64,000 bases of DNA from an uncultured Desulfobacteraceae bacterium (GTDB taxonomy: Bacteria > Desulfobacterota > DSM-4660 > Desulfatiglandales > B25-G16). Within the stretch, counting starts at the first letter, position 1; every line of letters begins with the position of its first letter. The notes below the pieces were generated by a model. It was not told the DNA's origin. It saw only the letters and a program-made list of their open reading frames with translations, and made no database searches. The translations under genes were made by a program, and so were the position numbers. Below are positions 1-64,000 of this stretch, piece after piece. The stretch lies in the NCBI GenBank assembly GCA_964611035.1, contig CAZSWT010000012.1, positions 89-64,088 on the forward strand, given 5' to 3'.

Positions 1-604
1 TTTCTTTCGGTGAAAAAACAAGACAAACATCCAGAGGAAAGTCGCACTTTCGAGTCTCCCGCAGATCTTGTTGTTTTCTACAGATGCAATCTCGCAGCTC
101 AAACGATTTGGCTTGGAGTATTAAGGGTTTGATGTCATCATAGGGAAGAATAAACTCAGTTTTAACTGTTCCCTGCGCCGGAACAACGCGGTGCAGCGCT
201 GGCTCATAGCGCATTATCCCTTCTGCTCCGCCTTCATTCCAATATTGTTCACAAAGATGAGCCAGCTCATGGTCCATGATATCCCATTGTTCCTCGTAAA
301 AACCAACAACGAATGGAGCGAGCCGGAATCTCTTTATCCCATCTCTTTTTGTTGAGCCCCATATAATACCCTTGCCCACCATTGTCTTAAGTCTTGTCTC
401 AATTTCTTCCTGTGAGAGCTTGGACCGTTCCGCTATTGCATCGATTGCCTCACTTGTGCCAGTCATGTTACTTGCCACTAATGCTTCTTTGGGCGAAAAT
501 ATTTTCTTGAGGATCTGCAACTCAACACCAGAGGCAGTTCTCGGGAATCCTCCGGGCAGGAGATCTAAGGCATAGGCTAATTTTTTGTATGCATCAACAC
601 TCAT
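1..604 (-). CDS. Putative Fe-S cluster-binding protein; 5' part of the gene is present and the 3' end runs off the left edge (partial)
   Basis: Not in the ORF track because it has no stop in the window. Reverse-strand ATG at 604-602 is preceded by GGAG. My by-eye translation MSVDAYKKLAYALDLLPGGFPRTASGVELQILKKIF...RDCICRKQQDLRETRKCDFPLDVC stays open to position 1. The Cys-rich distal part looks like cluster ligands. It lies 16 nt downstream of the C_GCAxxG_C_C gene on the same strand. Confidence 0.5.
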   Translation of the reverse strand, partial: MSVDAYKKLAYALDLLPGGFPRTASGVELQILKKIFSPKEALVASNMTGTSEAIDAIAERSKLSQEEIETRLKTMVGKGIIWGSTKRDGIKRFRLAPFVVGFYEEQWDIMDHELAHLCEQYWNEGGAEGIMRYEPALHRVVPAQGTVKTEFILPYDDIKPLILQAKSFELRDCICRKQQDLRETRKCDFPLDVCLVFSPKE

Positions 605-620
605 CTTAATGCTCCTTATG

Positions 621-1103
621 TTATAGGGTTCCTTTATCTGCCATCTCGATACATTTATTCACTACGAACTTCAAAAAAATATCGCAGGTATTTTTCCAGC
701 CTTTGTTTTGGATAAACCGATTAAGCTCTTCTGGATTACTCCAATCACAGTTGCAGAGTTTCTTACAGTCTGTACTGCCAAATTCTTTTAAAAAGTCACT
801 ATAAAGCTCGGACACAGCATGAATGGCCTTGTTTCTTTCCTGTTCATGCTCCTCCGGGATGCCTTCTTTGCCTTGACCGCAGCGAAGGCCAATAGCTATG
901 CTACTGCCAATCAGAAGACCACATGTAGTTTGTCCAGACGAAATGGCCCCCATATATCCAGCAGTAGCCCACGAATATCCTTTTGGTGGTAAGTCCCACA
1001 TGGCCTGCAAGCCTTGCAAGCTGGCTTCAGCTCACGTATAGAGATGCATCCTTTTATATGCCTTGGTTAAAACATCCTCAAAAAAATCTAAATCTTTTAT
1101 CAT
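621..1103 (-). CDS. C_GCAxxG_C_C-family putative redox protein; candidate selenoprotein with in-frame TGA at 1034-1032
   Basis: The tracked ORF (621-1019) has TCGLLIG, STDCKKL and NTCDIF, matching the GCAxxG, C and C positions of the family. ATG at 1103-1101 with AGAGGTGA upstream reads MIKDLDFFEDVLTKAYKRMHLYT-TGA-AEASLQGLQAMW in the same frame. This places the TGA where the first conserved Cys is expected. Confidence 0.6.
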
Positions 1104-1168
1104 GATCACCTCTTTTTATTTATCCATAGAATAAAAAATTCCTTCATTGGGTTCTGGCCGCATGGAAT

Positions 1169-1456
1169 TTATTCCGTCCCCTCTTTTGTATCATTTATGT
1201 TCGGTTGGTCTTTAATGAACGAGCGAATGAGGTTTGTCCCGCTGAAGTGGTCCAGGGTAATACAGGTAATGGCTCTCTCCGGACCTAATAATGTACGTCG
1301 TATTTTGCTGTAACTCGATTTCTGTCTATAATGTGACAGGATGCGTTCTCCAAGTTCCTTCAAGTACTCAATCTTGCGAATGATCTCATTGTGTGGGGTT
1401 TTACGGAGTAGAAAAAGTATAGGAGAGAAGGGATTGTGTGTCAAAAGAAAAAACAT
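1169..1456 (-). CDS. Hypothetical protein (95 aa)
   Basis: ORF track only. I recognise no family. Confidence 0.3.
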   Translation of the reverse strand: MFFLLTHNPFSPILFLLRKTPHNEIIRKIEYLKELGERILSHYRQKSSYSKIRRTLLGPERAITCITLDHFSGTNLIRSFIKDQPNINDTKEGTE

Positions 1457-1560
1457 AAAAGTTATGTTAGTAGTAAAGGGTTGGCCTCATTTTTTAACGT
1501 AGTAATACTCAACAGATTATCTATGAAGAGGATAAGAATAAGTTAAAGGATGAGGCCAAA

Positions 1561-1752
1561 ATGCAGGCATCCTTAATGGCAGATGAGTTGATAAAACAAT
1601 TAAGTTCAGAGATTGAAAAATCCGCTCGGCAGACAATGGTAACATTGGCAGCAAGCTTTGGAGCAAAATCGGTTTTACTAGATTTCAGTAAGTCTCAGTT
1701 ATCAGAGAGAGAGGTCACTGATCTCACCCAGCAACAACTTGTGGAAGAATAG
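1561..1752 (+). CDS. Hypothetical small protein (63 aa)
   Basis: ORF with AGGATGAGG upstream of the ATG. No recognisable family. Confidence 0.3.
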   Translation: MQASLMADELIKQLSSEIEKSARQTMVTLAASFGAKSVLLDFSKSQLSEREVTDLTQQQLVEE

Positions 1753-1871
1753 TGTAGTATTGTGAGCCTAAGAGAATGTGTTGATCCCATTTATTCTATA
1801 AAAAAGGGAGGTATTTCCTTGAGATGAGGCAGGAATAAAGATTTGGCCACATGCATGGGGATAAAATGTAA

Positions 1872-1915
1872 AAGCCCCCAGGGGAATCTTTCCAGTCCCT
1901 TGGGGGCTTTTCGTT
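1872..1915 (+). terminator. Rho-independent terminator-like hairpin
   Basis: AAGCCCCCAGGGG...CCCTTGGGGGCTT stem followed by TTTTCGTT. Confidence 0.6.
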
Positions 1916-1944
1916 GCTAATTTTGTAATAACCTCTTTAATCAC

Positions 1945-1973
1945 TTGACCGGTAACATATGCTCATCTATATT
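1945..1973 (+). promoter_or_regulatory. Sigma70-like promoter for the dehydratase gene
   Basis: TTGACC (1945-1950), a 17-nt spacer, then TATATT (1968-1973). It lies ~47 nt upstream of the ATG at 2020. Confidence 0.5.
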
Positions 1974-2019
1974 TCTTTTTTTTATGAAAGGTAATTACAA
2001 TCAAACAGAGGAGGAAAAA

Positions 2020-3465
2020 ATGGCCATAAAAACAGTAGATGAATATCGAGAAAGAATTTCCAAACTGAAACCGAGGCTTTTTATAGGAGGGAAAAAGGTT
2101 GAGAAACTGGCTGATCATCCAATTACAAAGGGGGTTATTGAGGCAACAGCAAAGGTCTATGAGCTCACCCTGGATCCTCAATATGATGATATCATGACAG
2201 CAAAGTCTCATCTTACAGGTGAAACTATCAGCAGAAGCCTGCATATCCATCAGAGCACTCAAGATCTTGAGAAACGCCTGGAGATGGCCCGCTTGAGCAG
2301 CCAAAAGTTAGGGACCTGTAACTACCGCTGTCCCGGAAATGAGATGCTTCCAGTCCTGGCAGCCACAACATGGGAGATAGATAAAGATAAAGGAACGGAG
2401 TATTATAAAAGATTTACGGAATACCTCAAGCATTCCCAGAGAGAGGATTTGGTAGTGAGTGGATCTGTTACTGATACAAAGGGTGATAGGAGCAAAAGAC
2501 CCCTTGATCAGGATCCCGATTCCTATGTACATGTCGTGGAAAAAAAATCAGATGGCATTATTGTTAGCGGGGCAAAGCAGCATACTACTGCTGGATATGC
2601 AGCCGATGAAAACCTTATACTTCCTGGCCTTTCCTGCAGGAGAGGAGAAGAAGATTATGCCCTCGCATTTGCTGTACCAAATGGGTCTGAAGGAATAACA
2701 TATATAGGCCAGTACAATCCGTATAGTGTAGAAAGGGAGTATGCAGATGATATACGTTATGTAGGAAATCCTATATATGGACAGAGGGAGACATGCCTCA
2801 TAGTCCTTGATAGGGTATTTGTCCCTTGGGAGAGGGTATTCATGTGCGGTGAGATTGAATATACGCAAAAGTTTATCAGGAGATTTGCAAAGACCCACAG
2901 AATGAACTGTGGTGGTGCTTGCAAGGTAGGTTTTATGGATCTGATAATTGGGGCAACTCAGCTTATTGCAGAATATAATGGTATTTCAAAGGCATCACAT
3001 ATTGTAGATAAGATAACCAGGATGATAAAGTTAAACAATACATCACTGGCATGTGCTATTGCTGCTGCGCATATGGGAAAGGAAGAGCCAGTTGGTTCCG
3101 GTGTCTTTATGCCAGATGAAACAATGAGTAATCTTGCAAAACTAGATACCAATGATGGCTTCTGGGAGGTAATTGCCCTTGCAGGGGATATAGCAGGTGG
3201 AATAGCAGTTACTATGCCAGGTGAGATGGAGCTTGAAAACCCTGAGATAGATAAATATGTTTCTAAATATCTTAAATCTGCTGTAAGTGCGAAAAAGAGG
3301 ATGAGGATTGCAAGGTTTATCCAAAACTGGGTGGCAGGGCTTCATGGCGTTGCTACATATCAGGGTGCAGGTCCAAGCCAAAATGAGATGTTGATCCTTT
3401 ACAGGACAACAGATTTAGAGGAAAAGAAAAGGATGGCCGAGGAATTGGCTAATACATATAATTAA
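2020..3465 (+). CDS. 4-hydroxybutyryl-CoA dehydratase / vinylacetyl-CoA isomerase family protein (AbfD/HpaB superfamily)
   Basis: The N-terminus MAIKTVDEYRERISKLKPRLFIGGKKVEKLADHP is typical of the family. The CNYRC (CxxxC) motif fits the AbfD Fe-S ligands. I prefer the ATG at 2020 (GAGGAGGAAAAA upstream) over the track start at 1945. Confidence 0.75.
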   Translation: MAIKTVDEYRERISKLKPRLFIGGKKVEKLADHPITKGVIEATAKVYELTLDPQYDDIMTAKSHLTGETISRSLHIHQSTQDLEKRLEMARLSSQKLGTCNYRCPGNEMLPVLAATTWEIDKDKGTEYYKRFTEYLKHSQREDLVVSGSVTDTKGDRSKRPLDQDPDSYVHVVEKKSDGIIVSGAKQHTTAGYAADENLILPGLSCRRGEEDYALAFAVPNGSEGITYIGQYNPYSVEREYADDIRYVGNPIYGQRETCLIVLDRVFVPWERVFMCGEIEYTQKFIRRFAKTHRMNCGGACKVGFMDLIIGATQLIAEYNGISKASHIVDKITRMIKLNNTSLACAIAAAHMGKEEPVGSGVFMPDETMSNLAKLDTNDGFWEVIALAGDIAGGIAVTMPGEMELENPEIDKYVSKYLKSAVSAKKRMRIARFIQNWVAGLHGVATYQGAGPSQNEMLILYRTTDLEEKKRMAEELANTYN

Positions 3466-3561
3466 TGCTTGCTGTCGGTTGTTTGTTGTCTCTTGCAATG
3501 GACTAAGGGCCCCTGACAACTGACTTTCCATTTTTAGGTGTGAACCCAACAAACCCAAATA

Positions 3562-6500
3562 ATGTCAGACAAAAGAGATAATCTGAGTATCCTGAAGAAA
3601 GGAATAAAGGATAAGATAAGGCTTATAGATGTAACTGGCCTCACTGGCTCCGCATTGGCCTACCTATTATCCCAGCTTCTTATCGAAGTAGACCATCCTT
3701 GTTTGATGGTTTTCCCCAACTCTGAGGAGGCTGGAAAATTTTACAAAGATCTGGATTTTTTTCTTTCCAACCAGAATAATGGGCCTTCCCCAGACCTTAG
3801 GAGAATATTCTTTTTTCCTTCCTATGATATTTCACCTCTCACAGGATTAAGTCCACCAAAAGAATTGGTAAGGCAAAGGATAGAGGCACTTTATGCCCTT
3901 TCAACCTTGCGAGATGCGGTTGTTGTTACATCATTAGAGGCCATTATGAGTCGCCTTTTGCCAAAAAAGATCCTTCTTAACTCGGTTGACTATATCGCTA
4001 TTAACGAGGAGATTGACAGGGATGATTTGATAAAAAAGTTGATAAGTTTTGGTTATCTTCGAACCTCATTAGTGGAGGAGAGAGGTGATTTTGCTGTAAG
4101 AGGTGGTGTTATCGATCTATACGCGCCCTTATATGATTCAGCAGTGAGGATTGAATTCTGGGGAAACACTGTGGAATCCATAAGACTCTTTAATCCAGTC
4201 AATCAAAGATCCAAATTTGATTTGAAAGAGCTCATTATTCTGCCTGCGAATGAAATCATTCTGGGACCTTCAAACATTACAAGGGCACGATCAATGGGCA
4301 GACTTCCATCGACTTTGGAATCAGGTGGGAATTTTCCAGGGATTGAGGCATGGCTGCACCATTTCTACTCCTCTCTTGATTCCATCTTTAGCTATCTTCC
4401 CAAAGAAGGTCATATTTGCGTTACCCAATCAGATACTTTTATAGAGAGAGCCAGGCCTATCTTAGAAAAGCTTAATAACGAAACAGCAAGATTTAGGGAT
4501 GAGTGCTTAGAAAAAGGAAAACCATTTCCTCAAACTGATAATAACTTTCTCGAGATACAAGAACTGAAAGTGTCCATTGCTGGATATCAAAAAATTTCTT
4601 TTTTCGATTTTACTATCAAGAGCACTTTTAAAAAGGAGGGTCTGGCAGTCGATTTCAAGGAATCAGTAATGCCAGACATGGAATATGAATCTCGGGATAT
4701 CACTCATCCAAAGGTCTCACTCACCCCTCTCGCAGTTAAGGTTAAGACATGGATTGATGAGGGAAATCAGATTGTACTCGTATGTAGGACATCACAGCAG
4801 GCAGGACGTCTAAGGGAAATTCTGCTCAATTATCAAATCAGTGTTAAAGAAATATTCCCTGATTGGTCACGGATTAAAAGGAAAAGAGGGCTATACATCT
4901 GTTTGGGATACCTCTCTCAAGGATTGAGATTTACTGCCTCAAACCTGATCATCATTACAGAAGATGAGATCTTTGGAGAAAAAAGGGGAGGGAAAAGGAG
5001 AAAAAAAGAAGACAGGGTTCAGGCAATCCCATGGACAGGATTTAGCCAATTACAGGCAGGTGATTTGGTTGTTCACCGGGATCACGGGATCGGGCGCTAT
5101 GGCGGGCTTTTAAAGATGGAGATCAGCAGCAGAATAAGGGATTTTGTAATTATTGAATATGCGGGAAACGACAGGCTTTATATCCCGGCAGATAGGATAA
5201 ACATTATCCAGAAATATATTGGTTTAGATGAAGATAATCCTCAATTAGACAGGCTTGGTGGAAGATCATGGCCTTTAGCGAAAAAGAAGGCCAGAAGGGC
5301 AATAGAAGAGATAGCCAAAGACCTTGTTAAAATCTATGCCATGAGAAAGCTTCTCAGGGGTTTTTCCTTTTCAAAGGCAGATAATTACTATAGGGAATTT
5401 GAGGCAAACTTTGATTATGAGGAAACTCCAGATCAAATCAAGGTTATTGATGATGTGCTCTCTGATATGGAGTCAGACAGACCAATGGATCGGCTCATTT
5501 GTGGTGATGTAGGTTTTGGTAAAACAGAGGTAGCTATGAGAGCTGCTTTTAAGGCTATTATGGATGGAAAACAGGTAGCTGTTCTTTCACCTACCACCGT
5601 GTTAGCTGAGCAGCATTACCAGACTTTCTCAAAACGCTTTGATTCTTATCCTTTCAGGATTGCTGTCATGAGTCGTTTCGTTTCAAAGCCAGAGCAAAAA
5701 AAAGTAATAGGTGATTTATCTTTGGGGAAGATTGATATTATTATTGGTACCCATAGAATCCTTTCTGATGATGTTGTATTTAAAGATCTGGGCCTATTTG
5801 TGATTGATGAGGAACAGCGTTTTGGTGTTAAAGACAAGGAAAAATTAAAAAAATATCGGAATTCCGTTGATATTATTGCAATGACAGCTACACCTATTCC
5901 AAGGACCCTCCATATGTCATTGATGGGGGTCAGGGACCTGAGTATAATTAAAACCCCACCTGCTGACAGGCTCTCTATTCAGACATATGTTTCCAGATTT
6001 GATGAAGATATTATATCTCATGCAATCGAAAAGGAGTTAGAGAGGGGAGGGCAGATCTTTTTTGTCCACAATCGGGTTCAAACCATTGAGATAATGGCAG
6101 ATACATTGAGCAGGCTTGTTCCCAACGCAAGGATTGACATTGCCCATGGTCAGATGAAGGAGAGGGATTTAGAGAAGGCAATGATTAAATTCTTGGCCAG
6201 GGAGACAGATGTCCTTGTGTGCACTACCATAATAGATTCAGGTCTGGATATACCTTCAGCAAATACTATAATAATTAATAAGGTAGATCGCTTTGGCCTG
6301 GCTGAGATCTATCAGCTCAGGGGGAGAGTTGGTAGGTCTAATGTGAAGGCTTATGCATACCTCCTGGTTTCAGATGGCTCTCATTTGACACGAGATGCCC
6401 AGAAAAGACTAAAGGTCTTGATGGATTTTTCGTGCTTAGGCTCGGGAGTCAACATCGCCTTAAATGATTTAAGGATAAGAGGGGGTGGAAACATACTTGG

Positions 6501-7056
6501 TTTCTCTCAATCAGGTCATATAAAGGCTATTGGCTATGAACTATATCTAAAAATGATAGAACAGGCAATTGCGGAGCTAAAAGGAGAGGTATGGCAAGAG
6601 GAAATATTTCCTGAGATACATACTGATTTACCAGTTTTTATTCCTCACAGCTATATTGAGGAGAGTGATGTCAGGCTGGATATATACAGACGCTTATCCG
6701 CCATTAAGGGTAAACATGAATTAAAGGAGATGGTACGGGAAATAGAAGATAGGTTTGGACCCTTGCCCAAAGAGGTTGTAAACCTTATCTCTGTTATTAA
6801 GATAAAGATAGGCCTGAAGAAAATTGGCTCAACAGTGTTAGACATTAAAAATGATTATATGATCTTTTCCTTCTCTAAGGATACCCATTTATCACCATCT
6901 GACTTGATTGATTTAGTTTCCAGTCATCCGGATAATTTCTCATTCTTATCCGATCAGAAACTCAAGGTTGTGAGAGAGAAAAAGAGATCCTTTTCTACCC
7001 TTGGAGAGGCAGAGGAGATAGTAAATCAATTTGATCGCTATATCGTAAAAAATTGA
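3562..7056 (+). CDS. mfd: Transcription-repair coupling factor Mfd
   Basis: 1164 aa. Has a CarD-like segment (GDLVVHRDHGIGRYGGL), helicase motifs (GDVGFGKTEV, DEEQRFGV) and a TRCF C-terminal domain. Confidence 0.95.
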   Translation: MSDKRDNLSILKKGIKDKIRLIDVTGLTGSALAYLLSQLLIEVDHPCLMVFPNSEEAGKFYKDLDFFLSNQNNGPSPDLRRIFFFPSYDISPLTGLSPPKELVRQRIEALYALSTLRDAVVVTSLEAIMSRLLPKKILLNSVDYIAINEEIDRDDLIKKLISFGYLRTSLVEERGDFAVRGGVIDLYAPLYDSAVRIEFWGNTVESIRLFNPVNQRSKFDLKELIILPANEIILGPSNITRARSMGRLPSTLESGGNFPGIEAWLHHFYSSLDSIFSYLPKEGHICVTQSDTFIERARPILEKLNNETARFRDECLEKGKPFPQTDNNFLEIQELKVSIAGYQKISFFDFTIKSTFKKEGLAVDFKESVMPDMEYESRDITHPKVSLTPLAVKVKTWIDEGNQIVLVCRTSQQAGRLREILLNYQISVKEIFPDWSRIKRKRGLYICLGYLSQGLRFTASNLIIITEDEIFGEKRGGKRRKKEDRVQAIPWTGFSQLQAGDLVVHRDHGIGRYGGLLKMEISSRIRDFVIIEYAGNDRLYIPADRINIIQKYIGLDEDNPQLDRLGGRSWPLAKKKARRAIEEIAKDLVKIYAMRKLLRGFSFSKADNYYREFEANFDYEETPDQIKVIDDVLSDMESDRPMDRLICGDVGFGKTEVAMRAAFKAIMDGKQVAVLSPTTVLAEQHYQTFSKRFDSYPFRIAVMSRFVSKPEQKKVIGDLSLGKIDIIIGTHRILSDDVVFKDLGLFVIDEEQRFGVKDKEKLKKYRNSVDIIAMTATPIPRTLHMSLMGVRDLSIIKTPPADRLSIQTYVSRFDEDIISHAIEKELERGGQIFFVHNRVQTIEIMADTLSRLVPNARIDIAHGQMKERDLEKAMIKFLARETDVLVCTTIIDSGLDIPSANTIIINKVDRFGLAEIYQLRGRVGRSNVKAYAYLLVSDGSHLTRDAQKRLKVLMDFSCLGSGVNIALNDLRIRGGGNILGFSQSGHIKAIGYELYLKMIEQAIAELKGEVWQEEIFPEIHTDLPVFIPHSYIEESDVRLDIYRRLSAIKGKHELKEMVREIEDRFGPLPKEVVNLISVIKIKIGLKKIGSTVLDIKNDYMIFSFSKDTHLSPSDLIDLVSSHPDNFSFLSDQKLKVVREKKRSFSTLGEAEEIVNQFDRYIVKN

Positions 7057-7127
7057 TCCAAATTCTTCTTGCATTCCCCATAATGATAGTATAATTTAAA
7101 TAAATTATGTCATTTTTTATAAATTTA

Positions 7128-7251
7128 TAGTATAGGAAATCCCATTTTTTAGACAGGATAGACGGGATGTTCAGGATATAAAGAAAATAAGAAAATCTTG
7201 TTAATCGTGGTAATCCTGTCAAAAAAGTTCCGCCGAAGGCGGCTAAGTTCA
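7128..7251 (+). repeat. Structured repeat unit A (R1 family)
   Basis: TAGTATAGGAAATCCCATTTTTTAGACAGGAT...ATCCTGTCAAAAAAGTTCCGCCGAAGGCGGCTAAGTTCA. It appears identical by eye to 45008-45131. Confidence 0.85.
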
Positions 7252-7259
7252 TAGTATAG

Positions 7260-8288
7260 ACTATGATAGATTTTAGGTTGTAAGGAAGTCCCTCAAGGGT
7301 TAATAAACCCGAAGATAAAAATCTTTAAAAAGGAGGAACTTCCTATGGCAATTAAAGTAAAGAGAAGCAAGATTAATTTCAAGGGAAAAATGGTTAACAT
7401 TGGTATCGACATGCATAAAAAATCCTGGCGAATCACTGCCCTTGTTGAAGGGGATATAGTTATGGCTGTAACACTTGCCAGGCCAAACTATGATTCTTTC
7501 AAGAAATTACTGGTTCAGTTTTTAGGCAATTACGTGCGCATAGTTTACGAAGCCGGTCCTGGTGGATTCGACCTATATGACAGGCTTACAGATGATGGCG
7601 TTGAATGCATTGTTACTCCTCCGTCCTTGATCCCCACCGCGAGCGGATCTAAGGTCAAAACAGATAAAAAGGATAGTTACAAGCTGGCCAGGCTGCTTGA
7701 AAGCAATATGCTTAAGCAAGTATGGGTCCTTTCTCCTGAAGAAAGGGCTCACAGGCAGTTGGCAAGGACCAGACGGCAGATAGTTAATCATCGTTCAGAT
7801 GTCATGCGCCAGATCAAGAGCCTGCTCTTGTTTCACAGCATCGAAATCCCTTTCTCAAGTCGCCAGCAGTGGACTGGGCCTTTTACAAAATGGCTTCATG
7901 GGCTCGATCTTGGCGATGAATACCTCAACAAATCACTTGAGGCCTTGATCAAGCTTTTCGATTATCTGAGCATTGAGAAAAAGAGCCTGACCCACGAGGT
8001 CATTAAACTGGCCAGGGAAGAAAAATATGCATCAAGGGTAAAGCTCCTTAAAAGTGTACCTGGTATCGGGGCATTGAGCGCTATGGAGATCCTGGTTGAG
8101 CTTCAGGATATCGCTCGTTTTAAAACAGCCGATGAGCTTGCTGCCTACCTTGGCTTGACACCATCTCAACATTCTAGTGGAGAGCATACCAGAATGGGAC
8201 ATATAACCCATGCAGGCAATGATAGGGTAAGAACCACGCTGGTTGAATCCTCCTGGATCTTGATTGGAAAGGATCCTGAAATAAAAAA
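7260..8288 (+). mobile_element. IS110-family insertion sequence (minimal extent; the right boundary could instead be 8500)
   Basis: The flanks TAGTATAG| and |GAAATCCC rejoin to the sequence seen at the uninterrupted unit junction at 8501-8516. There is no target duplication. The element carries a DEDD-type transposase. Confidence 0.75.
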
Positions 8289-8334
8289 GAAATCCCATTT
8301 TTTAGACAGGATAGACGGGATGTTCAGGATATAA
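7345..8334 (+). CDS. IS110-family (DEDD / Transposase_20) transposase; the C-terminal 14 codons are read from the flanking repeat
   Basis: Motifs NIGIDMHKKSW, YEAGPGGFDLYDRL, KTDKKDSYKLARLL and LKSVPGIGALSAMEILVELQDIARFKTADELAAYLGLTPSQHSSGEH. The tail SHFLDRIDGMFRI* is encoded by repeat-unit sequence. Confidence 0.85.
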   Translation: MAIKVKRSKINFKGKMVNIGIDMHKKSWRITALVEGDIVMAVTLARPNYDSFKKLLVQFLGNYVRIVYEAGPGGFDLYDRLTDDGVECIVTPPSLIPTASGSKVKTDKKDSYKLARLLESNMLKQVWVLSPEERAHRQLARTRRQIVNHRSDVMRQIKSLLLFHSIEIPFSSRQQWTGPFTKWLHGLDLGDEYLNKSLEALIKLFDYLSIEKKSLTHEVIKLAREEKYASRVKLLKSVPGIGALSAMEILVELQDIARFKTADELAAYLGLTPSQHSSGEHTRMGHITHAGNDRVRTTLVESSWILIGKDPEIKKKSHFLDRIDGMFRI

Positions 8335-8500
8335 AGAAAATCTTGTTAATCGTGTTAATCCCTGGCCCAGACCTGATTTATAGGCACAAGTTCCAAAAAT
8401 TAATCTCCTGAAATATTACAGCGACAATAGCTTATTCCAAGCAAGTCGCACCAGGGCGGGCCTGTCAAAAAAGTTCCCCGACATGTCGGGGCTAAGTTCA
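8289..8500 (+). repeat. Structured repeat unit B (R1 family), interrupted by a 101-bp insert
   Basis: Same unit sequence as C, but TAATC|CTGTC is split by 8361-8461. The hairpin variant is CCCCGACATGTCGGGG. Confidence 0.8.
8361..8461 (+). repeat. Nested ~101-bp element inside unit B
   Basis: Absent from units A, C and D. A related copy in opposite orientation lies at about 16914-17018 and shares GCCCGCCCTGG(T/C)GCGAC and AATCAGGTCTGGGCCAGG ends. Confidence 0.6.
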
Positions 8501-8619
8501 TAGTATAGGAAATCCCATTTTTTAGACAGGATAGACGGGATGTTCAGGATATAAAGAAAATCTTGTTAATCGTGTTAATCCTGTCGAAAAAGTTCCCCGA
8601 CATGTCGGGGCTAAGTACA
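8501..8619 (+). repeat. Structured repeat unit C (R1 family)
   Basis: Uninterrupted unit. It lacks the TAAGAAAA duplication of A and D and carries the CCCCGACATGTCGGGG hairpin. Confidence 0.85.
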
Positions 8620-8630
8620 TCGTAACTATT

Positions 8631-8780
8631 CAGCCACCAAGGCACAAAGACCCAAAGAAGAGATAAATATTATTGAATAACGTAGTTTTCTCATTAATTT
8701 CAATCCCGATTTATCGGGATTAAAAAAGCTATAATAAAGAATAATTCTCTAATCTTGGTGTCTTGGTGCCTTTGTGGCAA
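8631..8780. repeat. MITE-like element with ~30-nt imperfect inverted arms (R2 family)
   Basis: GCCACCAAGGCACAAAGACCCAAAGA...TCTTGGTGTCTTGGTGCCTTTGTGGC flank an AT-rich core containing the hairpin AATCCCGATTTATCGGGATT. Confidence 0.6.
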
Positions 8781-8806
8781 GATACCTAAGTAGATACAAT
8801 TTACCT

Positions 8807-9775
8807 ATGATTAATATAAATATTATAAGATATTTTATTTCTCTATTTTTTTGTCTCTTTCTTCTTTTTACCTTATCAGCCTGCTCTCCCACGGCAGAAT
8901 CAAATAAAACTGTAGTTATAAGAGTAGGAGATCGAGTAGTTACCGTTGGTGAAATAAAGAGAGAAGTACGCATTGCCTCAGTTGAAAATAAAGTTCCTCA
9001 GAAGGCAGTATGGTCATCTATCAATGAGCTTATAGATAGAATTGTGGATGACTCTCTTGTGCTTGAATATGGAGAAAAAAATGGTATTTTCTTAAATGAG
9101 ATTGAATTGGAAAAGGCTATACAAAATATTGTCAAGGATTATCCAGAAAATAGCTTTAATGAAATGCTTCTATCCAGGTGTATAGATTATAATGAATGGA
9201 AAGAGAGATTCAGCGAACATCTTTTAATTAAAGAGGTTGTAAAGGAGCAAACTGCGTCTCTGCCTCCTATTTCTTACCATGCGATAAAATCTTACTATCA
9301 GGAGAGGAAGGAGGATTTCTTGCATCCTTCAAGGTCCAAATTGGTGCATGTCGTTACTAAAACGAGAAAAGAGGCTGAGGCTATTCTCGCCCGCCTTAAA
9401 GGGGGAGAAGACATAAAAGAATTAGTTAAGGAACAATCTTCGGGCTCTGGAATCTATGGAAATTATGGTATACACTGGAAAGCCAAGTATATATTTCCTT
9501 CTCCCCTACCTGATATCATATTTACAATACCTGTTGGTGAAGTGAGCAGCATCATTAAAACCCCCTACGCCTTCCACATTATAAAAGTCCTCAAAAGGGA
9601 GCCACCAGGACTAAAAGATCTTTTGGAGGTAGAGGGTGAAATAGAAAATATGCTTCTTAATAAAGCAGTGGAAAGACGATATGCAGCCTGGCTTAAAGAA
9701 TTGAGGAATAATTATCCTGTTAAAGTCAACTACACCTTGTTAGATAAACTGAGTGCTGTTAATGAGAACGACTAA
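8807..9775 (+). CDS. Parvulin-type peptidylprolyl isomerase, SurA/PrsA-like lipoprotein
   Basis: Signal peptide with lipobox (LFTLSAC) and a PPIC-type domain (YAFHIIKV). I prefer the ATG at 8807, because the track start at 8774 lies inside the R2 repeat arm. Confidence 0.7.
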   Translation: MININIIRYFISLFFCLFLLFTLSACSPTAESNKTVVIRVGDRVVTVGEIKREVRIASVENKVPQKAVWSSINELIDRIVDDSLVLEYGEKNGIFLNEIELEKAIQNIVKDYPENSFNEMLLSRCIDYNEWKERFSEHLLIKEVVKEQTASLPPISYHAIKSYYQERKEDFLHPSRSKLVHVVTKTRKEAEAILARLKGGEDIKELVKEQSSGSGIYGNYGIHWKAKYIFPSPLPDIIFTIPVGEVSSIIKTPYAFHIIKVLKREPPGLKDLLEVEGEIENMLLNKAVERRYAAWLKELRNNYPVKVNYTLLDKLSAVNEND

Positions 9776-10736
9776 ATTAATTATTCTTTTTACGCTATTG
9801 CTTATTGTATTCACGTTAGCTCCTGGGTATCTCTTGGCCGAGATAACAAATAGAATTGTAGCGAGAGTTAATAGCGATATAATTACCCTCCATGATCTCA
9901 ATACCTCAATCAAAAGGTTAACCGGATCAAGTGCAAGGGATCTGCAATTAAAAAGCGAGAAAGAATTCTATGAGATACGCCGGGCTATTTTGGATAATCT
10001 GGTTAACGAAAAGATAACAGAACAAGAAATAATTAAATTGGGAATAAAAGTAACAGCAAAGGATGTAGAGGAAGCAATTGAAAAGGTGAAAAAGGAAAAT
10101 AATTTTACACAGGAGGAGTTGATTTATAGTCTAAAGCAGAAAGGGGTAAGCCTCAAGGAATATAAAGATGAGGTAGAAAAGGAGATTGAACGTTTTCGAT
10201 TAGTAAATTATGAGGTGAAATCAAAGATAGTTATAACCGAAGAGGAGATAAAAAAATATTACCAAACACATTCAAAAGAATATACTGAGGTCTCTAAAGT
10301 GAGGCTGGAGAGGATTTTCTTAAAGGTTAGAAGTCCAAATGATAAGGAAGAGATTGCTCGCGTAAAGTCCTTAGGAGTAGAGATATTGCAGAGGCTTAAA
10401 CAAGGCCACGATTTTTCCGAGATGGCAAAGACACATTCTCAGGGCCCAGCGGGTCCAGAGGGAGGTAATCTGGGTTGGATAAAAGCGAGCCAGCTTGAAC
10501 CCATATTAAGAAAAAAAATAGATAAACTTTCAGTTGGAGAACACACTGATTTAGATTTTGCTCCATCTGGATTTCAGATAATCAGGTTAGCAGAAGAGAA
10601 AAAAGGAGGGCTAAAACCTTTTGAAGAGATCCGGGATGCAATCTATTCCAAATTATTTAAGGAAAAAGTAGAAAAAAAATATGCTACATGGTTAAATAAG
10701 CTTAGAAAGGAGTCTTTTATAAAGGTTACATTTTGA
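9753..10736 (+). CDS. SurA-like periplasmic chaperone / peptidylprolyl isomerase
   Basis: Signal peptide, a SurA N-terminal-like region (NRIVARVNSDIITLHDLN) and a parvulin domain (GGNLGWIKASQLEP). Confidence 0.75.
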   Translation: MLLMRTTKLIILFTLLLIVFTLAPGYLLAEITNRIVARVNSDIITLHDLNTSIKRLTGSSARDLQLKSEKEFYEIRRAILDNLVNEKITEQEIIKLGIKVTAKDVEEAIEKVKKENNFTQEELIYSLKQKGVSLKEYKDEVEKEIERFRLVNYEVKSKIVITEEEIKKYYQTHSKEYTEVSKVRLERIFLKVRSPNDKEEIARVKSLGVEILQRLKQGHDFSEMAKTHSQGPAGPEGGNLGWIKASQLEPILRKKIDKLSVGEHTDLDFAPSGFQIIRLAEEKKGGLKPFEEIRDAIYSKLFKEKVEKKYATWLNKLRKESFIKVTF

Positions 10737-10737
10737 T

Positions 10738-11634
10738 ATGGACAAACCTTCTCACCAAAAAAAGGAAAAGGAAATACCAGAAGATATTAGCCTTGGTATT
10801 TTTTTAAAAAAATCCAGAGAAGAGCGCCATATTGAATTAGATGAAGTAGTTGAGGCTACAAGGATACAAAGACATAATCTTGAAGCAATAGAAAATGAGG
10901 AATGGAGTAAACTGCCTTCACAGGTTTTTATTAAAGGCTTTCTAAAATCCTATGCTGAATTTTTGGGAGTGGACAAAGAAACAGTCATACATCATTACCT
11001 AAGAACCTCATCTTTTGAAAAAACTACACCAGAAGCGCTAAAGAAAACAAGACCACAATTAGCCAAACCCTATCTTATCATCATTATTCCTGTTTTGGTT
11101 CTGGCCTTTTTTGTTGCTCTTATTTATCTAAATAAACGCAATATTTCAATTACTGACAAGGCATTTCAGTACCTTGGGACACAGAGCCCTGGAGAAAAAA
11201 TGGAGGGTATAGCAGAAAAAGAGGATAACAAAGAACAAGATGAGAGAGAAAAGGAAATACTTCTATTAGAAGATGAAGTAGTGGTAGAGGAGGTGAATAA
11301 AACCACTTTAAAATCTAAACCTGTTGATGATACCATAGTTCTTGAGGATTCGACTATTCCAATGACGAAAGAAGAAGAAAAAAAACCTCTATTGCCACGG
11401 TTTATCCTTACTGCCAATGTTAAAAGCCGGACGTGGATTGCTATCAGCATCGATGATACGTCGGTTAAGGAGTACCTTTTTCAGCCAGGGCAAAGTCCTC
11501 GATGGATGGCAGAAAAGGGCTTTAATATTTTGGTAGGTAATGCAGCTGGAATTGAGTTTTTCCTCAATGGAAAGGACGTTGGCAATCTCGGTGCGAAAGG
11601 ACAGGTAGTAAGGATAACACTTCCGGAAGGATAG
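10738..11634 (+). CDS. rodZ: RodZ-like cytoskeleton protein (HTH + TM + DUF4115)
   Basis: N-terminal XRE-type HTH, one TM segment, an acidic linker and a C-terminal DUF4115-like segment (VGNAAGIEFFLNGKDVG). Confidence 0.7.
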   Translation: MDKPSHQKKEKEIPEDISLGIFLKKSREERHIELDEVVEATRIQRHNLEAIENEEWSKLPSQVFIKGFLKSYAEFLGVDKETVIHHYLRTSSFEKTTPEALKKTRPQLAKPYLIIIIPVLVLAFFVALIYLNKRNISITDKAFQYLGTQSPGEKMEGIAEKEDNKEQDEREKEILLLEDEVVVEEVNKTTLKSKPVDDTIVLEDSTIPMTKEEEKKPLLPRFILTANVKSRTWIAISIDDTSVKEYLFQPGQSPRWMAEKGFNILVGNAAGIEFFLNGKDVGNLGAKGQVVRITLPEG

Positions 11635-11678
11635 AAGAGGTGTATTTTAAAATTAAGCTGATGATCCTGGGGGATTAA

Positions 11679-12914
11679 TTGAGAAATATATATGATATTT
11701 TTAAGGAAAGAGGTTTTATTGAACAGGTAACCGACGAAAATATGCTCAGGGAGCTTTTTGAAAAACCAATTACCTGTTATATCGGTTTTGACCCAACTGC
11801 AAAAAGCCTACATGTTGGTAGCTTGCTTCCTATTATGTCCCTTGCCCACATGCAGAGAGAAGGCAATAGACCCATAGCTTTGGTCGGGGGTGGAACATCA
11901 CTTGTGGGCGATCCCAGTGGAAGGGATGAAATTAGAACTGTTATGACAAGGGAGGAGATTGATATCAATGCTGAGGGTATTAAGAGACAACTATCCCACT
12001 TTATTGATTTTAATAATGGTAAAGCCCTTATGCTCAACAATGCTGACTGGCTTGCCCCTTTAAATTACATAGATTTTTTAAGAGATATAGGTAGGCATTT
12101 CAGTGTAAACAGGATGTTGACAGCCGAAAGTTACCGCCAGAGGATGGAGACTGGCCTCAGCTTTTTAGAATTTAACTACATGCTCCTTCAGGCTTATGAC
12201 TTCTGGTATCTTTTTAAAAACTATAACTGTCTCCTGCAGATGGGAGGGAACGATCAGTGGGGGAATATTTTAGCCGGTGCTGACTTGACGAGAAGAATTG
12301 AAGGCAAAAATATCCATGGAATTACCTTTCCCTTGATTACTACTGCAGATGGTTATAAAATGGGTAAAACCCAGAAAGGTGCCGTATGGCTTGACCCTGA
12401 GTTGACATCCCCATATGAATATTACCAATACTGGGTAAACATAGATGATAGGGACGTAAAAAGATTCCTTTCTTATTTTACCTTCCTTCCTATGGATGAG
12501 ATTGAAAATCTGTCCCGTCTAAAAGATGAGAAATTACGAGAGGCAAAGGATATTTTAGCATATGAGGCCACGAAAATATGTCACGGCGAAGAGGCAGCGA
12601 ATAATGCTCAAACCTCTGCCAGACAGCTTTTCAATAAAGGCATTATTAAGGATATCGGGGCAATTCCCACATACTCTTTGACAAGAAAGGATTTAGGTGA
12701 AGGAATTGAGGCCTATATTCTTTTTCAAAAAACTGGTCTATGTAAAACGAGAGGTGAGGCAAGGAGGTTAATATCCCAGAAGGGTGCATATATAAATGGG
12801 CAAACGGTTCCATCCTTTGAAACAATAGTTGGGCCGGAAGATATCCTGAGTAATATTATTTTGTTAAGAGCAGGGAAAAAGAAATACCTTAGAGTTCGAA
12901 TTCAAGACTCATAA
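11679..12914 (+). CDS. tyrS: Tyrosine--tRNA ligase
   Basis: HVGS (HIGH) and KMGKT (KMSKS) motifs, plus a C-terminal S4-like domain. Confidence 0.95.
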   Translation: MRNIYDIFKERGFIEQVTDENMLRELFEKPITCYIGFDPTAKSLHVGSLLPIMSLAHMQREGNRPIALVGGGTSLVGDPSGRDEIRTVMTREEIDINAEGIKRQLSHFIDFNNGKALMLNNADWLAPLNYIDFLRDIGRHFSVNRMLTAESYRQRMETGLSFLEFNYMLLQAYDFWYLFKNYNCLLQMGGNDQWGNILAGADLTRRIEGKNIHGITFPLITTADGYKMGKTQKGAVWLDPELTSPYEYYQYWVNIDDRDVKRFLSYFTFLPMDEIENLSRLKDEKLREAKDILAYEATKICHGEEAANNAQTSARQLFNKGIIKDIGAIPTYSLTRKDLGEGIEAYILFQKTGLCKTRGEARRLISQKGAYINGQTVPSFETIVGPEDILSNIILLRAGKKKYLRVRIQDS

Positions 12915-12977
12915 TTTGATTAGTTTACATCCAACCGCTATAGCTCACGTTCGTCCTCAACATTTCCATCAAGGAAT

Positions 12978-13967
12978 TTGCCTAATAAGTGGAAAAAAAT
13001 GAAAAAGAAAAAAAATAAAAGTGCTCAAAAAGAAATAGATGATCTATCTATTGATTCCCAGCATGATCGCACACCTGTTTCGAAAGAGCAGGAAGGCTCT
13101 TTGGTCGCCTATGATCCTTTGCAAATGTATTTATGGGAAATGCGGAGGTATACGCTTCTTACCAAAGCTGAAGAGATAGAGCTTGCTATTAGATATAGGC
13201 AAAAAAATGATCCGGAGGCGGCCCATAAGCTTATTCTATCCAATCTAAGATTAGTGGTAAAAATCGCAATGGACTTTCATAGGTATTGGATGAAAAACCT
13301 TATGGATTTAATCCAGGAAGGAAATGTCGGGTTAATGCAGGCAGTAAAGAAATTTGATCCATACAAAGGCATTAAATTTTCCTATTATGCCTCATTTTGG
13401 ATAAAGGCCTACATCCTTAAGTTTATCATGGAGAATTGGAAGTTAGTCAAGATTGGAACCACTCAGTCTCAAAGAAAACTTTTCTTCAATCTTGCAAAGG
13501 AAAAAGAGAGATTGCTATCTTTAGGGTATGACCCTGAACCCAAACTCCTTGCAGAGCGATTAGATGTAAAAAAAGATGAAATAGTAGAGATGGCGCAGCG
13601 ATTAGGTGGCTGGGAGGTTTCTCTTGATGCACCGGTTAAAGAAGGTGCTAAGCAAGATTATGGATCTTTTCTGCCCTCTCCAGAAATGGATATAGATCAA
13701 CAGATATCTGTAAAGGAGAGAAGAGATTTGCTCCGAGAAAAATTAGAGGAATATAGGAAAACCCTTGTAGGGAAACACAGGGATATATTTGATAATAGAA
13801 TATTGACCGAAGAGCCCTTAACCCTTCAGGAGCTTGGAGATAAACATAACATTTCCAGGGAAAGAGTTCGGCAGATTCAGGACAAGATCCTTAAAAATGC
13901 CAAGAAATGGTTGGTTGCAAATATACCCAATTTTGAGGAAGATTTCTCTGACCTTTTAAATGAATAG
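12978..13967 (+). CDS. rpoH: RNA polymerase sigma-32 (RpoH-type) factor
   Basis: Sigma-70 regions 2-4 and an RpoH-box-like QRKLFFNL. The exact start is uncertain (TTG at 12978 or ATG at 12999). Confidence 0.85.
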   Translation: MPNKWKKMKKKKNKSAQKEIDDLSIDSQHDRTPVSKEQEGSLVAYDPLQMYLWEMRRYTLLTKAEEIELAIRYRQKNDPEAAHKLILSNLRLVVKIAMDFHRYWMKNLMDLIQEGNVGLMQAVKKFDPYKGIKFSYYASFWIKAYILKFIMENWKLVKIGTTQSQRKLFFNLAKEKERLLSLGYDPEPKLLAERLDVKKDEIVEMAQRLGGWEVSLDAPVKEGAKQDYGSFLPSPEMDIDQQISVKERRDLLREKLEEYRKTLVGKHRDIFDNRILTEEPLTLQELGDKHNISRERVRQIQDKILKNAKKWLVANIPNFEEDFSDLLNE

Positions 13968-14138
13968 ACAATGTCACTGGTTAGTTGTCAATAGTCCATT
14001 ATATATCTATATCGTAGGCGTTCACGGGTTCACGGTTACTCTATATCTAAGTGCTTAGTTGAAATATAGAAATCATCATCTTTGCTGGTATTTAGTTGAA
14101 TTAATTGATTCGTCTATTCATTTCAACGGACATTACCA

Positions 14139-15887
14139 ATGAATAAAGTAATTAAAAAAATATCTATCTTATCTCTGTGTGTTTCAATGACACTTGCCCT
14201 GTCGTGTGTGGGTGTAGAAGAAAAGCTTCCCTCAAAGCAAGACGCTATTCTATCAAGAGAAATTAGCGATAAAAAAGATTTTTCCCTTTATGCCTATCAA
14301 AACTATGCCTTCGCCTGTATAGCGATAACAAATGGCGATTATAATGATGCGGAAGTCTATTTAAAAGATGCCCTGAAATATGACAAAGACTCCCCATATT
14401 TACTCATGAAATTGTCTGAAGTATTGGTTGAAAACGGTAAGATGGAGGATGCCTTACATTTTGCCGAAAAGACAGCTGACCTAACCCCTGATGATAGTAA
14501 GGCACGGGAGTTCCTGGCAGAAATTTACTCTCAGCTAAAGAAATTTGACCTGGCTATATCCCAGTATAGGGAAATCCTGAAAAAGGACCCAAATAACAGG
14601 GAAGCAAGGCTTTATCTATCGACACTCTATATCAGGTTGAAAAATTATGATTATGCACTGAATGAGCTATCCATTCTCATAAAGAATGAACCTGAGCTGA
14701 CAATAGCTCATTATTATAAAGGGAGGATAAATTTAGAACTCAAAGCATATAATAAAGCACAAGAGGCATTTAATAAGGTACTTGAAATAAATCCCAGATT
14801 CCTTCCAGCCCTTTTCGATTTGGCAACCCTGTTCAATAAAACAAATAACATTGATATGGAGATAAGAACCTATAATAAAATAGTGCATTTATATCCTCAT
14901 AATATAATAGCCAGGGAAAGACTTATTGCCCTTTACTACAAAATCGGTCAAGAGAAATCTGCTGAAGAGCATATGGAAGAGATGAAAAAGATATTAGACC
15001 CTGGGGATCTAAAAAGAAAAAGACTTGGTCTGATATACCTCAAATATGGAAAATTTAGTGAGTCTATTGCGGAACTTTCATCAATAGTGTCTGCATGGCC
15101 AGATGATCAGGAGGCGAGATATTATCTAGGAGCGGCTCTGGAAGAGGATGAAGATTTTGATAAGGCCTATCAAAACCTTAATCTTATTAATCCCGATAGC
15201 AGTTATTTTATAAATGCCAGGATGCGTATGGCCTATATTTTGGAAAGACAAAAAAAACTTGATCCGGCAATAAACCTCCTCAAGGAAACCATTACTCACG
15301 GGAAGGAAAACCCTCAACTATATTTGATGTTGGCCTCACTGTACGAAATCAAAGAGGAATTTCCTAATGCGATGGATATTTTAAAGGAAGGGCTAAAATC
15401 CAACAAAAACAATACTGGCCTTCTATACAGACTTGGCATTGTATTGGATAAGTTAAAAAGAAGTGAAGAGTGCATCCAACAAATGGAAATGGTAATAAAG
15501 ATAGACCCTAAGCATGCTGACGCCCTTAACTATATTGGCTATACCTATGCTGATAAGGGTATTTATCTTGATAAGGCTGAGGAGTTAGTTAAAAAAGCTC
15601 TGCAATTTAAACCCAAGAGCGGTTATATAATTGATAGCCTGGGATGGGTTTATTTTCGGAAAGGGCTTTACGATAAGGCCCTTATTGAGTTGAAAAAGGC
15701 TATCCAATTGGCCCCTGAAGATCCTGCCATTAATGAGCATCTCGGTGATGTCTATTTCAAAAAAAAAGAGTATGAAGAGGCCTTGAAGATTTATAAAAAG
15801 GCCCTTTCTTTACAGAATGCGAATCAGGAGGTCCTTAATAAAAAAATAAAAGATGTTATGGAGCATCTGAAAGGTAATGCGCCTTGA
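14139..15887 (+). CDS. TPR-repeat lipoprotein
   Basis: Signal peptide with lipobox (LALSC), then tandem TPR-like repeats throughout. Confidence 0.8.
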   Translation: MNKVIKKISILSLCVSMTLALSCVGVEEKLPSKQDAILSREISDKKDFSLYAYQNYAFACIAITNGDYNDAEVYLKDALKYDKDSPYLLMKLSEVLVENGKMEDALHFAEKTADLTPDDSKAREFLAEIYSQLKKFDLAISQYREILKKDPNNREARLYLSTLYIRLKNYDYALNELSILIKNEPELTIAHYYKGRINLELKAYNKAQEAFNKVLEINPRFLPALFDLATLFNKTNNIDMEIRTYNKIVHLYPHNIIARERLIALYYKIGQEKSAEEHMEEMKKILDPGDLKRKRLGLIYLKYGKFSESIAELSSIVSAWPDDQEARYYLGAALEEDEDFDKAYQNLNLINPDSSYFINARMRMAYILERQKKLDPAINLLKETITHGKENPQLYLMLASLYEIKEEFPNAMDILKEGLKSNKNNTGLLYRLGIVLDKLKRSEECIQQMEMVIKIDPKHADALNYIGYTYADKGIYLDKAEELVKKALQFKPKSGYIIDSLGWVYFRKGLYDKALIELKKAIQLAPEDPAINEHLGDVYFKKKEYEEALKIYKKALSLQNANQEVLNKKIKDVMEHLKGNAP

Positions 15888-15927
15888 TATTGCGTAAAAT
15901 ATGGAACAATCTTTTATTGTATAAGTT

Positions 15928-16035
15928 TAGCCACCAAGTCTCAAAGGCACGAAGAAATCATTACGTCTCTTATTAAAAATGATATTTAAAGAATTATATA
16001 ATAATCTTGGTGACTTGGTGTCTTTGTGGCTGAAC
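15928..16035. repeat. Second copy of the R2 MITE-like element
   Basis: GCCACCAAGTCTCAAAGGCACGAAGA...TCTTGGTGACTTGGTGTCTTTGTGGC. It overlaps the annotated start of the next ORF. Confidence 0.6.
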
Positions 16036-16809
16036 TATTACCTTTTATCATCTCTGTTTATTTTTCTTTTAGCCTTTCTTTTCGGATGTGCGTCTCTTGC
16101 ACCTTTCCCGCCTGCTAAACCTTTCTCTCAACAAGAGTCTGACCGAATTATTTCCAACCTACAAGATCAAGAGGAAAAAGTATCGAGCTTTCAAGGGATT
16201 GGAAAATTAAATGTAAAGAAAGGGGAAGAAGAAATAGAGGCAAATCTTTTTGCTGTTGGAAGTAATCCTTATAAAATCAGGCTCGAAATTACTCATCCCT
16301 GGGGAAAACCACTCCTTTACATCGTAGCTGATGAAAAAAGTATTTCAGTATTATCTCTGACTGATAAGAAATTTTTCAGGGGCCCACCACATTCTTTAGA
16401 CATAAAACAGTTTTTTCTATATGGTCTCGATCTGGATTTAGCATGGAAGATATTTTCTGGTAGTGTGCCAATACTATCTGCATCAGGCGGAACAGTGAGC
16501 TTGAAGCCAAATGAAATATCTCTTTATAATAAGCAGGGTGAGATTATAGAAACGATTTCTTTTTCTTCAAAAACCCTTCTGCCTCGATCCATCTATTTTC
16601 CAAAGAAAGGATTTAGCATACTTTTTTCGGAATTTGAGGAAGGAGATTTGGGACCTCACCCCTTAAAAATAAAGGTGTTAAAGGAAAATGAAGACCAATT
16701 AGTAGTGATAAGATATAAGAGTTTTACACTGAATAAACCAGTCCCTGAAGAGATTTTCCAATTGAATCCACCCCCAAGTTTTGAGATTGTTAATCTGAAC
16801 AATAGTTGA
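15979..16809 (+). CDS. LolB/DUF4292-like outer-membrane lipoprotein
   Basis: Lipobox LFGC, then a beta-rich LolB-like body (KIRLEITHPWGKPLLYIVADEKSISV). The true start is probably downstream of 15979, because the first codons are repeat sequence. Confidence 0.55.
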   Translation: MIFKELYNNLGDLVSLWLNYYLLSSLFIFLLAFLFGCASLAPFPPAKPFSQQESDRIISNLQDQEEKVSSFQGIGKLNVKKGEEEIEANLFAVGSNPYKIRLEITHPWGKPLLYIVADEKSISVLSLTDKKFFRGPPHSLDIKQFFLYGLDLDLAWKIFSGSVPILSASGGTVSLKPNEISLYNKQGEIIETISFSSKTLLPRSIYFPKKGFSILFSEFEEGDLGPHPLKIKVLKENEDQLVVIRYKSFTLNKPVPEEIFQLNPPPSFEIVNLNNS

Positions 16810-16890
16810 TTTAGTAGTCAAAAAGTTGAGTGGTTGAATCGTTATTAACTTAGCGACTCAACTCAAAATAATCGTAATAATTCACCTGGA

Positions 16891-17040
16891 AAAATATTTT
16901 GACAGGATTACAGGCCCGCCCTGGCGCGACAGAAAAAGCTTCGTTTAGAATTAACCGTGTTAACCATTAGATACTGGGTATTGATAGCAGTTGCTGTTGT
17001 AATCAGGTCTGGGCCAGGGATAGACAAGATTTCGATCTCC
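16891..17040 (-). repeat. Degenerate R1-type unit in reverse orientation carrying the nested element
   Basis: TTTTGACAGGATTA|CAGGCCCGCCCTGGCGCGAC...AATCAGGTCTGGGCCAGG|GATAGACAAGATTT matches the reverse complement of unit B with its insert. Confidence 0.55.
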
Positions 17041-17342
17041 TCTATACTCTCTCGATTTGGTAGATCTAAATTCTAATGATCGCTTAAAAGCCCCGCTTAA
17101 TGGCGGGGGTCCCGATGAAACTTCATCGGGACCAATGTGGAGGTCCTTTAGAGGTAAATAAGCTCGCTTATTTTCTTCCCAAAGGACACTCCATATGTAA
17201 CTTTGAAGCGATACTTATAATAGGGGATCAACAGAATGAGGACAATTATCCTGTCATTCCTGTTTATCATGTCAAAAGATAGGTGAACTGTTACAAATAA
17301 TCTACGTTACCTAAAGTTAACACAACAGACACGATAAACCCA

Positions 17343-17810
17343 ATGAACACAACAAACGCAATAATGTTTGTGGCTGATAAAATGCTTGGAAAATTAGCCA
17401 AGTACTTAAGGATTATGGGATACGATACCTTTTACCAGACGAGCTATCCAGATCAGAGATTATCAGACTTGGTTAGGGAGGGAAGGATTCTTCTAACAAG
17501 AAATCATATAACTGTTAGGCAATATTCAAACTCTATCTTTGTTGACTGCGATCTGGTGAAAGATCAATTAAAGGCAGTTGATAACTCACTGAAGCTTACA
17601 CGGGATCGGAGAGACTGGTTCAGTAGGTGCCTTGTCTGTAATTCACCTCTCTCCAAGGCTGAATTAGAAGTAGCACGGCAAAATGTTCCTGATTTTGTTT
17701 TTTTTAAGGACCATGAAAGGATTTTTTTTTGCCCAATTTGCAAACGATTTTACTGGCCAGGTACTCATAGAGAACGGATGGTAGAAAGATTAACGGATTG
17801 GGGATATTGA
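17343..17810 (+). CDS. Mut7-C RNase domain protein (PIN-like + zinc ribbon)
   Basis: FVADKMLGKLAKYLRIMGYDT at the N-terminus, and CLVCNSPL...FFCPICKRFYWPGTHRERM at the C-terminus. Confidence 0.75.
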   Translation: MNTTNAIMFVADKMLGKLAKYLRIMGYDTFYQTSYPDQRLSDLVREGRILLTRNHITVRQYSNSIFVDCDLVKDQLKAVDNSLKLTRDRRDWFSRCLVCNSPLSKAELEVARQNVPDFVFFKDHERIFFCPICKRFYWPGTHRERMVERLTDWGY

Positions 17811-17814
17811 ATCA

Positions 17815-19656
17815 ATGTTCAGTAACATTATTTATATTATTATTGTATTGGTACTATTTCAGTTTAATTACCCTGTGGAGGGTCTATTCAGATCACCTAT
17901 AATCTCCGTTTTTGTTATCTTTTTACTCTGGCTCAATTTTACAATCTACTGTAGATACCGCTTCTCCAGGCTTTTGGCTTTTTATAGAGGTAATCCCACC
18001 AGTTTTGCTCAAAGCAAGGTAAGTTCTGCCTATCAATCGGCAGTCACGAAACTCTCCATTTTATCCATAATGATATTCGCCTTATTTGTTTATCTTCTCA
18101 ATCTAAAATATTGGCTTCTTAAAATCCCTGGCTTCACCACTTTTTCAATTCTGCCAAGCGCTGTGGCCATCCTTATCTTTTTTATCTTTCTTGCCACCAT
18201 CTGGTATTATGGCTATCCCGCCTATTGTGCCATCTTTCCATGTTCGGCAACAAGGTGGGTCTATGTAGTATCAAATATAAAGCTTAATTTTCCTATTATT
18301 TTTCCTTGGGCAATCCTTACCGTTTGCTATGATTTAATTGGCTTACTTGCATGGCCATCTTTAAAGAAGATCTTTGAAAATGAGATCGGACAATTTATAT
18401 TTTTTACTGTATTTCTGATTATCCTTGTAATATTCCTCCCTCCCTTTATCAAATATTGGTGGGGCTGCAGCAGCCTTCCCCAGACAGAAAAGAGAGAGAG
18501 TATAATGAATTTTCTGCGGAAGTCTGGCTTTAAATATAGAGACATATTACGGTGGCCGCTATTAGAGGGGCGGATGATGACCGCTGGTGTTATGGGTCTA
18601 CTACCAAAATTTCGGTATATCCTTGTAACGGATTCTTTATTAAACCTCCTTTCAGAGGAAGAACTCAATGCGGTGATGGCCCATGAAATAGGCCATATAA
18701 AATATAAACACATTCTTTTCTACATCTTTTTTCTCTTAGGCTATATGGCTCTCTCCATGGGCCTTTTTGATATCATTTTCTATGTAATGGCCGCTAATCC
18801 CTGGTTATTTGACTTATTACGAAGCCAAAAAGAGGTCCAGACAGGTATATTTTATTCACTCTTCTCTGTGCCTGTCATATTGAGTGTCATCCTTTACTTT
18901 CGATATATCATGGGTTTTTTTATGAGGAACTTTGAGCGTCAGGCAGATCTCTATTCAGCTAAACTCATGGGTAAACCTGAACCCACTATTATGTCGCTTG
19001 AAAAGATTGCACAGGTTAGTGGTCAAAGTCGAAATCTCCCATCCTGGCATCATTTTAGCATTGCTGAAAGAGTTGAGTGTTTGTGGAGATCCTTGCAGGA
19101 TCCTCAATTAATCAAGCGCCATTCAAGACGTTTAGCACTCTTTTTGATTGTCTTTTTCCTCCTTATTGCCTCTCTGGGATACGCACTAAATTTTAGTCCC
19201 CTAAAGAGAAATATAGAGCATATATTTCTTACACATATCTTGAATCAGCAGCTCATTGACTCCCCAGAAAATATCGAGACCTACAAAAATCTTGCATACA
19301 TCTATCAAAGAAGAGAGAACCTTTCCAAGGCCAAATGGGCATATGAAAATATCCTCAGGCTCAATCCTGATGACGGAATGGCACTTAATAACCTTGCATG
19401 GATTTTAGCTACTGCCCGGGATACAACACTTCTTGATTACCCAAAGGCACTTTTATTAGCCAAAAGGGCTGTTGGGATAGAAAACTCGCCAACCTTTTTG
19501 GATACCTTAGCTGAGGCTTACTATGTAAACGGATTGCAGGATAAGGCAATACAGACTATAAAGCAGGCATTAGAAAAGGCATCTGATAATAGGAAATATC
19601 TTGTGAGTCAATTGGAGAAATTTAAGAAAGGGGCAAAAGGGGCTCCTGGAAGCTGA
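17815..19656 (+). CDS. M48-family zinc metalloprotease, polytopic membrane protein with C-terminal TPR
   Basis: HEIGH motif (AHEIGHIKYKH), multiple TM segments and a TPR-like C-terminus. Confidence 0.8.
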   Translation: MFSNIIYIIIVLVLFQFNYPVEGLFRSPIISVFVIFLLWLNFTIYCRYRFSRLLAFYRGNPTSFAQSKVSSAYQSAVTKLSILSIMIFALFVYLLNLKYWLLKIPGFTTFSILPSAVAILIFFIFLATIWYYGYPAYCAIFPCSATRWVYVVSNIKLNFPIIFPWAILTVCYDLIGLLAWPSLKKIFENEIGQFIFFTVFLIILVIFLPPFIKYWWGCSSLPQTEKRESIMNFLRKSGFKYRDILRWPLLEGRMMTAGVMGLLPKFRYILVTDSLLNLLSEEELNAVMAHEIGHIKYKHILFYIFFLLGYMALSMGLFDIIFYVMAANPWLFDLLRSQKEVQTGIFYSLFSVPVILSVILYFRYIMGFFMRNFERQADLYSAKLMGKPEPTIMSLEKIAQVSGQSRNLPSWHHFSIAERVECLWRSLQDPQLIKRHSRRLALFLIVFFLLIASLGYALNFSPLKRNIEHIFLTHILNQQLIDSPENIETYKNLAYIYQRRENLSKAKWAYENILRLNPDDGMALNNLAWILATARDTTLLDYPKALLLAKRAVGIENSPTFLDTLAEAYYVNGLQDKAIQTIKQALEKASDNRKYLVSQLEKFKKGAKGAPGS

Positions 19657-19766
19657 ACGAAGAAGGCTTCTAAGGGAATGGGAGAGAGCAATCATCAGAA
19701 ACAGGTCTTGGATTAGGTATAGTGAAGGGGGGGATATTCCGCTAGGTCTGTAAAGTCTTTCTAATG

Positions 19767-19794
19767 TTGACAACACAAATAATTGTATGATAAT
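19767..19794 (+). promoter_or_regulatory. Putative sigma70 promoter of the vapBC module
   Basis: TTGACA (19767-19772), ~16 nt, then GATAAT (19789-19794). Confidence 0.4.
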
Positions 19795-19866
19795 ATGATA
19801 TTTGATTGATGATTTCTATTATGACTTACTATCTGGTATAAGTAAACCGAAAAACGGAGTATCATA

Positions 19867-20118
19867 ATGTCAGTTGTTACTACATCAAGCCGGGGGCAGA
19901 TCGTCATTCCCAGAGATGTGAGAAAGCAGCTTCAAATCGGTCCAGGGAAAAAGGTCCTGATCAGGGCTGAAGGGGATAGGGCAATTCTTTTCCCGCTTCC
20001 TGATGATCCTGTGGATCATTTCTGCGGTATCTTTCAGAAAGGAACATCACTTACAAAGGCACTTTTGGCCGAGCGGGGAAAGGAGCGAGCTCGTGAAGCG
20101 AAAAAGATTACTGGATAG
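19867..20118 (+). CDS. vapB: AbrB/MazE/SpoVT-family antitoxin
   Basis: SRGQIVIPRDVRKQLQI looped-hinge-helix motif. It overlaps the PIN gene. Confidence 0.8.
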   Translation: MSVVTTSSRGQIVIPRDVRKQLQIGPGKKVLIRAEGDRAILFPLPDDPVDHFCGIFQKGTSLTKALLAERGKERAREAKKITG

Positions 20119-20503
20119 CTTTGCCATGATTGTTTATTTGAATAAAGAGAAGGGTTTTGAAAAGGTACGTGATGTAATGTCTGAGGCTCAGAAATCGGGT
20201 GACCATGTTTTGATGAATGAGATAAATGTGGGGGAAGTCTATTATATTCTTTTCAGAAAAAGGGGGCCAGAAAAAGCTGACTACTTCATAGAGACAATAC
20301 TTGCATCACTACCGATTCTTACAGTCTCGAATGGTTTTGATGATGTGATTAATGCTGCAAAAATTAAGGCAGAGCATCCTCTCTCCTTTGCCGATTGTTT
20401 TGCTGTTGATACGGCCCGCAAATATAATGCCGTTATCATGACAGGGGATCCGGAATTCAAAAAGATAGATCAGCTTGTTGAAATAGAATGGCTCGATAGA
20501 TAA
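20093..20503 (+). CDS. vapC: PIN-domain toxin VapC
   Basis: A GTG start at 20093 gives VKRKRLLDSFAMIVYL (conserved Asp near the N-terminus). FADCFAVDTA and MTGDPEF are typical PIN acidic positions. Confidence 0.8.
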   Translation: MKRKRLLDSFAMIVYLNKEKGFEKVRDVMSEAQKSGDHVLMNEINVGEVYYILFRKRGPEKADYFIETILASLPILTVSNGFDDVINAAKIKAEHPLSFADCFAVDTARKYNAVIMTGDPEFKKIDQLVEIEWLDR

Positions 20504-20686
20504 CGAAGCGAGGCAGAAATTGGATGGCCTCAATGTGCATTTTTTTGCCCAACTGCTCAATTCATGCCGATGAAAATTATGAGCCATTTTTCTCAAATTG
20601 ATGTGGAATCAAAATTGGGTGAAGGAACAACATTTACGATAACTTTACCTTGTGATATATTAGCCACAGATCCTCACGGACAATGA
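20504..20686 (+). pseudogene. Remnant of a histidine kinase C-terminus (HATPase_c tail)
   Basis: IDVESKLGEGTTFTITLP matches the kinase G2-box/C-terminal strand. No upstream kinase domains are present. It abuts the vapC stop. Confidence 0.55.
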
Positions 20687-21061
20687 AGATCAAAATTGAC
20701 CAATATTTGCCGAAAGCTCTATTATCTCTCACAGAGAGCACAGGGGACACAGAGCTATTAAAAAGCGAACATACAGAAATGAAGGAGTCACTTAAAAGGC
20801 CAATGGTAATACCTTAAAGGGCAAGAATAGGCTCGCTTATTCTTGCCCGCAATGGGGGCTCTCCATTGCTTCCGATTTGAATTCATCGGATGCCCGCTAA
20901 ATGGGCCTTTTATGCGATTTTATCAATTCCATTTTAGATTCTCCACTGTGATCTCTGCCTGCCCCGTTAAATGCGAAGCATATTTAACTGGGGAGAACTC
21001 AAGCGACCAGAGGGAGCGGGCGAGGGCAATCTATAATACTATCCGTAATTGGGAGGATATT

Positions 21062-21334
21062 ATGGAACAAATCGGGATAAGAGACAAAGCGTTGCCAATA
21101 TTGAAATCTTCTATAGCTTTAAAAGAGAAGCTACTAAAAGCAAAATCGAAGAGCTACCGCAAGCGTCTAAAAATATTTGAAAAAAAACATAAAATGAAGT
21201 CTGAGCACTTCATAAAAGAGTTTAACGCCGGTAAGCTTGGTGACGATGCAGAATGGTTTGATTGGCTCTTTGTATATGAAGCATACAACAGAGTAACAGA
21301 GCAGGAAAAAATAATAGAAGGGCTTTCACTGTGA
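21062..21334 (+). CDS. Small coiled-coil protein, probable antitoxin partner of the DUF6516-like gene
   Basis: ATG at 21062 with GGGAGG upstream. It overlaps the next gene by 4 nt (GTGA). The longer track ORF (from 20843) translates repeat sequence. Confidence 0.5.
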   Translation: MEQIGIRDKALPILKSSIALKEKLLKAKSKSYRKRLKIFEKKHKMKSEHFIKEFNAGKLGDDAEWFDWLFVYEAYNRVTEQEKIIEGLSL

Positions 21335-21708
21335 CCATTCGCTATTTTGAAAAGGTCAAAAAGAGAATAGCTAAATTGGAGTGGTTAATAGAACGGAAAA
21401 GTATTGATACTGAGTATGACGAAGACGCTGATGTTGGTTACATTGGAGGGTATATAAACTTCAAGGATGGTTCCATATTTCATTTCAAAGAAATTCTATT
21501 TGGACAGAACAGGCATTATAGATTTCACTATATGGATGAGAAACACAATCTAATATCCAGATGGGATACTGCGCCGCATCACAAGAAATTGAAAACTTTT
21601 CCTTATCATGTCCATTTACCTGATGGTGTGAAAGAATGTAAACCGGTTACACTTAATGGTGTCCTTGATAGGATAGAAAGCATTGTCATTGATAGATTAG
21701 AGGAGTGA
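21331..21708 (+). CDS. DUF6516 / TumE-like toxin-family protein
   Basis: RWDTAPHHKKLKTFPYHVH matches the RWDNAPHH...FPHH.H signature as I remember it for this family. Confidence 0.5.
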   Translation: MTIRYFEKVKKRIAKLEWLIERKSIDTEYDEDADVGYIGGYINFKDGSIFHFKEILFGQNRHYRFHYMDEKHNLISRWDTAPHHKKLKTFPYHVHLPDGVKECKPVTLNGVLDRIESIVIDRLEE

Positions 21709-21739
21709 TCTCAAACCTTAGTAAAGGGTCGCGGTAGGA

Positions 21740-22024
21740 ATGCGGGTTCCCCGCACAGATCCCAAGCATGGGGTTGCTGATATTTGCGAAATGGACCTGG
21801 ATGAGATTTATTCAAAAGGTAAGCAGCAAAAAAAAGTTAAAGCCAGGAGTCTTCTTTGCTCTTGGCCTGCCTGTGCCGGCACGGCAGACAGGGCTGTCAG
21901 GGAACTGGGTATGTCGCTCACAGATCTGGCCAGGCATCTGGGAATCAGTGTTCCAGGTGTAGGGTATGCCGTGGAGAGAGGGGAGTCTATTGCACGAGAC
22001 AATAATTATCAACTGGTTGATTGA
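21740..22024 (+). pseudogene. C-terminal remnant of an IS200-like/REP-associated Y1 transposase with DnaA-C-type HTH
   Basis: KARSLLCSW...AVRELGMSLTDLARHLGISVPGVGYAVERGESIA resembles the C-terminal HTH of these proteins. The N-terminal catalytic domain is absent. Confidence 0.45.
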
Positions 22025-22112
22025 TTTACTTTGTTTTTTAAGGGCGTCCCGCTTTACGCTTTATATTGAATTTTTGCGATAAAAAGATCACCAGAAGGAG
22101 TCATTTATCTCT

Positions 22113-23573
22113 ATGAAAATAGGAAGAAATGATCCCTGCCCTTGTGGAAGCGGTAAGAAATACAAGAAGTGTTGTTTGAAGAAGGATGAATTGAAAAAAG
22201 CGATTTCACTACCCAAACGAAGGACTGCTGCGGAATCCGTGGATTCCCTCCGTGGGAAAATCATGAAGTTTATTGATATGGAGAACTTAAGGGACTATTA
22301 TCCAGCGGCCATCGACCAATATTGGAAGACACTTAGGCAGGGCCAGAACCTTCGGGCTATGGTAGAAACCGATATGATTGGTTTCACGGAGTGGTTCGTT
22401 CATGATTACGTCCTTCCTGGCTTTGGAAAGCCACTTATCACTGTCTATCTTGAAAATAATCCAAAGCTAACCAGAACGGAACTCCGGATACTGAAAGACT
22501 GGCAGGAGACCAACATCTCCGTCTATCAAATCACCCGTGTAGAAGAGAATAATGGCGTTTACTGTGAGGACATCTTTACAGACAAGGGATTCTTTATCCA
22601 CGATATCAGTATTTCAAGGTCCATAAAGCAATGGGAATTATTGATGGCCCGAAAGGTGTGGGTTTTGGACGAGTGGCAATTGTCGGCAATGGGAGCAAAA
22701 CTACCTCCTAACGAAAAAAAGGATATTTATGACTTTGTGATGGGCCATTATCTGAAGCACCTGGAATCACATCCAAATACCTCGCTTACGGATTTTCTAC
22801 AGCAAAAGGGATATCTTCTCAGACAATATGTGATTACAAAAGAAGTCGAACCCACTGAATCACCAAGGATCGTCACCAGCCATGGGGAGGAGATGGTCAT
22901 GTATGATGCGATCTACGATGTTATTGATTGTGACTTAGTGGTAGAAAAATTATCCAAGATCTCTGATTACCAAATGACGGGATACACTGAGCATAAGGAT
23001 GGTGAAGCTTTGAATTATACCTTCGATTGGCTTGAGAAAGGAGAGTCTTCTAAGCTGTTCGAAGGAAAACATCCAAAAGAAGGAATGATTTTTCAATCGT
23101 TTTTTACGGAGGGACCTGGCCATGAAAGCTATAGGGTACTGGGGAATCTTAAGTTAGGTCCCGATAGACTAAAATTATCGGCCATGGGAGAGGATAGGTT
23201 CAAAGCAGGGAAGACCGTTTTAGAAAAAAATCTAAAACCTGCAGTTAAGCATAGATTGGACAGCATACAGACCCTTGAATCGAAGTTGAGCGAAGACAGG
23301 AGGGCATCCGACACCGAAGAGATCGACCCCGAGATACAAAAGGGAATTACTAAAGATTTTTTCGATAAATACTACAGAGATTGGCTTGATTTCAAAATCC
23401 CTGCCCTTGAAGATAAGACGCCAAGGGAAGCTGCAAGGACGAAGGAGGGGAGAAGGGAGCTTGAGGAATTGCTAAGATTGTTAGAATATAGGGAACAAAG
23501 TAGGAGAGAGAATGGACAGCCCGAGTATGACATTGCTTGGATTCGCAAAGAATTAGGGATAGAGAAAAAGTAA
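22113..23573 (+). CDS. SEC-C metal-binding motif protein (486 aa), function unknown
   Basis: N-terminal [18 protein letters not shown]. The rest is unassigned. Confidence 0.7.
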
Positions 23574-23907
23574 TTTCATCTTTCAGATGTCAGAATTCGA
23601 TGTTTCTTATATGATTGTTGAGAAATCGGAATCCAAAAAACTTATGACTACCAAACGAAACCTTGAATGAAATTTAATTTGGCTGTACGATCGATTATGG
23701 CACGAAACCTGAATTTCCTACCAAAGCCAAATTATGCATAATCATGTTAAAATGTTATACTTTTTAGATCGCTGATATGTGGCAGAGTACAAACCCGAAC
23801 CAAGCTTGGATATTTTTCCGATAACACAACGTTATAAAAATTAAAGGTACTGACAAGATAGCACAACGACTCAAATTTAAAAGACATAGTATCTCTAATA
23901 GGTACAT

Positions 23908-24594
23908 GTGATGTCGGAATTTAAAAGGTGTAAAGGACTTAATCAAAAAGGTAAGAGATGTGGAGCGCAGGCTGTTAAAGGATCTGAATACTGTGTTGCT
24001 CACCAAGACCAAGCCCCTAAATCCCATATTAAGACTCCATTCTATAAAGATATTAAGTTTTTAATCCCAATAATTATAACCATATTTTTAGCCATTTATT
24101 TTGGGAGTAAAAGTGCTACAAAAAAAGGACAACAAATTACACACCAAGATCAAAATAAAACTCACAAAACATTAGATCGTATGGAAAAGAACATAAACAA
24201 AATTATCGATAACCACTCAAAAGCCTCTCAAGAATATTTAGAAGAAAAATACGGCTCTCTTCCAACTTTCTTTGGTGCAACGGATAAAGGTGCAATAGTT
24301 CCCTATGGTGGTAATCCGGCGGGTATAAATATCGATTGGAAATCTGCTTTAGTGTTAAATGTAACGCATAATGAAATAAAAATACAAATTCCAGACATAT
24401 CAATAAATACGGATAAGATTAAAGGATTGACATTCGTAAATATAAAATTTGTAATGATAAAAAAAGTCGGTTATACGATAGCACCCATCGGCGACAGAAG
24501 ATTTGAAATTAGGGCTACTGTTGTTGGAGTAGATCAAGGAATAACAGTGATTGGTTTATCAGTTGTTTTAAAATCTGGTTCTTCTCCAAATTAG
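23908..24594 (+). CDS. Hypothetical membrane-anchored protein with an N-terminal Cys/His cluster
   Basis: CKGLNQKGKRCGAQAVKGSEYCVAH, then one TM segment. The last 5 codons plus the stop are supplied by the MITE insertion. Confidence 0.45.
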   Translation: MMSEFKRCKGLNQKGKRCGAQAVKGSEYCVAHQDQAPKSHIKTPFYKDIKFLIPIIITIFLAIYFGSKSATKKGQQITHQDQNKTHKTLDRMEKNINKIIDNHSKASQEYLEEKYGSLPTFFGATDKGAIVPYGGNPAGINIDWKSALVLNVTHNEIKIQIPDISINTDKIKGLTFVNIKFVMIKKVGYTIAPIGDRRFEIRATVVGVDQGITVIGLSVVLKSGSSPN

Positions 24595-24863
24595 TTGGTA
24601 GAAAAATGATTTACCAAAATACAACATATTGAAATTAAATGTAATTTCACCATTAACCTTTTTGATTAATTAGGCCATATTGTTAGGTGATAATGTTACT
24701 CCAGAAATTAAGTATTAACAGGAAATTACTTTTATAGGCAACTGCTATGATGAGCCTGGTAGGTACCCATTATCGGAGTTGCTTTTAAAAGCTATACCTA
24801 CTGAAATCATTAATCAAATAAGATTTAAGCCTTAATCTTGACCAACTAATTTGGAGAAGATCC
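24577..24863 (+). mobile_element. 287-bp MITE, copy 1
   Basis: 23-nt terminal inverted repeats (TIRs) GG(T/A)TCTTCTCCAAATTAGTTGGT. Flanked by direct TAAAATCT (24569-24576 and 24864-24871). Confidence 0.85.
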
Positions 24864-24931
24864 TAAAATCTTAATTTAAATAATAATCCAATCTGCTATT
24901 TATCATCAAAAAAGTACCTTTTCCAAATTAC

Positions 24932-25009
24932 AGATAACTCCAACGTATTCGTAAAGTTAAAAGCGATTAAAACCTGTGATATCTAAACTCCCCGTTTGGA
25001 ATGTTACGG
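24932..25009 (+). other. attC-like site
   Basis: AGATAAC-TCCAACG...CCGTTTGGAAT-GTTACGG. About 65-70% similar to 26542-26618. Confidence 0.5.
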
Positions 25010-25209
25010 TTGCATGTATCTGCTATCTTTGGCAGGGTTTCAGCACGTTATAATGCTGCGATATCGAAACCGTATCGGAAAAACGTTAGCAATCCCAATA
25101 TGATGAGCTCATGGCAAGATATGTGGAAAACGAGTCGCTAGCCTCGAAAAATCTTGAACAGTACCCTTTCCGTTCCTAATAATAGACTGTGAAGTTCTTA
25201 CACATGCGG

Positions 25210-25215
25210 TATAAT
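25210..25215 (+). promoter_or_regulatory. Possible -10 box (TATAAT) upstream of the HEPN-like gene
   Basis: A perfect TATAAT lies 35 nt upstream of the ATG at 25250. No convincing -35. Confidence 0.3.
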
Positions 25216-25249
25216 AGTTCCATTTCGATCAAATAAAGGACCCAGGTTA

Positions 25250-26404
25250 ATGAAGGCTCAGAAGAATGAAACTTTCTTGTATGAGGTCTCTTTTTATGTA
25301 AATACGGCACATTATCTGCCAGTCTTGTGGAAACATGATCCTCTTTCTTTCCAGTGGGCGAAATTATCTGTCATTCCTTTGAAGAAATGTAGCAATCATG
25401 ATGATGAAGGTAAGGAAGGATTCGATGATGCGATCAAGACCAGCTACACCATTCCAGCCGAATCAATCAACGAAGCAATCTCTAAATCGCTAATGGTGAA
25501 CAGGTTCATCTTGAATATTGCTTCATTTTACTATTCAATTGGGTTAAACATAAAATCGCCTCCGTGCATTACTGAGTTGGATACCGGTAAAGGAGTAGTT
25601 TATGATTTCCGCCGTCTTACTTTTTCGAAAGATAACTTCTGCACAAAGATCGTCGATACATATTTCCCCTTTCTTACAGATGGGGGGGAAGGGAGCCTTA
25701 AGTTCAAATTAGATCAAATATCGTCTTATGAATATAATGAGCTTTTTGAAATTGACGATTTTCATAAAACGATCAAGACTTTTCTGGCGCTCTACAATGC
25801 TTACATTAAGGACTCAGCATTAAGAAAAAAAATAGATTTCTCACTCAATATTTTGAATGAGTCTCAGCAAATTCCGGGATTTGTATCGAGGTTTATCTTG
25901 TACTGGAGGGCCTTTCAGCAACTCGTTGAACGACCCGTTCCAACTGGTATCGTCAATGAAAAAAGTCTTCAAGAGATCATCTCGATTCTGAAGAAGCAAG
26001 AAGCCCCAAGATTATCTCAAAAAGAAATATCAAGAATCAGGGATCAGATACGTATAATTCATTCTAGGTCGAGGGCCGATCTAATAGTCGATGAGATGAG
26101 AAGTTATTTCACAGAATCTGAACAGGAACTTAGAGACATCTATACCAAGCTGGCAGAAACTCGAAATAAACTCATTCACGGTGGATACAAAGGAGAAGAA
26201 ATCCCCAATTTGTGGTTTGATACAGAGTTACTTAAATCGATTGTTCGCCAGATGGTTGGCGTGCACGTCGGTTACAAAAAAAGTGAATTGAAGATGCCAA
26301 GCCTCAAGGATTTTCGTGTAAGGTCAGCTCCGAAACCTGTAATACATATTGGTATTGGTAAGCCGGATGAGGATATTGCGAGCAAATCTCGGATTAGGAA
26401 GTGA
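25250..26404 (+). CDS. Hypothetical protein with a C-terminal HEPN-like Rx4H motif
   Basis: LAETRNKLIHGGY (R-N-K-L-I-H) sits in a helical C-terminal half. The N-terminal ~190 aa are unassigned. Confidence 0.45.
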   Translation: MKAQKNETFLYEVSFYVNTAHYLPVLWKHDPLSFQWAKLSVIPLKKCSNHDDEGKEGFDDAIKTSYTIPAESINEAISKSLMVNRFILNIASFYYSIGLNIKSPPCITELDTGKGVVYDFRRLTFSKDNFCTKIVDTYFPFLTDGGEGSLKFKLDQISSYEYNELFEIDDFHKTIKTFLALYNAYIKDSALRKKIDFSLNILNESQQIPGFVSRFILYWRAFQQLVERPVPTGIVNEKSLQEIISILKKQEAPRLSQKEISRIRDQIRIIHSRSRADLIVDEMRSYFTESEQELRDIYTKLAETRNKLIHGGYKGEEIPNLWFDTELLKSIVRQMVGVHVGYKKSELKMPSLKDFRVRSAPKPVIHIGIGKPDEDIASKSRIRK

Positions 26405-26541
26405 AACGATTCCAAGCACACCCATTCTTTGCCTAGTGTTATAATTCAGTGGAAGTGATAAATTAGGTCGCTGATCTCCATTGTTATCTCACTTTGAGAT
26501 ATCTGTTATCCACCACAGGTTTATCCCAGTTCTAAAACCTG

Positions 26542-26618
26542 AGCTATCTCCAACATATCTGAAAAATTTATAGGTCATCAAAACCTGTGCTAACCAAACT
26601 TCATTCGGAAGGTTACAG
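26542..26618 (+). other. attC-like site (degenerate 5' box)
   Basis: AGCTATC-TCCAAC...TTCGGAAG-GTTACAG. Direct-repeat partner of 24932-25009. Confidence 0.4.
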
Positions 26619-26857
26619 TTTACTGCTATAAATAGAAAGTCTCTCGCAAGTTTCCTGGCTTTTTATTACTATACGTAACATGGATAGGAGGGGTGCATAG
26701 TACTAACTGAAGTAAACCCCGATTCATAGCATATTTCAATCGTAATTCATTCAAAACAGTGGGTCGAAGATCCGCAAAAAAAATTGTAAGTTAACCTTAA
26801 AGTTCCTATCCTGAAATAGTACGATCAAATTTCAGTTGTTACACCTTAACGATATAT

Positions 26858-28825
26858 TTAGATACCCAAGTCTTTTTTAGCGGACTCCAATTGATCCTGA
26901 GCGAATTCCCATCGTGCTATCAATTCTTTTACCTTTTCTCTGATTTCACTATATTCATTCAAGAATGATGGGCTTTTATCTTTATCTGCGAAAACCGCTG
27001 GGTCTGAAAGAATTGTTTCCAGTTCTTTTTGCCTTTTTTCCGAATCAGAAATCCTCTCTTCTAATACAAGCAGTTTCTCCTGAATGGGTTTAAGAGTTTC
27101 CCTGATCAACTGGCGTTTTTCTGCCGCTTCTTTTTTCTGTGCCTTTCGAGATTTTTTATCTCCACTGGGTACTATTTGACTTTGTTTCTTATCTGAGTCT
27201 TCAGGTGAAGTCTTGGCAATTCTTTCCAGATGATCATAATATTCATTGAGATTGCCAGGGTATTCTTCAATTTCTTCACCTTGTATATCCCAGATCTTTG
27301 TTGCTAATCTGTTTACAAATGATTGGTTATGGGAAACAAATAATAATGTGCCTTTGTAATCAGTTAGGGAATCTATTAAAATTTCTGATGATATAAGATC
27401 AAGGTGATTTGTTGGTTCATCCATCAACATAAGGTTTCCGGGTTTTACAAGCAATTTCGCAAGCGATACCCTTGCCTTTTCTCCACCTGAAAGGATGCCT
27501 ATTGACTTGTCTACATCGTCACCTGAAAAGAGAAAAGCCCCACACACAGTCCTTGCAAACCCTATTGTTTCATTGGGGGTAGCCAGGCTCACTTCCTCAA
27601 CTATTGTCTTTTTAGGGTTAAGCATATCGGTGTGATGCTGGGCAAAGTAAGCCATGGTTACCTTGTGGCCCAGTGTTATCTCACCACGATCAGGTGGAAT
27701 CTCTCCTGCTATCATCCTGAGTAAAGTTGTTTTACCAGCACCGTTTGGCCCTATAATGGCTATCCTTTCACCCCTTAGTACACTGAGGTTGATGTTAGTA
27801 TAAACGATTTTATTATTAAAACCTTTTGAAACCCCTTTGATTATTACCACATCTCTCCCACTCCTAAGAATAGCAGGAAAAGAGAAATGGATGGTCTTTT
27901 GAGGACGGTAGGATTCAACGAGTTCCATTTTTTTGATTAATTTAATTTTACTTTGCGCTTGTCTCGCTTTTGAGGCCTTCGATCGGAATCTTTCAATAAA
28001 CCTCTCGGCTTCTTTTATTTTTTGTTCCTGGTTTCTGGCCTGCCGCAGACGGATCGATTTTTCTTCTTCTCTGGCTTTTAGATAAAAATCATAATTTCCG
28101 CTGTAGGTTTTCAAACCCTCTGGTTCAAAACTTATGATGCGATTTATTTGCTTATTTAAAAAATCCTTGTCATGGGATACAAGAATTATAGCGCCTTTAT
28201 ATGTTTGAAGGAATTGATCCAACCAGTGTACAGACGGGATATCAAGATGATTGGTCGGTTCATCCAGCAAGAGGAGATCAGGCGTCTGATAAAGAAGACT
28301 CCCTAATACTGTTCTCATTCTCCATCCTTCGCTCAGGGAGGAAGCGGGAATGTCAAAATCCTCGGATCGAAAACCTAAACCTGCAAGGATTTTTTCGGCC
28401 TCATGCGAAGGGAATTGCCTGTCCAGATAACTTATCTCTTGGTGGAGCTCTGCAAGCTTCCCTGCCAGTTTTAGTTGGCTGTCTTTGTTCTGGATATTTT
28501 TCAATGATTCTTCTGTCCGCATTATCTCATCTCTAAACCTCACCCTTCCTGGTATGGAATCCAGAATAGATTGGAGTATCCTGCCGGATAATGCAGTATG
28601 GACATCCTGGGGAAGGTATCCTATCCGTATTCCTTTTCTTTTCTTAATCTCTCCAGTGTCAGGAGAAATTTCGCCACCTATCAGTCTCAACAATGTTGTT
28701 TTACCTGATCCATTTGGGCCTACAAGGCCAATCCTGTCTCCAGACTCGACCTGAAGTCCTATTTCATGGAAAAGATTTTTTCCTAAAAAGGTGATGGAAA
28801 GGTTAGAGATGATTACAAGGCTCAT
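26858..28825 (-). CDS. ABC-F family ATPase (two ABC domains, C-terminal coiled coil)
   Basis: Two Walker A motifs (GPNGSGKTT, GPNGAGKTT), two LSGG signatures and no TM domain. Confidence 0.9.
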   Translation of the reverse strand: MSLVIISNLSITFLGKNLFHEIGLQVESGDRIGLVGPNGSGKTTLLRLIGGEISPDTGEIKKRKGIRIGYLPQDVHTALSGRILQSILDSIPGRVRFRDEIMRTEESLKNIQNKDSQLKLAGKLAELHQEISYLDRQFPSHEAEKILAGLGFRSEDFDIPASSLSEGWRMRTVLGSLLYQTPDLLLLDEPTNHLDIPSVHWLDQFLQTYKGAIILVSHDKDFLNKQINRIISFEPEGLKTYSGNYDFYLKAREEEKSIRLRQARNQEQKIKEAERFIERFRSKASKARQAQSKIKLIKKMELVESYRPQKTIHFSFPAILRSGRDVVIIKGVSKGFNNKIVYTNINLSVLRGERIAIIGPNGAGKTTLLRMIAGEIPPDRGEITLGHKVTMAYFAQHHTDMLNPKKTIVEEVSLATPNETIGFARTVCGAFLFSGDDVDKSIGILSGGEKARVSLAKLLVKPGNLMLMDEPTNHLDLISSEILIDSLTDYKGTLLFVSHNQSFVNRLATKIWDIQGEEIEEYPGNLNEYYDHLERIAKTSPEDSDKKQSQIVPSGDKKSRKAQKKEAAEKRQLIRETLKPIQEKLLVLEERISDSEKRQKELETILSDPAVFADKDKSPSFLNEYSEIREKVKELIARWEFAQDQLESAKKDLGI

Positions 28826-28908
28826 GAGAGATATCCGTTTCCGGGTTTGTTGAGTTTATTGTGTTTGTTGGGTTAATAACAAATGAAGACTGACAAATGA
28901 CAATATTC

Positions 28909-30357
28909 CTACTTCCGCCAGTATGCAGGGGCAAGCATAATGATAACGGTGTATATCTCAAGACGTCCGAGAATCATGCAGAAGATCAGAACCCATTTTC
29001 CCAGATCAGGAACAGGCAGATAATTGTTTACTGGTCCAACCAGACCAAATCCTGGTCCGACATTGCCTATCGTAGCAGCTACTGAGGCGAATGATGTCGG
29101 AATATCCAGCCCGATTAAGGACATAATTATTACAGCCACAATAAAAAGACCAAGATAAAGAATAAAAAATCCCCAAATGCTGTTCAATACCTCTGCTGGA
29201 ACCGGCTTGCCACCGAGCTTGATGGATCTTACAGCATGGGGATGGATAAGTCTAAAAATCTCTTGATAGCCATGTTTAGCAAGCAATATAATCCTCATAA
29301 TCTTTATTGCTCCACCAGTAGATCCTGCCATTGCCCCAATAAACATGCATAATACGATAATAATTTGCGATAGGGCTGGCCACGTTGCATAATTGGCCGT
29401 TACAAAACCAGTTGTTGTGATTATGGATGTAACCTGAAAGGCAGCGCGCCTTAATGCATGGCTGAGGGAATTATAGATAGTCCCATAGATATTAAAGGTT
29501 ACCAAACATATCAGAATAGCAAGGATAAGAAGAAAGACACGACACTCTGGATCCTTGCCAAACACCTTAAAATCTCCCTTTAAAAATTTAAAGTGGAGGG
29601 AAAAATTTATTCCAGCCAGGATCATAAAAAAGGTAATAACACCATCAAAATAGGCACTGTTATACTGAGCAATACTCGCATTCTGGGTACTAAATCCTCC
29701 GGTTGGCATGGTACAAAAGGCGTGACAGATAGAATCAAAAAGAGGCATTCCGCCGATAAGTAAAAGGCCTATCTCAAGTAGGGTGATAAATAGATACACT
29801 TTCCATAGGGTTTTAGCCGTCTCTGAGATGCGAGGTTGTAATTTATCCACTACCGGGCTTGGAATCTCAGCTTTATAAAGTTGCATCCCTCCCACTCCTA
29901 AAAAAGGGAGAATAGCAATAGAGAGCACAATAATTCCCATCCCTCCCATCCACTGGGTTTGGCTCCTCCAGAATAATATTCCCTTAGGAAGAGATTCAAT
30001 GTTGGCAAGAATAGAGGCTCCAGTAGTGGTAAAACCAGATATGGATTCAAAATAGGCATTTGTTAGGGTGCTAATTGAGCCGGAAAATAAAAAAGGCAAA
30101 GAGCCAAAAAAACCGGCAGTTAACCAACCAAAAGTAACAATTGCCATACCCTCTCTTTGGCTTAGAGAGAGATAATTAATTTTCCCGATAAGAAAAAAAA
30201 GGGTAATGCCAGTGCCTGATGTGATAATGAAGGAATAGAGTAGAGGAAAGAAGCTTCCATCGGAATAGATGAGGGAGATGGTGAGAGGCACAAGCATGGA
30301 AAGACCGAGGAAAAAATTAAGGATTCCGATCAGTCGGAAGATCTGACGAAAACGCAT
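28909..30357 (-). CDS. trkH: Trk-type potassium uptake protein TrkH
   Basis: Polytopic membrane protein with repeated GFTTTGA/ITTTGF pore-loop-like motifs. Translationally coupled to trkA. Confidence 0.9.
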   Translation of the reverse strand: MRFRQIFRLIGILNFFLGLSMLVPLTISLIYSDGSFFPLLYSFIITSGTGITLFFLIGKINYLSLSQREGMAIVTFGWLTAGFFGSLPFLFSGSISTLTNAYFESISGFTTTGASILANIESLPKGILFWRSQTQWMGGMGIIVLSIAILPFLGVGGMQLYKAEIPSPVVDKLQPRISETAKTLWKVYLFITLLEIGLLLIGGMPLFDSICHAFCTMPTGGFSTQNASIAQYNSAYFDGVITFFMILAGINFSLHFKFLKGDFKVFGKDPECRVFLLILAILICLVTFNIYGTIYNSLSHALRRAAFQVTSIITTTGFVTANYATWPALSQIIIVLCMFIGAMAGSTGGAIKIMRIILLAKHGYQEIFRLIHPHAVRSIKLGGKPVPAEVLNSIWGFFILYLGLFIVAVIIMSLIGLDIPTSFASVAATIGNVGPGFGLVGPVNNYLPVPDLGKWVLIFCMILGRLEIYTVIIMLAPAYWRK

Positions 30358-31715
30358 TAAAAGTATTCCAGTTTAACGGTAAATAATTTTTGAATCTTTG
30401 GTATAGCCCCTTTAAGGGCGAATATTATTAAATGATCATGGGGTTTGATCATATTGTGTCCTCGAGGTATGATAACCTCTTCACCTCTCACAATTGCACC
30501 AATAATTGCCTCTTTGGGGAATTTTATCTCGGATAAAGGAATATTGACAATATCAGAAGTCTCTAATGCCTCGAATTCTATGGCTTCCGCACCTTCTCCT
30601 TTGAGTGGTGCTACACATATCACTTTTCCTTTCCTAATATACTGGAGGATTGCTCTAATTGCAGAAAGCCGTGGGCTTACAACTGTGTCAATTCCAATTG
30701 CAGAGATAAGAGGAATGTAACTGAGGTTTCCTATCCTGGTTACCGTCTTTTTTGCACCGAGAGCCTTACCCAGTAAAGAAATGAGAACATTGTTTTCATC
30801 ATCGCCAGTGATTACAACCATAATATCCACATCAGCTATATTCTCCTCCAAAAGGAACTCTCGGTCTGTGCCATCGCCATTTAAAACAACTATCTTTTTA
30901 AGCTTTTCCGCCAGCTCGAGACATCTCTGGCCATCTTTCTCGATTATCTTGGTATTAATAGTCGTAGCATCAAGTGATGTTGCCAGGGCAAGGCCAGTTT
31001 CACCGCCACCAATAATGATTATCCGCCCCAATCCTTCTTCTCTAACATTCATTAGACGGAAGATACTTCCGGTGTTTTCCTTGTGGATAACACAATATAT
31101 CAAATCATTTGGTTGGATTGTATCCAGTCCACTTGGTATGATAACCTTCTCTCCCCTTACAATAACACCAACAAGGATTACATGCTCAAAATCAGTGAAC
31201 GAGGAGAGCTTTCGTCCGACTAATGGAGAGTTATCTTTTATGGTTATCCCAATGAGCTTGATTCTACCATCAGCAAAATCTATTACTTCAGATGCCTCTG
31301 GTACCTCTATAAGCCTGAGCATAGAGGAAACCATCTCAGACTGGGGATTAATAATCAGGTCAATATTTAGAAAATCCTGATTAAAGATCTCCCTGTGTTT
31401 CATATAATCTGAATTTTTTACCCGAGCTATCTTAGTGATATAATCAGTTAAATATTGAGCATAAAAGCAGGCAATTAAGTTTGATTCATCACTATCAGTA
31501 GCTGCCACGAGCATATCACTTTCCTTAATACCTGCCTCAATTAATACCGAAGGATTGGTGCCTGAGCCTAAAATAGCCTGGACGTCTATAACATTTTGAA
31601 CCTCCCTGATTTTAATAGGGTCTTTTTCAATTAAAACTACATCTTGATTTTCTTCTGATAGTCTCTGGGCAATATGAAAACCTACTTCCCCAGCGCCTAT
31701 GATAATAATTTTCAT
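30357..31715 (-). CDS. trkA: Trk system NAD-binding protein TrkA
   Basis: Two Rossmann GxGxxG motifs (IIGAGEVG, IIGGGETG) plus RCK_C domains. Confidence 0.9.
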   Translation of the reverse strand: MKIIIIGAGEVGFHIAQRLSEENQDVVLIEKDPIKIREVQNVIDVQAILGSGTNPSVLIEAGIKESDMLVAATDSDESNLIACFYAQYLTDYITKIARVKNSDYMKHREIFNQDFLNIDLIINPQSEMVSSMLRLIEVPEASEVIDFADGRIKLIGITIKDNSPLVGRKLSSFTDFEHVILVGVIVRGEKVIIPSGLDTIQPNDLIYCVIHKENTGSIFRLMNVREEGLGRIIIIGGGETGLALATSLDATTINTKIIEKDGQRCLELAEKLKKIVVLNGDGTDREFLLEENIADVDIMVVITGDDENNVLISLLGKALGAKKTVTRIGNLSYIPLISAIGIDTVVSPRLSAIRAILQYIRKGKVICVAPLKGEGAEAIEFEALETSDIVNIPLSEIKFPKEAIIGAIVRGEEVIIPRGHNMIKPHDHLIIFALKGAIPKIQKLFTVKLEYF

Positions 31716-32193
31716 TTCTTATTTTTTCCTTCACTACTAAAAAGTGCGCAGTGCATTTCTTTGTTATGCTAAAGCTATGTTGAGTTTTAAAAAAGCCCAA
31801 GCAAAAAGTCAATATATAATAAATTCTCTTTTTTTTAGAAAAATTGGTGGTAAGTGTTCACCGCTGGCAGTCGTTCGACAGGCTTACGATCTTGAGCACT
31901 GCCGAAAGATTCACCCCCGCCTGTCCCCCGATTTATCGGGGGGCGGGCAGGGTTCACCAATAAGCCAACAATGGCAATAAACCGCTTAAATAGACATATC
32001 TATTAATAGGTCAAACAATGAGTTTCTCCAGAGAAATATCTCTCTTTTCGGATAACGGATAATCCCGATAAATCGGGGTGAACGGTTGCGATTGGTTTAT
32101 ATCGTGCTGAAATATTAGGGAGTAACGTGATATGGTATCCCTTCTTGTAATAGAGAGATAAATAGAACAACTGAGAGAAGAAGGGGGATATAG

Positions 32194-33222
32194 TTAGAAC
32201 AATTTTTGTTGGGTGGCATTTTCTGTTGTTTTTGAAGTAAAGCCAAAATGGCTGTAGGCAAGCCTGGTAGCTACTCTTCCTTTTGGCGTACGATTTATGT
32301 AACCACTTTGTATCAAAAATGGTTCATAAACCTCTTCCAGTGTATCCTTTTCTTCAGACAGGGCGGCCGATAAGGTTTCAAGACCTATTGGACCTCCGTC
32401 AAACTTTTCAATTATTGTGAGCATGATTTGTCTATCCATTTTGTCCAGACCTTTTCTATCCACCTCCAAAATGTCTAAAGCCCTTTCTGCCACTGAATGT
32501 GTAATTACTCCTTCGGCCTCAATTTGTGCATAATCCCTTACCCTCTTTAGCAACCTATTCGCTATTCTCGGTGTTCCCCTTGATCTTGTTGCAATCTCAA
32601 GGGCGCCTTCTTTATCAAGCTGAATATCAAGAAGTCTTGCAGTCCTGGACACAATCTGCTGTAATTCCTCAGCCTTATAAAATTCCAACCGCGAAATAAC
32701 GCCAAACCTGTCTCTTAAAGGAGGTGTGAGCAGGCCTGTTCTTGTGGTAGCGCCAATCAAGGTAAAGGGCGGAATGGAAAGCTTCACTGTCCTGGCCGAC
32801 GGTCCTTGACCTATAATGATATCCAGTTTGTAATCCTCCAGGGCAGGGTAAAGTATTTCTTCTACTACATGATTTAGCCTATGGATTTCATCAACAAATA
32901 GAACATCCCTGGGCTCTAAGGATGTTAATATAGCTGCTAAATCACCAGGCCTATCTAAAACTGGTCCCGAGGTAGTTTTTATATTTACTCCAAGTTCATT
33001 GGCTATTATATGGGCTAGGGTCGTCTTTCCAAGACCAGGACTACCATGAAATAGAACGTGATCTAAGGCCTCTGAGCGCTCTTTTGCTGCCTCTATAAAG
33101 ATCCTGAGATTTCTTTTAATATCCTCTTGCCCAATAAACATATCCAATGTAAATGGTCTGAGGCTGATTTCCGCTGGGCGTTCATCTAAACTAGGCTTTG
33201 GATCTGTTATTTTTTCTTCCAT
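32194..33222 (-). CDS. ruvB: Holliday junction helicase RuvB
   Basis: GPPGLGKTT-like Walker A (GSPGLGKTT), DEIHRL, and a typical RuvB C-terminus. Confidence 0.95.
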
Positions 33223-33337
33223 GATTACAATGAATGTTATTAGTCAATCGTCATTTGATATCAGTAAATCACACAAATGGTCAGTCACTCTACTATTTAG
33301 CAAATGACTCGTAAAAAACAGATGACGTTGCCTGTAA

Positions 33338-33479
33338 CTAAACTTGTGCATTTTAAAGTTGGCATTTTATAAAAACTTCATGAAATATCAACAAGTTACA
33401 CCAGAATGACACTTTCTCATACTGTTAACGATTAAATTTAACAATTTCAATAGTTTATCCGATTTTCGCACAAGTTTAG
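33338..33479. mobile_element. 142-bp MITE inserted between ruvB and ruvA
   Basis: Perfect 12-nt TIR CTAAACTTGTGC / GCACAAGTTTAG. Flanked by direct CTGTAA (33332-33337 and 33480-33485). Confidence 0.7.
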
Positions 33480-33503
33480 CTGTAAGTATAATTTTTTTAT
33501 CTT

Positions 33504-34124
33504 TTACCTTAAGAGGCTTCCACTTGCCAGATTTCGTAAGGCCTCTTTCAGTAATGTGTCAAGATTTATATCATTATCATTACGTAAAACATTCTCTATA
33601 ACGATCTTAGCAGACTTACTCTGGTAGCCAAGATTAATGAGTGCTGATAACGCATCATCAAAAATCTCTTTATTCCTTATCTGCATTTTCTCTCTTGGGC
33701 GTACCTCTATACCTTCGGCGATATCAGACACCTTTTCTTTTAACTCAAGGGTTATCCTCTGAGATGTCTTTTTACCAACACCCGGAATAGCAGAAATCCT
33801 TTCAGAATCAGCACTCATAATGGCACTGAGGAGTTCCTTGATTCCAATACCTGAAAGAATGTTTAAAGCCAGTTTAGGACCGATTCCAGATATAGAGATC
33901 AGCAGCAAGAAAATTTCTTTTTCTGTCTTTGTCTGAAAGCCAAATAGTTGAAGCATATCTTCCCGGACATGTGTGTAAACATGCAGGCTTACCTTTTCCA
34001 TCTCATCCGGGAGTTGATAGAATGTAGATAAAGGAATATTAATATGATAGCCAACACCGGCTGTATCTATTACTACAGACTGAGGTCTTTTACTAAATAG
34101 TATTCCAGTTAGATGAGCTATCAT
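33504..34124 (-). CDS. ruvA: Holliday junction DNA-binding protein RuvA
   Basis: MIAHLTGIL... and GIGPKLALNILS HhH motifs. Confidence 0.95.
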   Translation of the reverse strand: MIAHLTGILFSKRPQSVVIDTAGVGYHINIPLSTFYQLPDEMEKVSLHVYTHVREDMLQLFGFQTKTEKEIFLLLISISGIGPKLALNILSGIGIKELLSAIMSADSERISAIPGVGKKTSQRITLELKEKVSDIAEGIEVRPREKMQIRNKEIFDDALSALINLGYQSKSAKIVIENVLRNDNDINLDTLLKEALRNLASGSLLR

Positions 34125-34141
34125 GTAATAGTGCCTAAAGG

Positions 34142-34627
34142 TTAATTAGTATCTTCAAACCTTACCCAGTTGTGGTGGCATATTGCTATGGCTAATGCAT
34201 CTGATGTATCTAAAGAGAATTGAATATCGAGTTTAAGGATGAGCTTAACCATGGATCTCACCTGTTCTTTTGTTGCCCTTCCATAGCCAACCACCGATTG
34301 TTTAATTTGCAAAGGGGTATACTCAAAAACCTTTAGGCCTCCCTGGATAGCTGCTATAAGAGCAGCTCCTCTTGCGTGGCCTATTTTTAAAGCGCTTTTA
34401 ACATTTTTTGCAAAAAAGATATCCTCAATAGACATTTCCTCTGGATGATAAGTCTGAATAACTTCAAGAAGGGATCTATAGATTTTATAGATTCTCTCGC
34501 TGAATGGCAAAGAATAAGGGAAAGAAATTTTGCCTGCCTCAACGTAAACCAATCTATTATCTTTCTTTTCTACTAAACCATAGCCTGTAGTTAACGAGCC
34601 GGGATCAACTCCAAGGACCAACATCAC
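34142..34627 (-). CDS. ruvC: Crossover junction endodeoxyribonuclease RuvC
   Basis: [13 protein letters not shown] at the N-terminus and [12 protein letters not shown] at the C-terminus. Confidence 0.95.
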
Positions 34628-35370
34628 CCGATGGCCTCCATAACCTCATCGGAGATGTCAAAATTGGCATATACGTGGTTTACATCTTCGTTATCTTCTA
34701 GATTTTCCATCAGGGTTAACATCTGTTGAGCATGTTTATCATCAATCTTAACAGTTGTATTGGGGATCATCGTTATCTCTGCGAATGTATAACTTATTCC
34801 TGCATTCTCAATAGCCGCTTTTACCTGTTCAAAGAAGGAAGGTTCAGTTATTACCTCAAGCTCTTTTTCATCTTCTTTGATATCATCAGCCCCAGCCTCT
34901 AAAGCCAATTCAAACAACATTTCTTCCTCTACCTCATCTTTTTGAAAAACTATAAGGCCCTTCTGAGAAAACATCCAGGCTACGCAACCTGACTCCCCTA
35001 AGTTGCCTCCTGATCTTTCAAATAGGTGCCTGACATCTGCAACGGCTCTGTTTTTGTTATCAGTCAATACCTCAATCAAAACAGCTACACCTCCTGGGCC
35101 ATATCCTTCATAGGTGACTTCTTCATAATTAGAGCCTTCTAATTCTCCGGTTCCTTTCTTAATAGCCCTTTCAATATTCTCCTTGGGCATATTTTCTGCC
35201 TTGGCTGTAGCTACAGCCACCCTTAACCTTGAGTTAGAATCTGAATCTTTTCCGCCCAGCCTTGTAGCAACAGTAATCTCCTTGATAAGTTTAGTAAAAA
35301 CCTTTCCCCTCTTAGCATCAACTGCTCCCTTTTTATGTTTTATGGAGGCCCATTTTGAATGTCCAGACAT
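34624..35370 (-). CDS. yebC: YebC/PmpR-family DNA-binding regulator
   Basis: [23 protein letters not shown], the canonical N-terminus. Confidence 0.95.
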
Positions 35371-35806
35371 TTATTACTCCCTTTTCTTGATGAAGTCGTT
35401 AAATCGTTGAGTTATTAAATTGTTTACCCCTCAACAACAGACTGCGGACAATAGCCAACTGATATCCTATGCCCAAATCTTTTTAGGTTTTTAACATAAT
35501 TAACTTTTTTTTGCCATATCAATTTAGGCATATCTTTTAAAGAGTTGAATTTTGCAAAATTTTTAAATCCTTGCCAAGTTTTTTATTTGACTTTATTATA
35601 TTTAATTGGATTAGATTAAGGCCTTGCTATTTTTTTAAGGATTTAGATTTCTGATGATCTTCAATAATTTTTTGCGGTGGCAACCTTGTTCCCCTTGGTG
35701 GACAAAATATATTGGAAGCGGCTGTATGGTGTAAGGCGGTTATTTATGGCCCCTTAATGGAGGATTTCTTAGAAGCCAAGGCATTATTAGTTCACCCAGA
35801 GGGATG

Positions 35807-35883
35807 TATATCCGAACATGGTTCGTATATACGCCTAAATTGGAAGGATATCAGAACCTATTTCGGATATAAACGAGTTATAT
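35807..35883 (+). other. Degenerate attC-like site at the head of the cassette array
   Basis: TATATCCGAA...TTCGGATATA stem followed by AACGA-GTTATAT. The 5' AAC box is missing. Confidence 0.35.
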
Positions 35884-35907
35884 GAAATAGCCCTAAGGTG
35901 AGATAAA

Positions 35908-36378
35908 ATGCTTCCAGATTTACTAAAGAGAAATTTGCGCGTTGTGATTTGTGGAACTGCTGTCGCTAATTATTCTGCAAAAGTGGGTTCATATTATGCG
36001 GGTGCCGGCAATAAATTTTGGCGAGTCCTTTTCGAGGTTGGATTAACACCCGTTATGCTGAACTCGAAAGATTATCAGAAACTGCTTAAATACGGGATCG
36101 GACTTACAGATCTGGCTAAAAATAAAGCTGGTCCCGATAGTAAGATTCCCTCTCATGCTTTCGATATTGAAAGATTCAAGAAAAAGATACAGGATTGTCG
36201 CCCGAAGGTAGTTTGTTTCAACGGCAAGAAAGCCGCTAAAATTTATCTGCGTAAAAAATATGTTGAATTTGGGTTACAGAAAGAACAGATCGAAAGTACC
36301 CATCTTTTTGTTGCACCGTCCACGTCAAGGGCGGCAAACCGCTGGTGGGATCAAAAATGGTGGCAAGAGATTTTATAA
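35908..36378 (+). CDS. mug: G/U mismatch-specific uracil-DNA glycosylase (Mug, UDG family 2)
   Basis: LRVVICGTAV...GNKFWRVLFEVGLTP parallels the E. coli Mug N-terminus as I recall it. Confidence 0.7.
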   Translation: MLPDLLKRNLRVVICGTAVANYSAKVGSYYAGAGNKFWRVLFEVGLTPVMLNSKDYQKLLKYGIGLTDLAKNKAGPDSKIPSHAFDIERFKKKIQDCRPKVVCFNGKKAAKIYLRKKYVEFGLQKEQIESTHLFVAPSTSRAANRWWDQKWWQEIL

Positions 36379-36398
36379 AGAAATGAATGGGCTACTTC

Positions 36399-36487
36399 AT
36401 ATAACACAGCATAAAAGGTTCGTGCCTTACGGCACTCACCTAAATTTTTGCTTCGCAAAAACTTCTTCGATGCTGGGAACGTTATAC
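36399..36487 (+). other. attC-like site 1
   Basis: ATATAAC-ACAGCAT...ATGCTGGGAAC-GTTATAC with two internal hairpins (GTGCC/GGCAC and TTTTTGC/GCAAAAA). Confidence 0.6.
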
Positions 36488-36516
36488 GACATAAAAATAA
36501 TTTACAGGACAAAAAG

Positions 36517-37128
36517 ATGGACGAACTAGAAGAAACGTATTCAAAACTTACCGATAATGAACTCTTGATTATGGTATACTTTGAGAGTTCAGACTATAAT
36601 GAAGAAGCGATTAAAATTGCTAAGTCAATTTTGGATAAGAGAGGATTAGGTCAACCATCAGATGAAATTTTGCAGCAGGCTAAAAACTATCATAGTCAGC
36701 TGAAGGAATCGCAAAAAGATCAATTTGCAGAAAAAATCCAATCCCGTGATGTGTTTAGATTTGGAAAATTAAAACAGGCATTTAAAGAAAAAAATTATTA
36801 TTTTATTGGTAAATTGTCGTTTTGGTTTGTAATCGGTTATGGTCTTTACTCTGGTTTAAGTATTGGCAGTGGCAGGGGAAAGTGGATTGAACTAATTCCC
36901 TTTGCAGAAACAATTAAATCAGAATGGCTATTTATCCTAGAAGTAGTTTTCAATATTGCCATCCTTGGAATATTTCCTATTATCTTTTTCATTATATATA
37001 GCCTGAAACTTTCGCAAGAACAGAGAAAAGAGCGGAGATTATCTTTGCTTATGCCGAAATATATCTTTTTCATTTATGGAATTTCGTTGTTTCTTTTTTT
37101 TGTTCTTGTTATTTTGCCAAGATTGTGA
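36517..37128 (+). CDS. Hypothetical membrane protein (cassette gene)
   Basis: I prefer the ATG at 36517, because the track start at 36448 lies inside the attC-like site. Soluble N-terminus plus 3-4 TM segments. Confidence 0.5.
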   Translation: MDELEETYSKLTDNELLIMVYFESSDYNEEAIKIAKSILDKRGLGQPSDEILQQAKNYHSQLKESQKDQFAEKIQSRDVFRFGKLKQAFKEKNYYFIGKLSFWFVIGYGLYSGLSIGSGRGKWIELIPFAETIKSEWLFILEVVFNIAILGIFPIIFFIIYSLKLSQEQRKERRLSLLMPKYIFFIYGISLFLFFVLVILPRL

Positions 37129-37138
37129 TTTTTACGTC

Positions 37139-37218
37139 GCCTAACAGCGGATAAAAGGGAAATCAAAGATTTCCCAAAATTGCCTTCGGCAATTTCTTTT
37201 ATCCGCAAAACGTTATAT
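37139..37218 (+). other. attC-like site 2
   Basis: GCCTAAC-AGCGGATAAAAG...CTTTTATCCGC-AAAAC-GTTATAT with internal hairpins GGGAAATC/GATTTCCC and AAATTGCC/GGCAATTT. Confidence 0.65.
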
Positions 37219-37251
37219 GAAATTGCTGTTAATTAAGGGAAAGGAGATATT

Positions 37252-37797
37252 ATGAACAAAAAATCTTTTTATCCATTGTTAGTAACTGGATTGGCCATCT
37301 TAGGAATGCTTACAGGGAGCTGTAGTAAAGCTCCAAATCCTAATCCAGCACCAAAGAAACCGAGTACTATGACAATTTCTGAAGGGAAAATTACCATAGA
37401 GATAAAGGCAGAAGGAGGGACTTTATATTACTTTGAGAAAAAAAGATGGGCTGCGAATGAATCCCCAGAGCTAAAAGAAAAAGATAAATTTAGATCTAAC
37501 CAAATTGAAAAATTTAAGGCAACCTATCGGGTAAATGCTGCCAATTTTAATGTAGAGATTGATAAAGAGGAAAAAACAACTGACTTGAAATGTAATATTT
37601 ATGTTAAATTTGATACCTGGTATGACTTTCACTGGTTTCTGAGGCCTCTTGGCCTTGATTTTATAGATAATCATTTTGAAAGAAGAGAAAAAGAGTTATC
37701 ATGGAAAGGGTGTTTGGATGGGGTTAAGACGACTATTCTGCTTAAATTTCCATTTAGGATTAATAATTGTCATGCACATGTCTGGCCAGCGAGATAA
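37252..37797 (+). CDS. Hypothetical lipoprotein (cassette gene)
   Basis: Signal peptide ending LTGSC. No family recognised. Confidence 0.5.
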   Translation: MNKKSFYPLLVTGLAILGMLTGSCSKAPNPNPAPKKPSTMTISEGKITIEIKAEGGTLYYFEKKRWAANESPELKEKDKFRSNQIEKFKATYRVNAANFNVEIDKEEKTTDLKCNIYVKFDTWYDFHWFLRPLGLDFIDNHFERREKELSWKGCLDGVKTTILLKFPFRINNCHAHVWPAR

Positions 37798-37799
37798 AA

Positions 37800-38030
37800 A
37801 TGATAGTAGTAAAATGTGCTCAATGCAAAGGGAAAATCTTCAAATATCAAAAGATTGGGAAAGGTCGATTATGGCACTGCTGGAAGGAGCGAATAATCGA
37901 GGATTATAGTATTAGAGATGGAAATAAAGTTAAATGCCAATGCGGTAATCTAATTGGTATTGTTGAAGGAAAATGGATTAAGATGAGGCAGCATTCTTTT
38001 ACCCACTCAGGGGCAATAACAAAAAAATAG
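37800..38030 (+). CDS. Small zinc-ribbon-like protein (76 aa)
   Basis: CAQC...CQC pairs. The ATG at 37800 lies just downstream of the lipoprotein stop. Confidence 0.4.
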   Translation: MIVVKCAQCKGKIFKYQKIGKGRLWHCWKERIIEDYSIRDGNKVKCQCGNLIGIVEGKWIKMRQHSFTHSGAITKK

Positions 38031-38039
38031 GAGGTAAAA

Positions 38040-38678
38040 ATGAAGGTCACTATTGTTTATGACAACACTGTTTACCAAAGAGGCCTCAAATCCGATTGGG
38101 GCTTTTCTTGCCTTGTAGAAGTAGAGAAGACGCCGAGAATTCTTTTTGACACGGGGACAAATGGTTCTATACTTCTTTCAAATATGCAAAAACTTAATAT
38201 CGATCCTACTTCTATCGATGAAGTTTTCATTTCCCACCCCCATTTTGATCACATTGGTGGACTTTCTGATTTCCTCCAGGTGAACAGGGAAGTCAAGATT
38301 TATATCCCCACTTCCTGTCCCAAGCCTTCTGGAGCAAAGGAGGTAGTTAGCATTGGACAGCCCCTTCAAATCCACGAAAATATCTCCTCTACTGGCGAGC
38401 TCGATGGTATAGAACAGAGCATGGCGGTCAAAATGGATAAGGGAATAGTAATGGTCGTAGGATGCTCCCACCCAAAAATGGAGCATATTCTACAGGCAGC
38501 TTCTCAATTTGGTAAAGTTTATGGTATTATAGGAGGATTGCATGGAAATAGGCCTGAATCCTTGAAGGACTTGGATTTGATTTGTGCGACCCATTGTACT
38601 CAATATAAGTCAGAGATAAAGTCTCTCTATCCGGAGAAATATATTGAAGGTGGAGCAGGAAGAGTAATTGAAATTTAA
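38040..38678 (+). CDS. MBL-fold metallo-hydrolase (COG1237-like)
   Basis: HPHFDHIGG metal motif. GGAGG upstream of the ATG. Confidence 0.8.
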   Translation: MKVTIVYDNTVYQRGLKSDWGFSCLVEVEKTPRILFDTGTNGSILLSNMQKLNIDPTSIDEVFISHPHFDHIGGLSDFLQVNREVKIYIPTSCPKPSGAKEVVSIGQPLQIHENISSTGELDGIEQSMAVKMDKGIVMVVGCSHPKMEHILQAASQFGKVYGIIGGLHGNRPESLKDLDLICATHCTQYKSEIKSLYPEKYIEGGAGRVIEI

Positions 38679-38679
38679 T

Positions 38680-39510
38680 ATGAATCTCAAAATCTTAATT
38701 TTAATCGGAATCTTAATTTTGACAGGGACAGGAATTTGTTTTTAAATTCAAGCTGAAAAAGCAACTTCGCCAGAAATTTCTATTGAATCAGAAAAAGAAG
38801 AAAAACCAGAAATAACCTTAATTTCGGTTTATGATAACTGCCAGGTAGATCCCGATCTGAAAACTGCATGGGGTTTTGGATGCGTGATAAAAACCCCTAA
38901 AGAACTAATATTGTTTGATACCGGGGGAAATTCAAAGATTTTGCTTTTCAATATGGAGAAGATGAATATCAATCCCAAATCAATTAATAAAGTAATTATT
39001 TCTCATATTCATGGAGATCGTGTGGGGGGATTAGAAGGATTTTTAGAGAAAAATAGTAATGTTACCGTCTTTATTCCAAGTTTCCTTCCTAATTCCTTTA
39101 GAGATATGATAACCAGTCAAGGAGCTGAATTTGTAGATGTTTCAGTCCCTAGAAAAATTTCTGATTTTATTTATACCACTGGAGAACTTTATGGACCTCC
39201 AAAAGAGCAATCTCTAATTATAGATTCAAAAAAGGGCTTAATAGTTATTACTGGGTGTGCTCATCCTGGAGTTGTAAATATTGTTAAAAAAGCCAAAGAA
39301 TTGATGAAAAAAGATAATGTATATCTTGTTATAGGGGGTTTTCATCATCCTCCTATAGCTGTAGTTAAAAAGTTTAGAGAACTTGGAGTAAAAAAAGTTG
39401 CACCATCTCATTGCACAGGTGATTTAGTTAGAGAGGCATTTAGAGAAGAATATAAAGAAGATTTTATAGAATACGGAGTAGGAAAAACAATTGAGATTAA
39501 AAATAATTAA
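38680..39510 (+). pseudogene. Secreted MBL-fold paralog interrupted by an in-frame TAA (38743-38745)
   Basis: ATG at 38680 gives the signal peptide MNLKILILIGILILTGTGICF, then TAA. The same frame continues IQAEK...ITLISVYDNCQVDPDLKTAWGFGCVIKTP, homologous to the N-terminus of 38040-38678 and upstream of the track's GTG at 38884. Confidence 0.6.
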
Positions 39511-39542
39511 AATGTGTTTAATATATCTTCGTTCGCACTATC

Positions 39543-39630
39543 GCCTAACAGCGGATATGAAGTTTCAGCCTTCGGCTTTCGCCCAAATACTCTCTACGCT
39601 CGGCCTTCTCATATCCGCGAACCGTTAATT
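39543..39630 (+). other. attC-like site 3
   Basis: GCCTAAC-AGCGGATATGAAG...CTTCTCATATCCGC-GAACC-GTTAATT. Same class as site 2. Confidence 0.65.
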
Positions 39631-39656
39631 GAAATGGAAGCAAAAGCAGGACAGCG

Positions 39657-40661
39657 ATGATGAACATAGATTTCATTATGACTAGGACGAAAATTTGGTG
39701 GGACGCTGCAAGGTGGTTGGCACTCCCACAATCAGCAATGGCCTGCGCCGTTGGCGGGCTCATTGCCTTCTACCATGGCAAGTTTGATCCGCTACTGTTT
39801 CTGGTCACATTCGCTGGCCTGGTGGCAGTTCATCTCGGCACGAATCTGCTGGATGACTACGCTGACTTAAAAATTGGTGGTTTTTCCATTCGAAATAAGG
39901 TTCAGCAGGCAGGCGATACTGTGCGCACTGAAAAGGCACCTTATGTCATCAACGGCACCATCAAGCTCGATCACGTACTCTACGTTTCATTAGGGCTTTT
40001 CGCACTCGGCCTGCTAGCTGGCGCTTATCTCACGGCAATATCTGGCTGGCCAGTTGCAGCTATAGCTGCCGCTGGAGCGTTCTTTTGCTTTTTCTACTCT
40101 ATGCCACCCGTAAAACTATGCTACCGCGGCATGGGAGAAGTGGCCGTAGCCTTCTCATTCGCGATGACATGTGTGGGCACTTACTACGCCGTGGCACAAA
40201 GCTTTAGTTGGGAGCCGGTTTTCATCTCGGTGCCTATCGGCATCATGGTTGGCCTGATCCTTTACGTCCATTCCATAATGGATTTTAAGCCCGACCTTGC
40301 GGTCAAAAAAAGAACCCTGGTTATGGTCCTTGGTAATCAGCAAAAGGCCATACGGTTACTGCCGCTGGCATTTGTAATAGCTTATGGTTCCATTATTGGC
40401 GGCATAGCGATGGATATCTTGCCGCTCACTACCCTTTTGACACTCCTAAGCATTCCTATGGCAATTAAGCTTGCGCAGCTTATGCGCCGGATAGGACAGG
40501 GTGATTATGAGGTCAAGCGGACTTGGTGGATGGGGCCCATGGAGAGCGGTTTAGTGGAAATAGGACAGTGGTTTATGGTTCGATGGTATCTGGCACGCAA
40601 CCTGATGGTAGCCACTACCCTGCTAATATTTGCTGCGTATATTATAGCGTTAGTCTTTTAG
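39657..40661 (+). CDS. UbiA-family (MenA-like) aromatic prenyltransferase
   Basis: 8-9 TM segments and the Asp-rich NLLDDYADLK motif. Confidence 0.8.
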   Translation: MMNIDFIMTRTKIWWDAARWLALPQSAMACAVGGLIAFYHGKFDPLLFLVTFAGLVAVHLGTNLLDDYADLKIGGFSIRNKVQQAGDTVRTEKAPYVINGTIKLDHVLYVSLGLFALGLLAGAYLTAISGWPVAAIAAAGAFFCFFYSMPPVKLCYRGMGEVAVAFSFAMTCVGTYYAVAQSFSWEPVFISVPIGIMVGLILYVHSIMDFKPDLAVKKRTLVMVLGNQQKAIRLLPLAFVIAYGSIIGGIAMDILPLTTLLTLLSIPMAIKLAQLMRRIGQGDYEVKRTWWMGPMESGLVEIGQWFMVRWYLARNLMVATTLLIFAAYIIALVF

Positions 40662-40673
40662 TGAGGAGGCCAC

Positions 40674-41588
40674 ATGTTTGAGTTAGCGCACTATGCAGCA
40701 TGGTATGCCAAGTGTCGTTTATTGGGTAAAAGGTTACCAATCCAGTCGGTTGTTTTCATCACCACACGCTGCAACTTGAAATGCAAGCACTGTATATTTG
40801 CTAAGGGCGTGGCTGAAGGCACACTTAAGGCAGAGGATTTTACCTTTTCACATGTTATGGACTTACTGAGGCAATGCTATGACGCCGGCTCACGGATGGT
40901 CACCTTTGAGGGTGGTGAGCCACTTCTCTGGCAGGATGAAGGCCTTTACTTAGAGGATCTGGTCAAAAAAGCCAATAAAATAGGCTTCCTGTCCACTAGC
41001 TACAGTACCAATGGCACTTTCCCCATTCCCAACAGCAGCGCTGACCGTATCTTTGTGAGCCTGGATGGAACGAAAGAGTTCCATGATGAAATACGGGGGG
41101 CAGGAACGTTTGACCAGGTCATGCAGAATATAGTGGAGTCTTCCTACCCTCACATCAGCGTCAATATGGTTGTGAATAATATCAATTGGAAATGTGTCCC
41201 AGATTTGATACACCTTGTAGCTGAAACGAGGAATATCAAAAGCATTTCGATCAATTTTCACACCCCTCACGTGGGGGTGGAGGATTTTTTTCTGCCCTGG
41301 GATAAACGTAAACTGGTGCTTGACCAGGTGATCAAGCTTAAGAAAGAGGGCTATACCATTGCTAACTCGCTAGAAGGTCTGAAACGCATGTACGATAACA
41401 GGTTTACCAAACGCTGTTGGATAACTAACTTTGTCTTACCTGATGGAAAACTCCACCCCCAATGTCCGGGTGCTGAAGAAGGAATCTGTGATAGGTGTGG
41501 CTATGGCATGGGTGCCGAGATGTCGGCTCTATATGATCTTGCGCCGTCTACTATTATAGAGGGGCTAAAACTGTTCTCAAAGCATTGA
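40674..41588 (+). CDS. Radical SAM enzyme, function unknown
   Basis: TTRCNLKCKHC (CxxxCxxC), a C-terminal Cys cluster CPGAEEGICDRCGYG, and GGAGG upstream of the ATG. Confidence 0.8.
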   Translation: MFELAHYAAWYAKCRLLGKRLPIQSVVFITTRCNLKCKHCIFAKGVAEGTLKAEDFTFSHVMDLLRQCYDAGSRMVTFEGGEPLLWQDEGLYLEDLVKKANKIGFLSTSYSTNGTFPIPNSSADRIFVSLDGTKEFHDEIRGAGTFDQVMQNIVESSYPHISVNMVVNNINWKCVPDLIHLVAETRNIKSISINFHTPHVGVEDFFLPWDKRKLVLDQVIKLKKEGYTIANSLEGLKRMYDNRFTKRCWITNFVLPDGKLHPQCPGAEEGICDRCGYGMGAEMSALYDLAPSTIIEGLKLFSKH

Positions 41589-41628
41589 ATAATTAACCTT
41601 TTGAAGCATGAACTCTATCTTGCACTTC

Positions 41629-41709
41629 ACTTAACACGGTGTAAAAGACTCCGCTTCGCTCCGTTCAGATTCGGCTTCGCCGAACTTCTTTTACACCCAA
41701 AACGCTATC
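41629..41709 (+). other. attC-like site 4
   Basis: ACTTAAC-AC-GGTGTAAAAGA...TCTTTTACACC-CAAAAC-GCTATCT. Perfect 11-bp stem. The 3' box has GCT instead of GTT. Confidence 0.55.
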
Positions 41710-41756
41710 TGCTATGCTTATAAATATGAAAGTATGAAAATTATGTGTTATCGTGA

Positions 41757-41882
41757 AAAGGAGGGAATATTCTGGGAGTAATCGATAAGATACGCAAAAA
41801 GGTCATCGACAAGCAGTATGAATGCACAATTCCACACTTCTTTGAAGAGATGGTGCAGTGTTTATGCCCTATAATAATTTAA
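41757..41882 (+). pseudogene. Truncated DUF4258-like toxin remnant
   Basis: The frame reads ILGVIDKIRKKVIDKQYECTIPHFFEEMVQ, then stops early. There is no ATG start. It sits in the usual toxin position upstream of a YgiT-type antitoxin. Confidence 0.35.
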
Positions 41883-41894
41883 GAGGTGATAAAA

Positions 41895-42155
41895 ATGTAT
41901 AATTATGGAAAATGCGAAATCTGTAATACTCCACTCGAGGAGAAGATTATCCAGCAGGACTTTTGGATTAAGGACAAATTGGTAGTGATTGATAAAGTTC
42001 CAGCTGGGGTATGTCCTCAATGTGGCGAAAAAATTGTCAATGCAGAGGTAGGAGAACATATCGCTGAGCTACTTAAGGACAGAACCCGTATAAATAAAGC
42101 ACCTACCATATCTGTTCCACTTATAAAGTATGAATTAGAAACCAGGGCAGTTTGA
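41895..42155 (+). CDS. YgiT-type zinc-finger protein (MqsA-like antitoxin N-domain family)
   Basis: CEICNTPL...CPQCGEK zinc ribbon. AAGAGG upstream of the ATG at 41895. Confidence 0.7.
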   Translation: MYNYGKCEICNTPLEEKIIQQDFWIKDKLVVIDKVPAGVCPQCGEKIVNAEVGEHIAELLKDRTRINKAPTISVPLIKYELETRAV

Positions 42156-42174
42156 GACTGTTTGGACGCACAGC

Positions 42175-42272
42175 AGATAACACATCATATACGCTACCCT
42201 CCGGTCCTTCGCTTGGCATTAGGGGCATTACTCCCTTTGTTTGGAAGGTCGGATATGCTGGGTACGTTATTT
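42175..42272 (+). other. attC-like site 5
   Basis: AGATAAC-ACATCATAT...GATATGCTGGGTAC-GTTATTT. Same terminal class as site 1. Confidence 0.6.
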
Positions 42273-42390
42273 GCGTTGGCCCCTATATATCAAATTAATT
42301 ATTGAAAAGGGGAAAGAGGAGATATTTAGCATGCAGGAAGGGCTGTTTGCTGAACGCTGATCGCTTACGATATTCTAAGGTAAAGCAAAC

Positions 42391-43383
42391 ATGAGGAAAG
42401 TCTCGAGATTAATTCAACAAGCCAGAGAGGTACTACAGATTGAGGCCCAAGGGGTCCTCGATTTAATTGAAAGGATAGGGCCTGAGTTTGAACAAGCTGT
42501 AGAGATGATTCTGAATAGCAAAGGAAGGGTAATTTTTACAGGAATTGGTAAATCAGGTTTAGTTGGCAGAAAGATCATGGCGACTCTCAACAGTACTGGT
42601 ACCCCCTCACTCTTTCTGCATCCAGTGGAGGCAGTTCATGGTGATCTGGGTATGGTTACAGCTGATGATATTGTTATAGCTATCTCTAACAGCGGCTATA
42701 CAAAGGAGTTAATAAATATTTTACCAATCCTGAAAAATCTTGGCATAAAGGTTATTGCCTTTTGTGGAGATCCGGAATCGCCGTTAGCAAAAGAAAGCCA
42801 TCTATTTATAGATGTAGGGGTGGAAAGAGAGGCATGTCCTTTGGGTCTCGCACCCACAACCAGCACAACTGCTGCCCTGGCCATGGGTGATGCGTTAGCT
42901 GTTGTTCTTATAAACCGCAAGCAGTTCAATAGGAAGGACTTTAAAAGGTTTCACCCAGGCGGTAGTTTGGGAGACAGGCTTTCAATCAAGATTAAAGAGG
43001 TTATGTTTACAGGAGACCGGATACCTTTAGTTGCTATAGACCAAACAGTGAGGGAGACTATCTTTGAAATCGACAAAAAAAAGTTAGGTGCATCTCTGGT
43101 TGCAGATGATGACCTTATCTTACTTGGTATTGTCACAGATGGTGATATCAGAAGAGCCCTTTTAAATTGGAAAGATATAATGGGATTAAAGGTGGAGAAG
43201 ATAATGTCAAGATCTCCAAAGATGATCGATGAAGAAAAAAAGGTATCTGAAGCAGTAACCTTAATGGAACATAATGCTATTAGTGTGTTACCCGTTGTGG
43301 ACAAATTAAAAAGAGTTAAAGGTATTGTCCATTTACATGAGCTCTTAGGGGGAAAGGAATTCAGATTAAATGGAAGCCAATAA
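42391..43383 (+). CDS. kpsF: KpsF/GutQ-family arabinose-5-phosphate isomerase (SIS + 2 CBS)
   Basis: GIGKSGLVGRKIMATLNSTGTPS SIS motif and a C-terminal CBS pair. Confidence 0.9.
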   Translation: MRKVSRLIQQAREVLQIEAQGVLDLIERIGPEFEQAVEMILNSKGRVIFTGIGKSGLVGRKIMATLNSTGTPSLFLHPVEAVHGDLGMVTADDIVIAISNSGYTKELINILPILKNLGIKVIAFCGDPESPLAKESHLFIDVGVEREACPLGLAPTTSTTAALAMGDALAVVLINRKQFNRKDFKRFHPGGSLGDRLSIKIKEVMFTGDRIPLVAIDQTVRETIFEIDKKKLGASLVADDDLILLGIVTDGDIRRALLNWKDIMGLKVEKIMSRSPKMIDEEKKVSEAVTLMEHNAISVLPVVDKLKRVKGIVHLHELLGGKEFRLNGSQ

Positions 43384-44320
43384 AACCCCTAAAGGATTGA
43401 TCGTTGATCTCATTACCCCCCTTGATGATAAGGGAGATATTGACAATGACGGTTTGGTTTCTCTTTTAAAAAAGGTTCTGCCTTATGCCGATGCAATACT
43501 CCTTGCCAGTCCCAAGATGGGTGAGGGTAGTGGTCTTAGCTTAAATCTGAAAACAGACTTACTACAAAATGCTACTACTTTTATTCAGGGAAGAATACCG
43601 ATCTTTTTTTGGATAAGTGAAGATTCAGCAGAAAATACTGAAAAGACGCTTGCTCTTCTTGAAGATCTTCTAAAATCATATAGTTATAAGGGAGAAGTTT
43701 TCTGGCTTGACTCACCACTTTATTATCATAGCAACAGGGGTCTATATGACCATTACCAGGATCTTACCTTGAATACAAAATATCCTTTTGTGCTTTATAA
43801 CGATCCAGGACTGATTAACCTTTTAGAAAGGCCTTTAAAGAGGTGTAATATACGAACAAGCATCCTTAAAAATTTGGCTGAAATAGGAAAAATCAAGGCA
43901 TTAATCTTTCGTGGCTCACTTACCAGGGTTAATAACTACCAGAAGGCCGTTAACCGTCGGCCGGATTTTAGGGTCTATGATGGAGATGAGGATAGGTTTT
44001 TAGAGTACCCAAGCATGAGTGGGGTACTTTCAATAGGGGCAAATATAGCACCAAGGATCTGGAGTAATGTAACCAGGGCCTCGCTGGGTCTGTTAGAGGA
44101 AGACAGGGAAAAAAGAGATTATCTACATCAAATCTGGGAAATGGGGAGATTGCTCAAAGATCTCAGGCAAATTTACAACCCAAACCCTGTATGGACAATT
44201 AAAAAGTCTCTGGTAGACCTCAATATTATAGGCTTTCAAGCCTGTACATCTGTAACACAGCCTTTTGTTGAAGAAGAAAACCATCTATCTGAGTTTATCT
44301 CAACTCATGCTATAGAGTAA
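43370..44320 (+). CDS. Dihydrodipicolinate synthase/N-acetylneuraminate lyase-family protein (divergent)
   Basis: Overall DapA-like TIM-barrel pattern, with a candidate Schiff-base Lys in GKIKAL. The assignment is weak. Confidence 0.45.
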   Translation: MEANKTPKGLIVDLITPLDDKGDIDNDGLVSLLKKVLPYADAILLASPKMGEGSGLSLNLKTDLLQNATTFIQGRIPIFFWISEDSAENTEKTLALLEDLLKSYSYKGEVFWLDSPLYYHSNRGLYDHYQDLTLNTKYPFVLYNDPGLINLLERPLKRCNIRTSILKNLAEIGKIKALIFRGSLTRVNNYQKAVNRRPDFRVYDGDEDRFLEYPSMSGVLSIGANIAPRIWSNVTRASLGLLEEDREKRDYLHQIWEMGRLLKDLRQIYNPNPVWTIKKSLVDLNIIGFQACTSVTQPFVEEENHLSEFISTHAIE

Positions 44321-44373
44321 TAATTCTTAATCCATCTCATTCCATGACTATGAGTGCTCCGGTCAACAATTTT

Positions 44374-44660
44374 GGATCTTCTCCAAATTAGTTGGTCAAG
44401 ATTAAGGCTTAAATCTTATTTGATTAATGATTTCAGTAGGTATAGCTTTTAAAAGCAACTCCGATAATGGGTACCTACCAGGCTCATCATAGCAGTTGCC
44501 TATAAAAGTAATTTCCTGTTAATACTTAATTTCTGGAGTAACATTATCACCTAACAATATGGCCTAATTAATCAAAAAGGTTAATGGTGAAATTACATTT
44601 AATTTCAATATGTTGTATTTTGGTAAATCATTTTTCTACCAACTAATTTGGAGAAGAACC
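44374..44660 (-). mobile_element. 287-bp MITE, copy 2 (reverse orientation)
   Basis: Reverse complement of 24577-24863, apparently identical by eye. Flanked by direct ACAATTTT (44366-44373 and 44661-44668). Confidence 0.85.
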
Positions 44661-44882
44661 ACAATTTTAAACTTTATCCTGATTGGTATTTTTACATTCA
44701 TTCATCTTTATTGTTCCAAATCCTTAACATGTTTGCAGTTGTTATTACTTGCCTTAATATTCGTAGCTTGCGTCGTAGCCGCAGCATGGGCTTGGTATGA
44801 AACGGCCGAAAATTATTATATCCATCTTACAGCAACTTATGATGAAGTAACTAAAAAAGACCATCCTAAAGAGGAGCAATAA
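44610..44882 (+). CDS. Small 2-TM hypothetical protein; the start codon and first 17 codons come from the MITE
   Basis: ORF track. The hydrophobic segments lie outside the MITE. The start is questionable. Confidence 0.3.
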   Translation: MLYFGKSFFYQLIWRRTTILNFILIGIFTFIHLYCSKSLTCLQLLLLALIFVACVVAAAWAWYETAENYYIHLTATYDEVTKKDHPKEEQ

Positions 44883-44885
44883 TTT

Positions 44886-44959
44886 GGCTAACCAATCATT
44901 TGAGTGGGACTGGTTTTATGCTGGCCGCTCCAAACCAGCCCCTAAATTCATCGTTAGGT
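44886..44959 (+). other. attC-like site 6
   Basis: GGCTAAC...CATTT(G)AG-GGGACTGGTTT...AAACCAGCCCC-CTAAAT...-GTTAGGT. It has an extrahelical G and a canonical GTTRRRY box. Confidence 0.6.
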
Positions 44960-45007
44960 GCCTACTGTCAGAACGGGTATATGTGTGCCCTGTCTCTGCT
45001 AACTTGA

Positions 45008-45131
45008 TAGTATAGGAAATCCCATTTTTTAGACAGGATAGACGGGATGTTCAGGATATAAAGAAAATAAGAAAATCTTGTTAATCGTGGTAATCCTGTC
45101 AAAAAAGTTCCGCCGAAGGCGGCTAAGTTCA
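45008..45131 (+). repeat. Structured repeat unit D (R1 family), solo copy
   Basis: Appears identical by eye to unit A (7128-7251). Confidence 0.85.
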
Positions 45132-45158
45132 AGATTAATCAATCCGGAAGCATAGAAA

Positions 45159-45455
45159 ATGGCAAAAGGATCAAAAACTCCAGCGTCTAGAAAGTGGTCA
45201 GCAAAAGTTACCCATGAGAGCTATGCACTGGATCTGGAAGAAGGTGTCTTTACCTGGAGAGATCCAAAAAGGATTGCACTGTCACTTAAGAAGTCGGCAG
45301 ATACCAGCAAGCACCGCAAGGCTCCGCCGTTTCGTTCTGCCATGTCCATGCTGGTATTCTATATTAATCGAGCAGGTAAGAATTTGGACAAGGACCAGAA
45401 GCGTATTTTGGAAAAGGCAAAGGATGAGTTGCGCAAATTATATTGTAAGGTCTGA
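45159..45455 (+). CDS. DUF3175-family protein
   Basis: 98 aa, basic, with the pattern THESYALDLEEGVFTW...SAMSMLVFYINRAGKNL as I remember for DUF3175. Confidence 0.55.
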   Translation: MAKGSKTPASRKWSAKVTHESYALDLEEGVFTWRDPKRIALSLKKSADTSKHRKAPPFRSAMSMLVFYINRAGKNLDKDQKRILEKAKDELRKLYCKV

Positions 45456-45683
45456 TAATTCTGTGCGGCTTGAATGGACCGATCATCCGAATCCATCGGC
45501 TAACATTCCGGCGAAGACGGGCAAGGTCGTGGAACTTTGAGCTTTTAACAAATTTTGGGTTTATTTGGCATTAACCAAGGCCTCTTTACCCTGCTCGCTG
45601 GTGATGGTGGACGTTCAAGTAAGCCTTCGGCAGGTGTTTCATGAATTTGACAATGTAGTCAGCCCTTGACGATAGACATTTTC

Positions 45684-45831
45684 GCCTAACAAATCGTAAC
45701 TTCTCAATAAGTTGGGGCAGCAGTTTAAAAAATGCGGCATATCATTTAAAGGAGCATGGCGGTTTTTAAAATGCTCTATCCCGCATTAAAGTAAGTGGTT
45801 TTTCAAGGTTCAGTACCTCGCAGTGTTGGCG
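45684..45831 (+). other. Long attC-like / nested-stem structure
   Basis: GCCTAAC...GTTGGCG ends enclose the nested inverted repeats AATGCGG/CCGCATT and GAGCAT/ATGCTC. Confidence 0.3.
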
Positions 45832-45970
45832 GCAAGTGACCTCTGTCGAACCCCATAGAAAAACTCTATGCTTTTATATTTGATTTTATTATAAGCGTGG
45901 TTTATAATGTACATTAACATAGATTGACGTACATGATTTTTATATTTTATATTTAAAAATGGAGTGAATT

Positions 45971-46198
45971 ATGATCACAGTTTCAGCAACAAAACTAAGA
46001 AATAATCTGTTCAATTATCTTGATAAAGTTGCAGAAGGAGAGACGGTTGTGATTCAGCGTAATAATCACGAAGTTGCACGCTTGCTTCCTTTACAAAAAC
46101 CTAACTGGCGCAATAATATGAGCATAAGGCCTAAAATACTCGTATCTTCGGATGAATTAATTAAACCCATCGAAGATATTTGGGAGGATTACGTTTGA
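45971..46198 (+). CDS. Phd/YefM-family antitoxin
   Basis: MITVSATKLRNNLFNYLDKVAEGETVVIQRNN is typical of Phd/YefM. Confidence 0.85.
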   Translation: MITVSATKLRNNLFNYLDKVAEGETVVIQRNNHEVARLLPLQKPNWRNNMSIRPKILVSSDELIKPIEDIWEDYV

Positions 46199-46593
46199 AG
46201 AAAGATTCTTATTTATTCGATACACATGCCCTTATTTTTTGGAGCAATAAAGAATCGGTATCAGATGATTTTATTATTTTCTTTGATAAGCAGGAACAAA
46301 AAGGCAATATTTTTGTGTCCTCCATTTCATTTTGGGAAATCGCTTTACTGGTTAAAAAGGGTAAAATTGAAATGAGAGATATTCATGCCTGGAAAAATGA
46401 AATACTCACCAATACCAATATTGAATTGATCGATCCAACAGCATCGGAAATGATTGATTCAACTCTCTTACCTGATCACCATAAAGATCCTTTTGATCGC
46501 TTATTGATTGCCCAGGCGTATAGTCATCAATTGTTGTTGGTGACAAAAGATATTTATATTCAAAAATACTCCATACAAACTTTTTGGATATAG
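46180..46593 (+). CDS. vapC: PIN-domain toxin VapC
   Basis: YLFDTHALIFW...SFWEIALL...DPFDRLLIAQA. Overlaps the antitoxin 3' end. Confidence 0.85.
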   Translation: MGGLRLKKDSYLFDTHALIFWSNKESVSDDFIIFFDKQEQKGNIFVSSISFWEIALLVKKGKIEMRDIHAWKNEILTNTNIELIDPTASEMIDSTLLPDHHKDPFDRLLIAQAYSHQLLLVTKDIYIQKYSIQTFWI

Positions 46594-46738
46594 AAATTTG
46601 AGATAATCTCTTTCAGTGGAGCGCAAAAAGCCGCGCCCGCTGAAGAGTATGTTAATCCAATAAACTATTATATGCTTACGTAATCTTTGCCTAGTTTGAA
46701 TATATATTAATAGGTGACTTTCAAAGAAGGAGGGCGCC

Positions 46739-47740
46739 ATGGACTTTGAATTTCATTATTATATCACAGGGATAATAGCCCGACGGGCAGGGTTCAGTGA
46801 GGATGATGCTAAGATCATTGCCTATGCCTCACAATTTGTGGACGACAATGATGTGATCCTTAATGTCACAGATCGGGAAAGCGGACAGGCTTACTCCAAC
46901 TATATCAGCCAGACAATGGACATCCTGAAACCCAAAAAGGCATTGATGCGCATCTATCCCATCTTTCACTTTGTGCCTGGATATCCCATGGCAGAGTCAG
47001 CAAGACGCGCTGACGGCAAGATGCACATCTTGAATACAACACCGGACAATGATATTGCCAATGACATGCTCTCAAGCGCATTTAAAGCCTCTACAGACAT
47101 CCGACCTTACCGTATAGGCATTGCAACCCATGCATATGTGGATACCTGGGCACACCAGAACTTTGTGGGTTTCAACGACAGCTTCAATGGAAGTATCCTG
47201 AACCCGATTCCCAATATTGGACACGCAGAAGCGAAGCACCATCCAGATTGGGTCAGCCATCGATGGGAGGATGACCGGTTAGTGGAAAGCGATATTGACA
47301 ATAATTTACGCTTTATTTCAGCATCGAAGCGATTGTTTGAAAACTACGTTGACTATCTCGGATCAGATCTCTCATGGCCTGATCTTGAAAAAGATCTGCT
47401 TTTGACCATGGGCCGCTCCAGGCGTGGCAACCAATATTATGGGCGGGAGGAGCGCTTGGAAGGCTATTCTCAGATGGCAAAGTGGCTGCCTCTTTACAAC
47501 GAAGATGATTGGTTTAATAAGGCCATAAAACAGGAGGTCCATGGACTTGAAGATTCTCAGGACGGGATTTTCGCCAAATTCACAATCTTTAAAGATCAAT
47601 ACTGGTGGAAAGAAGATGTGGGAAAGGAAGACACCCATTGGTTCAAATTCCAGGAAGCGGTTAAAGAGCATCAGGCGTTAGCCTTGGGCCCAGTAAACAA
47701 GAGGTGCAAGACTATGGGCATCGACATTCATTTGCTTTAG
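46739..47740 (+). CDS. Conserved hypothetical protein, His-rich (possible metal-dependent hydrolase)
   Basis: FHYYITGIIARRAGF...HAYVDTWAHQNF...GHAEAKHHPDW. No confident family. Confidence 0.4.
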   Translation: MDFEFHYYITGIIARRAGFSEDDAKIIAYASQFVDDNDVILNVTDRESGQAYSNYISQTMDILKPKKALMRIYPIFHFVPGYPMAESARRADGKMHILNTTPDNDIANDMLSSAFKASTDIRPYRIGIATHAYVDTWAHQNFVGFNDSFNGSILNPIPNIGHAEAKHHPDWVSHRWEDDRLVESDIDNNLRFISASKRLFENYVDYLGSDLSWPDLEKDLLLTMGRSRRGNQYYGREERLEGYSQMAKWLPLYNEDDWFNKAIKQEVHGLEDSQDGIFAKFTIFKDQYWWKEDVGKEDTHWFKFQEAVKEHQALALGPVNKRCKTMGIDIHLL

Positions 47741-47967
47741 CAAGCTATATTTATCTTTTTTAATATACGTTCTGTACGAATGTTCCATTCTTCATGGCTC
47801 CAATCTTCCTTTTTTATTTAACATGAGGGCCCAGATACCATGTTATGCGATACACCCAAGTAGGAAAAGCGGCTTCTTTTCACTTTTCCCCTCGGGAGAA
47901 TGAGCCAAGATAAGCTTCTTTTCAGCTTTGAGGTTAGAAAAATGCGAGAGCTGAAGGAGCTTTCAGA

Positions 47968-50900
47968 TTAAGTCTCTTTGATCGAATCGTTTCTTCCAAT
48001 CCCTTTAATAGAGCCGTATAAGGTGGGAACAAAGAAGGTGGTGAACAGGGCAGATACCAGCATTCCTCCAATCACCACACGGGCCAGGGGGGCATTGATC
48101 TCTGAGCCTTCCCCAAATCCAAGGGCCATGGGAACGAGTGCGAGAGACGTGGTGAGTGTGGTCATCATAATTGGACGAAGACGTCTTTTTGCCCCAATAA
48201 GGATTGCTTCCCTTAAGGGATGTTCCTTTTTTCTCAGTTTGTTGATGTAGTCAATCATGACGATTCCATTGTTAACCACGATTCCGATAAGGAGGACCCC
48301 TCCGATAAAGACAGGGATCGTAACATTCATGCGGAGAACCAATATCGCGATAATAACCCCGATAGAGGCTAAAGGTACAGTAAACATGATCACAAACGGC
48401 TCGGTGAGTGACTCAAACTGAGAGGCCATTACCATATAAACCAGGACAATTGCCAGTATGATTGCAAACAGGAGCCCTCCAAATGCCTCCCTCTGCTTCT
48501 CATATTCGCTTGCGAAATCAAGGCGAAAGTTACGTGGTAACTTCAGGTCACTGAGTCTCTCTCTGATCTCCTCAACAATGTGACCAAGATCCCGGCCCTT
48601 GATCCCTGCCATTACCGTGATCAGCCTCTCCTGATCTCTTCGCTCAATCTTTGTCGGCCCTTTCCCCTCGGTAATGGTGGCAAACCCCTTCAATGGAATG
48701 TCCTTGCCTCCTGGCCCATTAATGGATATGTTAAGGACATCCCGGAGCCTCCCACGGTCCTCCTCCCGTAATCTTACAAGGATATCAAACTCATCACCGC
48801 CTTCCCTATAGCGGGAGGCCACTGTACCCTCGATATTGGTATTAATTACCTGAAGGATTCGTGAGATCGGAAGCCCCATTGTAGCTGCCTTTGATCTGTC
48901 AATGGCTATCTTGAGCTCAGGTCGGTTGTCTTCAAGGCTTATCCTTGGATAGATAACCCCTTTCACGTGCTTTATCCTGTGTATAATCTCATTGGCAATG
49001 GTCTTTCCCTCCTTAAGATCATATCCCTTAAGGTCTATCTCAAGCCTTTCCTCGCTTCCCCCTCCAAGTATTCCTGTATACATCGATCTTCCCTCGTAAA
49101 TACGAACCTTTGCATCAGGGATGTTAGCAAACTTCGGTCTCAAGCTTGCTACGATCTCTTTTGTGGAATGCTTCCTGTCCTTTTTGTCTATCAGGTGTGC
49201 CCGAAAAAAGGCCATGTGAGACCCTCCCCCACGGCGCCAGTGGGTACCTGAACGGGCAAACATCCCTTCCATCTCCGGAACATCGCTAAGAATTATCTTC
49301 TCCGCTTCACTCGTGATACTGTCGGTGATGTCGAGCCGTGTTCCCACTGGCATCTCGATGACCCCGTTGACAATCCCCTCATCGATCTCTGGAAGGAGTT
49401 CCGTTCCAACACCCTTAATGTGAAGGGTCCAGAATGCCAGAAACAGAAGGAGGACTGATCCACCCAAGACCGTTTTCCGGTGCGTCAGAGACCACCCCAA
49501 CCCCTTCAGATATCCTTCATAGAAGCGAGCTCGAACAGCTCCTGTATCTTTCCTTTCAACCCTTAGAAACCGGGATGAGAACATAGGAATCAAGCTCAGG
49601 GCCACTACTAAAGCAGCTATTAGGGAAAAGGTGACTGTGAGGGCCATCTGCTTAAATATCACCCCCTCTATCCCCTTGAGAAAGAGCAGCGGTAGAAATA
49701 CGCAGATTGTGGTTAGAGTTGAGGCCGTGATGGCCATCCCTACCTCTTGGCTCCCCTCAAGAGCCCCTTCTATCGCACCTCTTCCCTCCTCTCGGTGGCG
49801 AAAGATGTTTTCGAGGACCACAATAGAGCTATCCAGGATCATCCCGATCCCTAGGGCCAAACCTCCCAGGGACATCATGTTGATTGTGAGCCCCATCCGA
49901 TCGAGAAGGAAGAAGGTAGCCCAGATAGCGATAGGTATGGATGCCGAAATGATGAGGGTGCTTCGAATGTTTCTGAGGAAGGCAAAGAGGACTAATATCG
50001 CCAGGATCCCCCCTATGAAGGCGACCTGTTTGACTTGCTGTATGGATTTCCTGATAAAGTCTGCTGTATCAAGAACAACAGAAAAGGTAACTCCTTCAGG
50101 AAGGTCGCTCTTGAGCCTGGGAAGAATTGTTAAAACCCGGTTAGAGACCTGGACGGTGTTGCTTCCCGACCTTTTCCTTACAGCCACCATCACACCACGC
50201 TCACCGTTAATCCTCAGGTGTCTGCGGAGCTCCTTAAACCCGTCCCTCACATCAGCCACGTGCTTCAAGTAGATAGGCCTACCCTGTCTGGTGGCAACAA
50301 TAATATTCTCTATATCTTTCAGGCTTGAGAATTCTCCTAAGGGACGAATCAACCACTCTCTTCTCCCTGTCTCGAGACGCCCTCCTGGAAGTGAAAGGCT
50401 TTCTCCCTTAAGGATTGTGACCAAGGCATCGATGGATAGACCGATGGAGCGAAGTTTCCCTCTGTTGACTTCCACCTGGATTTCTCTCTCTAAGCCTCCC
50501 CATATATCAACGGCCGCCACACCTTCTATTTGTTCGATATCGTACTTGATCCGGTCGTCGGCCAAATCCCTCAGCCTGGAAGGATGGAGTGGGCCTCGCA
50601 GAGAAATGAAAAGGATGGGACGATTTGAAGGGTCGTATTTATAGAGATATGGGTCCTCTGCATCTTCCGGCAGAAAACGGCGCACCCGATCGAGCTGCTC
50701 TCGGATATCGTTGGCCGCCTCCGCCAGGTCCGTTCCCCAGTTAAAATCGACTGTTACAGTGGAGGCATCCTCAGCGGAAGTGGAGCGAATCTCCTTGACA
50801 TTTTCTATGGTGCTGACCCTTTTTTCGATAGTCTCGGTGATGAGCCTCTCGACTTCCTGGGGCCCGGCTCCCTCATATTCAGTATAAATGGTAATGGCTG

Positions 50901-51027
50901 GATAGGTTATATCCGGTAAGATATCAATTGGAAGGCGTAGCAGAGAGATGGATCCAAAGATCAAGATAGCCAGGAAAAACATCGATGTAGTGATTGGTCT
51001 TCGAACAGCCAGATTCGAGAGGTTCAT
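47968..51027 (-). CDS. RND efflux transporter permease (AcrB/HAE1-like)
   Basis: 1019 aa, with 12 TM segments and two large periplasmic loops. The N-terminus AVRRPITTSMFFLAILIFG is typical. Confidence 0.9.
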   Translation of the reverse strand: MNLSNLAVRRPITTSMFFLAILIFGSISLLRLPIDILPDITYPAITIYTEYEGAGPQEVERLITETIEKRVSTIENVKEIRSTSAEDASTVTVDFNWGTDLAEAANDIREQLDRVRRFLPEDAEDPYLYKYDPSNRPILFISLRGPLHPSRLRDLADDRIKYDIEQIEGVAAVDIWGGLEREIQVEVNRGKLRSIGLSIDALVTILKGESLSLPGGRLETGRREWLIRPLGEFSSLKDIENIIVATRQGRPIYLKHVADVRDGFKELRRHLRINGERGVMVAVRKRSGSNTVQVSNRVLTILPRLKSDLPEGVTFSVVLDTADFIRKSIQQVKQVAFIGGILAILVLFAFLRNIRSTLIISASIPIAIWATFFLLDRMGLTINMMSLGGLALGIGMILDSSIVVLENIFRHREEGRGAIEGALEGSQEVGMAITASTLTTICVFLPLLFLKGIEGVIFKQMALTVTFSLIAALVVALSLIPMFSSRFLRVERKDTGAVRARFYEGYLKGLGWSLTHRKTVLGGSVLLLFLAFWTLHIKGVGTELLPEIDEGIVNGVIEMPVGTRLDITDSITSEAEKIILSDVPEMEGMFARSGTHWRRGGGSHMAFFRAHLIDKKDRKHSTKEIVASLRPKFANIPDAKVRIYEGRSMYTGILGGGSEERLEIDLKGYDLKEGKTIANEIIHRIKHVKGVIYPRISLEDNRPELKIAIDRSKAATMGLPISRILQVINTNIEGTVASRYREGGDEFDILVRLREEDRGRLRDVLNISINGPGGKDIPLKGFATITEGKGPTKIERRDQERLITVMAGIKGRDLGHIVEEIRERLSDLKLPRNFRLDFASEYEKQREAFGGLLFAIILAIVLVYMVMASQFESLTEPFVIMFTVPLASIGVIIAILVLRMNVTIPVFIGGVLLIGIVVNNGIVMIDYINKLRKKEHPLREAILIGAKRRLRPIMMTTLTTSLALVPMALGFGEGSEINAPLARVVIGGMLVSALFTTFFVPTLYGSIKGIGRNDSIKET

Positions 51028-52337
51028 GGGTTTTTTTGTCTCCGTATAACCCTCATGGGCATCATATCCTTTAATTCATATTGACCTGCTACTATAACCT
51101 CTTCACCTTCTTGCAATCCCGTCAAAACCTCCACGTATCTTTCTCCCTCAAGTCCAAGACTGATTTCCCTGAGCGATGCCCTGCTATTTTCGTGCACAAA
51201 TACCCTTGTATGGCCACTTTCCCTTATCAGGGAATCTTTTAGTAGCAAAAGAACTCCATTTCGCCTTTGTACAACGAGATTTACCCTGGCAAACATCCCT
51301 GGCTTTAATCGGTGATCTTTATTGCCCACCTGGATTTCAATGTCGGCCATTCTGCTTTCAGGGTCGACAGTAGGGCTGATGCGTGACAATTCGCCCCGAA
51401 AAACCTGTTTTCGATAGGCATCTACAGATATCTCAGATATGGCCCCAACCCTGAGCTGAGCGAGCTCACTCTCCACCACCTGAACAAGGACCTTTACCAT
51501 ATCCATGGCTACAATCCTCACGATTGGAGCAGTTGTGCTTACAAAGGCGCCTTGGTCTAAAAATCTCTTGCTGATAATCCCGCTAATGGGGGCACGAATC
51601 GTTGTATTCTTTAGATGTATCTGGGCGAGTCTCAGTGCAGCCTCTGCTTGACGGATCTGGGCCAGAAGTGCATCGCGGTCCTCCTGCCTTGCTCCTTTTC
51701 TCAACAAGGTCAATTTTTCCTTTGCCGACCTGTATTCCGCCTCACTAAGGGTGACCTGCAACATGGCCTCATCCAGGCGCTGTTGAGAGATAAAATCCCT
51801 TTCTTTAAGGTTTTTCAGCCTCATATAATTATCAAGGCTGGTTTCCCAACTGGCCTTGGTTTGACGGACCAGCTGCTCAGACTGGGTAATCTCCTCCGGT
51901 CGAGCACCGGTTTCCATCTGAGCCCATCTTGCACGAAGTACATCAAGGGCAGCTTGGGCCTCCTGTAGCTGCGCCTCCTTCTCCTCCCTCTCAACCATGG
52001 CAACAACCTGATCTGCCTTTATCCTATCTCCCTGCTCCACCTGGATTTTCTCCAGGATGCCTGAGACCTTGGATAATACATCTACCATTGCTTCAGAAAC
52101 AATAGTTCCAGTCAGATGCAGCCTGCGATCAATAGAGCCACAATGAAGCGAGACAGTTTCTACAGGAATCTGTCTTTTGCGGTTCTGCGCTGTAGAAGAA
52201 TTTGCCTCAATCTCCTTTTTAGGGCCTGTCTGTGTTAAATAAAAAGCGAGCCCGATGAATAGTACCATTACTATAAGGATCAGTGCTTTCTTCACCTCTT
52301 TCTCTCCTCCATCTTCAGATCCACCATCTTTCTGCAA
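51024..52337 (-). CDS. RND efflux periplasmic adaptor (MFP/HlyD family)
   Basis: Membrane anchor, coiled-coil hairpin, and barrel-sandwich and beta-barrel regions. The likely real start is GTG at 52295, preceded by GGAGGAG. Confidence 0.85.
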   Translation of the reverse strand: MQKDGGSEDGGEKEVKKALILIVMVLFIGLAFYLTQTGPKKEIEANSSTAQNRKRQIPVETVSLHCGSIDRRLHLTGTIVSEAMVDVLSKVSGILEKIQVEQGDRIKADQVVAMVEREEKEAQLQEAQAALDVLRARWAQMETGARPEEITQSEQLVRQTKASWETSLDNYMRLKNLKERDFISQQRLDEAMLQVTLSEAEYRSAKEKLTLLRKGARQEDRDALLAQIRQAEAALRLAQIHLKNTTIRAPISGIISKRFLDQGAFVSTTAPIVRIVAMDMVKVLVQVVESELAQLRVGAISEISVDAYRKQVFRGELSRISPTVDPESRMADIEIQVGNKDHRLKPGMFARVNLVVQRRNGVLLLLKDSLIRESGHTRVFVHENSRASLREISLGLEGERYVEVLTGLQEGEEVIVAGQYELKDMMPMRVIRRQKNP

Positions 52338-52614
52338 TTACCCATTGGGATATTCACAAAGAATGGCCTCAAACTATTGATAGTTATTGATAGAGACCCT
52401 AATAAATTTCAATTTATAGGAATTCTAATTAATCTAACATACCAAATAAGAATAATTAATCATAGAAGGGCACCCCATGGCAACACAATTAAAGAGACAC
52501 AAAAGTAATTTCAAAAGAAAAATGGTTGCCAATGGGTGTAAGCTCTGAGGATTTGTGACCTTATAGTGCAAGACACAAGCTCTGCTTTCGGCTTACATGT
52601 TGGTATACAGAAGG

Positions 52615-52654
52615 AATCTCCAATGGCGTGAAAAACTCCGCGCCATTGGAGATT
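52615..52654 (-). terminator. Hairpin downstream of the permease gene
   Basis: 14-bp perfect inverted repeat AATCTCCAATGGCG/CGCCATTGGAGATT. The tail is only moderately U-rich. Confidence 0.4.
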
Positions 52655-52686
52655 AGAAAACACGATTGGACCAATCTATACTTAAA

Positions 52687-54033
52687 TTATGCAAGATACC
52701 TGTCACGCGGCCATTCCGCTATGAGTTTATCCACTTCCTCCTTTTTGGAACGATAGCCCGTGAAGTAGAAAAGGCTACCAATTGCAAGCCAAATAGCTGA
52801 ATAGATCAGGGCCTTGGGACCCTGTAGAATCAGGAAATAAATGGAAATGATAATACCAGCCACTGGCACTATGGCCTTCCATCCGCTCAGCTTCATTGGT
52901 GCCTTTTTAAAGAGATCGGACTGAGTTTTTGGTGCCATAAGAACTGCAACGTGCGTTATGATCCAGTTATATAGAAACATGGCCACAACGATTTCAGCAA
53001 CCAATTGTATCGATCCTGAAATAATCAGAAAAACTGCAATGGCAGCAGTAAGGATCAATGAATTACCCGGCACCCCATATTTATTAAGAGCAGTAAAGGC
53101 CTTTGGAAGGATTTTATCGCGTGATGTCCCGAAAAGGATTCGTGTTCCAACTGTTTGCTCAGCATTATGGGAAGATAAAATAGCAGCCCATGCAACCAGG
53201 ATAATGAAGGTAACCCCAAATGCCCCCATATATTTACTCGCAACCGTTGCATAAGGAGCATCAGATGCAGCGAATTCCTTCCAGGGAATAACAGCCGTGC
53301 ATACGAATGCGGAGACAATATACAGGATTGCTGGCACTAATATGCCCAGGGTAACTCCCCATGTGATCGTTCTTGCTGGGTCTTTGGCCTCTTCACCCAG
53401 ATCAGCAGCCAATGTCAGACCAGCATAGGCAAAGATAAGAAGAGATGCTCCTTTTAAAACCCCTGAAAACCCCATGGGTGTTCCCATAGCAATATATTCT
53501 GAGTTCATCTGGGGTAATCCGAGAATGATAAAAATTAACAGGCCCGCAACCATGAAGAGAAACAGTATGTTCTGAATGACCTTGACTGTCTTGATCCCCA
53601 ACCAATTTATGATAAAAAAGACAATGGTAACAATAACCCCACCTACCAGGATATTGAGTTTTGTCTCAAGCCCTGGAAGCGCATTCACATACATGATAAA
53701 GGCCTTTGCCGTGATTGCTACAGGGCCTATCAGCGCCAGCCACATTGCCCATCCGGATAAAAATCCGGCATAATTAGAGACAACTCTTGTCGGATAGACA
53801 TAGCTTTCTCCGCCTTCCACAGGATACATGAGATTAAGCATAATCGTGCTCAAACCAACCAGTATAACCGGAATAGCACCGATGGCATAAGATAACCATG
53901 TCAAGGCACCTGCAGACTTTGCTGCGATTCCAGTAATGACGAATACACCGGCGCCAATAACAATGCCAGCGGTAATCGCCGTTACACTCAAAACCCCAAG
54001 TTCCTTTCTCAAATGTTTTTCATCGTTTGCCAT
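52687..54033 (-). CDS. APC-family amino acid permease
   Basis: 448 aa with 12 predicted TM segments. The N-terminal LGVLSVTAITAGIVIGAGVF is typical. Confidence 0.85.
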   Translation of the reverse strand: MANDEKHLRKELGVLSVTAITAGIVIGAGVFVITGIAAKSAGALTWLSYAIGAIPVILVGLSTIMLNLMYPVEGGESYVYPTRVVSNYAGFLSGWAMWLALIGPVAITAKAFIMYVNALPGLETKLNILVGGVIVTIVFFIINWLGIKTVKVIQNILFLFMVAGLLIFIILGLPQMNSEYIAMGTPMGFSGVLKGASLLIFAYAGLTLAADLGEEAKDPARTITWGVTLGILVPAILYIVSAFVCTAVIPWKEFAASDAPYATVASKYMGAFGVTFIILVAWAAILSSHNAEQTVGTRILFGTSRDKILPKAFTALNKYGVPGNSLILTAAIAVFLIISGSIQLVAEIVVAMFLYNWIITHVAVLMAPKTQSDLFKKAPMKLSGWKAIVPVAGIIISIYFLILQGPKALIYSAIWLAIGSLFYFTGYRSKKEEVDKLIAEWPRDRYLA

Positions 54034-54076
54034 AAGATCCCCCTTTTATAGTTATTAGTTTAATTGTGATTATTCA

Positions 54077-54973
54077 TTATGGAACTTCCACAATCATACC
54101 GGTATGTAAAGGTGAAAAGCGATCCTTAAAGGTATTGTATAGCTCTACCTGAGCTCTAAACCCAGTACAATGACCGGCATAAACCCTATCAGGATCAAAT
54201 TCTTTTAGCGCCTTGGCAGTTTTTTTGATCCTGCTTTCAGAAGCTTCAATAAGGTGGAAGCCACCAATAATCCCATAAATTTTTTCTGTATCGGTTAATT
54301 TTACTGCCTGTCTGGTAATATTTACAATCCCGGCATGACTACATCCTGTAACAATAACCAGCCCTTTTCCTTTAATATTTGTAACAACAGAGATGTCATC
54401 CAGCATAGGGTCTGTTTTAACCTCGCCGTTATCGATAGTAAAGAGATTTATCCCGACTTCTTCGAAATCTGTTACTCTTTCAACTTCTCCAGTTGTAATA
54501 AGGCCTGGCATTATTTCTAAAGGATCTTTGGTTAAATACAGGGAGCCACCAGAGGCCTCGATATCTGTCTTTTTGTCTCCATCCATAACGCCAACATGTC
54601 TCAAGTAGGGATCAGTAATAAAATTGAGACGGAATATATCTGGATGAGCTATAATAGGGAGGTCTTTCTTGCCTATTTCCTTGATTATTGTTCCCAGGCC
54701 CTGAGTATGATCATAGTGACAGTGCGTTAAAACAACGGCATCTATGCAAGAAAGGCTGATCTGCATCATGTTAATATTTTCGAGCAATGCGGTAGGATTC
54801 TGAGCAACATCAACGAGTACATTTTTCTTAATACCATCTCTTTCTGTAGTAAGGAGAAATGAAACGCCGTGCTGTCCCAAATAAGGGGATTCATATGCCA
54901 CGGTATCTTCTGCAATGACTGTAAGCTTGAGTTTGCTTAATTTGCCTCTGCTGAACATAGGGTACCTCGGCAT
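54077..54973 (-). CDS. MBL-fold metallo-hydrolase (COG1237-like), third paralog in the window
   Basis: THCHYDHTQG motif. Same overall pattern as 38040-38678. Confidence 0.8.
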   Translation of the reverse strand: MPRYPMFSRGKLSKLKLTVIAEDTVAYESPYLGQHGVSFLLTTERDGIKKNVLVDVAQNPTALLENINMMQISLSCIDAVVLTHCHYDHTQGLGTIIKEIGKKDLPIIAHPDIFRLNFITDPYLRHVGVMDGDKKTDIEASGGSLYLTKDPLEIMPGLITTGEVERVTDFEEVGINLFTIDNGEVKTDPMLDDISVVTNIKGKGLVIVTGCSHAGIVNITRQAVKLTDTEKIYGIIGGFHLIEASESRIKKTAKALKEFDPDRVYAGHCTGFRAQVELYNTFKDRFSPLHTGMIVEVP

Positions 54974-55443
54974 GGGTTTTTTAAGGCATTAAACTCCCTT
55001 AAGGAAGGTGTGGATAGCTATAAGAGAAAAAAACTAATTTGTCAAGGGGAAAGCCATAGCTGTGTAAGACCTTGGTGAATATATGGGAAATAGACGGCTG
55101 CTTTTCAAGGGAAAAAGCCATTTCAAGAAATGGTGGCTGATTTGATGCTGTTGCTGGAGTAGTTTGTGTAGACGGTAATATATGCTGAAAAAGACCTTAT
55201 GTAAGAAATAAATCTTTCTCATGATTGTGCTGCCTTTAAGTTAGCTATATATTTGATATAGAAAGAGGGGAGGGTATCATCGAAGATTTGAGAAAAAATC
55301 TATTGACAAATAACAATAAAAAAAATAATGATAAAATATAGTAGTTTCTCATCGACGCACCTAACAGAGGGTTTAGAATGACTTTCAAACTCTCCCTTCA
55401 ACATTTTATCTTTTATTTCCCTAATCTTTTATAGGAGGTAGCC

Positions 55444-55941
55444 ATGAAAGTACTGGTAGTAGATCCCCTAAAATGTTCAGGGGGTAAATCATGCGAGCTT
55501 GCCTGCTCCTTTGAACAAACAGGTAAGTTTAACATTGCAGATTCACGGATAAAGATACACTTCTTTCCCGAACAGATCAATTTCACGCCAACTGTCTGCA
55601 TGCAGTGCAGGGATGCGTACTGTGTGCAGGTATGCCCTACAGGTGCTTTAAGCAGGCGTAAAGAAGATGGCGTTGTGTACCTTGACCAGAATAAATGTAT
55701 CGGGTGTAAACAGTGTATTGTTGCCTGCCCATGGGGATCTGTGAAACTTGATCACGCTGGGGAGACACTGATTAAGTGCGACACGTGTGGGGGGGATCCG
55801 GCATGCGTAAAAGTTTGTACCTCCGGTGCCCTCAAATTTGTTGAAGCAGATGAGGCTGTGCTTTCAAAGCAAAGAAACACAGCAGAAAAGTACATGAAAA
55901 TTGCTGAACAAATGGCAAAAGGGGGTGATGTAAATGCTTAA
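55444..55941 (+). CDS. 4Fe-4S polyferredoxin-type electron-transfer subunit (AorA-like)
   Basis: Four CxxCxxCxxxCP-type clusters. Overlaps the AOR gene by 8 nt. Confidence 0.85.
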   Translation: MKVLVVDPLKCSGGKSCELACSFEQTGKFNIADSRIKIHFFPEQINFTPTVCMQCRDAYCVQVCPTGALSRRKEDGVVYLDQNKCIGCKQCIVACPWGSVKLDHAGETLIKCDTCGGDPACVKVCTSGALKFVEADEAVLSKQRNTAEKYMKIAEQMAKGGDVNA

Positions 55942-57742
55942 AGGCTTTAACGGAGTAATACTTCGAATAAATCTGACAAAAAAGGAAGTACAGAGAGAGG
56001 AAATCAATGAAGAATGGGCGAAGCTTTTTATAGGCGGCAGAGGGTATGGTGAAAAGATAATCTATGAGGAAGTCGATCCAAAAATTGACCCTTTATCTGA
56101 AGAAAATAAGGTAGTTATTGCTACCGGTCCTATCGTTGGGACCACGGCTCCGGCCTCCGGAAGAATCATGGTTATCACCAAGGGCCCGCTCAATAATACC
56201 CTCGCCTGCTCCAATGCCGGCGGATATTTTGGAATCGAACTCAAGATGGCGGGCTATGATATGATTATCCTCGAGGGAAAGGCCCCTGAGCCCGTGTATC
56301 TCTGGATTGACAATGATGAGGTTGATATCAGAAGCGCCAAGGATATGTGGGGGAAGACAACAATCGAGACAGATAAAGTATTGAGAGAAAATACCCATAT
56401 CGAAGCCAAGACCATGGAAATTGGTCCTGCAGGGGAAAAACTGTCCAAAATATCCGGTGTTATGTTTGATGGTCATCGGGCATCAGGCAGGACCGGCGTG
56501 GGTGCAGTGGTAGGAAGCAAAAATTTCAAAGGAATCGCTGTGAGGGGTACAAAGGGGGTTGAGGTAGCAGATGTAGAAGGATTCAAAGAGGCAGTAAAGA
56601 ATGCCTACGGCAAGTTAGCTGCCCATCCCGTTGCATCTGAAGGTCTTCCCACCTATGGTACTGCTGTGTTGATGAATATATTGAATAATGTTGGCTCCCT
56701 GCCCACGAAAAATGCCCAAGACGCATATTTCCCAAACGCAGATAATATATCCGGTGAGGCAATGGTGAAAAAAACATTGATAAGAAAGAAAGGATGTGGA
56801 GGCTGCCCCATTGACTGTGGAAGGGTAACCGAGATTAGAGAGGGAAAATACAAGGGAGATCACGGAGAAGGCCCGGAATATGAGACAGCCTGGTCAATGG
56901 GGGCAATGTGCGGCGTTGATGATATCAATGCAGTTACCAAGGCCCATTATCTCTGCGATGAGTACGGGCTTGATGGGATATCCGCGGGCGTGACCATTGC
57001 CTGTGCAATGGAACTGTATGAGAAGGGATACATGCCAAAAGAGGACGCCCCATTCCCGATAAGGTTTGGTGACGGCGATGCTGTTGTTGAGCTTGTAAAA
57101 CTCATGGGCACAAGAGAAGGATTCGGGAATCTACTTTCTGAAGGTTCTTACAGACTTGCTGAACACTACGGGCACCCTGAACTTTCAATGAGCGTTAAGA
57201 AACAGGAAATTGCGGCCTATGACCCGAGAGGGGTCAAAGGTATCGGCCTTGAATATGCCACGTCAAATAGGGGCGCATGCCACGTACGAGGCTACACCAT
57301 CGCACCAGAAGTATTGGGCACGCCCATACAGGTTGATAGACTCGCCTATGAAGGCAAAGCTGACTTGGTAAAACTCTTTCAGGACTTGACCGCTGCCGTT
57401 GATGCATCCGGAGCCTGCCTGTTTACGACGTTTGGTATGGAGGCGGCCAATTACGCAGAACTTGTCACGACAGCAACCGGGATTCCCTACGATGAGAAAA
57501 ACCTTCTCCTTGCCGGGGAAAGGATCTGGAATCTTGAGAGGCTCTTCAATTTAAAAGCTGGACTCACCACAGAGGATGATACCCTGCCAAAGAGGTTCAT
57601 TGATGAACCAATCCCATCCGGGCCATCAAAGGGTGAGGTGAACGAGCTCCCTAAAATGCTTCCGGAGTACTACAAGGTGAGAGGATGGGATTCTGAGGGG
57701 AGGCCAACTGACGATAAACTTACGGAGTTAAGCCTGAAGTAA
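55934..57742 (+). CDS. Aldehyde:ferredoxin oxidoreductase family (tungstopterin) catalytic subunit
   Basis: AOR N-terminal domain (GFNGVILRINLT), CGGCPIDCG cluster ligands and an AOR C-terminal domain. Confidence 0.9.
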   Translation: MLKGFNGVILRINLTKKEVQREEINEEWAKLFIGGRGYGEKIIYEEVDPKIDPLSEENKVVIATGPIVGTTAPASGRIMVITKGPLNNTLACSNAGGYFGIELKMAGYDMIILEGKAPEPVYLWIDNDEVDIRSAKDMWGKTTIETDKVLRENTHIEAKTMEIGPAGEKLSKISGVMFDGHRASGRTGVGAVVGSKNFKGIAVRGTKGVEVADVEGFKEAVKNAYGKLAAHPVASEGLPTYGTAVLMNILNNVGSLPTKNAQDAYFPNADNISGEAMVKKTLIRKKGCGGCPIDCGRVTEIREGKYKGDHGEGPEYETAWSMGAMCGVDDINAVTKAHYLCDEYGLDGISAGVTIACAMELYEKGYMPKEDAPFPIRFGDGDAVVELVKLMGTREGFGNLLSEGSYRLAEHYGHPELSMSVKKQEIAAYDPRGVKGIGLEYATSNRGACHVRGYTIAPEVLGTPIQVDRLAYEGKADLVKLFQDLTAAVDASGACLFTTFGMEAANYAELVTTATGIPYDEKNLLLAGERIWNLERLFNLKAGLTTEDDTLPKRFIDEPIPSGPSKGEVNELPKMLPEYYKVRGWDSEGRPTDDKLTELSLK

Positions 57743-57784
57743 AAAAGAACGCTTGCTGTAGATTCCTACGAACAGGAGACTTCT

Positions 57785-58993
57785 ATGAAATACCTTATCA
57801 TTGGAGGCAGTATCGCAGGGCTCTCGTGTGCACGAAAGATACGAGAGCTCGAGAAAGACTCCGACGTTGTTATTCTCTCCGAGGAGGAGAGAGCCTACGC
57901 AAAGATGGCCCTCCCGTATCTCCTTGCGGGAGAAAGGGATATATGGCTTGACGTGCCAGCAGGTGTGGAGTTTCTCGGCAATAAAAAAGTGACAAATATC
58001 TCTCCAGACGAGAAGAAGGTCATTACAGAACAAGGGGAGGATTTTATTTTTGACAAACTCCTTGTAGCCTCTGGAGCGGGGGCGGCAGTTTCCGAATTCA
58101 AGGGAAGCGCCTCTCCCGCTGTATTTACCGTGAGAAACCTTTCTGATATCCAGGGTATACAAAACAGATTGAAGAAGGCACGCCAAAAAAAAGTTATCAT
58201 CTCCGGCGCCGGCCTTGTGAGCATGGAAATGGGGGATGCAGTGCAAAAAATTGGCTTCACGCCTCTATTTCTCATATCGTCTCAGAAGGTATTCTCCATG
58301 ATACTTGATGATGCAGGAAGCGAGGTTATGACCGAGGATCTGAAAGAAAAGGGAGCAGAGATCAACTTAGGTGAGACCATTAAGGAGATCGAAACGAGAG
58401 ACGAGGAAGTACTTGTTGAGACACAATCAGGAAAGAAATTCACCGGGGATGTGGTAATCATTGGAAAAGGAGCAACTCCGAACACCGCATTTCTGGCATC
58501 TTCGGGAATCGAAATTGATCGTGGAGTGATCGTAAATAATTTCCTTGAAACAAACAAAAAAGGGATTTTCGCTGCTGGTGACGTGTGTCAGGGATATGAC
58601 ATGGTGTATGAAGAAAAAAGGGTAAATGCCCTGTGGCCTGTGGCGATTGAACAGGGTGAGCATGCGGCAATGAACATGACCCATTTCAGAATTCCGTATA
58701 AAGGAAGTGTGGCCAGGAATATCGTGACTGCCTTTGGAAATACGATTTTCACTGCTGGGCTTTCGAGGGGCAATGAATTAGAAACCTATCAACGGAGAGA
58801 AAAGAAACGCTACTCGAAGATTGTAGTAAGGGATGGTTGCCTTGTGGGGGCCATATTTATCAATGTGGATATTGATCCAGGAGCCTACCTCTTTGCAATA
58901 GAAAGAAAGGCAGAGGTTTCTGGACTTAAAGACGTTATGCTCTTAGGTTCCCTCTCTTACACTCACCTTTTTCCTTTCCTCAGAGGGGCGTAA
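57785..58993 (+). CDS. FAD/NAD(P)-dependent pyridine nucleotide-disulfide oxidoreductase (AorC-like)
   Basis: Two Rossmann motifs (IIGGSIAGLS, ISGAGLVSME) and GDV near the FAD site. Confidence 0.8.
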   Translation: MKYLIIGGSIAGLSCARKIRELEKDSDVVILSEEERAYAKMALPYLLAGERDIWLDVPAGVEFLGNKKVTNISPDEKKVITEQGEDFIFDKLLVASGAGAAVSEFKGSASPAVFTVRNLSDIQGIQNRLKKARQKKVIISGAGLVSMEMGDAVQKIGFTPLFLISSQKVFSMILDDAGSEVMTEDLKEKGAEINLGETIKEIETRDEEVLVETQSGKKFTGDVVIIGKGATPNTAFLASSGIEIDRGVIVNNFLETNKKGIFAAGDVCQGYDMVYEEKRVNALWPVAIEQGEHAAMNMTHFRIPYKGSVARNIVTAFGNTIFTAGLSRGNELETYQRREKKRYSKIVVRDGCLVGAIFINVDIDPGAYLFAIERKAEVSGLKDVMLLGSLSYTHLFPFLRGA

Positions 58994-59270
58994 TCCAACC
59001 GGGCAGGCGCTCTTTGGCCTTGATACCCTTCTCGCGAAATTCTCCTTCAAGACCCGCCAGGTAAGTTTCTATTTGCTTCGTCTGCCTCTCGAGTTCTTCC
59101 TGGTACCTTTCCATGTAATTACCCTCTGACTCCAAGGCACTAGGGTGAAGCTCCACCACCTGCAGGAAAATCACTCTTGCATTATAATGATGGGCCAGTT
59201 CTTCAAGGTGAGGTAATATCCTCTCCGCTCGTTTCGACCCATCTAATGGGGCCAATATAGTATTATACAT
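58980..59270 (-). pseudogene. Universal stress protein (UspA family), C-terminally truncated
   Basis: MYNTILAPLDGSKRAERIL...ARVIFLQVVE is a typical Usp N-terminal half with a GGGAGG RBS. It ends after ~97 aa without the G-x2-G-x9-G(S/T) region. Its 3' end overlaps the convergent oxidoreductase gene. Confidence 0.5.
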
Positions 59271-59337
59271 TGTATTACTAACCTCCCAAGTCACTAAATG
59301 GAATGTTTGTTGCCTAAGGTGAACCAGGGATGATCTC

Positions 59338-60387
59338 TTAATCCTTTCTTATCTCTGTTACATTTAAATACTCTTGCACCAGTTGCTCCCACAAGACTAT
59401 CTTATCTGCATCATCTTTCGTCAAAAGGGGCTCTATGTTTTCGATTTGCTTCGCTGTTTGGTAGGTGTCAAGGGGCACTGAAAGCAATGGAACATTGCGT
59501 TCTGATGCCTTTGAGATAATATTTTGTGGTGGCAAAATGTTGCCCGTCAGAATAATTCCGGCGGTATCTGTTTCCAAAGCAGCGAGTATCATGTCACTTC
59601 GATCACCGCCAGTTATTACAACCTTGTTTCCCTCATGAAAGCCCGGAGTGCTTAGCGCGGTGCTCGGGGACATAGCCCCGATGAGAATAGTCTTTACTGT
59701 ATTACGCAACCCTCCTTCACCGGTAATGACTTTTGCCAGTAGTCGTTCCGCAAGGTAGTTAACCGAGAAATGTGTTAGTTCTTCACGAGATGGGATTATC
59801 CCAATAACTTTAATTCCCATATCCATTATCCCAGGAAGGTATATGTCCTTGAAATCCTGTACGTCACGCACCTTGTTTACAATGACACCCCCAAAATTGA
59901 TATTGGTCATATGAAGGCACTTTTTGAAAAGGTTGATGTCATCTAAAATTGTGTCATCATCACCGCTGATAACAATGAGCAGCTTACCATCGATAAATTG
60001 TGCCAGTGAGATTGCATCAAGATTCACCGATATACCGTATCCGATGTCTTTTCCACCTTCGACAAACACTGTGGCTTTATCTTTTCCTATCTTAGATATT
60101 ACTTCATGAAGTTTCTTTTTTATGCTTTCTGTGTCGTACATGTATCTTAGCTTGGAGGGATCAAAGCCGATACTCATCTCCTCAGGGTTTTCTTCAAGAT
60201 TGAAAATGTGAGTGATGAGTGCAGAATCATAATCCCATAATCGCTTTTTTCGGTAGAATAGTCGATCGCCAAAGGGCTTCATGTACCCTATCTTTTCATG
60301 CAATGCCTTTGCGATTCCCACAATCACACTGGTCTTGCCAGCATTTTTTCGCATTGATGCGACCACTATTTTTTTCATCTGTGTCAC
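59338..60387 (-). CDS. P-loop + DRTGG domain protein (resembles the N-terminal regulatory part of phosphotransacetylase, no PTA catalytic domain)
   Basis: N-terminal KNAGKTSV P-loop. DRTGG-like VITGGDRSDMILAALETDTAGIILTG. Confidence 0.7.
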   Translation of the reverse strand: MTQMKKIVVASMRKNAGKTSVIVGIAKALHEKIGYMKPFGDRLFYRKKRLWDYDSALITHIFNLEENPEEMSIGFDPSKLRYMYDTESIKKKLHEVISKIGKDKATVFVEGGKDIGYGISVNLDAISLAQFIDGKLLIVISGDDDTILDDINLFKKCLHMTNINFGGVIVNKVRDVQDFKDIYLPGIMDMGIKVIGIIPSREELTHFSVNYLAERLLAKVITGEGGLRNTVKTILIGAMSPSTALSTPGFHEGNKVVITGGDRSDMILAALETDTAGIILTGNILPPQNIISKASERNVPLLSVPLDTYQTAKQIENIEPLLTKDDADKIVLWEQLVQEYLNVTEIRKD

Positions 60388-62495
60388 CTCTCACCCTTTA
60401 ATAGTAAAATCCTTACATCCAAGGCCTTTACCCCCTCTCCCTCTTCATAGGCTACAAGGGGGTTGATCTCTATATCAGAGATTGCCTCGCACCTCTTTAT
60501 GATCGTGCCCAACTTGATGATGGTATCCATGATTCCATCAATATCCTTTTTCTTTTCTCCCCGTACCCCTAAAAGCAGGGGATATGATCTCACTTCCTTT
60601 ATCATATTTGTTATTTCGTGATGGTTCAGGGGAAAGGCGCGGAAGGATATATCCTTCATGACCTCAACATAGATGCCACCCAATCCAAACATCACGATGG
60701 GACCAAAGATCTTATCTCTTCTCGCACCGATGATTAATTCTGTACCAGGCCGGGCCATCTCCAAAACATCCACTCCTTCAATCTTGGCATTCGGATTATA
60801 CGTCCTGCAGCTTTGCATGATCGCCTGATAGGCATCAATTACTTCATTGCTATTTTCTAAATCCAAGGCAACACCACCAGCATCGCTCTTGTGAATGATA
60901 TCCTTGGAGGCAATCTTCATGACCACAGGGTATCCAATTTCCCCTGAGTACTGTACCGCCTCATCCAGGGTTCGCGCAACCCGACTTTGGGGAGCTGGAA
61001 TTCCTGCGGCCTTCATGATAGCCTGAGCCTCATGTGCGAGGAGGAAATGTCGTTTATCCTCTCGTGCCTTTCTGACAATCTCTTCTATTGCCTTTTTTGG
61101 TATATCAGCAAGTGCAATTTCTTCTGATCGATTCGCCAGGTAATTGTAATACCTATACATCGCACCCAAACATGATACACTCTCGTAGGCCCCTCCATAC
61201 ACGGGATGCCCGCTCCCATGGTAGCTGTTTATGCAGTTTTGCACTTTATCCCCTCCAAGGCAGGAAAATAGTATCGGTTTCCCCTTTTCTTTATATTGCG
61301 GATAGTATTTCTTGATTAACTCAGGCATGTTTTCAGAGTCAAAAACTGCTACCTCGCTCAAAAGTGTGATGACCGCATCTATGTCATCGTTGCGAAGCGC
61401 CACATTGAGAGCGCTGTCGAACTCTGTGGTGGTTGCTTGCCCGGTCAGGTCAATAGGGTTTTTTGTAGAGCCAAAATCAGGAACTACGCCTGAAAAAATC
61501 CCGTTAAGAGCAGGAAGGTCGTCATAGAGCTTTACCCCATACTTTTCACAGGCATCGGCAGTCATTACACCTATTCCACCGCCATTGGTGATGATTACTG
61601 TATGTTCCCCCTTTGGCATTGGATTGTTTGAAAGGAACTTACACCAATCAAAAGCATCCCGTATGTCCTCAGCTCGTAAGACGCCATATTGTCTTACAAG
61701 TGCATCAAATACCTCATCTGCCCCTGCCAGTGACCCTGTGTGTGACGCTGCAGCAATGGCCCCTTTCGCAGAGCGTCCGGATTTGATCACAACAACGGGC
61801 TTTTTCTTCGTTGTCTCATTAAGCGCCTTAATTAATCGTTCACCCTCTTTCACACCTTCTACATAGATCAAGATTATTTTTGTCTGATCGTGGGTGATTA
61901 GATAGTCCAGGAGTTCTGATTCATCAATATCGGCCTTATTGCCCACTGAAACCATTGCTGATAAGCCGATATTCTCCACGGCGGTTTTACCGATCATAGA
62001 TGCCCCGAGGGCCCCACTCTGTGTGATAATTGCAACATTTCCCGCTATCACATCTCTGGTGCCAAACGTGGCATTTAGCGATGCCTTCGCAGAATATACC
62101 CCGAAGATGTTTGGCCCCAAAATCCGTACACCGTGTTCACGAGCATATGCGGTAATTTTTTTCTCCTCTGTAATGTTTCCAACCTCTGAAAATCCTGATG
62201 TTATGATAAGGGCTGTCTTTACTCTTTTTTTGGCGCATTTCCTTACTGCATCGAACACAAACCTTGCGGGAATGACGATGCACGCCAGATCAATAGCGGC
62301 ATTTACATCTTCGAGATCCTTGAATGCCGGATGTCCAAGCATTTCACCGCTGCGAGGATTTATGGGGTATACTTTACCCCTATAACCACCGAGTATGATG
62401 TTTTCTAAAACCTTGTACCCTATTTTGCTTGTGTCCAGTGATGCGCCGATTACTGCAATTGATTGCGGCTCAAAAAGGTATTTCATGTCTGTCAT
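60384..62495 (-). CDS. ADP-forming acyl/acetyl-CoA synthetase (fused alpha/beta; CoA-binding + ATP-grasp)
   Basis: FEPQSIAVIGAS...KVYPINP CoA-binding N-terminus, a succinyl-CoA-synthetase-like flavodoxin domain and a C-terminal ATP-grasp. Confidence 0.85.
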   Translation of the reverse strand: MTDMKYLFEPQSIAVIGASLDTSKIGYKVLENIILGGYRGKVYPINPRSGEMLGHPAFKDLEDVNAAIDLACIVIPARFVFDAVRKCAKKRVKTALIITSGFSEVGNITEEKKITAYAREHGVRILGPNIFGVYSAKASLNATFGTRDVIAGNVAIITQSGALGASMIGKTAVENIGLSAMVSVGNKADIDESELLDYLITHDQTKIILIYVEGVKEGERLIKALNETTKKKPVVVIKSGRSAKGAIAAASHTGSLAGADEVFDALVRQYGVLRAEDIRDAFDWCKFLSNNPMPKGEHTVIITNGGGIGVMTADACEKYGVKLYDDLPALNGIFSGVVPDFGSTKNPIDLTGQATTTEFDSALNVALRNDDIDAVITLLSEVAVFDSENMPELIKKYYPQYKEKGKPILFSCLGGDKVQNCINSYHGSGHPVYGGAYESVSCLGAMYRYYNYLANRSEEIALADIPKKAIEEIVRKAREDKRHFLLAHEAQAIMKAAGIPAPQSRVARTLDEAVQYSGEIGYPVVMKIASKDIIHKSDAGGVALDLENSNEVIDAYQAIMQSCRTYNPNAKIEGVDVLEMARPGTELIIGARRDKIFGPIVMFGLGGIYVEVMKDISFRAFPLNHHEITNMIKEVRSYPLLLGVRGEKKKDIDGIMDTIIKLGTIIKRCEAISDIEINPLVAYEEGEGVKALDVRILLLKGER

Positions 62496-62501
62496 TTCAA
62501 T

Positions 62502-64000
62502 CTACCCCCTGAACATCATCTGCAATTCATATACACCAGAGTCAATTCTCCTTTGCATATCAAAGCCCATCTTTTCAAATACATGAAGCATTGGCTTGTT
62601 CTCTGCCAGTACCTCTGCGGTAAAGCCAAGAAGGCCCTGTCTCTGTGCCAGATAGGTGAGATACCTGAGCAATTCTGAGCCAATATCTCTGTTTTGGTAC
62701 GTATCCTTTACCGCGAATGCCACCTCTGCGGTATGAGTGGACTCAAATATGCTATACTGCCCCACGCCCACAATCTCCTCTGTCTCTTCGGTTTGTATCA
62801 CTGCGAGGATCACCATCTCATTGGAGTAGTCAATAACGACAAACTCCTGCAATCGCTCGTGGGGCATGTCCTTCCGGACAGACATGAACCTGCGATAGAG
62901 GCTCTGGTCTGAAAGGGAATAGAAGAAATCCTTGAGGAGGTCTTCGTCGCTAATTTTCACAGGCCTCAACAGGATCTCAAATCCCTTTTTTGTGGTCCTA
63001 TAGATCTCAAGGGATTCCGGGTATTCTCCTTTCTTTCCGGGTATAAAGGCCTGGTCTTTGTAAATGAGGTTGCGTTTTTTTGCCTCCTCTATAAGCCATG
63101 ATCTAAATTTTGGATGTGCAATGGAGATTAATGCCATTGCCCGTTCCCTGATGTTCTTTCCATGAAGATAGGACATCCCATACTCTGTTACTACATATTG
63201 CACATCGCACCTATTAAGTGTGGAGCCAGACCCCTCTATAAGAAAGGGGACAATTCTTGAGACCTTCCCTTGCTGTGCTGTAGAGGGAAGAACAAGGATC
63301 GTTTTACCCTTTGGTGCCAATGCCGCTCCTCTCATGAAATTTGCCTGCCCCCCTACGCCACTGTAAAATTGCATTCCGAGAGAATCCGCCGTTGTCTGCC
63401 CTGTCAGGTCGATTGCCAGCGCAGTGTTGATGGCTGTCATGTGTTCCTGGCGGGCGATAACCAGGGGATTATTGGTGTAGTCAACCGTTCTGAATTCTAT
63501 CGAAGGATTATCATGGATATATTCATAGGTTTCCTTTGTGCCCATACAGAAGGTTGCCACTGTTTTCCCACGGTTAAGGGTTTTTTTGGAATTGTCAATC
63601 ACACCTTTTTTCATCAATTCTACGATACCGTGGGGCAACAGCTCCGTGTGAACACCCAGATGTTGTTTCTCGCCAAGACTGAGTAAAATACCATCGGTAA
63701 TGTCTCCATAGCCAACCTGAATAGTATCGCCATCCTGAATGAGGCGCGACATATAGGTGCCAATTCGCCGGCCAATCTCAGGGTCAGCATGGGTATGGTA
63801 CTCCAAAATGGGTTCATCATAAGGGATGATAAAATTTACATCATCTACATGGATAACGCCGTCTCCAGGGACCCGTGGCATATGGGCATTTACCTGAGCC
63901 ACAACCAGTGGGGAAACCTCTGTGGCCGCTTTTACCATATCGACACTCACCCCTAAATTCATGTACCCATGCCTGTCTGGCGGTGATGTCTGTATAAGGG
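62502..64000 (-). CDS. Acetyl-CoA hydrolase/transferase family domain fused to a C-terminal GNAT acetyltransferase (5' end off-window)
   Basis: The frame stays open to position 64000 upstream of the track's Met. The transferase C-terminal domain is followed by a GNAT fold (QNRDIGSELLRYLTYLAQRQGLLGFTAEVLAENKPMLHVFEKMGF). Confidence 0.75.
   Translation of the reverse strand, partial: LIQTSPPDRHGYMNLGVSVDMVKAATEVSPLVVAQVNAHMPRVPGDGVIHVDDVNFIIPYDEPILEYHTHADPEIGRRIGTYMSRLIQDGDTIQVGYGDITDGILLSLGEKQHLGVHTELLPHGIVELMKKGVIDNSKKTLNRGKTVATFCMGTKETYEYIHDNPSIEFRTVDYTNNPLVIARQEHMTAINTALAIDLTGQTTADSLGMQFYSGVGGQANFMRGAALAPKGKTILVLPSTAQQGKVSRIVPFLIEGSGSTLNRCDVQYVVTEYGMSYLHGKNIRERAMALISIAHPKFRSWLIEEAKKRNLIYKDQAFIPGKKGEYPESLEIYRTTKKGFEILLRPVKISDEDLLKDFFYSLSDQSLYRRFMSVRKDMPHERLQEFVVIDYSNEMVILAVIQTEETEEIVGVGQYSIFESTHTAEVAFAVKDTYQNRDIGSELLRYLTYLAQRQGLLGFTAEVLAENKPMLHVFEKMGFDMQRRIDSGVYELQMMFRG

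Follow-up and report, generated by a model that had tools for sequence, protein, structure and literature searches.

The minus strand of the 64,000-nucleotide stretch of DNA analyzed here (hereinafter the window) carries, at 1103-621, a gene of the C-GCAxxG-C-C family (PF09719) that comprises 160 codons, the 24th of which is an in-frame TGA (1034-1032) that we infer to encode selenocysteine (Sec). The frame opens with an ATG at 1103-1101, which lies 3′ of a Shine-Dalgarno-like AGAGGTGA (1113-1106), and runs through 23 codons (MIKDLDFFEDVLTKAYKRMHLYT) to the TGA, beyond which it continues as AEASLQGLQAMW... up to a TAA at 623-621. The ATG, its upstream signal, and the in-frame TGA are all found exactly where the original prediction for this DNA had placed them. 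Mechanical ORF calling overlooks codons 2-23 (IKDLDFFEDVLTKAYKRMHLYT; 1100-1035) and picks a start at 1019-1017, giving a 132-aa product. The original prediction likewise took the tracked gene to begin at a Met codon at 1019; the ORF list does begin there, but the codon is a TTG. It is not preceded by a Shine-Dalgarno sequence, and we regard this start as artefactual. Behind the TGA, the same strand encodes a hairpin (1021-1003), a predicted bacterial SECIS (bSECIS) element, the 5′ arm of which contains the TTG. A second gene follows on the minus strand (604-1), with its ATG at 604-602, 17 nt past the stop codon of the first, and an AAGGAG at 617-612; it is cut by the window edge, such that only its 5′ part, coding for 201 aa, is visible.

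The remaining gene content of the window is bacterial, and includes genes coding for Mfd/TRCF, two SurA-like PPIases, RodZ, TyrRS, a sigma-70 factor, and RuvABC. A comparison with 185,579 species genomes places the nearest loci (L001-L010) in Desulfobacteraceae and other deltaproteobacterial MAGs, with amino acid identities of 65-87%. The many Asgard homologues of the protein had raised the question of an archaeal host, in which a SECIS in the 3′-UTR would be required; this origin is rejected by the bacterial gene content together with the Desulfobacteraceae provenance of the nearest loci. The gene belongs to an uncultured bacterium that resembles Desulfobacteraceae and sulfate reducers. TGA also ends ordinary genes of the window (e.g., the mfd ORF at 7054-7056); the genetic code is standard, and an internal TGA accordingly needs a specific recoding signal.

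The reading frame across the TGA

The position of the ATG at 1103-1101 is kept in relatives, and the natural Cys forms of the protein (P0001, 93% identical; P0002, 86%) begin at this codon. A purine-rich site of the GGAGG/GAGGTG type is found 5′ of the equivalent start codon in all 11 aligned TGA-bearing sequences, with the start being shifted by one codon in just one of them (L010). By its pattern of substitution, the bacterial sequence before the TGA appears to evolve as coding DNA: across the 11 TGA-bearing sequences, the numbers of variable columns at the first, second, and third codon positions are 10, 9, and 22 of 23, respectively, and the core codons 11-23 show 231 synonymous versus 108 nonsynonymous pairwise codon differences. 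In this uncalled N-terminus, the residues L12, Y16, R18, M19, H20, and Y22 are invariant in the 69-70 homologues compared, which come from both bacteria and archaea.

Extension of the protein to the ATG, with a Cys substituted at codon 24 for scoring, raises its PF09719 score from 46.3 bits for the 132-aa call, which aligns from profile position 16, to 54.7 bits, and restores coverage to profile positions 1-117 of 118 (gathering cut-off 27 bits). The extended protein is thus a member of this family, as the original prediction had expected from its motifs. It presents U24, C61, C113, and C140 in the order of the four invariant columns of the family (70 sequences). The motifs TCGLLIG, STDCKKL, and NTCDIF singled out earlier in the tracked part are all present, the central one being a variant that reads T-C-G-L-L-I-G rather than G-C-A-x-x-G.

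The column occupied by the TGA holds a Cys in 69 of 69 full-length homologues, in keeping with the earlier expectation that the TGA sits at the first conserved Cys; natural full-length homologues, P0001 and P0002 included, read ...AYKRMH(L/R)YT-C-AEASLQ... across this point. At the DNA level, TGA occupies the same codon in all 23 deltaproteobacterial-type species loci (L001-L010, L022, L024, L045, and L047-L056; 42-87% amino acid identity) and in five further metagenome contigs that encode proteins of ~89% identity (L061-L065). One bacterial species locus (L042) has a TGC, and the archaeal loci all have a Cys codon (TGT in 31 of 32, TGC in L043). The Thr codon that precedes the TGA drifts between ACG, ACC, ACT, and ACA in the 11 TGA-bearing sequences, with the TGA itself being unchanged. 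Two independent SRA assemblies (L057 and L058) are identical to the window sequence including the TGA, and this agreement excludes a sequencing error. The locus accordingly displays the combination by which selenoprotein genes are recognized, namely an in-frame UGA opposite a Cys with coding sequence conserved on both sides of it.

A considerable number of database entries would seem to begin at the equivalent of 1019, which the original prediction had counted among the observations that could overturn it. Calls of 126-143 aa, shortened as in the window, make up about 40 of the top 120 homologues in the database, or roughly a third of the closest relatives, and the 132-aa entries (P0003-P0019 and others) arise from the same false start. 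Wherever the DNA was fetched (P0011, P0016, and the 132-aa ORF of the window), it was found to contain the TGA together with the conserved upstream frame; in these cases, the short entries are therefore artefacts of gene calling.

A hairpin behind the TGA

The hairpin claimed in the original prediction is present at 1021-1003 and reads GCUUGCA-AGGCU-UGCAGGC in the mRNA; its 7-bp stem, which includes one G-U pair, is separated from the TGA by 10 nt, and its loop contains a GG. RNAfold closes one extra A-U pair, resulting in an 8-bp stem (5′ arm 1021-1014; 3′ arm 1010-1003) capped by a GGC loop (1013-1011), at -9.7 kcal/mol; with this closing pair open, the loop is A-GGC-U. The same nucleotides encode S-LQGLQ-A. 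An alternative 5′ hairpin drawn by RNAfold is not conserved among relatives. The published consensus for bSECIS elements specifies a loop of 3-9 nt with a G within its first two positions (N1-G-[G/U]-N-N2), a stem of 4-16 bp, a UGA-to-loop distance of 16-37 nt, and a minimum free energy of at most -7.5 kcal/mol (PMC13188914). The window agrees with this in every respect, having a loop of 3 or 5 nt, a stem of 7-8 bp, and a distance of 17-18 nt in addition to the above energy; hence, the earlier suggestion that the spacing fits a bacterial SECIS is borne out, and an element of this kind is predicted where its absence would have spoken against recoding. The loop pattern N1-G-[G/U]-N-N2 takes the form A-G-G-C-U in the window, A-G-U-C-U in L061-L064, and A-G-U-U-U in L047.

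Taken singly, the folding energy of the window sequence is no better than that of dinucleotide shuffles (z = -0.02), and the case for the hairpin therefore rests on comparison. If the U of UGA is taken as position 1, the hairpin is found in the same register in all TGA-bearing sequences, with pairs 14-32 to 21-25 and the loop at 22-24. Its stem varies by paired substitution, as in UUGCAA/UUGCAA, CUGCAA/UUGCAG, CUUCAA/UUGAGG, and CUGCAG/CUGCGG. Across 22 distinct sequences, 94.3% of the cells form a standard pair, both sides have changed in four of the eight pairs, and doubly changed cells number 24 as against 9.0 ± 2.2 in shuffled alignments; neither the observed pairing nor the observed covariation was reached by any of 500 shuffles. 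Sliding the 3′ partner by 1-3 columns lowers the pairing to 31-54%. In the same register, the Cys-form homologues (n = 33) attain 42% pairing, and for most of them the energy of the structure, when forced, is positive. The element is thus kept through compensatory changes in the TGA-bearing orthologues and lost in the Cys forms. The hairpin shapes the protein sequence as well, in that TGA forms read LQ-G/V-LQ versus LQALL in Cys forms.

When trained on 21 other loci, with the window left out, a covariance model retrieves positions 1034-997 of the minus strand with 52.6 bits (E ~1.6 × 10–18), the next best match in the 64 kb being at 9.5 bits; the strong site is thus unique, and this model yields no other site that might betray a second selenoprotein in the window. 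Other window frames bridged by a TGA (e.g., 45139-45675) were set aside, being non-coding or overlapping with real genes of the opposite strand. Searches against Rfam recovered no SECIS family over 900-1150 at E-values up to 10, and nothing at the gathering score window-wide; since the diversity of bacterial SECIS elements exceeds what such models can capture, we do not count this against the call.

The archetype of the bacterial SECIS is that of Escherichia coli fdhF, the sequence of which we confirmed in a set of 5,419 E. coli genomes. Like it, the window element is a hairpin within the coding sequence right behind the UGA, with GG at +22/+23 and UGCA in the 3′ arm at +26 to +29. It differs in that its 5′ arm is without the bulged U, its loop is GGC or A-GGC-U as opposed to GGUC, its third loop base is C or U in place of U24, and there is no conserved extended lower helix.

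Decoding of the in-frame TGA

In light of the Cys at the column in question, the conservation of the TGA among relatives, and the covarying hairpin, the in-frame TGA is very probably a selenocysteine codon directed by its own bacterial-type SECIS, as originally proposed. The gene structure, the pairing of Cys with Sec at a single column, and the conserved, covarying SECIS are established here. Insertion of Sec at the UGA would follow if the steps of the standard bacterial mechanism, on which we model the decoding, apply here. As the ribosome arrives at the UGA (1034-1032), the hairpin 10 nt downstream would display its apical loop with G-G/U at +22/+23; this loop would recruit the SelB-GTP-Sec-tRNASec complex, and Sec would be inserted at position 24 in place of termination. 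The predicted product is a 160-residue protein in which Sec24 replaces the first invariant Cys. The machinery for this would lie outside the window, the 64 kb of which contain no tRNA detected by ARAGORN, tRNA-Sec included, and no selA, selB, selC, or selD, with Pfam scans of its ~58 ORFs recovering no SelA or SelB domains. That the host is Sec-competent is an assumption made from its relatives.

The strongest competing explanation holds that the TGA arose recently from a TGC by nonsense mutation, which would leave a pseudogene or truncated gene with the hairpin as an inherited relic. Even though TGC and TGA are one base apart, the two most similar sequences (L059 and L060, 93% and 86% identical) have TGC and group with the window in the neighbor-joining (NJ) tree, and L060 has an intact hairpin but no TGA, a mutation of this kind is made very unlikely by the recurrence of the identical TGA allele in two independent SRA assemblies, the TGA on the five other contigs at ~89% identity, and its presence in all 23 deltaproteobacterial-type species loci of the wider clade. 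Moreover, among the matches listed at 87-92% identity, there are 17 clusters of the 132-141-aa type versus two with a Cys, and the window itself shows no damage to the hairpin or to the reading frame on either side.

Still less credence can be given to translation starting at TTG 1019, which would result in a 132-aa protein lacking the first Cys and reduce the 23 codons before the TGA to a leader peptide or untranslated sequence. Gene callers do take this start both in the window and in the ~40 entries among the best 120 homologues, and the 132-aa part by itself scores above the Pfam threshold. Nevertheless, this codon, bare of a Shine-Dalgarno sequence, falls within the conserved stem; the codons upstream of it vary at their third positions while holding the six invariant residues listed above; the Cys forms are all translated continuously across the point; and the first Cys that such a protein would dispense with is a defining, invariant residue of the family.

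Downstream hairpins can generally promote read-through. Selenium-independent read-through or recoding of the UGA, such as near-cognate insertion of Trp or Cys stimulated by the hairpin in a host that has lost its Sec machinery, is the least probable of the alternatives, as the failure to see that machinery within the 64-kb window is outweighed by the codon lying specifically opposite an invariant Cys, the SelB-type features of the hairpin (G followed by G/U at +22/+23, in the fdhF register), its co-occurrence with the TGA across relatives of 42-87% identity, and the fact that lineages abandoning the TGA went to TGC and not to a kept read-through signal.

Family, homologues, and gene neighborhood

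Selenoprotein forms of this family are on record. For the Olavius algarvensis delta-1 symbiont, Zhang and Gladyshev (2007; PMC1976440) describe a “putative redox protein” selenoprotein family of three genes, which has homologues with Cys and for which a bSECIS was predicted; a C-GCAxxG-C-C selenoprotein family is listed in a 2022 review (PMC9312934) and again in a 2026 review, its “form 1” is tabulated in PMC13188914, and NCBIfam already names TIGR01909 the “C-GCAxxG-C-C family (seleno)protein”. The window protein resembles the Olavius form 1 in its PF09719 membership, its deltaproteobacterial host, its single Sec with Cys in homologues, and the bacterial SECIS predicted immediately behind the UGA. 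Through L047, a locus from an Olavius Delta 1 MAG with its TGA in exactly the alignment column of the window, the Sec position proposed here would correspond to that published in 2007. However, it belongs to a subfamily other than the Olavius-type group (L047-L056), to which it is 42-48% identical: it reads AYKRMH-L/R-Y-T-U-AEASLQGLQ, and its stem is UUGCAA/UUGCAG as opposed to CUUCAA/UUGAGG in that group. With 30.5 bits versus a curated cut-off of 47.4, it lies within the wider Pfam family and outside TIGR01909 as calibrated.

The best NCBIfam match of the window protein is to NF045501 (81.8 bits; model positions 13-157 of 236), the model for the HUGP/GUXX-star fusion selenoprotein (Haft and Tolstoy 2025, as cited in PMC13188914). 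The N-terminal domain of that fusion is homologous to the window protein, which falls short of membership given the 325-bit cut-off: it has 160 aa as against the 236 model positions, is without the C-terminal GUXX-star part and the HUGP motif, and has one UGA, not two. The window gene is accordingly a new, unannotated member of an already known selenoprotein family, and the present result sets an annotation right without amounting to a discovery, with Sec forms of the family having been recorded since 2007. A gene mis-called as a 132-aa protein devoid of its key residue regains, on re-annotation, the first invariant Cys/Sec position, and one selenoprotein would be added to the count of the host; the equally short entries among its closest relatives contain the TGA in those cases where the DNA was fetched. 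The gain for selenium biology is small, as the Sec forms had already been recorded; what is added here is a SECIS model for the subfamily supported by covariation, examples of SECIS hairpins that survive as relics after a recent change to Cys (see below), and the identification of Asgard Cys forms as the nearest non-bacterial homologues.

For the structure, we used an AlphaFold model built on the natural Cys form P0001, which is 93% identical to the window protein. This model is all-helical (pLDDT 83, pTM 0.80) and places residues 24, 61, 113, and 140 each at the N-terminus of a helix, with residue 24 at the start of helix 2. A sequence search of the PDB gave no match, and a Foldseek search for a similar solved fold likewise yielded none (best E = 3.4, TM ≤ 0.25). 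Sec24 would most likely act as a reactive nucleophile or metal ligand in a four-residue Sec/Cys center, and our best guess is that the protein, being small and soluble, serves in redox reactions or in metal handling. In Desulfococcus biacutus, a member of the family is abundant and induced by acetone (PMC4103992), which establishes that such proteins are expressed and does not thereby show their role.

The sequences nearest to the window, L059 and L060, carry a TGC as codon 24 and would seem to have switched from Sec to Cys only recently. They still hold a relic hairpin: that of L060 is identical to the window element, at -8.9 kcal/mol, and that of L059 is decaying, at -3.4 kcal/mol. The Cys orthologues from Asgard archaea and Bathyarchaeia (e.g., P0049, Heimdallarchaeota; P0055, Promethearchaeota) are 54-69% identical to the window protein over the full 160 aa, agree with it in all six Cys positions, and have the N-terminal motif AYKRMHRYT-C-AEASLQ in common with it. 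However, they have TGT (TGC in L043) in place of TGA and LQALL in place of LQGLQ, and are without the hairpin, as their 42% pairing in its register indicates; they further belong to another domain of life, where a bacterial-type SECIS is not expected to work. We tentatively raise the possibility, which we hold to be less likely than the contrary, that the subfamily records repeated and recent Sec/Cys switching, also across domains of life. The pattern would fit transfer between Desulfobacterota and Asgard archaea in sediments, with the SECIS being non-functional in archaea and Sec giving way to Cys. The NJ tree comprises three groups and has no outgroup, and the direction between bacteria and archaea is not resolvable from such an unrooted tree. 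Should the switching be real, the family would offer a compact natural system for dating the decay of SECIS elements, and one usable for studying the contribution of Sec in a protein without a solved fold.

The original prediction had further described the downstream gene (604-1) as coding for an Fe-S-type protein that could form a small redox module with the selenoprotein. The visible ~200 aa of this gene show no family match; nevertheless, the Fe-S label is right, as the identical gene on L057 and a 352-aa orthologue on L061 contain a CNCCGCCC cluster and two CxxCxxCxxxC ferredoxin motifs (Fer4). The module fares less well. The two genes are adjacent in the clade of the window with at least 86% identity (L057-L064) and in the Asgard locus L043, where the counterpart of the downstream gene is 30% identical, and in none of the remaining 55 species loci do they sit side by side, with the flanking genes differing in all the other bacterial loci. 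A conserved operon with the Fe-S gene as a general feature of the family is ruled out by this confinement of the synteny to a tight clade and L043. Co-transcription of the two genes in the host is likely, but a conserved functional module is not supported.

A candidate promoter for the pair is a sigma-70-like TTGACA-17-TATACT on the minus strand at 1416-1444, identified as a consensus match (11 of 12 positions). It sits at the junction of a ~3.8 kb deletion relative to L061.

SECIS loop, encoded peptide and apparent relic hairpins

The SECIS hairpin directly 3' of the in-frame UGA (window 1021-1003, minus strand) carries the loop GGC (1013-1011), and the coding sequence that passes through it specifies the peptide LQGLQ. 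In the syntenic contig L061, with its TGA at about L061:9986, and in the homologous loci L062-L064, the loop is instead GUC and the encoded peptide LQVLQ, while the Cys forms, i.e., homologues with TGT or TGC at the Sec codon, present LQALL at this position. The G[G/U] rule of the SECIS loop is coupled to the protein sequence. The hairpin is retained by the window's two nearest sequences, both of which are Cys forms (TGC): in the locus L060 (110-592) it is the same as that of the window (-8.9 kcal/mol), and in L059 (233-715) it is partly decayed (-3.4 kcal/mol). Both loci appear to be snapshots of a recent Sec-to-Cys conversion in which a relic SECIS has been kept.

Archaeal homologues and truncated database entries

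The closest homologues of the selenoprotein gene (window 621-1103, minus strand) outside the bacterial Sec clade, which comprises deltaproteobacterial-type loci with TGA and SECIS, are Cys forms from Asgard (Heimdall-, Hod-, Hermod-, Thor- and Promethearchaeota) and Bathyarchaeia genomes (among loci L011-L046). Their Cys codon is TGT, with TGC in L043, and the hairpin is absent from these archaeal loci. They share 54-69% identity with the window protein over its full length; such a value is unusually high between domains of life and suggests a horizontal transfer tied to the Sec/Cys switch, the direction of which between bacteria and archaea is not fixed by a three-group neighbor-joining tree.

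About 40 of the 120 best homologues in public protein sets are calls of 126-143 aa (e.g., P0003-P0019 and P0090), showing the same truncation as the gene call of the window, and one of them is named by NCBI merely as 'C_GCAxxG_C_C family protein'. A TGA and a conserved upstream frame were found in all three short calls for which DNA was fetched (P0011, P0016 and the window's own 132-aa ORF). The remaining short calls are probably unrecognised Sec forms that start at a false TTG or ATG 3' of the UGA.

Genes flanking the selenoprotein gene

The downstream gene (window 1-604, minus strand; full length in L061:10416-11474) codes for an Fe-S protein in which an unusual CNCCGCCC cluster is combined with a CxC...C...C cluster and two ferredoxin motifs; no Pfam or NCBIfam family matches the ~200 residues at its N-terminus. 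Upstream, the spacer between the selenoprotein and HpaB-like genes (window 1104-1944) is the product of a deletion: by comparison with L061, which has three additional genes at this point, coding for proteins of 484 aa and 455 aa and an MBL-fold protein, roughly 3.8 kb are missing. What is left of the MBL-fold gene is its 3' part, at window 1405-1104, which makes it improbable that the 95-aa ORF at 1169-1456 is a genuine gene. A candidate sigma-70 promoter with a near-consensus match (1444-1416, minus strand) lies at the deletion junction.

The HpaB-family protein (HpaB_N and HpaB Pfam matches; 1945-3465, plus strand) scores far below the NCBIfam cut-offs for 4-hydroxyphenylacetate monooxygenase (153 bits versus 480); in an anaerobe, we infer, an enzyme of the 4-hydroxybutyryl-CoA dehydratase type would be more likely. 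The Pfam match covers the protein only from residue 30 on, so the true start codon probably lies downstream of the TTG listed.

Other genes in the window

An IS110-family transposase (DEDD_Tnp_IS110 and Transposase_20; 7345-8334, plus strand) directly follows mfd. A gene cluster (55444-58993, plus strand) codes for a 4Fe-4S dicluster protein, an aldehyde:ferredoxin oxidoreductase (AFOR_N and AFOR_C) and a pyridine nucleotide-disulfide oxidoreductase; every ORF in it is complete, with no internal TGA. Several toxin-antitoxin-like pairs (20003-20503, 20843-21708 and 45971-46593; plus strand) include a PIN-domain protein, a TumE toxin with a 163-aa partner upstream, and a second PIN-domain gene overlapped by a small antitoxin-like ORF.

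What the first reader, a model, noticed from the sequence alone, without database searches (positions are those of the whole stretch)
7128..8619. IS110-family element inserted exactly at a unit boundary of a tandem structured-repeat array, with its ORF ending inside the repeat
Units A (7128-7251), B (7252-7259 plus 8289-8500) and C (8501-8619) read TAGTATAG-GAAATCCCATTTTTTAGACAGGAT...ATCCTGTC(A/G)AAAAAGTTCC-[GC hairpin]-CTAAGT(T/A)CA. Comparing the uninterrupted B/C junction (CTAAGTTCATAGTATAG|GAAATCCC) with the two IS flanks shows that 7260-8288 sits precisely between TAGTATAG and GAAATCCC, with no target duplication. This is the behaviour known for DEDD/IS110 recombinases that home to repeated palindromic elements.

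Three points are odd:
- The transposase ORF does not stop within 7260-8288. Its last 14 codons (SHFLDRIDGMFRI*) are repeat-unit sequence.
- Only ~50 residues follow the SSG serine motif, which seems short for the family.
- The 5' non-coding end is only 85 nt, too short for a bridge RNA of the size described for IS621.

Any guide RNA should therefore lie 3' of the ORF (the IS1111-like layout), which is exactly where unit B lies. An alternative parse is that the unit is the element's own structured right end. In that case the IS spans 7260-8500 with TAGTATAG on both sides, and units A, C and D are transposase-less derivatives.
Basis: partly seen in the sequence, partly recalled or inferred. Interest (0 to 1): 0.7.

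Follow-up and report, generated by a model that had tools for sequence, protein, structure and literature searches.

The report
Broken IS110-family element in its repeat target
This is a dead, 3'-truncated copy of an RNA-guided (IS110/IS1111-type) insertion sequence lying in the short repeated sequence it normally homes to; the deletion explains its three odd features, so the locus is ordinary.

Summary
Four copies of a ~125-nt structured repeat are present. An IS110-family element sits between TAGTATAG and GAAATCCC of unit B, and its ORF ends inside the repeat.

The three oddities come from one event: this copy has lost its 3' ~0.6 kb.
- Homologues are 359-363 aa. The closest (96% identical) matches up to residue 316 and then continues for 47 more residues.
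- Intact copies carry a ~470-nt 3' non-coding region ending ...TTGACAAATCTACATAGCAG, followed in two cases by (G)AAATCCCATTTT.
- The window junction shares a 5-nt GAAAT microhomology with that right-end junction.

In relatives the 3' region encodes a conserved ~140-nt two-loop RNA.
- The variable loop strands co-vary with the flanks of each lineage.
- In the window's lineage they match TATAG|GAAATC, which occurs in the window only in the units.
- The window has no copy of this RNA or of the right end.

So the unit is the target. The same truncated allele occurs without gaps at the same mfd-surA locus in six metagenomes, so it is a fixed fossil.

Left unexplained are the repeat unit's own origin and an odd complementarity rule in its left flank.

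The parts
7120..7251 (+). Repeat unit A: left 8-mer TAAATTTA, then TAGTATAG, a long imperfect hairpin, a GC hairpin and CTAAGTTCA
   Evidence: 98% identical to unit D (family D2). RNA fold z-score -4.0 for the near-identical unit D on the + strand.
7252..7259 (+). First 8 nt of unit B (TAGTATAG), holding the left target and the inferred AG core (7258-7259). This is the left junction with the IS.
   Evidence: The target register is inferred from the guide matches in relatives. This junction reads TATAG|ACTATG, whereas L025, L030, L031 and L078 read TATAGAG|ACTATG.
7260..8293 (+). Truncated IS110/IS1111-type element: left end with subterminal repeat CTATGATAGATTT (7261-7273), 85-nt leader and tnp codons 1-316. 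The right ~0.6 kb is missing (47 codons, the guide-RNA gene and the right end).
   Evidence: 96-97% DNA identity to intact copies L001 and L030 up to 8293, then divergence. NCBIfam NF033542 matches positions 2-301 of 343 here, against 2-341 in P0001.
7345..8334 (+). Chimeric ORF (329 aa): 316 transposase residues plus 13 residues read from unit B
8289..8293 (+). GAAAT microhomology at the deletion junction. It is shared by the tnp sequence AAAAAAGAAATACGAT and the intact right junction CATAGCAG|GAAATCCC.
8289..8500 (+). Remainder of unit B (the right target GAAATC is at 8289-8294)
8362..8462 (+). Nested ~100-nt element of a second repeat family (CTGGCCCAGACCTG ... CGCACCAGGGCGGGC), inserted in the ATCC|TGTC arm motif of unit B
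   Evidence: (I2). Eleven hits (nine distinct sites), in either orientation relative to the unit.
8501..8619 (+). Repeat unit C, with an intact target TATAGGAAATC at 8504-8514
   Evidence: Fold z-score -5.4.
45000..45131 (+). Solitary repeat unit D, with an intact target TATAGGAAATC at 45011-45021
16885..17040 (+). Diverged unit-like sequence that carries another copy of the nested ~100-nt element (16915-17016, inverted relative to the copy in unit B)
   Evidence: (I2)

Best explanation
An IS110-family element of the IS1111-like layout once inserted into its cognate target, TAT-AG-GAAATC, inside unit B of a pre-existing head-to-tail array of a dispersed ~125-nt repeat. That layout means subterminal inverted repeats and a guide RNA gene 3' of the recombinase gene.

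Targeting in this family is RNA-guided. The 3' non-coding region encodes a ~140-nt RNA with two internal loops.
- In the first loop, the 5' strand is complementary to the top strand of core plus right flank. The 3' strand has the same sense as left flank plus core.
- The second loop is invariant and matches the element's own ends.

Later a ~0.6-kb deletion joined a GAAAT inside tnp to the GAAAT that starts the right flank. It removed the last 47 codons, the RNA gene and the right end. The copy can therefore no longer make a complete recombinase, be guided, or be recognised as a donor. It is an immobile fossil, and its ORF simply runs on into unit B.

Shown here: the truncation, the target identity, the RNA's conservation, its guide-flank co-variation, and its absence from the window.

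Inferred: the AG core, the promoter formed at the circle junction, the donor-loop assignment, and the microhomology mechanism of the deletion.
For: 1. Truncation. Full-length homologues are 359-363 aa. P0001 is identical in the C-terminal region up to K316 (96% identity overall) and then continues YDNIKYRSGGKRAI.... DNA identity to L001 and L030 stops at 8293. The NCBIfam model lacks positions 302-343.

2. Intact right end. L001 ends ...TTGACAAATCTACATAGCAG|GAAATCCCATT. L052 ends ...CATAGCAG|AAATCCCATTTT. L025, L030, L031 and L078 carry the same left end after ...GTATAGAG.

3. The unit is not part of the IS. Five insertions of 75-77% relatives in long contigs have other flanks that share only ..ATAGAG| and |GAAAnC. 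L030 is followed by GAAATCCCCCTCTC, which is not unit sequence beyond GAAATCC.

4. Guide RNA.
- The 17-sequence alignment has variable columns only in the two strands of loop 1.
- The RNAalifold consensus gives two stem / internal-loop / hairpin modules with compensatory pairs 17-66, 33-51 and 80-138.
- Cognate guide-flank matches are longer than non-cognate ones: 6.6 vs 3.8 nt (p = 1.6e-9) and 6.3 vs 4.4 nt (p = 1.5e-5).
- The order of the two matches, top-strand match 5' of bottom-strand match with overlap in the target, is the one reported for IS1111-type seekRNAs (PMC11187229).

5. Absence in the window. There is no RNA block and no right end. The covariance model finds nothing, or noise only with filters off, while it finds 40 relatives.

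6. Target. Exact TATAGGAAATC occurs in the window only in units A, C and D.

7. Not an assembly artefact. The identical 329-aa product lies on 12 contigs. The six contigs retrieved, each from a different metagenome sample, are collinear with the window at 99.3-99.8% with 0 gaps.
Against: - No intact copy from the very same genome was available. The closest intact copies are 94-97% identical metagenome contigs.
- The window's left junction lacks one AG compared with four related insertions. So either a second small lesion occurred or the crossover register differed.
- The left guide of this lineage (UUUAUAGAG) matches the unit's left side over only 5 nt (TATAG).
- No transcript or activity data exist for any member of this clade.
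Confidence: 0.9

Rival explanations
1. One reading: the element is complete, has an unusually short recombinase, and uses unit B, immediately 3' of the ORF, as its guide (seek/bridge) RNA.
For: The unit is strongly structured (z-score -4 to -5.4), and it lies where IS1111-type elements keep their RNA.
Against: - All homologues are about 45 aa longer and diverge from the window exactly at the junction.
- The family's real RNA is a different, conserved 140-nt sequence found 3' of tnp in 40 relatives and absent here.
- Units occur alone in at least 9 genomes without any IS.
Confidence: 0.02
2. One reading: the unit is the element's own structured right end (IS = 7260-8500), and units A, C and D are transposase-less derivatives. 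An ISPpu9/Ssr9-like modular arrangement would be the analogue.
For: - ISPpu9 shows that an RNA module 3' of an IS110-family gene can move on its own (PMC12288879).
- In L001 and L052 the intact IS is directly followed by unit sequence.
Against: - The intact right end (...TTGACAAATCTACATAGCAG, with a subterminal repeat matching the left end) precedes the unit.
- Relatives have that same right end followed by unrelated DNA.
- The invariant donor loop of the RNA matches ATAGCAG, not the unit's end TAAGTTCA.
- Deriving solo units would need precise loss of 7260 to the right end in every case.
Confidence: 0.03
3. The deletion was not random slippage. It was triggered by the recombinase itself: abortive excision nicks or breaks the right junction, and the break is repaired on the adjacent microhomology. 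This would make the right junction a deletion hot spot.
For: Two independent truncated copies end exactly at the IS/right-flank junction, each with 5-nt microhomology. The window has GAAAT, about 1030 nt into the IS. L025 has GGAAA, only about 143 nt into the IS.
Against: - A crossover at the inferred AG core predicts AAAAAAGGAAATC and CAAGGAAATC, not the observed AAAAAAGAAATC and CAAGGGAAATC. So this is not a simple recombinase-mediated exchange.
- Other truncated copies (L078, L077, L068, L090, L057, L060) break at various points into unrelated DNA.
- There is an ascertainment bias, because the loci were found with a 24-mer that starts at the junction.
Confidence: 0.2
4. The junction is an assembly chimera created by repeats.
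For: Several contigs with this gene end inside the unit array, which shows that assemblers struggle here.
Against: - The shared sequence at the junction is only 5 nt.
- Six independently assembled metagenome contigs carry the same junction, and one (L110, 25 kb) runs through the whole array with 0 gaps.
Confidence: 0.02

Closest known systems
IS1111-group elements with a seekRNA (ISEc11, ISPa11, ISKpn4; Siddiquee et al. 2024, PMC11187229)
   Same: - DEDD recombinase with the GL-P----SG motif (GLTPSQHSSG).
- Subterminal inverted repeats (CTATG(A)TAGATTT).
- Long non-coding region downstream of tnp.
- An RNA whose top-strand match lies 5' of the bottom-strand match, with the two matches overlapping in the target.
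- Insertion into a repeated sequence without target duplication.
   Different: - The recombinase is 359 aa, against 330-350 reported for the group.
- It is less than 41% identical to any plasmid-borne homologue.
- The 3' region is ~470 nt and also holds a donor-type second loop and a further conserved hairpin.
- The window copy has lost all of this.
IS621 / ISCro4 bridge recombinases with bridge RNA (IS110 group; PDB 8WT6, 9T56)
   Same: - The RNA has two internal loops, one variable (target) and one invariant (donor).
- A core dinucleotide is repeated at both junctions.
- There are dinucleotides after the left guides that could act as handshake guides.
- A -35 box near the right end could form a promoter across the circle junction.
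   Different: - The RNA lies 3' rather than 5' of the gene.
- The inferred core is AG, not CT.
- Only the C-terminal domain aligns by sequence (E about 1e-7 to 1e-8).
ISPpu9 / ISPpu10 of Pseudomonas putida (IS110 family in REP sequences; PMC12288879)
   Same: An IS110-family element that homes into a dispersed structured intergenic repeat. It is the relevant precedent for the idea that a small RNA module next to the gene might move separately.
   Different: Here the neighbouring unit is not bounded by the element's end sequences and is not a module of it. Relatives lack it.
REP/BIME-type repeats and MITEs (as a comparison for the unit)
   Same: A dispersed, intergenic, hairpin-forming repeat that sometimes forms arrays and is used as a landing site by IS110-family elements.
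   Different: - It is ~125 nt long, with three 9-mer repeats in each arm.
- There is no target-site duplication.
- Its 3' end is constant (TAAGTTCA) and its left flank follows TAANTTN'A.
- No associated transposase was identified.

Membership tests
IS110 family (DEDD / bridge-type recombinase elements) | N-terminal RuvC-like DEDD domain | tested here: met
   PF01548 at E = 1.9e-12. NF033542 'IS110 family RNA-guided transposase' scores 192 bits against a cut-off of 140.
IS110 family (DEDD / bridge-type recombinase elements) | C-terminal Tnp domain with the conserved serine (G..P....SG), complete to its C-terminus | tested here: not met
   The motif GLTPSQHSSG is present (residues 270-279) and PF02371 matches positions 2-85 of 87. 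However, the last 47 residues, conserved in all homologues (…GGKRAIVAVAR.LS.RIRRML…), are missing. NF033542 positions 302-343 are unmatched.
IS110 family (DEDD / bridge-type recombinase elements) | A non-coding guide RNA with target- and donor-binding loops encoded in the element | tested here: not met
   Absent from the window. Present in 40 related loci, at 130-165 bits in 30 close relatives, with guide-flank co-variation.
IS110 family (DEDD / bridge-type recombinase elements) | Both element ends present, with the same core dinucleotide at each junction | tested here: not met
   The left end is present, but one AG shorter than in L025, L030, L031 and L078. The right end ...CTTGACAAATCTACATAGCAG is absent.
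IS110 family (DEDD / bridge-type recombinase elements) | Sequence-specific insertion without target-site duplication | tested here: met
   At least six related insertions lie at (T)ATAG(AG)|(G)AAATCC: the window, L025, L030, L031 and L078 (left junction) and L001, L030 and L052 (right junction).
IS1111 subgroup | Subterminal inverted repeats | tested here: met
   The left end AGA-CTATGATAGATTT compares with the reverse complement of the right end CTG-CTATG-TAGATTT in L001 (right end only), L030 and the relatives. Only the left copy survives in the window (7261-7273).
IS1111 subgroup | The longer non-coding region lies downstream of tnp and holds the seekRNA, with the top-strand match 5' of the bottom-strand match | tested here: met
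   Met in intact relatives, compared with the published rule. The region is deleted in the window copy.
IS1111 subgroup | Recombinase related over its full length to IS1111-type transposases (phylogenetic placement) | not tested
The length of 359 aa is slightly above the 330-350 aa quoted for the group.
ISPpu9/Ssr9-like modular element (unit as a hitch-hiking module) | The module is bounded by the same end sequences that the recombinase and RNA recognise | tested here: not met
   The unit's ends (TAGTATAG......TAAGTTCA) do not match the invariant donor loop (AAATCTCT / AATAGCAGG) or the IS ends.
MITE (for the repeat unit) | Terminal inverted repeats plus a target-site duplication | tested here: not met
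   The arms are inverted repeats, but the flanks are not duplicated. The left 8-mer varies while the right end is constant, and the right flanks are unrelated.

The most novel reading that the evidence does not exclude
The ~125-nt unit is itself a recently active non-autonomous element with an undescribed insertion rule.
- It always follows an 8-mer TAANTTN'A whose two variable positions are complementary to each other.
- It ends in such an 8-mer (TAAGTTCA), which would explain the head-to-tail arrays.
- It serves as a landing pad for at least two other site-specific elements: the RNA-guided IS, and a ~100-nt element that targets ATCC|TGTC.

The IS fossil would then be a by-product of a layered system of nested site-specific elements in Desulfobacteraceae.
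Probability: 0.2. Interest if true: 0.55.

Novelty: new member of a known kind. Interest (0 to 1): 0.2.

Why it matters
For the finding as submitted, the result is mainly a correction: nothing about this copy challenges what is known of IS110/IS1111 elements. Its short recombinase, its ORF running into the repeat and its missing guide RNA are scars of a deletion.

The work does add three modest things.
- It gives a worked natural example, in uncultured Desulfobacteraceae, of guide-target co-variation for a 3'-encoded two-loop RNA across about 15 lineages. This could supply further programmable recombinase/RNA pairs.
- It shows how such elements decay in place and remain fixed in a population.
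- It points to a family of nested small repeats whose own mobility is unexplained.

Tried and rejected
- Rfam, at gathering thresholds on the window and L001 and at E-value threshold on unit D: nothing except a chance miRNA hit at E = 0.58.
- Covariance model of the family RNA against the window, with default filters and with filters off: noise only.
- Unit as a structured RNA with co-variation: 15 copies are almost invariant and only one pair shows a double change, so this is uninformative. The + strand folds better than the - strand. The - strand of each unit carries a terminator-like hairpin plus T-run. No function could be assigned.
- Promoter scan: no sigma-70-like site in the units or upstream of the truncated tnp.
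- Unit orientation relative to genes: a same-strand start within 150 nt downstream in about 10 of 22 copies, and a divergent start to the left in 7 of 22. There is no clear rule.
- Recombinase-mediated crossover at the AG core as the cause of the deletion: rejected, because it predicts junction sequences one G different from those observed in the window and in L025.
- General rule that truncated copies end at the right junction: rejected, since six other truncated copies break elsewhere.
- A named IS: plasmid tblastn gives at most 41% identity, annotated only as 'IS110 family transposase'.
- A full-length, transposase-bearing version of the unit: L011, L016 and L021 hold only truncated units joined to other small repeats.
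- Explanations of the N/N' rule as a target duplication, a palindrome, a hairpin or a serine-recombinase-type dyad: none fits all positions.
Full report
**Observation.**
- The 24-mer GAAATCCCATTTTTTAGACAGGAT occurs four times on the + strand (7136, 8289, 8509, 45016; none expected by chance). The right-arm motif and the GC hairpins follow at the stated distances.
- A 1,029-nt segment (7260-8288) separates TAGTATAG from GAAATCCC of unit B. These two are contiguous at the B/C junction.
- ORF 7345-8334 (329 aa) has the two Pfam domains of IS110-family transposases. It ends with 13 codons read from the unit.
- Unit B is about 100 nt longer than the others. It contains a nested copy (8362-8462) of a second small repeat, which also occurs inverted near 16.9 kb.

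**The copy is truncated.**
- A protein search returned over 100 close homologues, nearly all of 359 aa.
- The closest, P0001 (363 aa, 96% identical), matches the window protein up to ...KDPEIKKK (residue 316). It then continues YDNIKYRSGGKRAIIAVTRTLSARIRRMLLDQIPY..., a stretch conserved in all eight aligned sequences.
- Its contig L001 holds the gene followed by ~470 nt of non-coding DNA ending ...ACTTGACAAATCTACATAGCAG|GAAATCCCATT.
- The DNA alignment shows 96-97% identity from 7265 to 8293 and no similarity beyond.
- The two sequences joined in the window share GAAAT: AAAAAAGAAATACGAT within tnp and CATAGCAGGAAATCCC at the intact right junction. The simplest history is therefore a ~0.6-kb deletion on a 5-nt microhomology.
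- NCBIfam's IS110 model is matched over positions 2-341 of 343 by P0001, but only 2-301 by the window protein.

**True ends and target.**
- Four identical copies of a 75% relative in long contigs (L002-L005), and a fifth insertion of a related element (L006), define the element. It runs from (AG)ACTATGAT(G/A)G... to ...C(C/T)ACATAGCAG, with flanks (A/T)ATATAGAG| and |GAAAnC.
- Eighty further metagenome loci show the same pattern. The left flank always ends AGAG and the right end always ends ...ATAGCAG.
- The ends carry subterminal inverted repeats (CTATG(A)TAGATTT). A conserved TTGAC(A/T) box lies 14 nt from the right end. On circularisation it would sit 18 nt from TATGAT in the left end. This junction promoter is an inference.
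- Copies of the window's own lineage sit after ...GTATAGAG (L025, L030, L031, L078) and before (G)AAATCCC (L001, L030, L052).
- L030 and the more distant relatives are followed by DNA that is not the unit. So the unit is not part of the element.
- The window's left junction (TATAG|ACTATG) has one AG fewer than the other four. This is either a 2-nt loss or a crossover at the other AG of the AGAG run.

**The guide RNA.**
- Aligning the 3' regions of about 19 lineages showed a conserved block about 110-250 nt after the stop codon.
- In a 17-sequence alignment the only variable columns are two short stretches.
- RNAalifold places these two stretches on the two strands of a large internal loop. That loop lies in a first stem / loop / hairpin module.
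- A second module of the same shape follows. Its loop strands are invariant: ...AAAUCUCU... and ...AAUAGCAGG..., the latter identical to the right end.
- Pairs 17-66, 33-51, 80-138 and 81-137 show double compensatory changes.
- The 5' strand of loop 1 is the reverse complement of AG plus the right flank. The 3' strand repeats the left flank plus AG.
- Examples: L037 rc = AGGGGACGTA against flank AGGGGACGTAC; L043 AGGTAAACTT; L053 AGGAAACCTT; L001 AGGAAATC.
- Cognate pairs give longer contiguous matches than non-cognate pairs: 6.6 vs 3.8 nt (p = 1.6e-9) and 6.3 vs 4.4 nt (p = 1.5e-5). The samples are not fully independent.
- This order, top-strand match first with the matches overlapping in the target, is what Siddiquee et al. 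report for IS1111-type seekRNAs. The two-loop shape parallels the IS621 bridge RNA.
- For the window's lineage the guides specify TATAG|GAAATC. Exact TATAGGAAATC occurs in the window only in units A, C and D.

**Absence from the window.**
- Neither the RNA block nor the right end is present with up to 3 mismatches.
- A covariance model built from the alignment finds nothing in 64 kb. With filters off it finds only noise, at most 7.3 bits, over 6900-8900 including unit B.
- The same model detects 40 related loci. Thirty close relatives score 130-165 bits and one copy cut by a contig end scores 96 bits. Nine more distant relatives (about 38-59% protein identity) score 26-41 bits. Every hit is on the tnp strand and, in all those checked against the gene coordinates, 3' of the gene.
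- Hence unit B is not the guide RNA, and this copy has no guide.

**Population evidence.** The exact 329-aa product lies on 12 contigs. The six retrieved, each from a different JGI metagenome sample, are collinear with the window at 99.3-99.8% identity and 0 gaps. One 25-kb contig spans the whole mfd - unit A - IS - unit B - unit C - surA region. The truncated allele is therefore real and fixed, not a chimera.

**The unit.**
- The 24-mer is found in 23 contigs of at least 9 Desulfobacteraceae MAGs.
- Copies are nearly identical across species, solitary or in tandem. Many carry small nested inserts.
- The unit is a long imperfect hairpin made of three 9-mers per arm, followed by a GC hairpin and CTAAGTTCA.
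- It folds better on the + strand (z-score -4 to -5.4) than on the - strand. The - strand carries a terminator-like hairpin with a T-run.
- It matches no Rfam family. It shows too little variation to test co-variation.
- I treat it as a REP/MITE-like repeat of unknown function that serves as the IS target.

**Verdict.**
- The three oddities are deletion scars, and both proposed roles for the unit are refuted by intact relatives.
- The element belongs to an unnamed clade. It is less than 41% identical to any plasmid-borne homologue. Only its C-terminal domain aligns, distantly, to IS621 and ISCro4.
- It is a new member of a known kind, and this copy is a fossil. Interest is low.
- The open questions concern the unit's own mobility and the possible clustering of deletions at the right junction. 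The second rests on only two cases and is subject to ascertainment bias.

Noticed in passing
window 7120-7127, 45000-45007, 8493-8500; L007-L029 unit left flanks: The 8 nt before TAGTATAG read T-A-A-N-T-T-N'-A. The two variable positions are Watson-Crick complementary in every copy inspected: about 25 by eye, and 21 of 21 strict matches counted. In background occurrences of the same 8-mer the figure is 31% (65 of 210). The unit's own 3' end, TAAGTTCA, obeys the same rule. No mechanism I tried explains it.
   Followed up: partly
window 8362-8462 and 16915-17016 (-); L010, L011, L013, L017, L025, L027: A second ~100-nt repeat family has conserved ends (CTGGCCCAGACCTG ... CGC[GA]CCAGGGC[GA]GGC) and a diverged ~70-nt middle. 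It is usually inserted in the ATCC|TGTC motif of the unit's arms, in a fixed orientation relative to that motif.
   Followed up: partly
L025 6329-6477 (- strand) and window 8289-8293: A second, independent truncated copy of the same IS retains only 143 nt and joins ...ATTTCAAGG to GAAATCCC of a unit, with GGAAA microhomology. Both deletions end exactly at the IS / right-flank junction, which suggests a deletion hot spot there.
   Followed up: partly
L001 ~1484-1552 and the equivalent region in L002, L006, L030-L061: Between the guide RNA and the right end, intact relatives carry a ~70-nt hairpin. Its 17-20-bp stem changes by compensatory substitutions, while its loop (CTCCGACGAGCT...GGCCCATTCTC) is conserved. 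Its function is unknown.
   Followed up: no
window 24577-24863 and 44365-44672: Two 98% identical copies of a ~290-nt MITE-like element with 23-bp terminal inverted repeats (GGTTCTTCTCCAAATTAGTTGGT) lie in opposite orientation 19.5 kb apart. Unit D lies 340 nt from the second copy.
   Followed up: partly
window 7258-7261: The left junction reads TATAG|ACTATG. Four other insertions of this lineage read TATAGAG|ACTATG. One AG of the AGAG run is missing, either through a 2-nt loss or an alternative crossover register.
   Followed up: partly
window 7824-7905: This is a patch of much lower identity to L001 inside an otherwise ~97% identical tnp gene. It suggests mosaic recombination between IS variants.
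   Followed up: no
L011 ~250-300, L016 ~4270-4290, L052 ~1540-1560: Another short shared motif (TCTGCGTCCTAATTTAA / ATCTGCGTCCTAATATAA) follows truncated units in three unrelated contigs. It points to yet another small repeat family in these genomes.
   Followed up: no

Follow-up and report, generated by a model that had tools for sequence, protein, structure and literature searches.

A 287-bp MITE with ISL3-type termini at two gene ends of an uncultured Desulfobacteraceae bacterium

The 287-bp element and its two insertion sites

The stretch of DNA analysed here, 64,000 nucleotides long and called the window throughout, contains two copies of a 287-bp element, one on the + strand at positions 24577–24863 (copy 1, whose left end starts with GGTTC...) and one on the – strand at 44374–44660 (copy 2), inverted relative to copy 1. 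Window 24577–24863 and the reverse complement of 44374–44660 match at 287 of 287 bases. Each copy is bounded by terminal inverted repeats of 23 nt. In copy 1 the left repeat (24577–24599, + strand) reads GGTTCTTCTCCAAATTAGTTGGT and the right one (24841–24863) reads GGATCTTCTCCAAATTAGTTGGT on the – strand; in copy 2 the GGATC end lies at 44374–44396 (+ strand) and the GGTTC end at 44638–44660 (– strand). The two repeat sequences are complementary at 22 of 23 positions, and the window contains the 23-nt terminus motif four times, whereas 100 shuffles contained none. An earlier note on this DNA, which had described a 287-bp repeat present twice, inverted and identical, and ending in 23-nt inverted repeats, thus had the anatomy right. 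The G+C content of the element is 30.7%, compared with 41% for the window, and its six-frame translation gives short open stretches only and no long ORF. The view that the element is non-autonomous holds, as its 287 bp include no transposase ORF, and so does the statement that the window is devoid of a transposase: a tblastn search with an ISL3 transposase gave a best E-value of 2.4. Consensus scans for sigma-70 promoters and intrinsic terminators found none within either MITE copy, and a search of plasmid and phage collections (blastn 'distant') returned no match to the element.

Both copies are flanked by perfect 8-bp target-site duplications. Those of copy 1 (24569–24576 and 24864–24871) read TAAAATCT, and the native stop TAA of the interrupted gene follows directly after the right one, while those of copy 2 (44366–44373 and 44661–44668) read ACAATTTT. 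Flanks of the local base composition would match at 8/8 positions with a probability of about 3e-5 per site, and in an empirical count such a match at the spacing of the element was seen at 4 of 63,697 window positions. As had been noticed before, the two duplications are separate, being different as well as perfect, and since each copy has its own, the reading of the pair as two independent insertions is retained.

Copy 1 lies at the end of a gene for a zinc-finger/TM protein (ORF 23908, positions 23908–24594, + strand), exactly between its last sense codon and its stop. The native end ...VVLKS-TAA has become ...VVLKS-GSSPN-TAG, so that the last 18 nt of the frame are MITE sequence and the TAG that now ends it is held by the left terminal inverted repeat. 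The exchange of the stop had been read from the sequence alone; it is now backed by a homolog (P0003, 52% identical) ending ...AVTKP, which confirms the native end because its last residue is aligned with that of ...VVLKS. The exact chimeric protein (P0001) was found on 17 contigs. No allele with the native tail was found in the protein collection, where P0001 is alone in its 90% cluster. Directly downstream of copy 1 is a 384-aa ORF (25250–26404) with a weak, sub-threshold Pfam match to an Apea-like HEPN domain (E = 5.8e-4). Toxin-antitoxin-type genes are abundant nearby, with MazE/PIN at 19867–20503, TumE at 21331–21708 and Phd/PIN at 45971–46593.

Copy 2 had been said to supply the ATG and the first 17 codons of an ORF at 44610–44882 (+ strand). 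This is true of the chimeric frame of 90 amino acids (P0004), the remainder of which makes up the body of a small, conserved membrane protein, and incomplete, as the insertion also interrupts the 5′ end of the conserved gene. Removal of the element and one duplication at this site gives an uninterrupted frame, stop-L-stop-VLRSTILNFILIGIF..., and the only distant homolog, P0005 on contig L105 (56% identity), reads ...PRVLRSTIFNILLIGLF... / VLRSTIFNILLIG across the insertion point. Because P0005 reads through, copy 2 is placed six codons inside a conserved small membrane-protein gene, whose GTG start it has cut off. The severed start (44354–44452, + strand) consists of the GTG and five codons (VLRSTI) and now opens a junk ORF of 32 aa that continues into the MITE. 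The MITE ATG is the one chosen by gene callers, and P0004 was found on 14 contigs. Since no Shine-Dalgarno-like sequence lies ahead of the MITE ATG of ORF 44610, expression of P0004 is uncertain.

The window also contains a second, unrelated repeat family of about 130–140 nt, with copies just downstream of genes at 7111–7251, 8264–8376, 8484–8624 and 44991–45131, one of them 330 nt from MITE copy 2. These copies have an internal inverted repeat (GACAGGAT...ATCCTGTC) and a terminal GC hairpin that varies compensatorily between copies (CCGCCGAAGGCGG vs CCCCGACATGTCGGGG). The family has no match in Rfam, and among the fetched loci its core was present only in contigs of the same population. A strain-variable island is located between yebC and kpsF (35790–41623), in the region that the earlier note called a cassette array. 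In the window it spans 5.8 kb with UDG, two MBL-fold genes (Anti-Pycsar Apyc1 Pfam matches), UbiA and radical SAM genes, compared with about 1.6 kb, containing a methyltransferase and small ORFs, in one metagenome strain (L102, 2789–4373).

Shared termini and the assignment to ISL3

The exact 22-nt terminus was used to scan one genome per GTDB species, which resulted in 88 loci. Most of them are in Desulfobacterota MAGs (Desulfatiglandales, Desulfobacterales, Syntrophaceae and Syntrophorhabdus), and a few are in MAGs of Halanaerobiales, Poribacteria, Thermodesulfovibrio, Nitrospira, Nitrospinaceae and Pirellulales. The loci form three classes, namely the 287-bp element, full-length ISL3 elements and other short elements. 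In the second class, a 1353-bp element (L052, 259–1611) bounded by the same 22-nt termini has an ORF of 424 aa matching Pfam DDE_Tnp_ISL3 (6.6e-69), HTH_Tnp_ISL3 and Zn_ribbon_ISL3, as well as NCBIfam NF033550 'ISL3 family transposase' (4.1e-97, above cut-off). Two further loci, L068 and L073, are adjoining pieces of one 220-kb contig; when joined they give a copy of 1351 bp with perfect 24-nt terminal inverted repeats, an open ISL3 frame of 417 codons and the 8-bp duplication AAACATTT. The ORFs of both elements score above cut-off with Pfam PF01610, PF13542 and PF14690 and with NCBIfam NF033550, and the right repeat of the full-length elements contains the transposase stop codon.

The outer 22 nt of the termini are identical between the MITE, L052 and the L068/L073 copy. 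Judged by its termini, the element, to which no family name had been given before, is a member of the ISL3 family. We consider it very likely that it is a MITE of this insertion-sequence family, that its two copies in the window are independent insertions, and that the transposase came from elsewhere. Autonomous elements with the same terminal repeats do exist in other MAGs (L052 and L068/L073), while no autonomous ISL3 partner is found within the 64-kb window and every exact-terminus match in the closest MAGs is a MITE end. In a search for a partner in the same samples through transposase homologs, the one abundant, multi-contig relative looked up (P0022) proved to be from other samples and to have diverged termini. 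The transposase subgroup is very large in metagenomes (2161 cluster representatives at E ≤ 1e-100), and its members are less than 42% identical to the ISL3 transposases on sequenced plasmids. An origin of the MITE by internal deletion of a parent IS is not borne out by the comparison: the ISL3 similarity ends about 22–31 nt from each MITE end, and none of the 88 loci holds a parent IS with similarity beyond the terminal repeats. Such a derivation is not needed for an element to be a MITE.

The same 287-bp element, 98.5–100% identical, is located at the ends of many contigs in MAGs of Desulfatiglandales and Desulfobacterales. At least ten contig ends in the MAG DATKWM01 carry it, as do further MAGs and six metagenome contigs, and most often the contig ends are cut at k-1 bases, as is typical of a multi-copy repeat in short-read assemblies. 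Pairing of contig ends via their flanking 8-mers allowed three insertions to be rebuilt in DATKWM01 (ACAAATAA, AAATTTGT and ACTTTTTT), and two further complete copies from metagenomes have the duplications ACAAATTA and AATTTTAA. With TAAAATCT and ACAATTTT from the window, perfect 8-bp duplications are present at no fewer than seven MITE sites, which establishes the element as multi-copy beyond the window. All of the duplications are AT-rich, those of the seven MITE sites as well as that of the one autonomous ISL3 copy. A MITE end and the flank ACAAATAATTTGAT are common to L045, from the Desulfatiglandales MAG DATKWM01, and L022 (DATKTE010000320.1), from a MAG labelled Alphaproteobacteria; the latter, 2.2-kb 'alphaproteobacterial' contig is probably mis-binned.

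In a relative (L074, MAG CSMAG_1069), the MITE (2717–2812) adjoins the 3′ end of abcF, at a place corresponding to window position 26839, which is empty in the window. The flank of this locus is 93.6% identical to window 26839–29554, whereas the MITE part is identical at 96 of 96 positions (P = 0.0017). The contig ends inside the element, and the arrangement goes back either to an insertion independent of those in the window or to a deletion next to the MITE that removed the region of the HEPN-like gene (24864–26838). The MITE family as a whole is young and mobile, all copies being at least 98.5% alike and the MITE part of L074 lying above the identity of its flank.

The 22-nt terminus is also carried by unrelated MITE families of 146–379 bp, mostly from Desulfobacterota MAGs, the interiors of which are unrelated. 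Perfect 8-bp duplications were seen in the MITE-like families at L009, L037, L042, L043, L049, L069 and L081. There are at least seven such other MITE-like families with the 22-nt ISL3 terminus, some of them in MAGs labelled Halanaerobiales and Nitrospinaceae. At L019, two MITE-like copies of 162 bp (6586–6747 and 7481–7642) are 895 bp apart.

An 8-bp duplication by itself does not identify ISL3, as IS1595, IS66, IS256 and IS6 also make 8-bp duplications. The element could on this ground come from another such family, or it could be a non-mobile structured repeat, considering that the predicted fold of the whole element is far better than that of shuffled sequences (z = -6.1 and -5.7). Membership in another family is difficult to reconcile with termini in which 22 nt agree exactly with those of elements encoding an ISL3 transposase. 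As for a structured repeat, the interior without the terminal repeats gives z = -2.3 and -1.6 only, so the excess folding energy is mostly due to pairing of the terminal repeats; Rfam has no match either for the whole window at the gathering score or for the element even at E ≤ 1, and the sites with distinct perfect duplications (seven or more) also argue against it. We regard this pair of alternatives as very improbable. The modest interior values likewise leave the idea of a cargo RNA inside the element unsupported.

Identity of the two copies, recombination and assembly

Look-ups of the exact proteins led, at each of the two sites, to independent contigs, which come from one Logan run and 14 JGI metagenome samples. 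Both insertions, at the same sites and with the same duplications, are present in 16/16 contigs among the matches listed; the recovered contigs are 99.1–100% identical to the window, with some strains having flanks that are 99.1–99.2% identical. No empty site was found for either insertion, and for site 2 an exact 32-mer of the empty site had 0 matches in the JGI metagenome contigs. Since no pair of filled and empty alleles was found, the case for transposition at both sites is made from the duplications and the homologs.

The two copies are not identical in the independent assemblies, where 2 of their 287 positions differ. Site 1 has C118 (in nine contigs) and A183, and site 2 has A183 and A187 (in five contigs), whereas the window has the variant T118/G183/G187 at both sites. 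A scan for the G183 variant gave six contigs, none of them at site 1 or 2, so that at these sites G183 is seen in the window only. One of the contigs, L094, is the same as the window over 3776 bp save for two positions, both of which are inside the MITE (P about 0.006).

These observations bear on the age of the insertions, which the earlier note had called probably recent on account of the identity of the copies. It could be that the two copies are truly identical because very recently one served as the template of the other, or a single master served as that of both, and the 287/287 identity in the window as well as the youth of a family in which every copy is at least 98.5% alike would fit this. 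The same insertions and duplications are, however, found in every independent assembly examined, including the strains with 99.1–99.2% identical flanks, and there the copies bear site-specific differences (C118 at site 1, A187 at site 2, and A183 at both), while L094 departs from the window at two MITE positions alone. A very recent copying event is therefore unlikely, and the earlier dating is not upheld: because the copies differ at two positions in independent assemblies, their identity in the window is no sign of recent transposition. It looks like the outcome of gene conversion in that strain or of repeat collapse by the assembler (a single graph path), and L094 together with the site-specific variants points to the same two sources, concerted evolution by gene conversion or de Bruijn-graph repeat collapse.

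The effect of repeats on assembly raises the question of whether the pair could be an artefact altogether, produced by a chimeric join or a duplicated contig end rather than by two real insertions. Many short-read assemblies are indeed broken by the element at exactly k-1 bases, and one contig (L108) unites the flanks of two different copies. At the two sites in the window, by contrast, each copy has the same 8 bp duplicated to its left and right, which shows the joins to be correct, and all of copy 1 is spanned by four contigs (L089, L090, L091 and L094) and all of copy 2 by two (L099 and L100), each of the six coming from a different sample and being collinear with the window. An artefact is thus extremely improbable, and the two copies are best taken as two real insertions.

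The same six contigs are relevant to the suggestion that the pair is a substrate for inversion of the segment between the copies. Inverted repeats of 287 bp are long enough for homologous recombination, and the suggestion is sound in principle. Taken further, the pair could act as a switch, with RecA-mediated inversion of 24.9–44.4 kb in the population. Events at other loci of the family could be read in this direction. One MITE locus is without target duplication in three assemblies of the same metagenomes (L106, L107 and L110; JGI contigs Ga0315538_1004305, Ga0307439_1020224 and Ga0315533_1000187), and L108 (Ga0307438_1000461) has the left flank of L109 (Ga0315549_1001374) and the right flank of L110, each 100% identical. 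Either MITE copies have recombined here, or the assembly joined the flanks chimerically at the repeat. For the segment in the window, both orientations would be expected in the population, and all six spanning contigs (6/6) have the arrangement of the window, although consensus assemblies would hide a minority orientation. The flank swap may be a chimera, and we find a switch of this kind improbable.

Probable mobilisation, related elements and significance

In ISL3 DDE transposons, a transposase acting in trans binds the terminal repeats, the target is cut with an 8-bp stagger, and repair duplicates it. The arrangement in the window very probably arose along these lines. A full-length ISL3 element elsewhere would make the DDE transposase, the element itself having no coding capacity. 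The transposase would bind the terminal inverted repeats of about 23 nt and excise or copy the 287-bp unit, which would be inserted at an AT-rich target via an 8-bp staggered cut, the repair of which would lead to the 8-bp duplication. Two separate insertions took place in an ancestor of the sampled population. One of them came to lie directly after the final amino-acid codon of ORF 23908, ahead of its stop, and added GSSPN, and the other, six codons into the small membrane-protein gene, removed the GTG start and offered an in-frame MITE ATG. From the common termini we infer that the MITE can be mobilised in trans; the presence of an ISL3 partner in this genome, as well as any expression of the chimeric ORFs, is putative.

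An ISL3-type MITE is already known from Microcystis aeruginosa PCC 7806, in which an element of 187 nt, with repeats of the ISL3 type and duplications of 8 nt, is described and attributed to ISL3-family transposases, ISL3 elements being reported with an 8-nt duplication (PMC11448079). The element described here is similarly short and non-coding, with terminal repeats that match ISL3 elements (GGCTCTTCG... in Microcystis, where these elements are resident, and GGTTCTTCTCC... here), and it shares with the Microcystis MITE the 8-nt duplications, a stem-loop, the location in or next to genes and the presence in multiple copies across related genomes. The two are unrelated in sequence and differ in length (287 nt here, 187 nt in Microcystis) and in their repeats (23 nt here, 9 conserved nt there); the host here belongs to sediment Desulfobacterota, and the partner IS was found in other MAGs only. 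The element forms a new family by its sequence, and its host group, too, is new for such MITEs. With autonomous ISL3 elements (ISfinder family ISL3; L052 and L068/L073, 1351–1353 bp) it has in common the identical outer 22 nt and an AT-rich 8-bp duplication; what sets it apart from them is the lack of a transposase gene and an interior of unrelated sequence.

The consequences for genes can be compared with those of other bacterial MITEs, such as the Rickettsia palindromic elements, Correia and ERIC/BOX, for which in-frame fusions to ORFs are well known (PMC10969869). The present case is alike in that a small palindromic mobile repeat is fused in frame with host ORFs and would change protein termini. 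The Rickettsia palindromic, Correia and ERIC/BOX elements go back to IS lineages that are different or unknown, their duplications differ as well, and the fusions here are short in comparison, with a tail of 5 aa and a possible (predicted) head of 17 aa.

A more far-reaching proposal, which we put forward as speculative and think unlikely, is that the 22-nt ISL3 terminus acts as a portable handle by which unrelated DNA has been captured again and again, giving rise to the many MITE families of 146–379 bp in Desulfobacterota and at least four other phyla. In this population the copies would evolve in concert and recombine, as the common G183, the copy without target duplication and the flank-swapped contigs might suggest, and fixed insertions at gene ends would be kept with the MITE tail and start codon in use.

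The current understanding of transposition is not challenged by these results, the value of which lies mostly in annotation and assembly. For annotation, they show how gene calls arise that begin or end with codons of transposon sequence. For assembly, this 287-bp repeat causes breaks in many places when sediment Desulfobacterota are assembled from short reads, and since assemblers can homogenise such a repeat, 'identical copies' in a MAG are no proof of recent transposition. For the ISL3 family, the element would be the second documented case of ISL3-driven MITEs, and it shows the wide distribution, among anaerobic sediment bacteria, of one ISL3 subgroup whose terminus is very conserved.

Follow-up and report, generated by a model that had tools for sequence, protein, structure and literature searches.

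A rare HEPN-like gene with integron-cassette relatives, located between two imperfect direct repeats in a chromosomal islet of an uncultured Desulfobacteraceae bacterium

Described systems and the HEPN-like gene

Integron attC sites are imperfect palindromes, in which an R'' box ending in AAC and an R' box starting with GTT are complementary to each other, and which fold into an R-box/spacer/L-box hairpin with a stability clearly above background. Compensatory changes between related sites preserve the pairing. Such sites are located in an array near attI/intI, each beginning just past the stop codon of its own gene.

Several HEPN systems are close to the locus described here. ApeA cuts tRNA anticodon loops and is activated by ligand binding away from its active site; it is a protein of ~580 aa, almost all alpha-helical, with N-terminal, Mid and split HEPN domains (bioRxiv 10.64898/2026.01.26.701840). 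The PDB 3jrt group is an integron-cassette HEPN family, proposed to comprise stress- or dormancy-inducing RNases (Anantharaman et al. 2013, PMC3710099). A third point of comparison is the toxin HepT with its partner MNT.

The stretch of DNA analysed (the window) is 64 kb long and contains the following gene:

25250..26404, plus strand: HEPN-like gene, open reading frame with ATG start and a two-domain product of 384 aa
26162..26179, plus strand: Rx4H motif R305-N-K-L-I-H310, inside ETRNKLIHGG

The gene shares with ApeA the organisation as a lone gene and a C-terminal HEPN-type domain with Rx4H motif following non-catalytic regulatory domains, and HEPN_Apea is the best, sub-threshold Pfam match of the product. 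However, the protein is shorter (384 aa), its N-terminal half is beta-rich, and it does not display the ApeA architecture; the PADLOC ApeA-type model gives one weak match among 12 members, and no solved structure matches. Homologues of the gene are cassette-borne like the 3jrt group, but the protein has no detectable sequence similarity to that group (the PDB profile search was empty), possesses an additional N-terminal domain of ~170 aa, and its gene is located outside an attC array in the window. With HepT/MNT it has in common the minimal logic of a HEPN RNase toxin and a toxin-antitoxin neighbourhood (PIN/MazE, TumE), whereas neither MNT nor another small partner gene lies next to it.

Protein domains and putative active-site motif

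The initial annotation, which had reported this open reading frame and its ETRNKLIHGG string, is confirmed in both respects. Its further description, of a solitary gene pairing an Rx4H motif of HEPN type, here conserved, with an N-terminal half of no recognised family, also holds. In the AF2 secondary structure the N-terminal half (~residues 1-165) is beta-rich and the C-terminal half (~residues 170-345) all-alpha; the former is without match to any family. R305 and H310 are unchanged in the alignment of all 12 close homologues and are also kept in P0005 and P0007, at 25-27% identity, and an invariant Glu (E282) is found in the helix preceding the motif. Both AF2 models place the motif at the C-terminal end of a predicted helix (291-310), followed by a loop and a second helix (315-339), the same helix-end position as described for HEPN proteins (Anantharaman et al. 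2013, PMC3710099). Both models are of low confidence (pLDDT 43-48), and a fold search on them is meaningless.

HEPN_Apea (PF18739) is the sole Pfam family with E <0.001 to the protein (20.7 bits, below the cut-off of 24.4; E 5.8e-4), matched by 2 of the 12 family members with a best E of 2.9e-4. In the PADLOC search suggested in the initial annotation, HEPN models (Csx1, Csx1/Csm6, Cas13-ApeA; E 0.002-0.013) make up four of the six matched families, but all of them are sub-threshold. Weak HEPN matches with reported coordinates map to residues 257-343; the weak matches derive from two independent libraries, most are HEPN models, and they are mutually consistent. No curated HEPN profile reached its own threshold for the protein or the family members, no solved HEPN structure was matched by the A2 profile (four family members) in the PDB profile search, and the NCBIfam and PHROGs searches returned nothing named.

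Residues ~170-345 are probably a HEPN RNase domain, with a putative four-helix core. The profile matches below threshold, the empty PDB and NCBIfam searches, the poor AF2 models and the small share of members matching HEPN_Apea would fit an Rx4H string inside a helical domain of some other function, the gene then being an ordinary accessory gene. We regard this as improbable: R and H are invariant family-wide down to 25% identity, most weak matches from two libraries are HEPN models, those with reported coordinates falling on residues 257-343, the motif position in the predicted secondary structure fits HEPN, and toxin genes are neighbours both here and in the cassette arrays.

By analogy with ApeA and HepT, the HEPN domains would dimerise, their Rx4H motifs together making up a composite active site. 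The nuclease may be restrained by the N-terminal domain, or this domain may sense a trigger, so that upon phage infection or stress tRNA or mRNA would be cut and growth arrested, the protein acting as a putative toxin or abortive-infection factor. No antitoxin partner is evident for the gene, and regulation of the HEPN-like protein in cis, by its N-terminal domain, is the more likely arrangement. Promoter-like hexamers are present at 25154-25183 upstream of the gene. The single small ORF upstream (25001-25141) is not conserved in L116, a variant described below.

A rare family in integron cassettes of other genomes

The family is very rare, with ~15 clusters among 5.8 billion proteins, and no curated family covers it. 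Its homologues fall into twelve clusters at 45-61% identity, besides distant or split relatives. When 1.84 billion representatives were scanned in full with HMMER, just 4 proteins were recovered, and a profile search with the C-terminal domain recovered short relatives alone, without Pfam labels. In two lineages of the family the N and C parts are separate genes, split at an identical point.

The family moves as an integron cassette in other genomes, and the association with integron cassettes proposed earlier thus holds for the gene family, at least four homologues being flanked by canonical attCs. At L012, canonical attCs are found on either side of P0003 (99 and 78 bits). At L117/L118, an attC of 79.9 bits is located 25 nt past P0009. 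L033 possesses a 60-nt GCCCAAC...GTTGGGC site 49 nt before P0013, with an arm energy of -16.4 kcal/mol, and at L119/L120, read by eye, P0012 is preceded by GTTGGGC and followed by GCCCAAC...GTTAGGT. The attC starts ~25 nt past the stop codon in both L012 and L117. The closest homologue (L011, 61%) has one attC-like candidate at 2167-2287, ending GTTACGG, without an array.

The window itself contains a genuine CALIN-like attC array at 35.8-42.3 kb, with compensatory changes in the L-boxes of the following sites:

36399-36487: true attC
37139-37218: true attC
39543-39630: true attC
41624-41715: true attC
42170-42277: true attC

Among these sites and those of L012, 6 of the 12 L-box pairs show compensatory changes. 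A covariance model (R1) built from five attCs of this local family recovers 5 sites in the window with 26-92 bits. The array is 9 kb from the HEPN-like gene, with trkAH and ruvABC-yebC standing between them, and the HEPN-like gene of this genome is therefore outside the attC array.

A variant from another sample (L116, SRR14872670), 96.7% identical, has only the following part in common with the window:

25112..26509, plus strand: conserved gene module, with promoter-like region, gene and ~105 nt of 3' sequence; extent common to L116

Islet, direct repeats and their possible origin

The HEPN-like gene is the last (outermost) module of a variable toxin-antitoxin islet at a hypervariable locus:

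17815-19656: M48/TPR peptidase gene, left neighbour of the islet
19657..26620, no strand assigned: variable islet of 7 kb, from the M48/TPR peptidase gene to the ABC-F gene
26858-28825, minus strand: ABC-F gene, right neighbour of the islet, convergent with the HEPN-like gene

The islet further contains MazE-PIN, a 90-aa gene with TumE, a 94-aa gene with a SEC-C/DUF7986 gene, a MITE and a zinc-finger gene (228 aa) located 650 nt upstream of the HEPN-like gene. Contig breaks ~480-510 nt upstream of the gene are due to the 287-bp MITE, which is present twice, and strain variation was rejected as their cause. In relatives (ABC-F identity 76-94%) the M48-ABC-F interval is empty (80-200 nt) or occupied by other genes. 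The homology of L094, L058, L059, L103/L104 and L048 to the ABC-F-proximal noncoding DNA ends at 26614-26623. No attC arrays above background were found in the hotspot of the relatives, with the exception of one attC-like palindrome in L059. The scan for tRNA and tmRNA as integration targets was negative, and Rfam gave nothing relevant (whole window at gathering threshold, 24600-26900 by E-value).

The gene is bracketed by two repeats with associated short motifs:

24932..25011, plus strand: site A, left-hand member of the imperfect direct repeat pair, AGATAAC...GTTACGG
25018..25026, plus strand: ATCTGCTAT motif, 8 nt past site A
26501..26509, plus strand: ATCTGTTAT, where the module common to the window and L116 ends on the right; L116 has ATCTGCTAT at this position
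26542..26620, plus strand: site B, right-hand member of the pair, AGCTATC...GTTACAG
26621..26629, plus strand: TACTGCTAT, counterpart motif past site B, opening the conserved chromosomal flank

The two related direct repeats of the initial annotation are real. The best local alignment gives ~68% identity over ~80 bp, with a Smith-Waterman score of 45 vs 21.7 +/- 2.4 (maximum 32) when the two intergenic regions were dinucleotide-shuffled 500 times; the similarity is ~9.7 sd above the shuffles, which rules out a chance origin. On its right, site B ends at the point where the chromosomal flank shared by the relatives sets in. Neither blastn-short nor nhmmer detected a further copy in the window or the 116 fetched loci. 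A scan of GTDB (596 Gb) with an 18-base core pattern returned 19 single matches in unrelated taxa, ~17 being estimated by chance, and the sole Smith-Waterman match of the repeats to the boundary regions of relatives is the chromosomal CTGCTAT flank. A wider repeat family was accordingly rejected.

Sites A and B resemble attCs of sedentary chromosomal integrons and of CALINs, the integrase-less attC clusters, in their end boxes of AAC/GTT type, their length of ~80 nt and their direct orientation on either side of one promoter-bearing gene. They differ in the lack of a stable R/L-box hairpin and of compensatory changes, in one mutated AAC, in being missed by the local-family model and in their distance from the gene ends. 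The ends of site A are as annotated, with TAAC pairing to GTTA, but in site B the AAC triplet is broken by ATC, and the proposed internal stem is no better than chance. Single-strand DNA folds of the repeats have z-scores of -0.7, -0.2, -0.9 and +0.05 and are not significant. With the AAC/GTT pairing enforced (DNA parameters), site A reaches -2.4 kcal/mol, i.e. rank 1341 of the 2036 AAC...GTT pairs in the window and about their median, and site B +4.3 kcal/mol, vs -14.8, -19.0 and -7.1 kcal/mol in true attCs. Ranked by the stem of the R/L arms only, site A is 247th of 2036 and true attCs are 4th, 18th and 60th. Two-sequence consensus folds reveal no compensatory pairs between A and B, and on inspection of the sequences the two differences in the putative L-box stem break pairs without compensation. 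R1 gives at most 9.2 bits in 24500-26900 and leaves A and B undetected; the genuine L033 attC likewise escapes R1, which is thus specific to one attC family. In sum, the covariance model, the constrained-fold and arm-energy scans and the consensus folds are all negative or uninformative for A and B as attCs.

Site A lies 240 nt before the start codon and site B 137 nt past the stop codon, vs 25-50 nt in true cassettes, and the match of L116 is confined to 25112-26509, so that L116 is without both sites and diverges ~100 nt inside both proposed cassette ends. No tyrosine recombinase or intI was detected among the Pfam-scanned ORFs (about half of the ORFs >=100 aa in the 64 kb). Functional attCs are improbable at A and B, and the gene module itself does not include them. 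The attC assignment fails the local-family covariance model and the calibrated fold-energy test, in addition to the broken AAC of site B; with these failures, the gaps to the gene, the lack of an integrase among the scanned ORFs nearby and the site-free L116, the proposal of a packaged mobile cassette at 24932-26618 finds no support either.

An even chance is given to the reading that a rare-family protein with a beta-rich N-terminal domain and a likely HEPN domain, cassette-borne elsewhere, is here encoded by an islet module between scar repeats. We infer that the repeats are junction scars of an insertion; they could derive from attCs that have since decayed, or represent att-type sites from a different recombination event. 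The junctions predicted at the proposed crossover are ...CGTTTGGAATG joined to TTACAGTTTACTGC for an empty site and ...CATTCGGAAGG joined to TTACGGTTGCATG for a circle. Neither an empty or donor site nor a circular form was found, and no recombinase was assigned.

An origin of the repeats unrelated to integrons is unlikely. They would then be att arms from tandem accretion of modules at a CTGCTAT core by a recombinase in trans, or two old non-autonomous elements of ~115 bp targeting CTGCTAT. Motifs similar to ATCTGCTAT do occur around both sites, 32 nt upstream and 2-8 nt downstream; the similarity of A and B extends through the downstream ATCTGCTAT motif and stops directly after it; the conserved flank in five relatives begins at or a few bases before CTGCTAT; an insert of ~150 nt in L104 is bracketed by CTGCTATAAAT and CTGCTATTAAT; ATCTGCTAT stands at the end of the L116 module; and CTGCTAT is over-represented in 17 occurrences vs 7.9 +/- 2.9 expected. 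However, Pfam detects no recombinase gene in the islet, no such motif marks 25112, where the L116 module starts on the left, a third copy is absent from window, 116 loci, GTDB and the boundaries of relatives alike, and the elements would have no terminal inverted repeats. The ATCTGCTAT 9-mer moreover closes the R' end of the true attC 41624-41715 (at 41707), so the motif may itself be integron-derived; GTTATCTGCCAT, related to ATCTGCTAT, follows the attC upstream of the homologue P0009.

Distinctly less probable is a combination in which the M48/ABC-F hotspot would grow by non-canonical accretion of modules, each of a gene with a ~100-nt arm, at a (G)TTA/TCTGCTAT core, the protein being a new single-gene defence nuclease. 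An integrase would act in trans, or IntI would tolerate attC-like sites that are non-canonical and weakly structured; two insertions in succession would have left A and B as their arms, and the HEPN-like protein with its new sensor domain would shuttle between true integron arrays and such hotspots.

Least probable, and very unlikely given the folds, the ATC of site B, the uncompensated L-box changes, the R1 scores, the gaps, the absence of intI from the scanned ORFs and the L116 boundaries, are functional, divergent and weakly structured attCs that keep a cassette of ~25005-26612 movable by an integrase encoded elsewhere in the genome, even though the AGATAAC R'' box recurs in true attCs (42175, L012, L117), the length of 78 nt is within the attC range, homologues are true cassettes, the window has a true array, site B stops at the conserved flank as a G/TT crossover predicts, an attC-like palindrome of 71 nt in L059 stops at the identical boundary, and a divergent class remains compatible with the family-specific R1.

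Under the reading of an islet module between scar repeats, the copy in the window is a cassette-borne family member outside an attC array, located in a toxin-antitoxin hotspot. Should the protein prove to be an active HEPN nuclease, its beta-rich N-domain joined to HEPN would be a new and very rare architecture among single-gene toxin or defence proteins, and the family a further case of integron cassettes as a reservoir of toxin and defence genes, an idea that has reportedly been published for both mobile and chromosomal integrons. The locus provides a concrete setting for how cassette genes leave their arrays and does not overturn current views.

Family membership and probable HEPN assignment

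The initial annotation of an ORF with the motif ETRNKLIHGG, and of two related direct sites around it, agrees with our analysis:

25250-26404, plus strand: HEPN-like gene, 384 aa including ETRNKLIHGG, sole long ORF of its interval
24932-25011: site A
26542-26620: site B

The HEPN-like protein family is extremely rare: a set of 5.8 billion sequences contains 12 clusters at 45-61% identity, and a HMMER search over 1.84 billion representatives yields four proteins below E 0.001. One of these four, P0005, has 369 aa and ~25% identity. The family has no match in NCBIfam or PDB, and none among PHROG families of known function. A split form, with an N-terminal gene upstream of a C-terminal one (136-138 aa), occurs in two lineages; both have the break in the same position, so the N- and C-terminal halves appear to be separable modules. 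These distant lineages (L112, 988-2075; L113, 336-1456) possess N-terminal genes of 197 or 228 aa, are split just before the YW..E helix and bear the Rx4H motif on the C-terminal gene.

R305 and H310 are invariant throughout the family, as is E282 in the preceding helix. Of the Pfam families, HEPN_Apea alone falls below E 0.001, at 20.7 bits versus a cut-off of 24.4 and in two of 12 members. PADLOC, proposed as a check in the initial annotation, yields weak matches, with HEPN families accounting for four of the six families matched. In both AF2 models (pLDDT 42.8 and 48.3) the motif ends helix 291-310 and is followed by a loop and helix 315-339; HEPN motifs sit at a helix end before a loop and helix (PMC3710099). 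The models are too poor for showing a four-helix core, and a fold search on them is meaningless. The evidence is consistent but weak, and we consider the HEPN assignment likely. No partner gene is present at the locus. Identity with ApeA is rejected, as ApeA has about 580 aa and three domains and is all-alpha, whereas the HEPN-like protein has 384 aa and a beta-rich N-terminal half.

Homologues are located in canonical cassettes with at least two attC sequence types, in accordance with the cassette-borne type initially proposed for the gene. The L012 homologue is flanked by two attCs, one on each side (99 and 78 bits), and that of L117/L118 has an attC 25 nt past the stop codon (79.9 bits). 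The L033 homologue follows a 60-nt GCCCAAC...GTTGGGC site 49 nt ahead of its start codon, and the L119/L120 homologue lies between an upstream GTTGGGC box and a downstream GCCCAAC...GTTAGGT site. Most other homologues are found on 1.2-2 kb contigs, typical where assemblies break in arrays. A HEPN family carried on cassettes is known (PMC3710099), and the carriage of defence genes by integron cassettes is well established.

The attC array and the flanking repeats

The textbook attC sites of L012 match window positions 35.8 and 37.1 kb, so the window supplies its own attC positive controls. This match and a reading of 35300-42420 reveal the following array:

35789-42277: attC array, at least five attCs
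36399-36487: attC
37139-37218: attC
39543-39630: attC
41624-41715: attC, R' mutated to GCT
42170-42277: attC

The attCs are of the form GCCTAAC/AGATAAC...AAAAC-GTTATAT, and compensatory changes maintain 6 of 12 L-box pairs in attCs of this type. Array cassettes encode a UDG-family protein, a membrane protein, an MqsA-like zinc-ribbon antitoxin, a four-gene unit with two metallo-beta-lactamase-fold proteins, and UbiA with a radical SAM protein. The array directly adjoins yebC-ruvC-ruvA-ruvB and therefore forms, within the window, an attC cluster without integrase; no tyrosine recombinase occurs among the Pfam-scanned ORFs of the window (roughly half of those with 100 aa or more). The first array site (35789-35883; L012 537-628) is unusual in consisting of two direct 40-nt units with a small hairpin in each. 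It ends in GTTATAT (GTTAGGC in L012), lacks an R'' box and shows 82% conservation between window and L012; it could represent an integrase-less attI-like site. Two further stretches, 17501-17525 and 23814-23842, resemble an attC minus its interior (GCCTAACAGTTATAT, GATAACAcAACGTTATAA); they match the attC model weakly (E about 1), possibly as palindromes that arose by chance.

Sites A and B are the best-aligned pair between the intergenic regions 24595-25249 and 26405-26857 (~68% identity). Their local alignment scores 45, against 21.7 +/- 2.4 (maximum 32) in 500 dinucleotide-preserving shuffles. The repeat is direct, with the reverse-complement alignment scoring at background. No third copy occurs across the window and 116 fetched loci, and the 18-base conserved core has 19 single hits in unrelated taxa among 596 Gb of GTDB genomes, where ~17 are estimated by chance.

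The available tests speak against A and B being attC sites. A covariance model trained on five attCs of the local family (R1) recovers its three window training sites at 83-92 bits and detects two untrained window sites (49.5 and 26.2 bits). It has no match on sites A and B, and the covariance search suggested for the flanks, run unfiltered on 24500-26900 alone, peaks at 9.2 bits with this family-specific model. Because the genuine GCCCAAC-type attC of L033 likewise escapes R1, a model-free fold test was added, in which all AAC...GTT pairs of the window 40-125 nt apart (n=2036) were folded with DNA parameters under enforced triplet pairing. True attCs reach -14.8, -19.0 and -7.1 kcal/mol, and their R/L arms alone rank 4, 18 and 60. 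Site A reaches -2.4 kcal/mol (rank 1341; 53rd percentile versus candidates of similar length), its R/L arms ranking 247. Site B, at +4.3 kcal/mol, carries ATC in place of AAC, so that the AAC-type end initially described for both sites does not hold for site B. Unconstrained folds give z-scores without significance, and consensus folds no compensatory pairs between A and B. The start codon lies 240 nt from site A and the stop codon 137 nt from site B, versus gaps of 25-50 nt in true cassettes. Neither the internal attC-type stem nor the packaging of 24932-26618 as a cassette between two attCs is thus upheld by covariance model, fold energy, compensation or gene-to-site distance. The sites may be of decayed or very divergent attC origin.

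Proposed insertion junctions and the variable interval

Non-coding DNA beside the ABC-F gene (26858-28825, minus strand, convergent with the HEPN-like gene) is conserved across five different left-hand contexts. Homology of all five ends at 26614-26623, the right edge of site B (GGTTACAG before, TTTACTGCTATAAATAG after the boundary), which places site B at the junction of inserted and ancestral DNA. The A/B similarity continues through a motif just 3' of each site (ATCTGCTAT / TACTGCTAT) and stops directly after. Motifs of this type also occur 32 nt upstream of each site and at the R' end of the true attC 41624-41715, and a variant follows the attC upstream of homologue P0009. In the relative L059, a 71-nt attC-like palindrome (GGCCAAC...GTTACTG, -7.4 kcal/mol) ends at the same boundary as site B. 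Flank boundary, motif recurrence and palindrome fit a recombination junction and do not specify the recombinase.

L116, from another sample, carries a gene copy 96.7% identical, shares only 25112-26509 with the window and is divergent beyond; the right end of the shared module is ATCTGCTAT. The conserved module thus comprises a promoter-like region, the gene and ~105 nt, and sites A and B belong to the window locus, not to the gene. We read the imperfect direct repeats as scars of the insertion of the HEPN-like gene.

The 9-mer ATCTGCTAT or a near variant is present at module junctions at 24891, 25018, 26501, 26621 and 41707, at the L116 module end (L116 1408-1422) and around a 150-nt insert in L104. 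CTGCTAT, a motif of the conserved chromosomal flank, occurs 17 times in the window (7.9 +/- 2.9 expected).

Among 75 metagenomic loci of ABC-F relatives (L037-L111; closest ~94% nucleotide identity), the stretch from the M48/TPR peptidase gene to the ABC-F gene is highly variable and forms a hypervariable hotspot in this lineage.

Content of the M48/TPR peptidase-ABC-F interval
L053, L081, L098: empty, 80-200 nt
L047, L049: DUF4139/DUF4140 gene
L048, L057: probably DUF4139/DUF4140 gene, judged by similar ORF size
L044: ParE + HTH gene
L042: ParE + HTH gene, by ORF layout
L038: PIN gene (PIN toxin module)
Remaining relatives: other genes
Window, 19657-26620: 7-kb toxin-antitoxin islet, HEPN-like gene as outermost module

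Besides a MITE and the HEPN-like gene, the islet comprises MazE-PIN, a 90-aa gene with TumE, a 94-aa gene with SEC-C/DUF7986 and a 228-aa zinc-finger gene; no islet gene occurs in any of the relatives. At 21740-23573, a 94-aa protein that matches helix-turn-helix models weakly is followed by one of 486 aa, which combines an N-terminal SEC-C zinc motif (weakly matching the PADLOC E2 and PDC-S12 models), DUF7986 and a weak Xre/MbcA/ParS-like C-terminus; both may form another uncharacterised toxin or defence pair. Mobile elements of the window include:

24577-24863: MITE copy 1, 287 bp, opposite in orientation to copy 2
44374-44660: MITE copy 2, 287 bp
7345-8334: IS110-family transposase gene, amid repeated non-coding segments (7111-8624)

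The MITE copies are 98-100% identical; their terminal inverted repeats (GGTTCTTCTCCAAATTAGTTGG) measure 22 bp and their target duplications (TAAAATCT and ACAATTTT) 8 bp. The first copy replaces the last codons of ORF 23908-24594 and accounts for the breaks that many metagenome contigs show about 480-510 nt ahead of the HEPN-like gene. Near the IS110-family gene, a 78-nt unit is found in four copies (7111, 8264, 8484 and 44991), and the repeat copy at 44991-45131 has no adjacent transposase gene. The repeated segments could contain the element's guide (bridge) RNA region.

The product of ORF 25250-26404 belongs to a rare family and is probably a single-gene HEPN protein with a toxin or defence role; its gene is best read as lodged outermost among the modules of a toxin-antitoxin hotspot.
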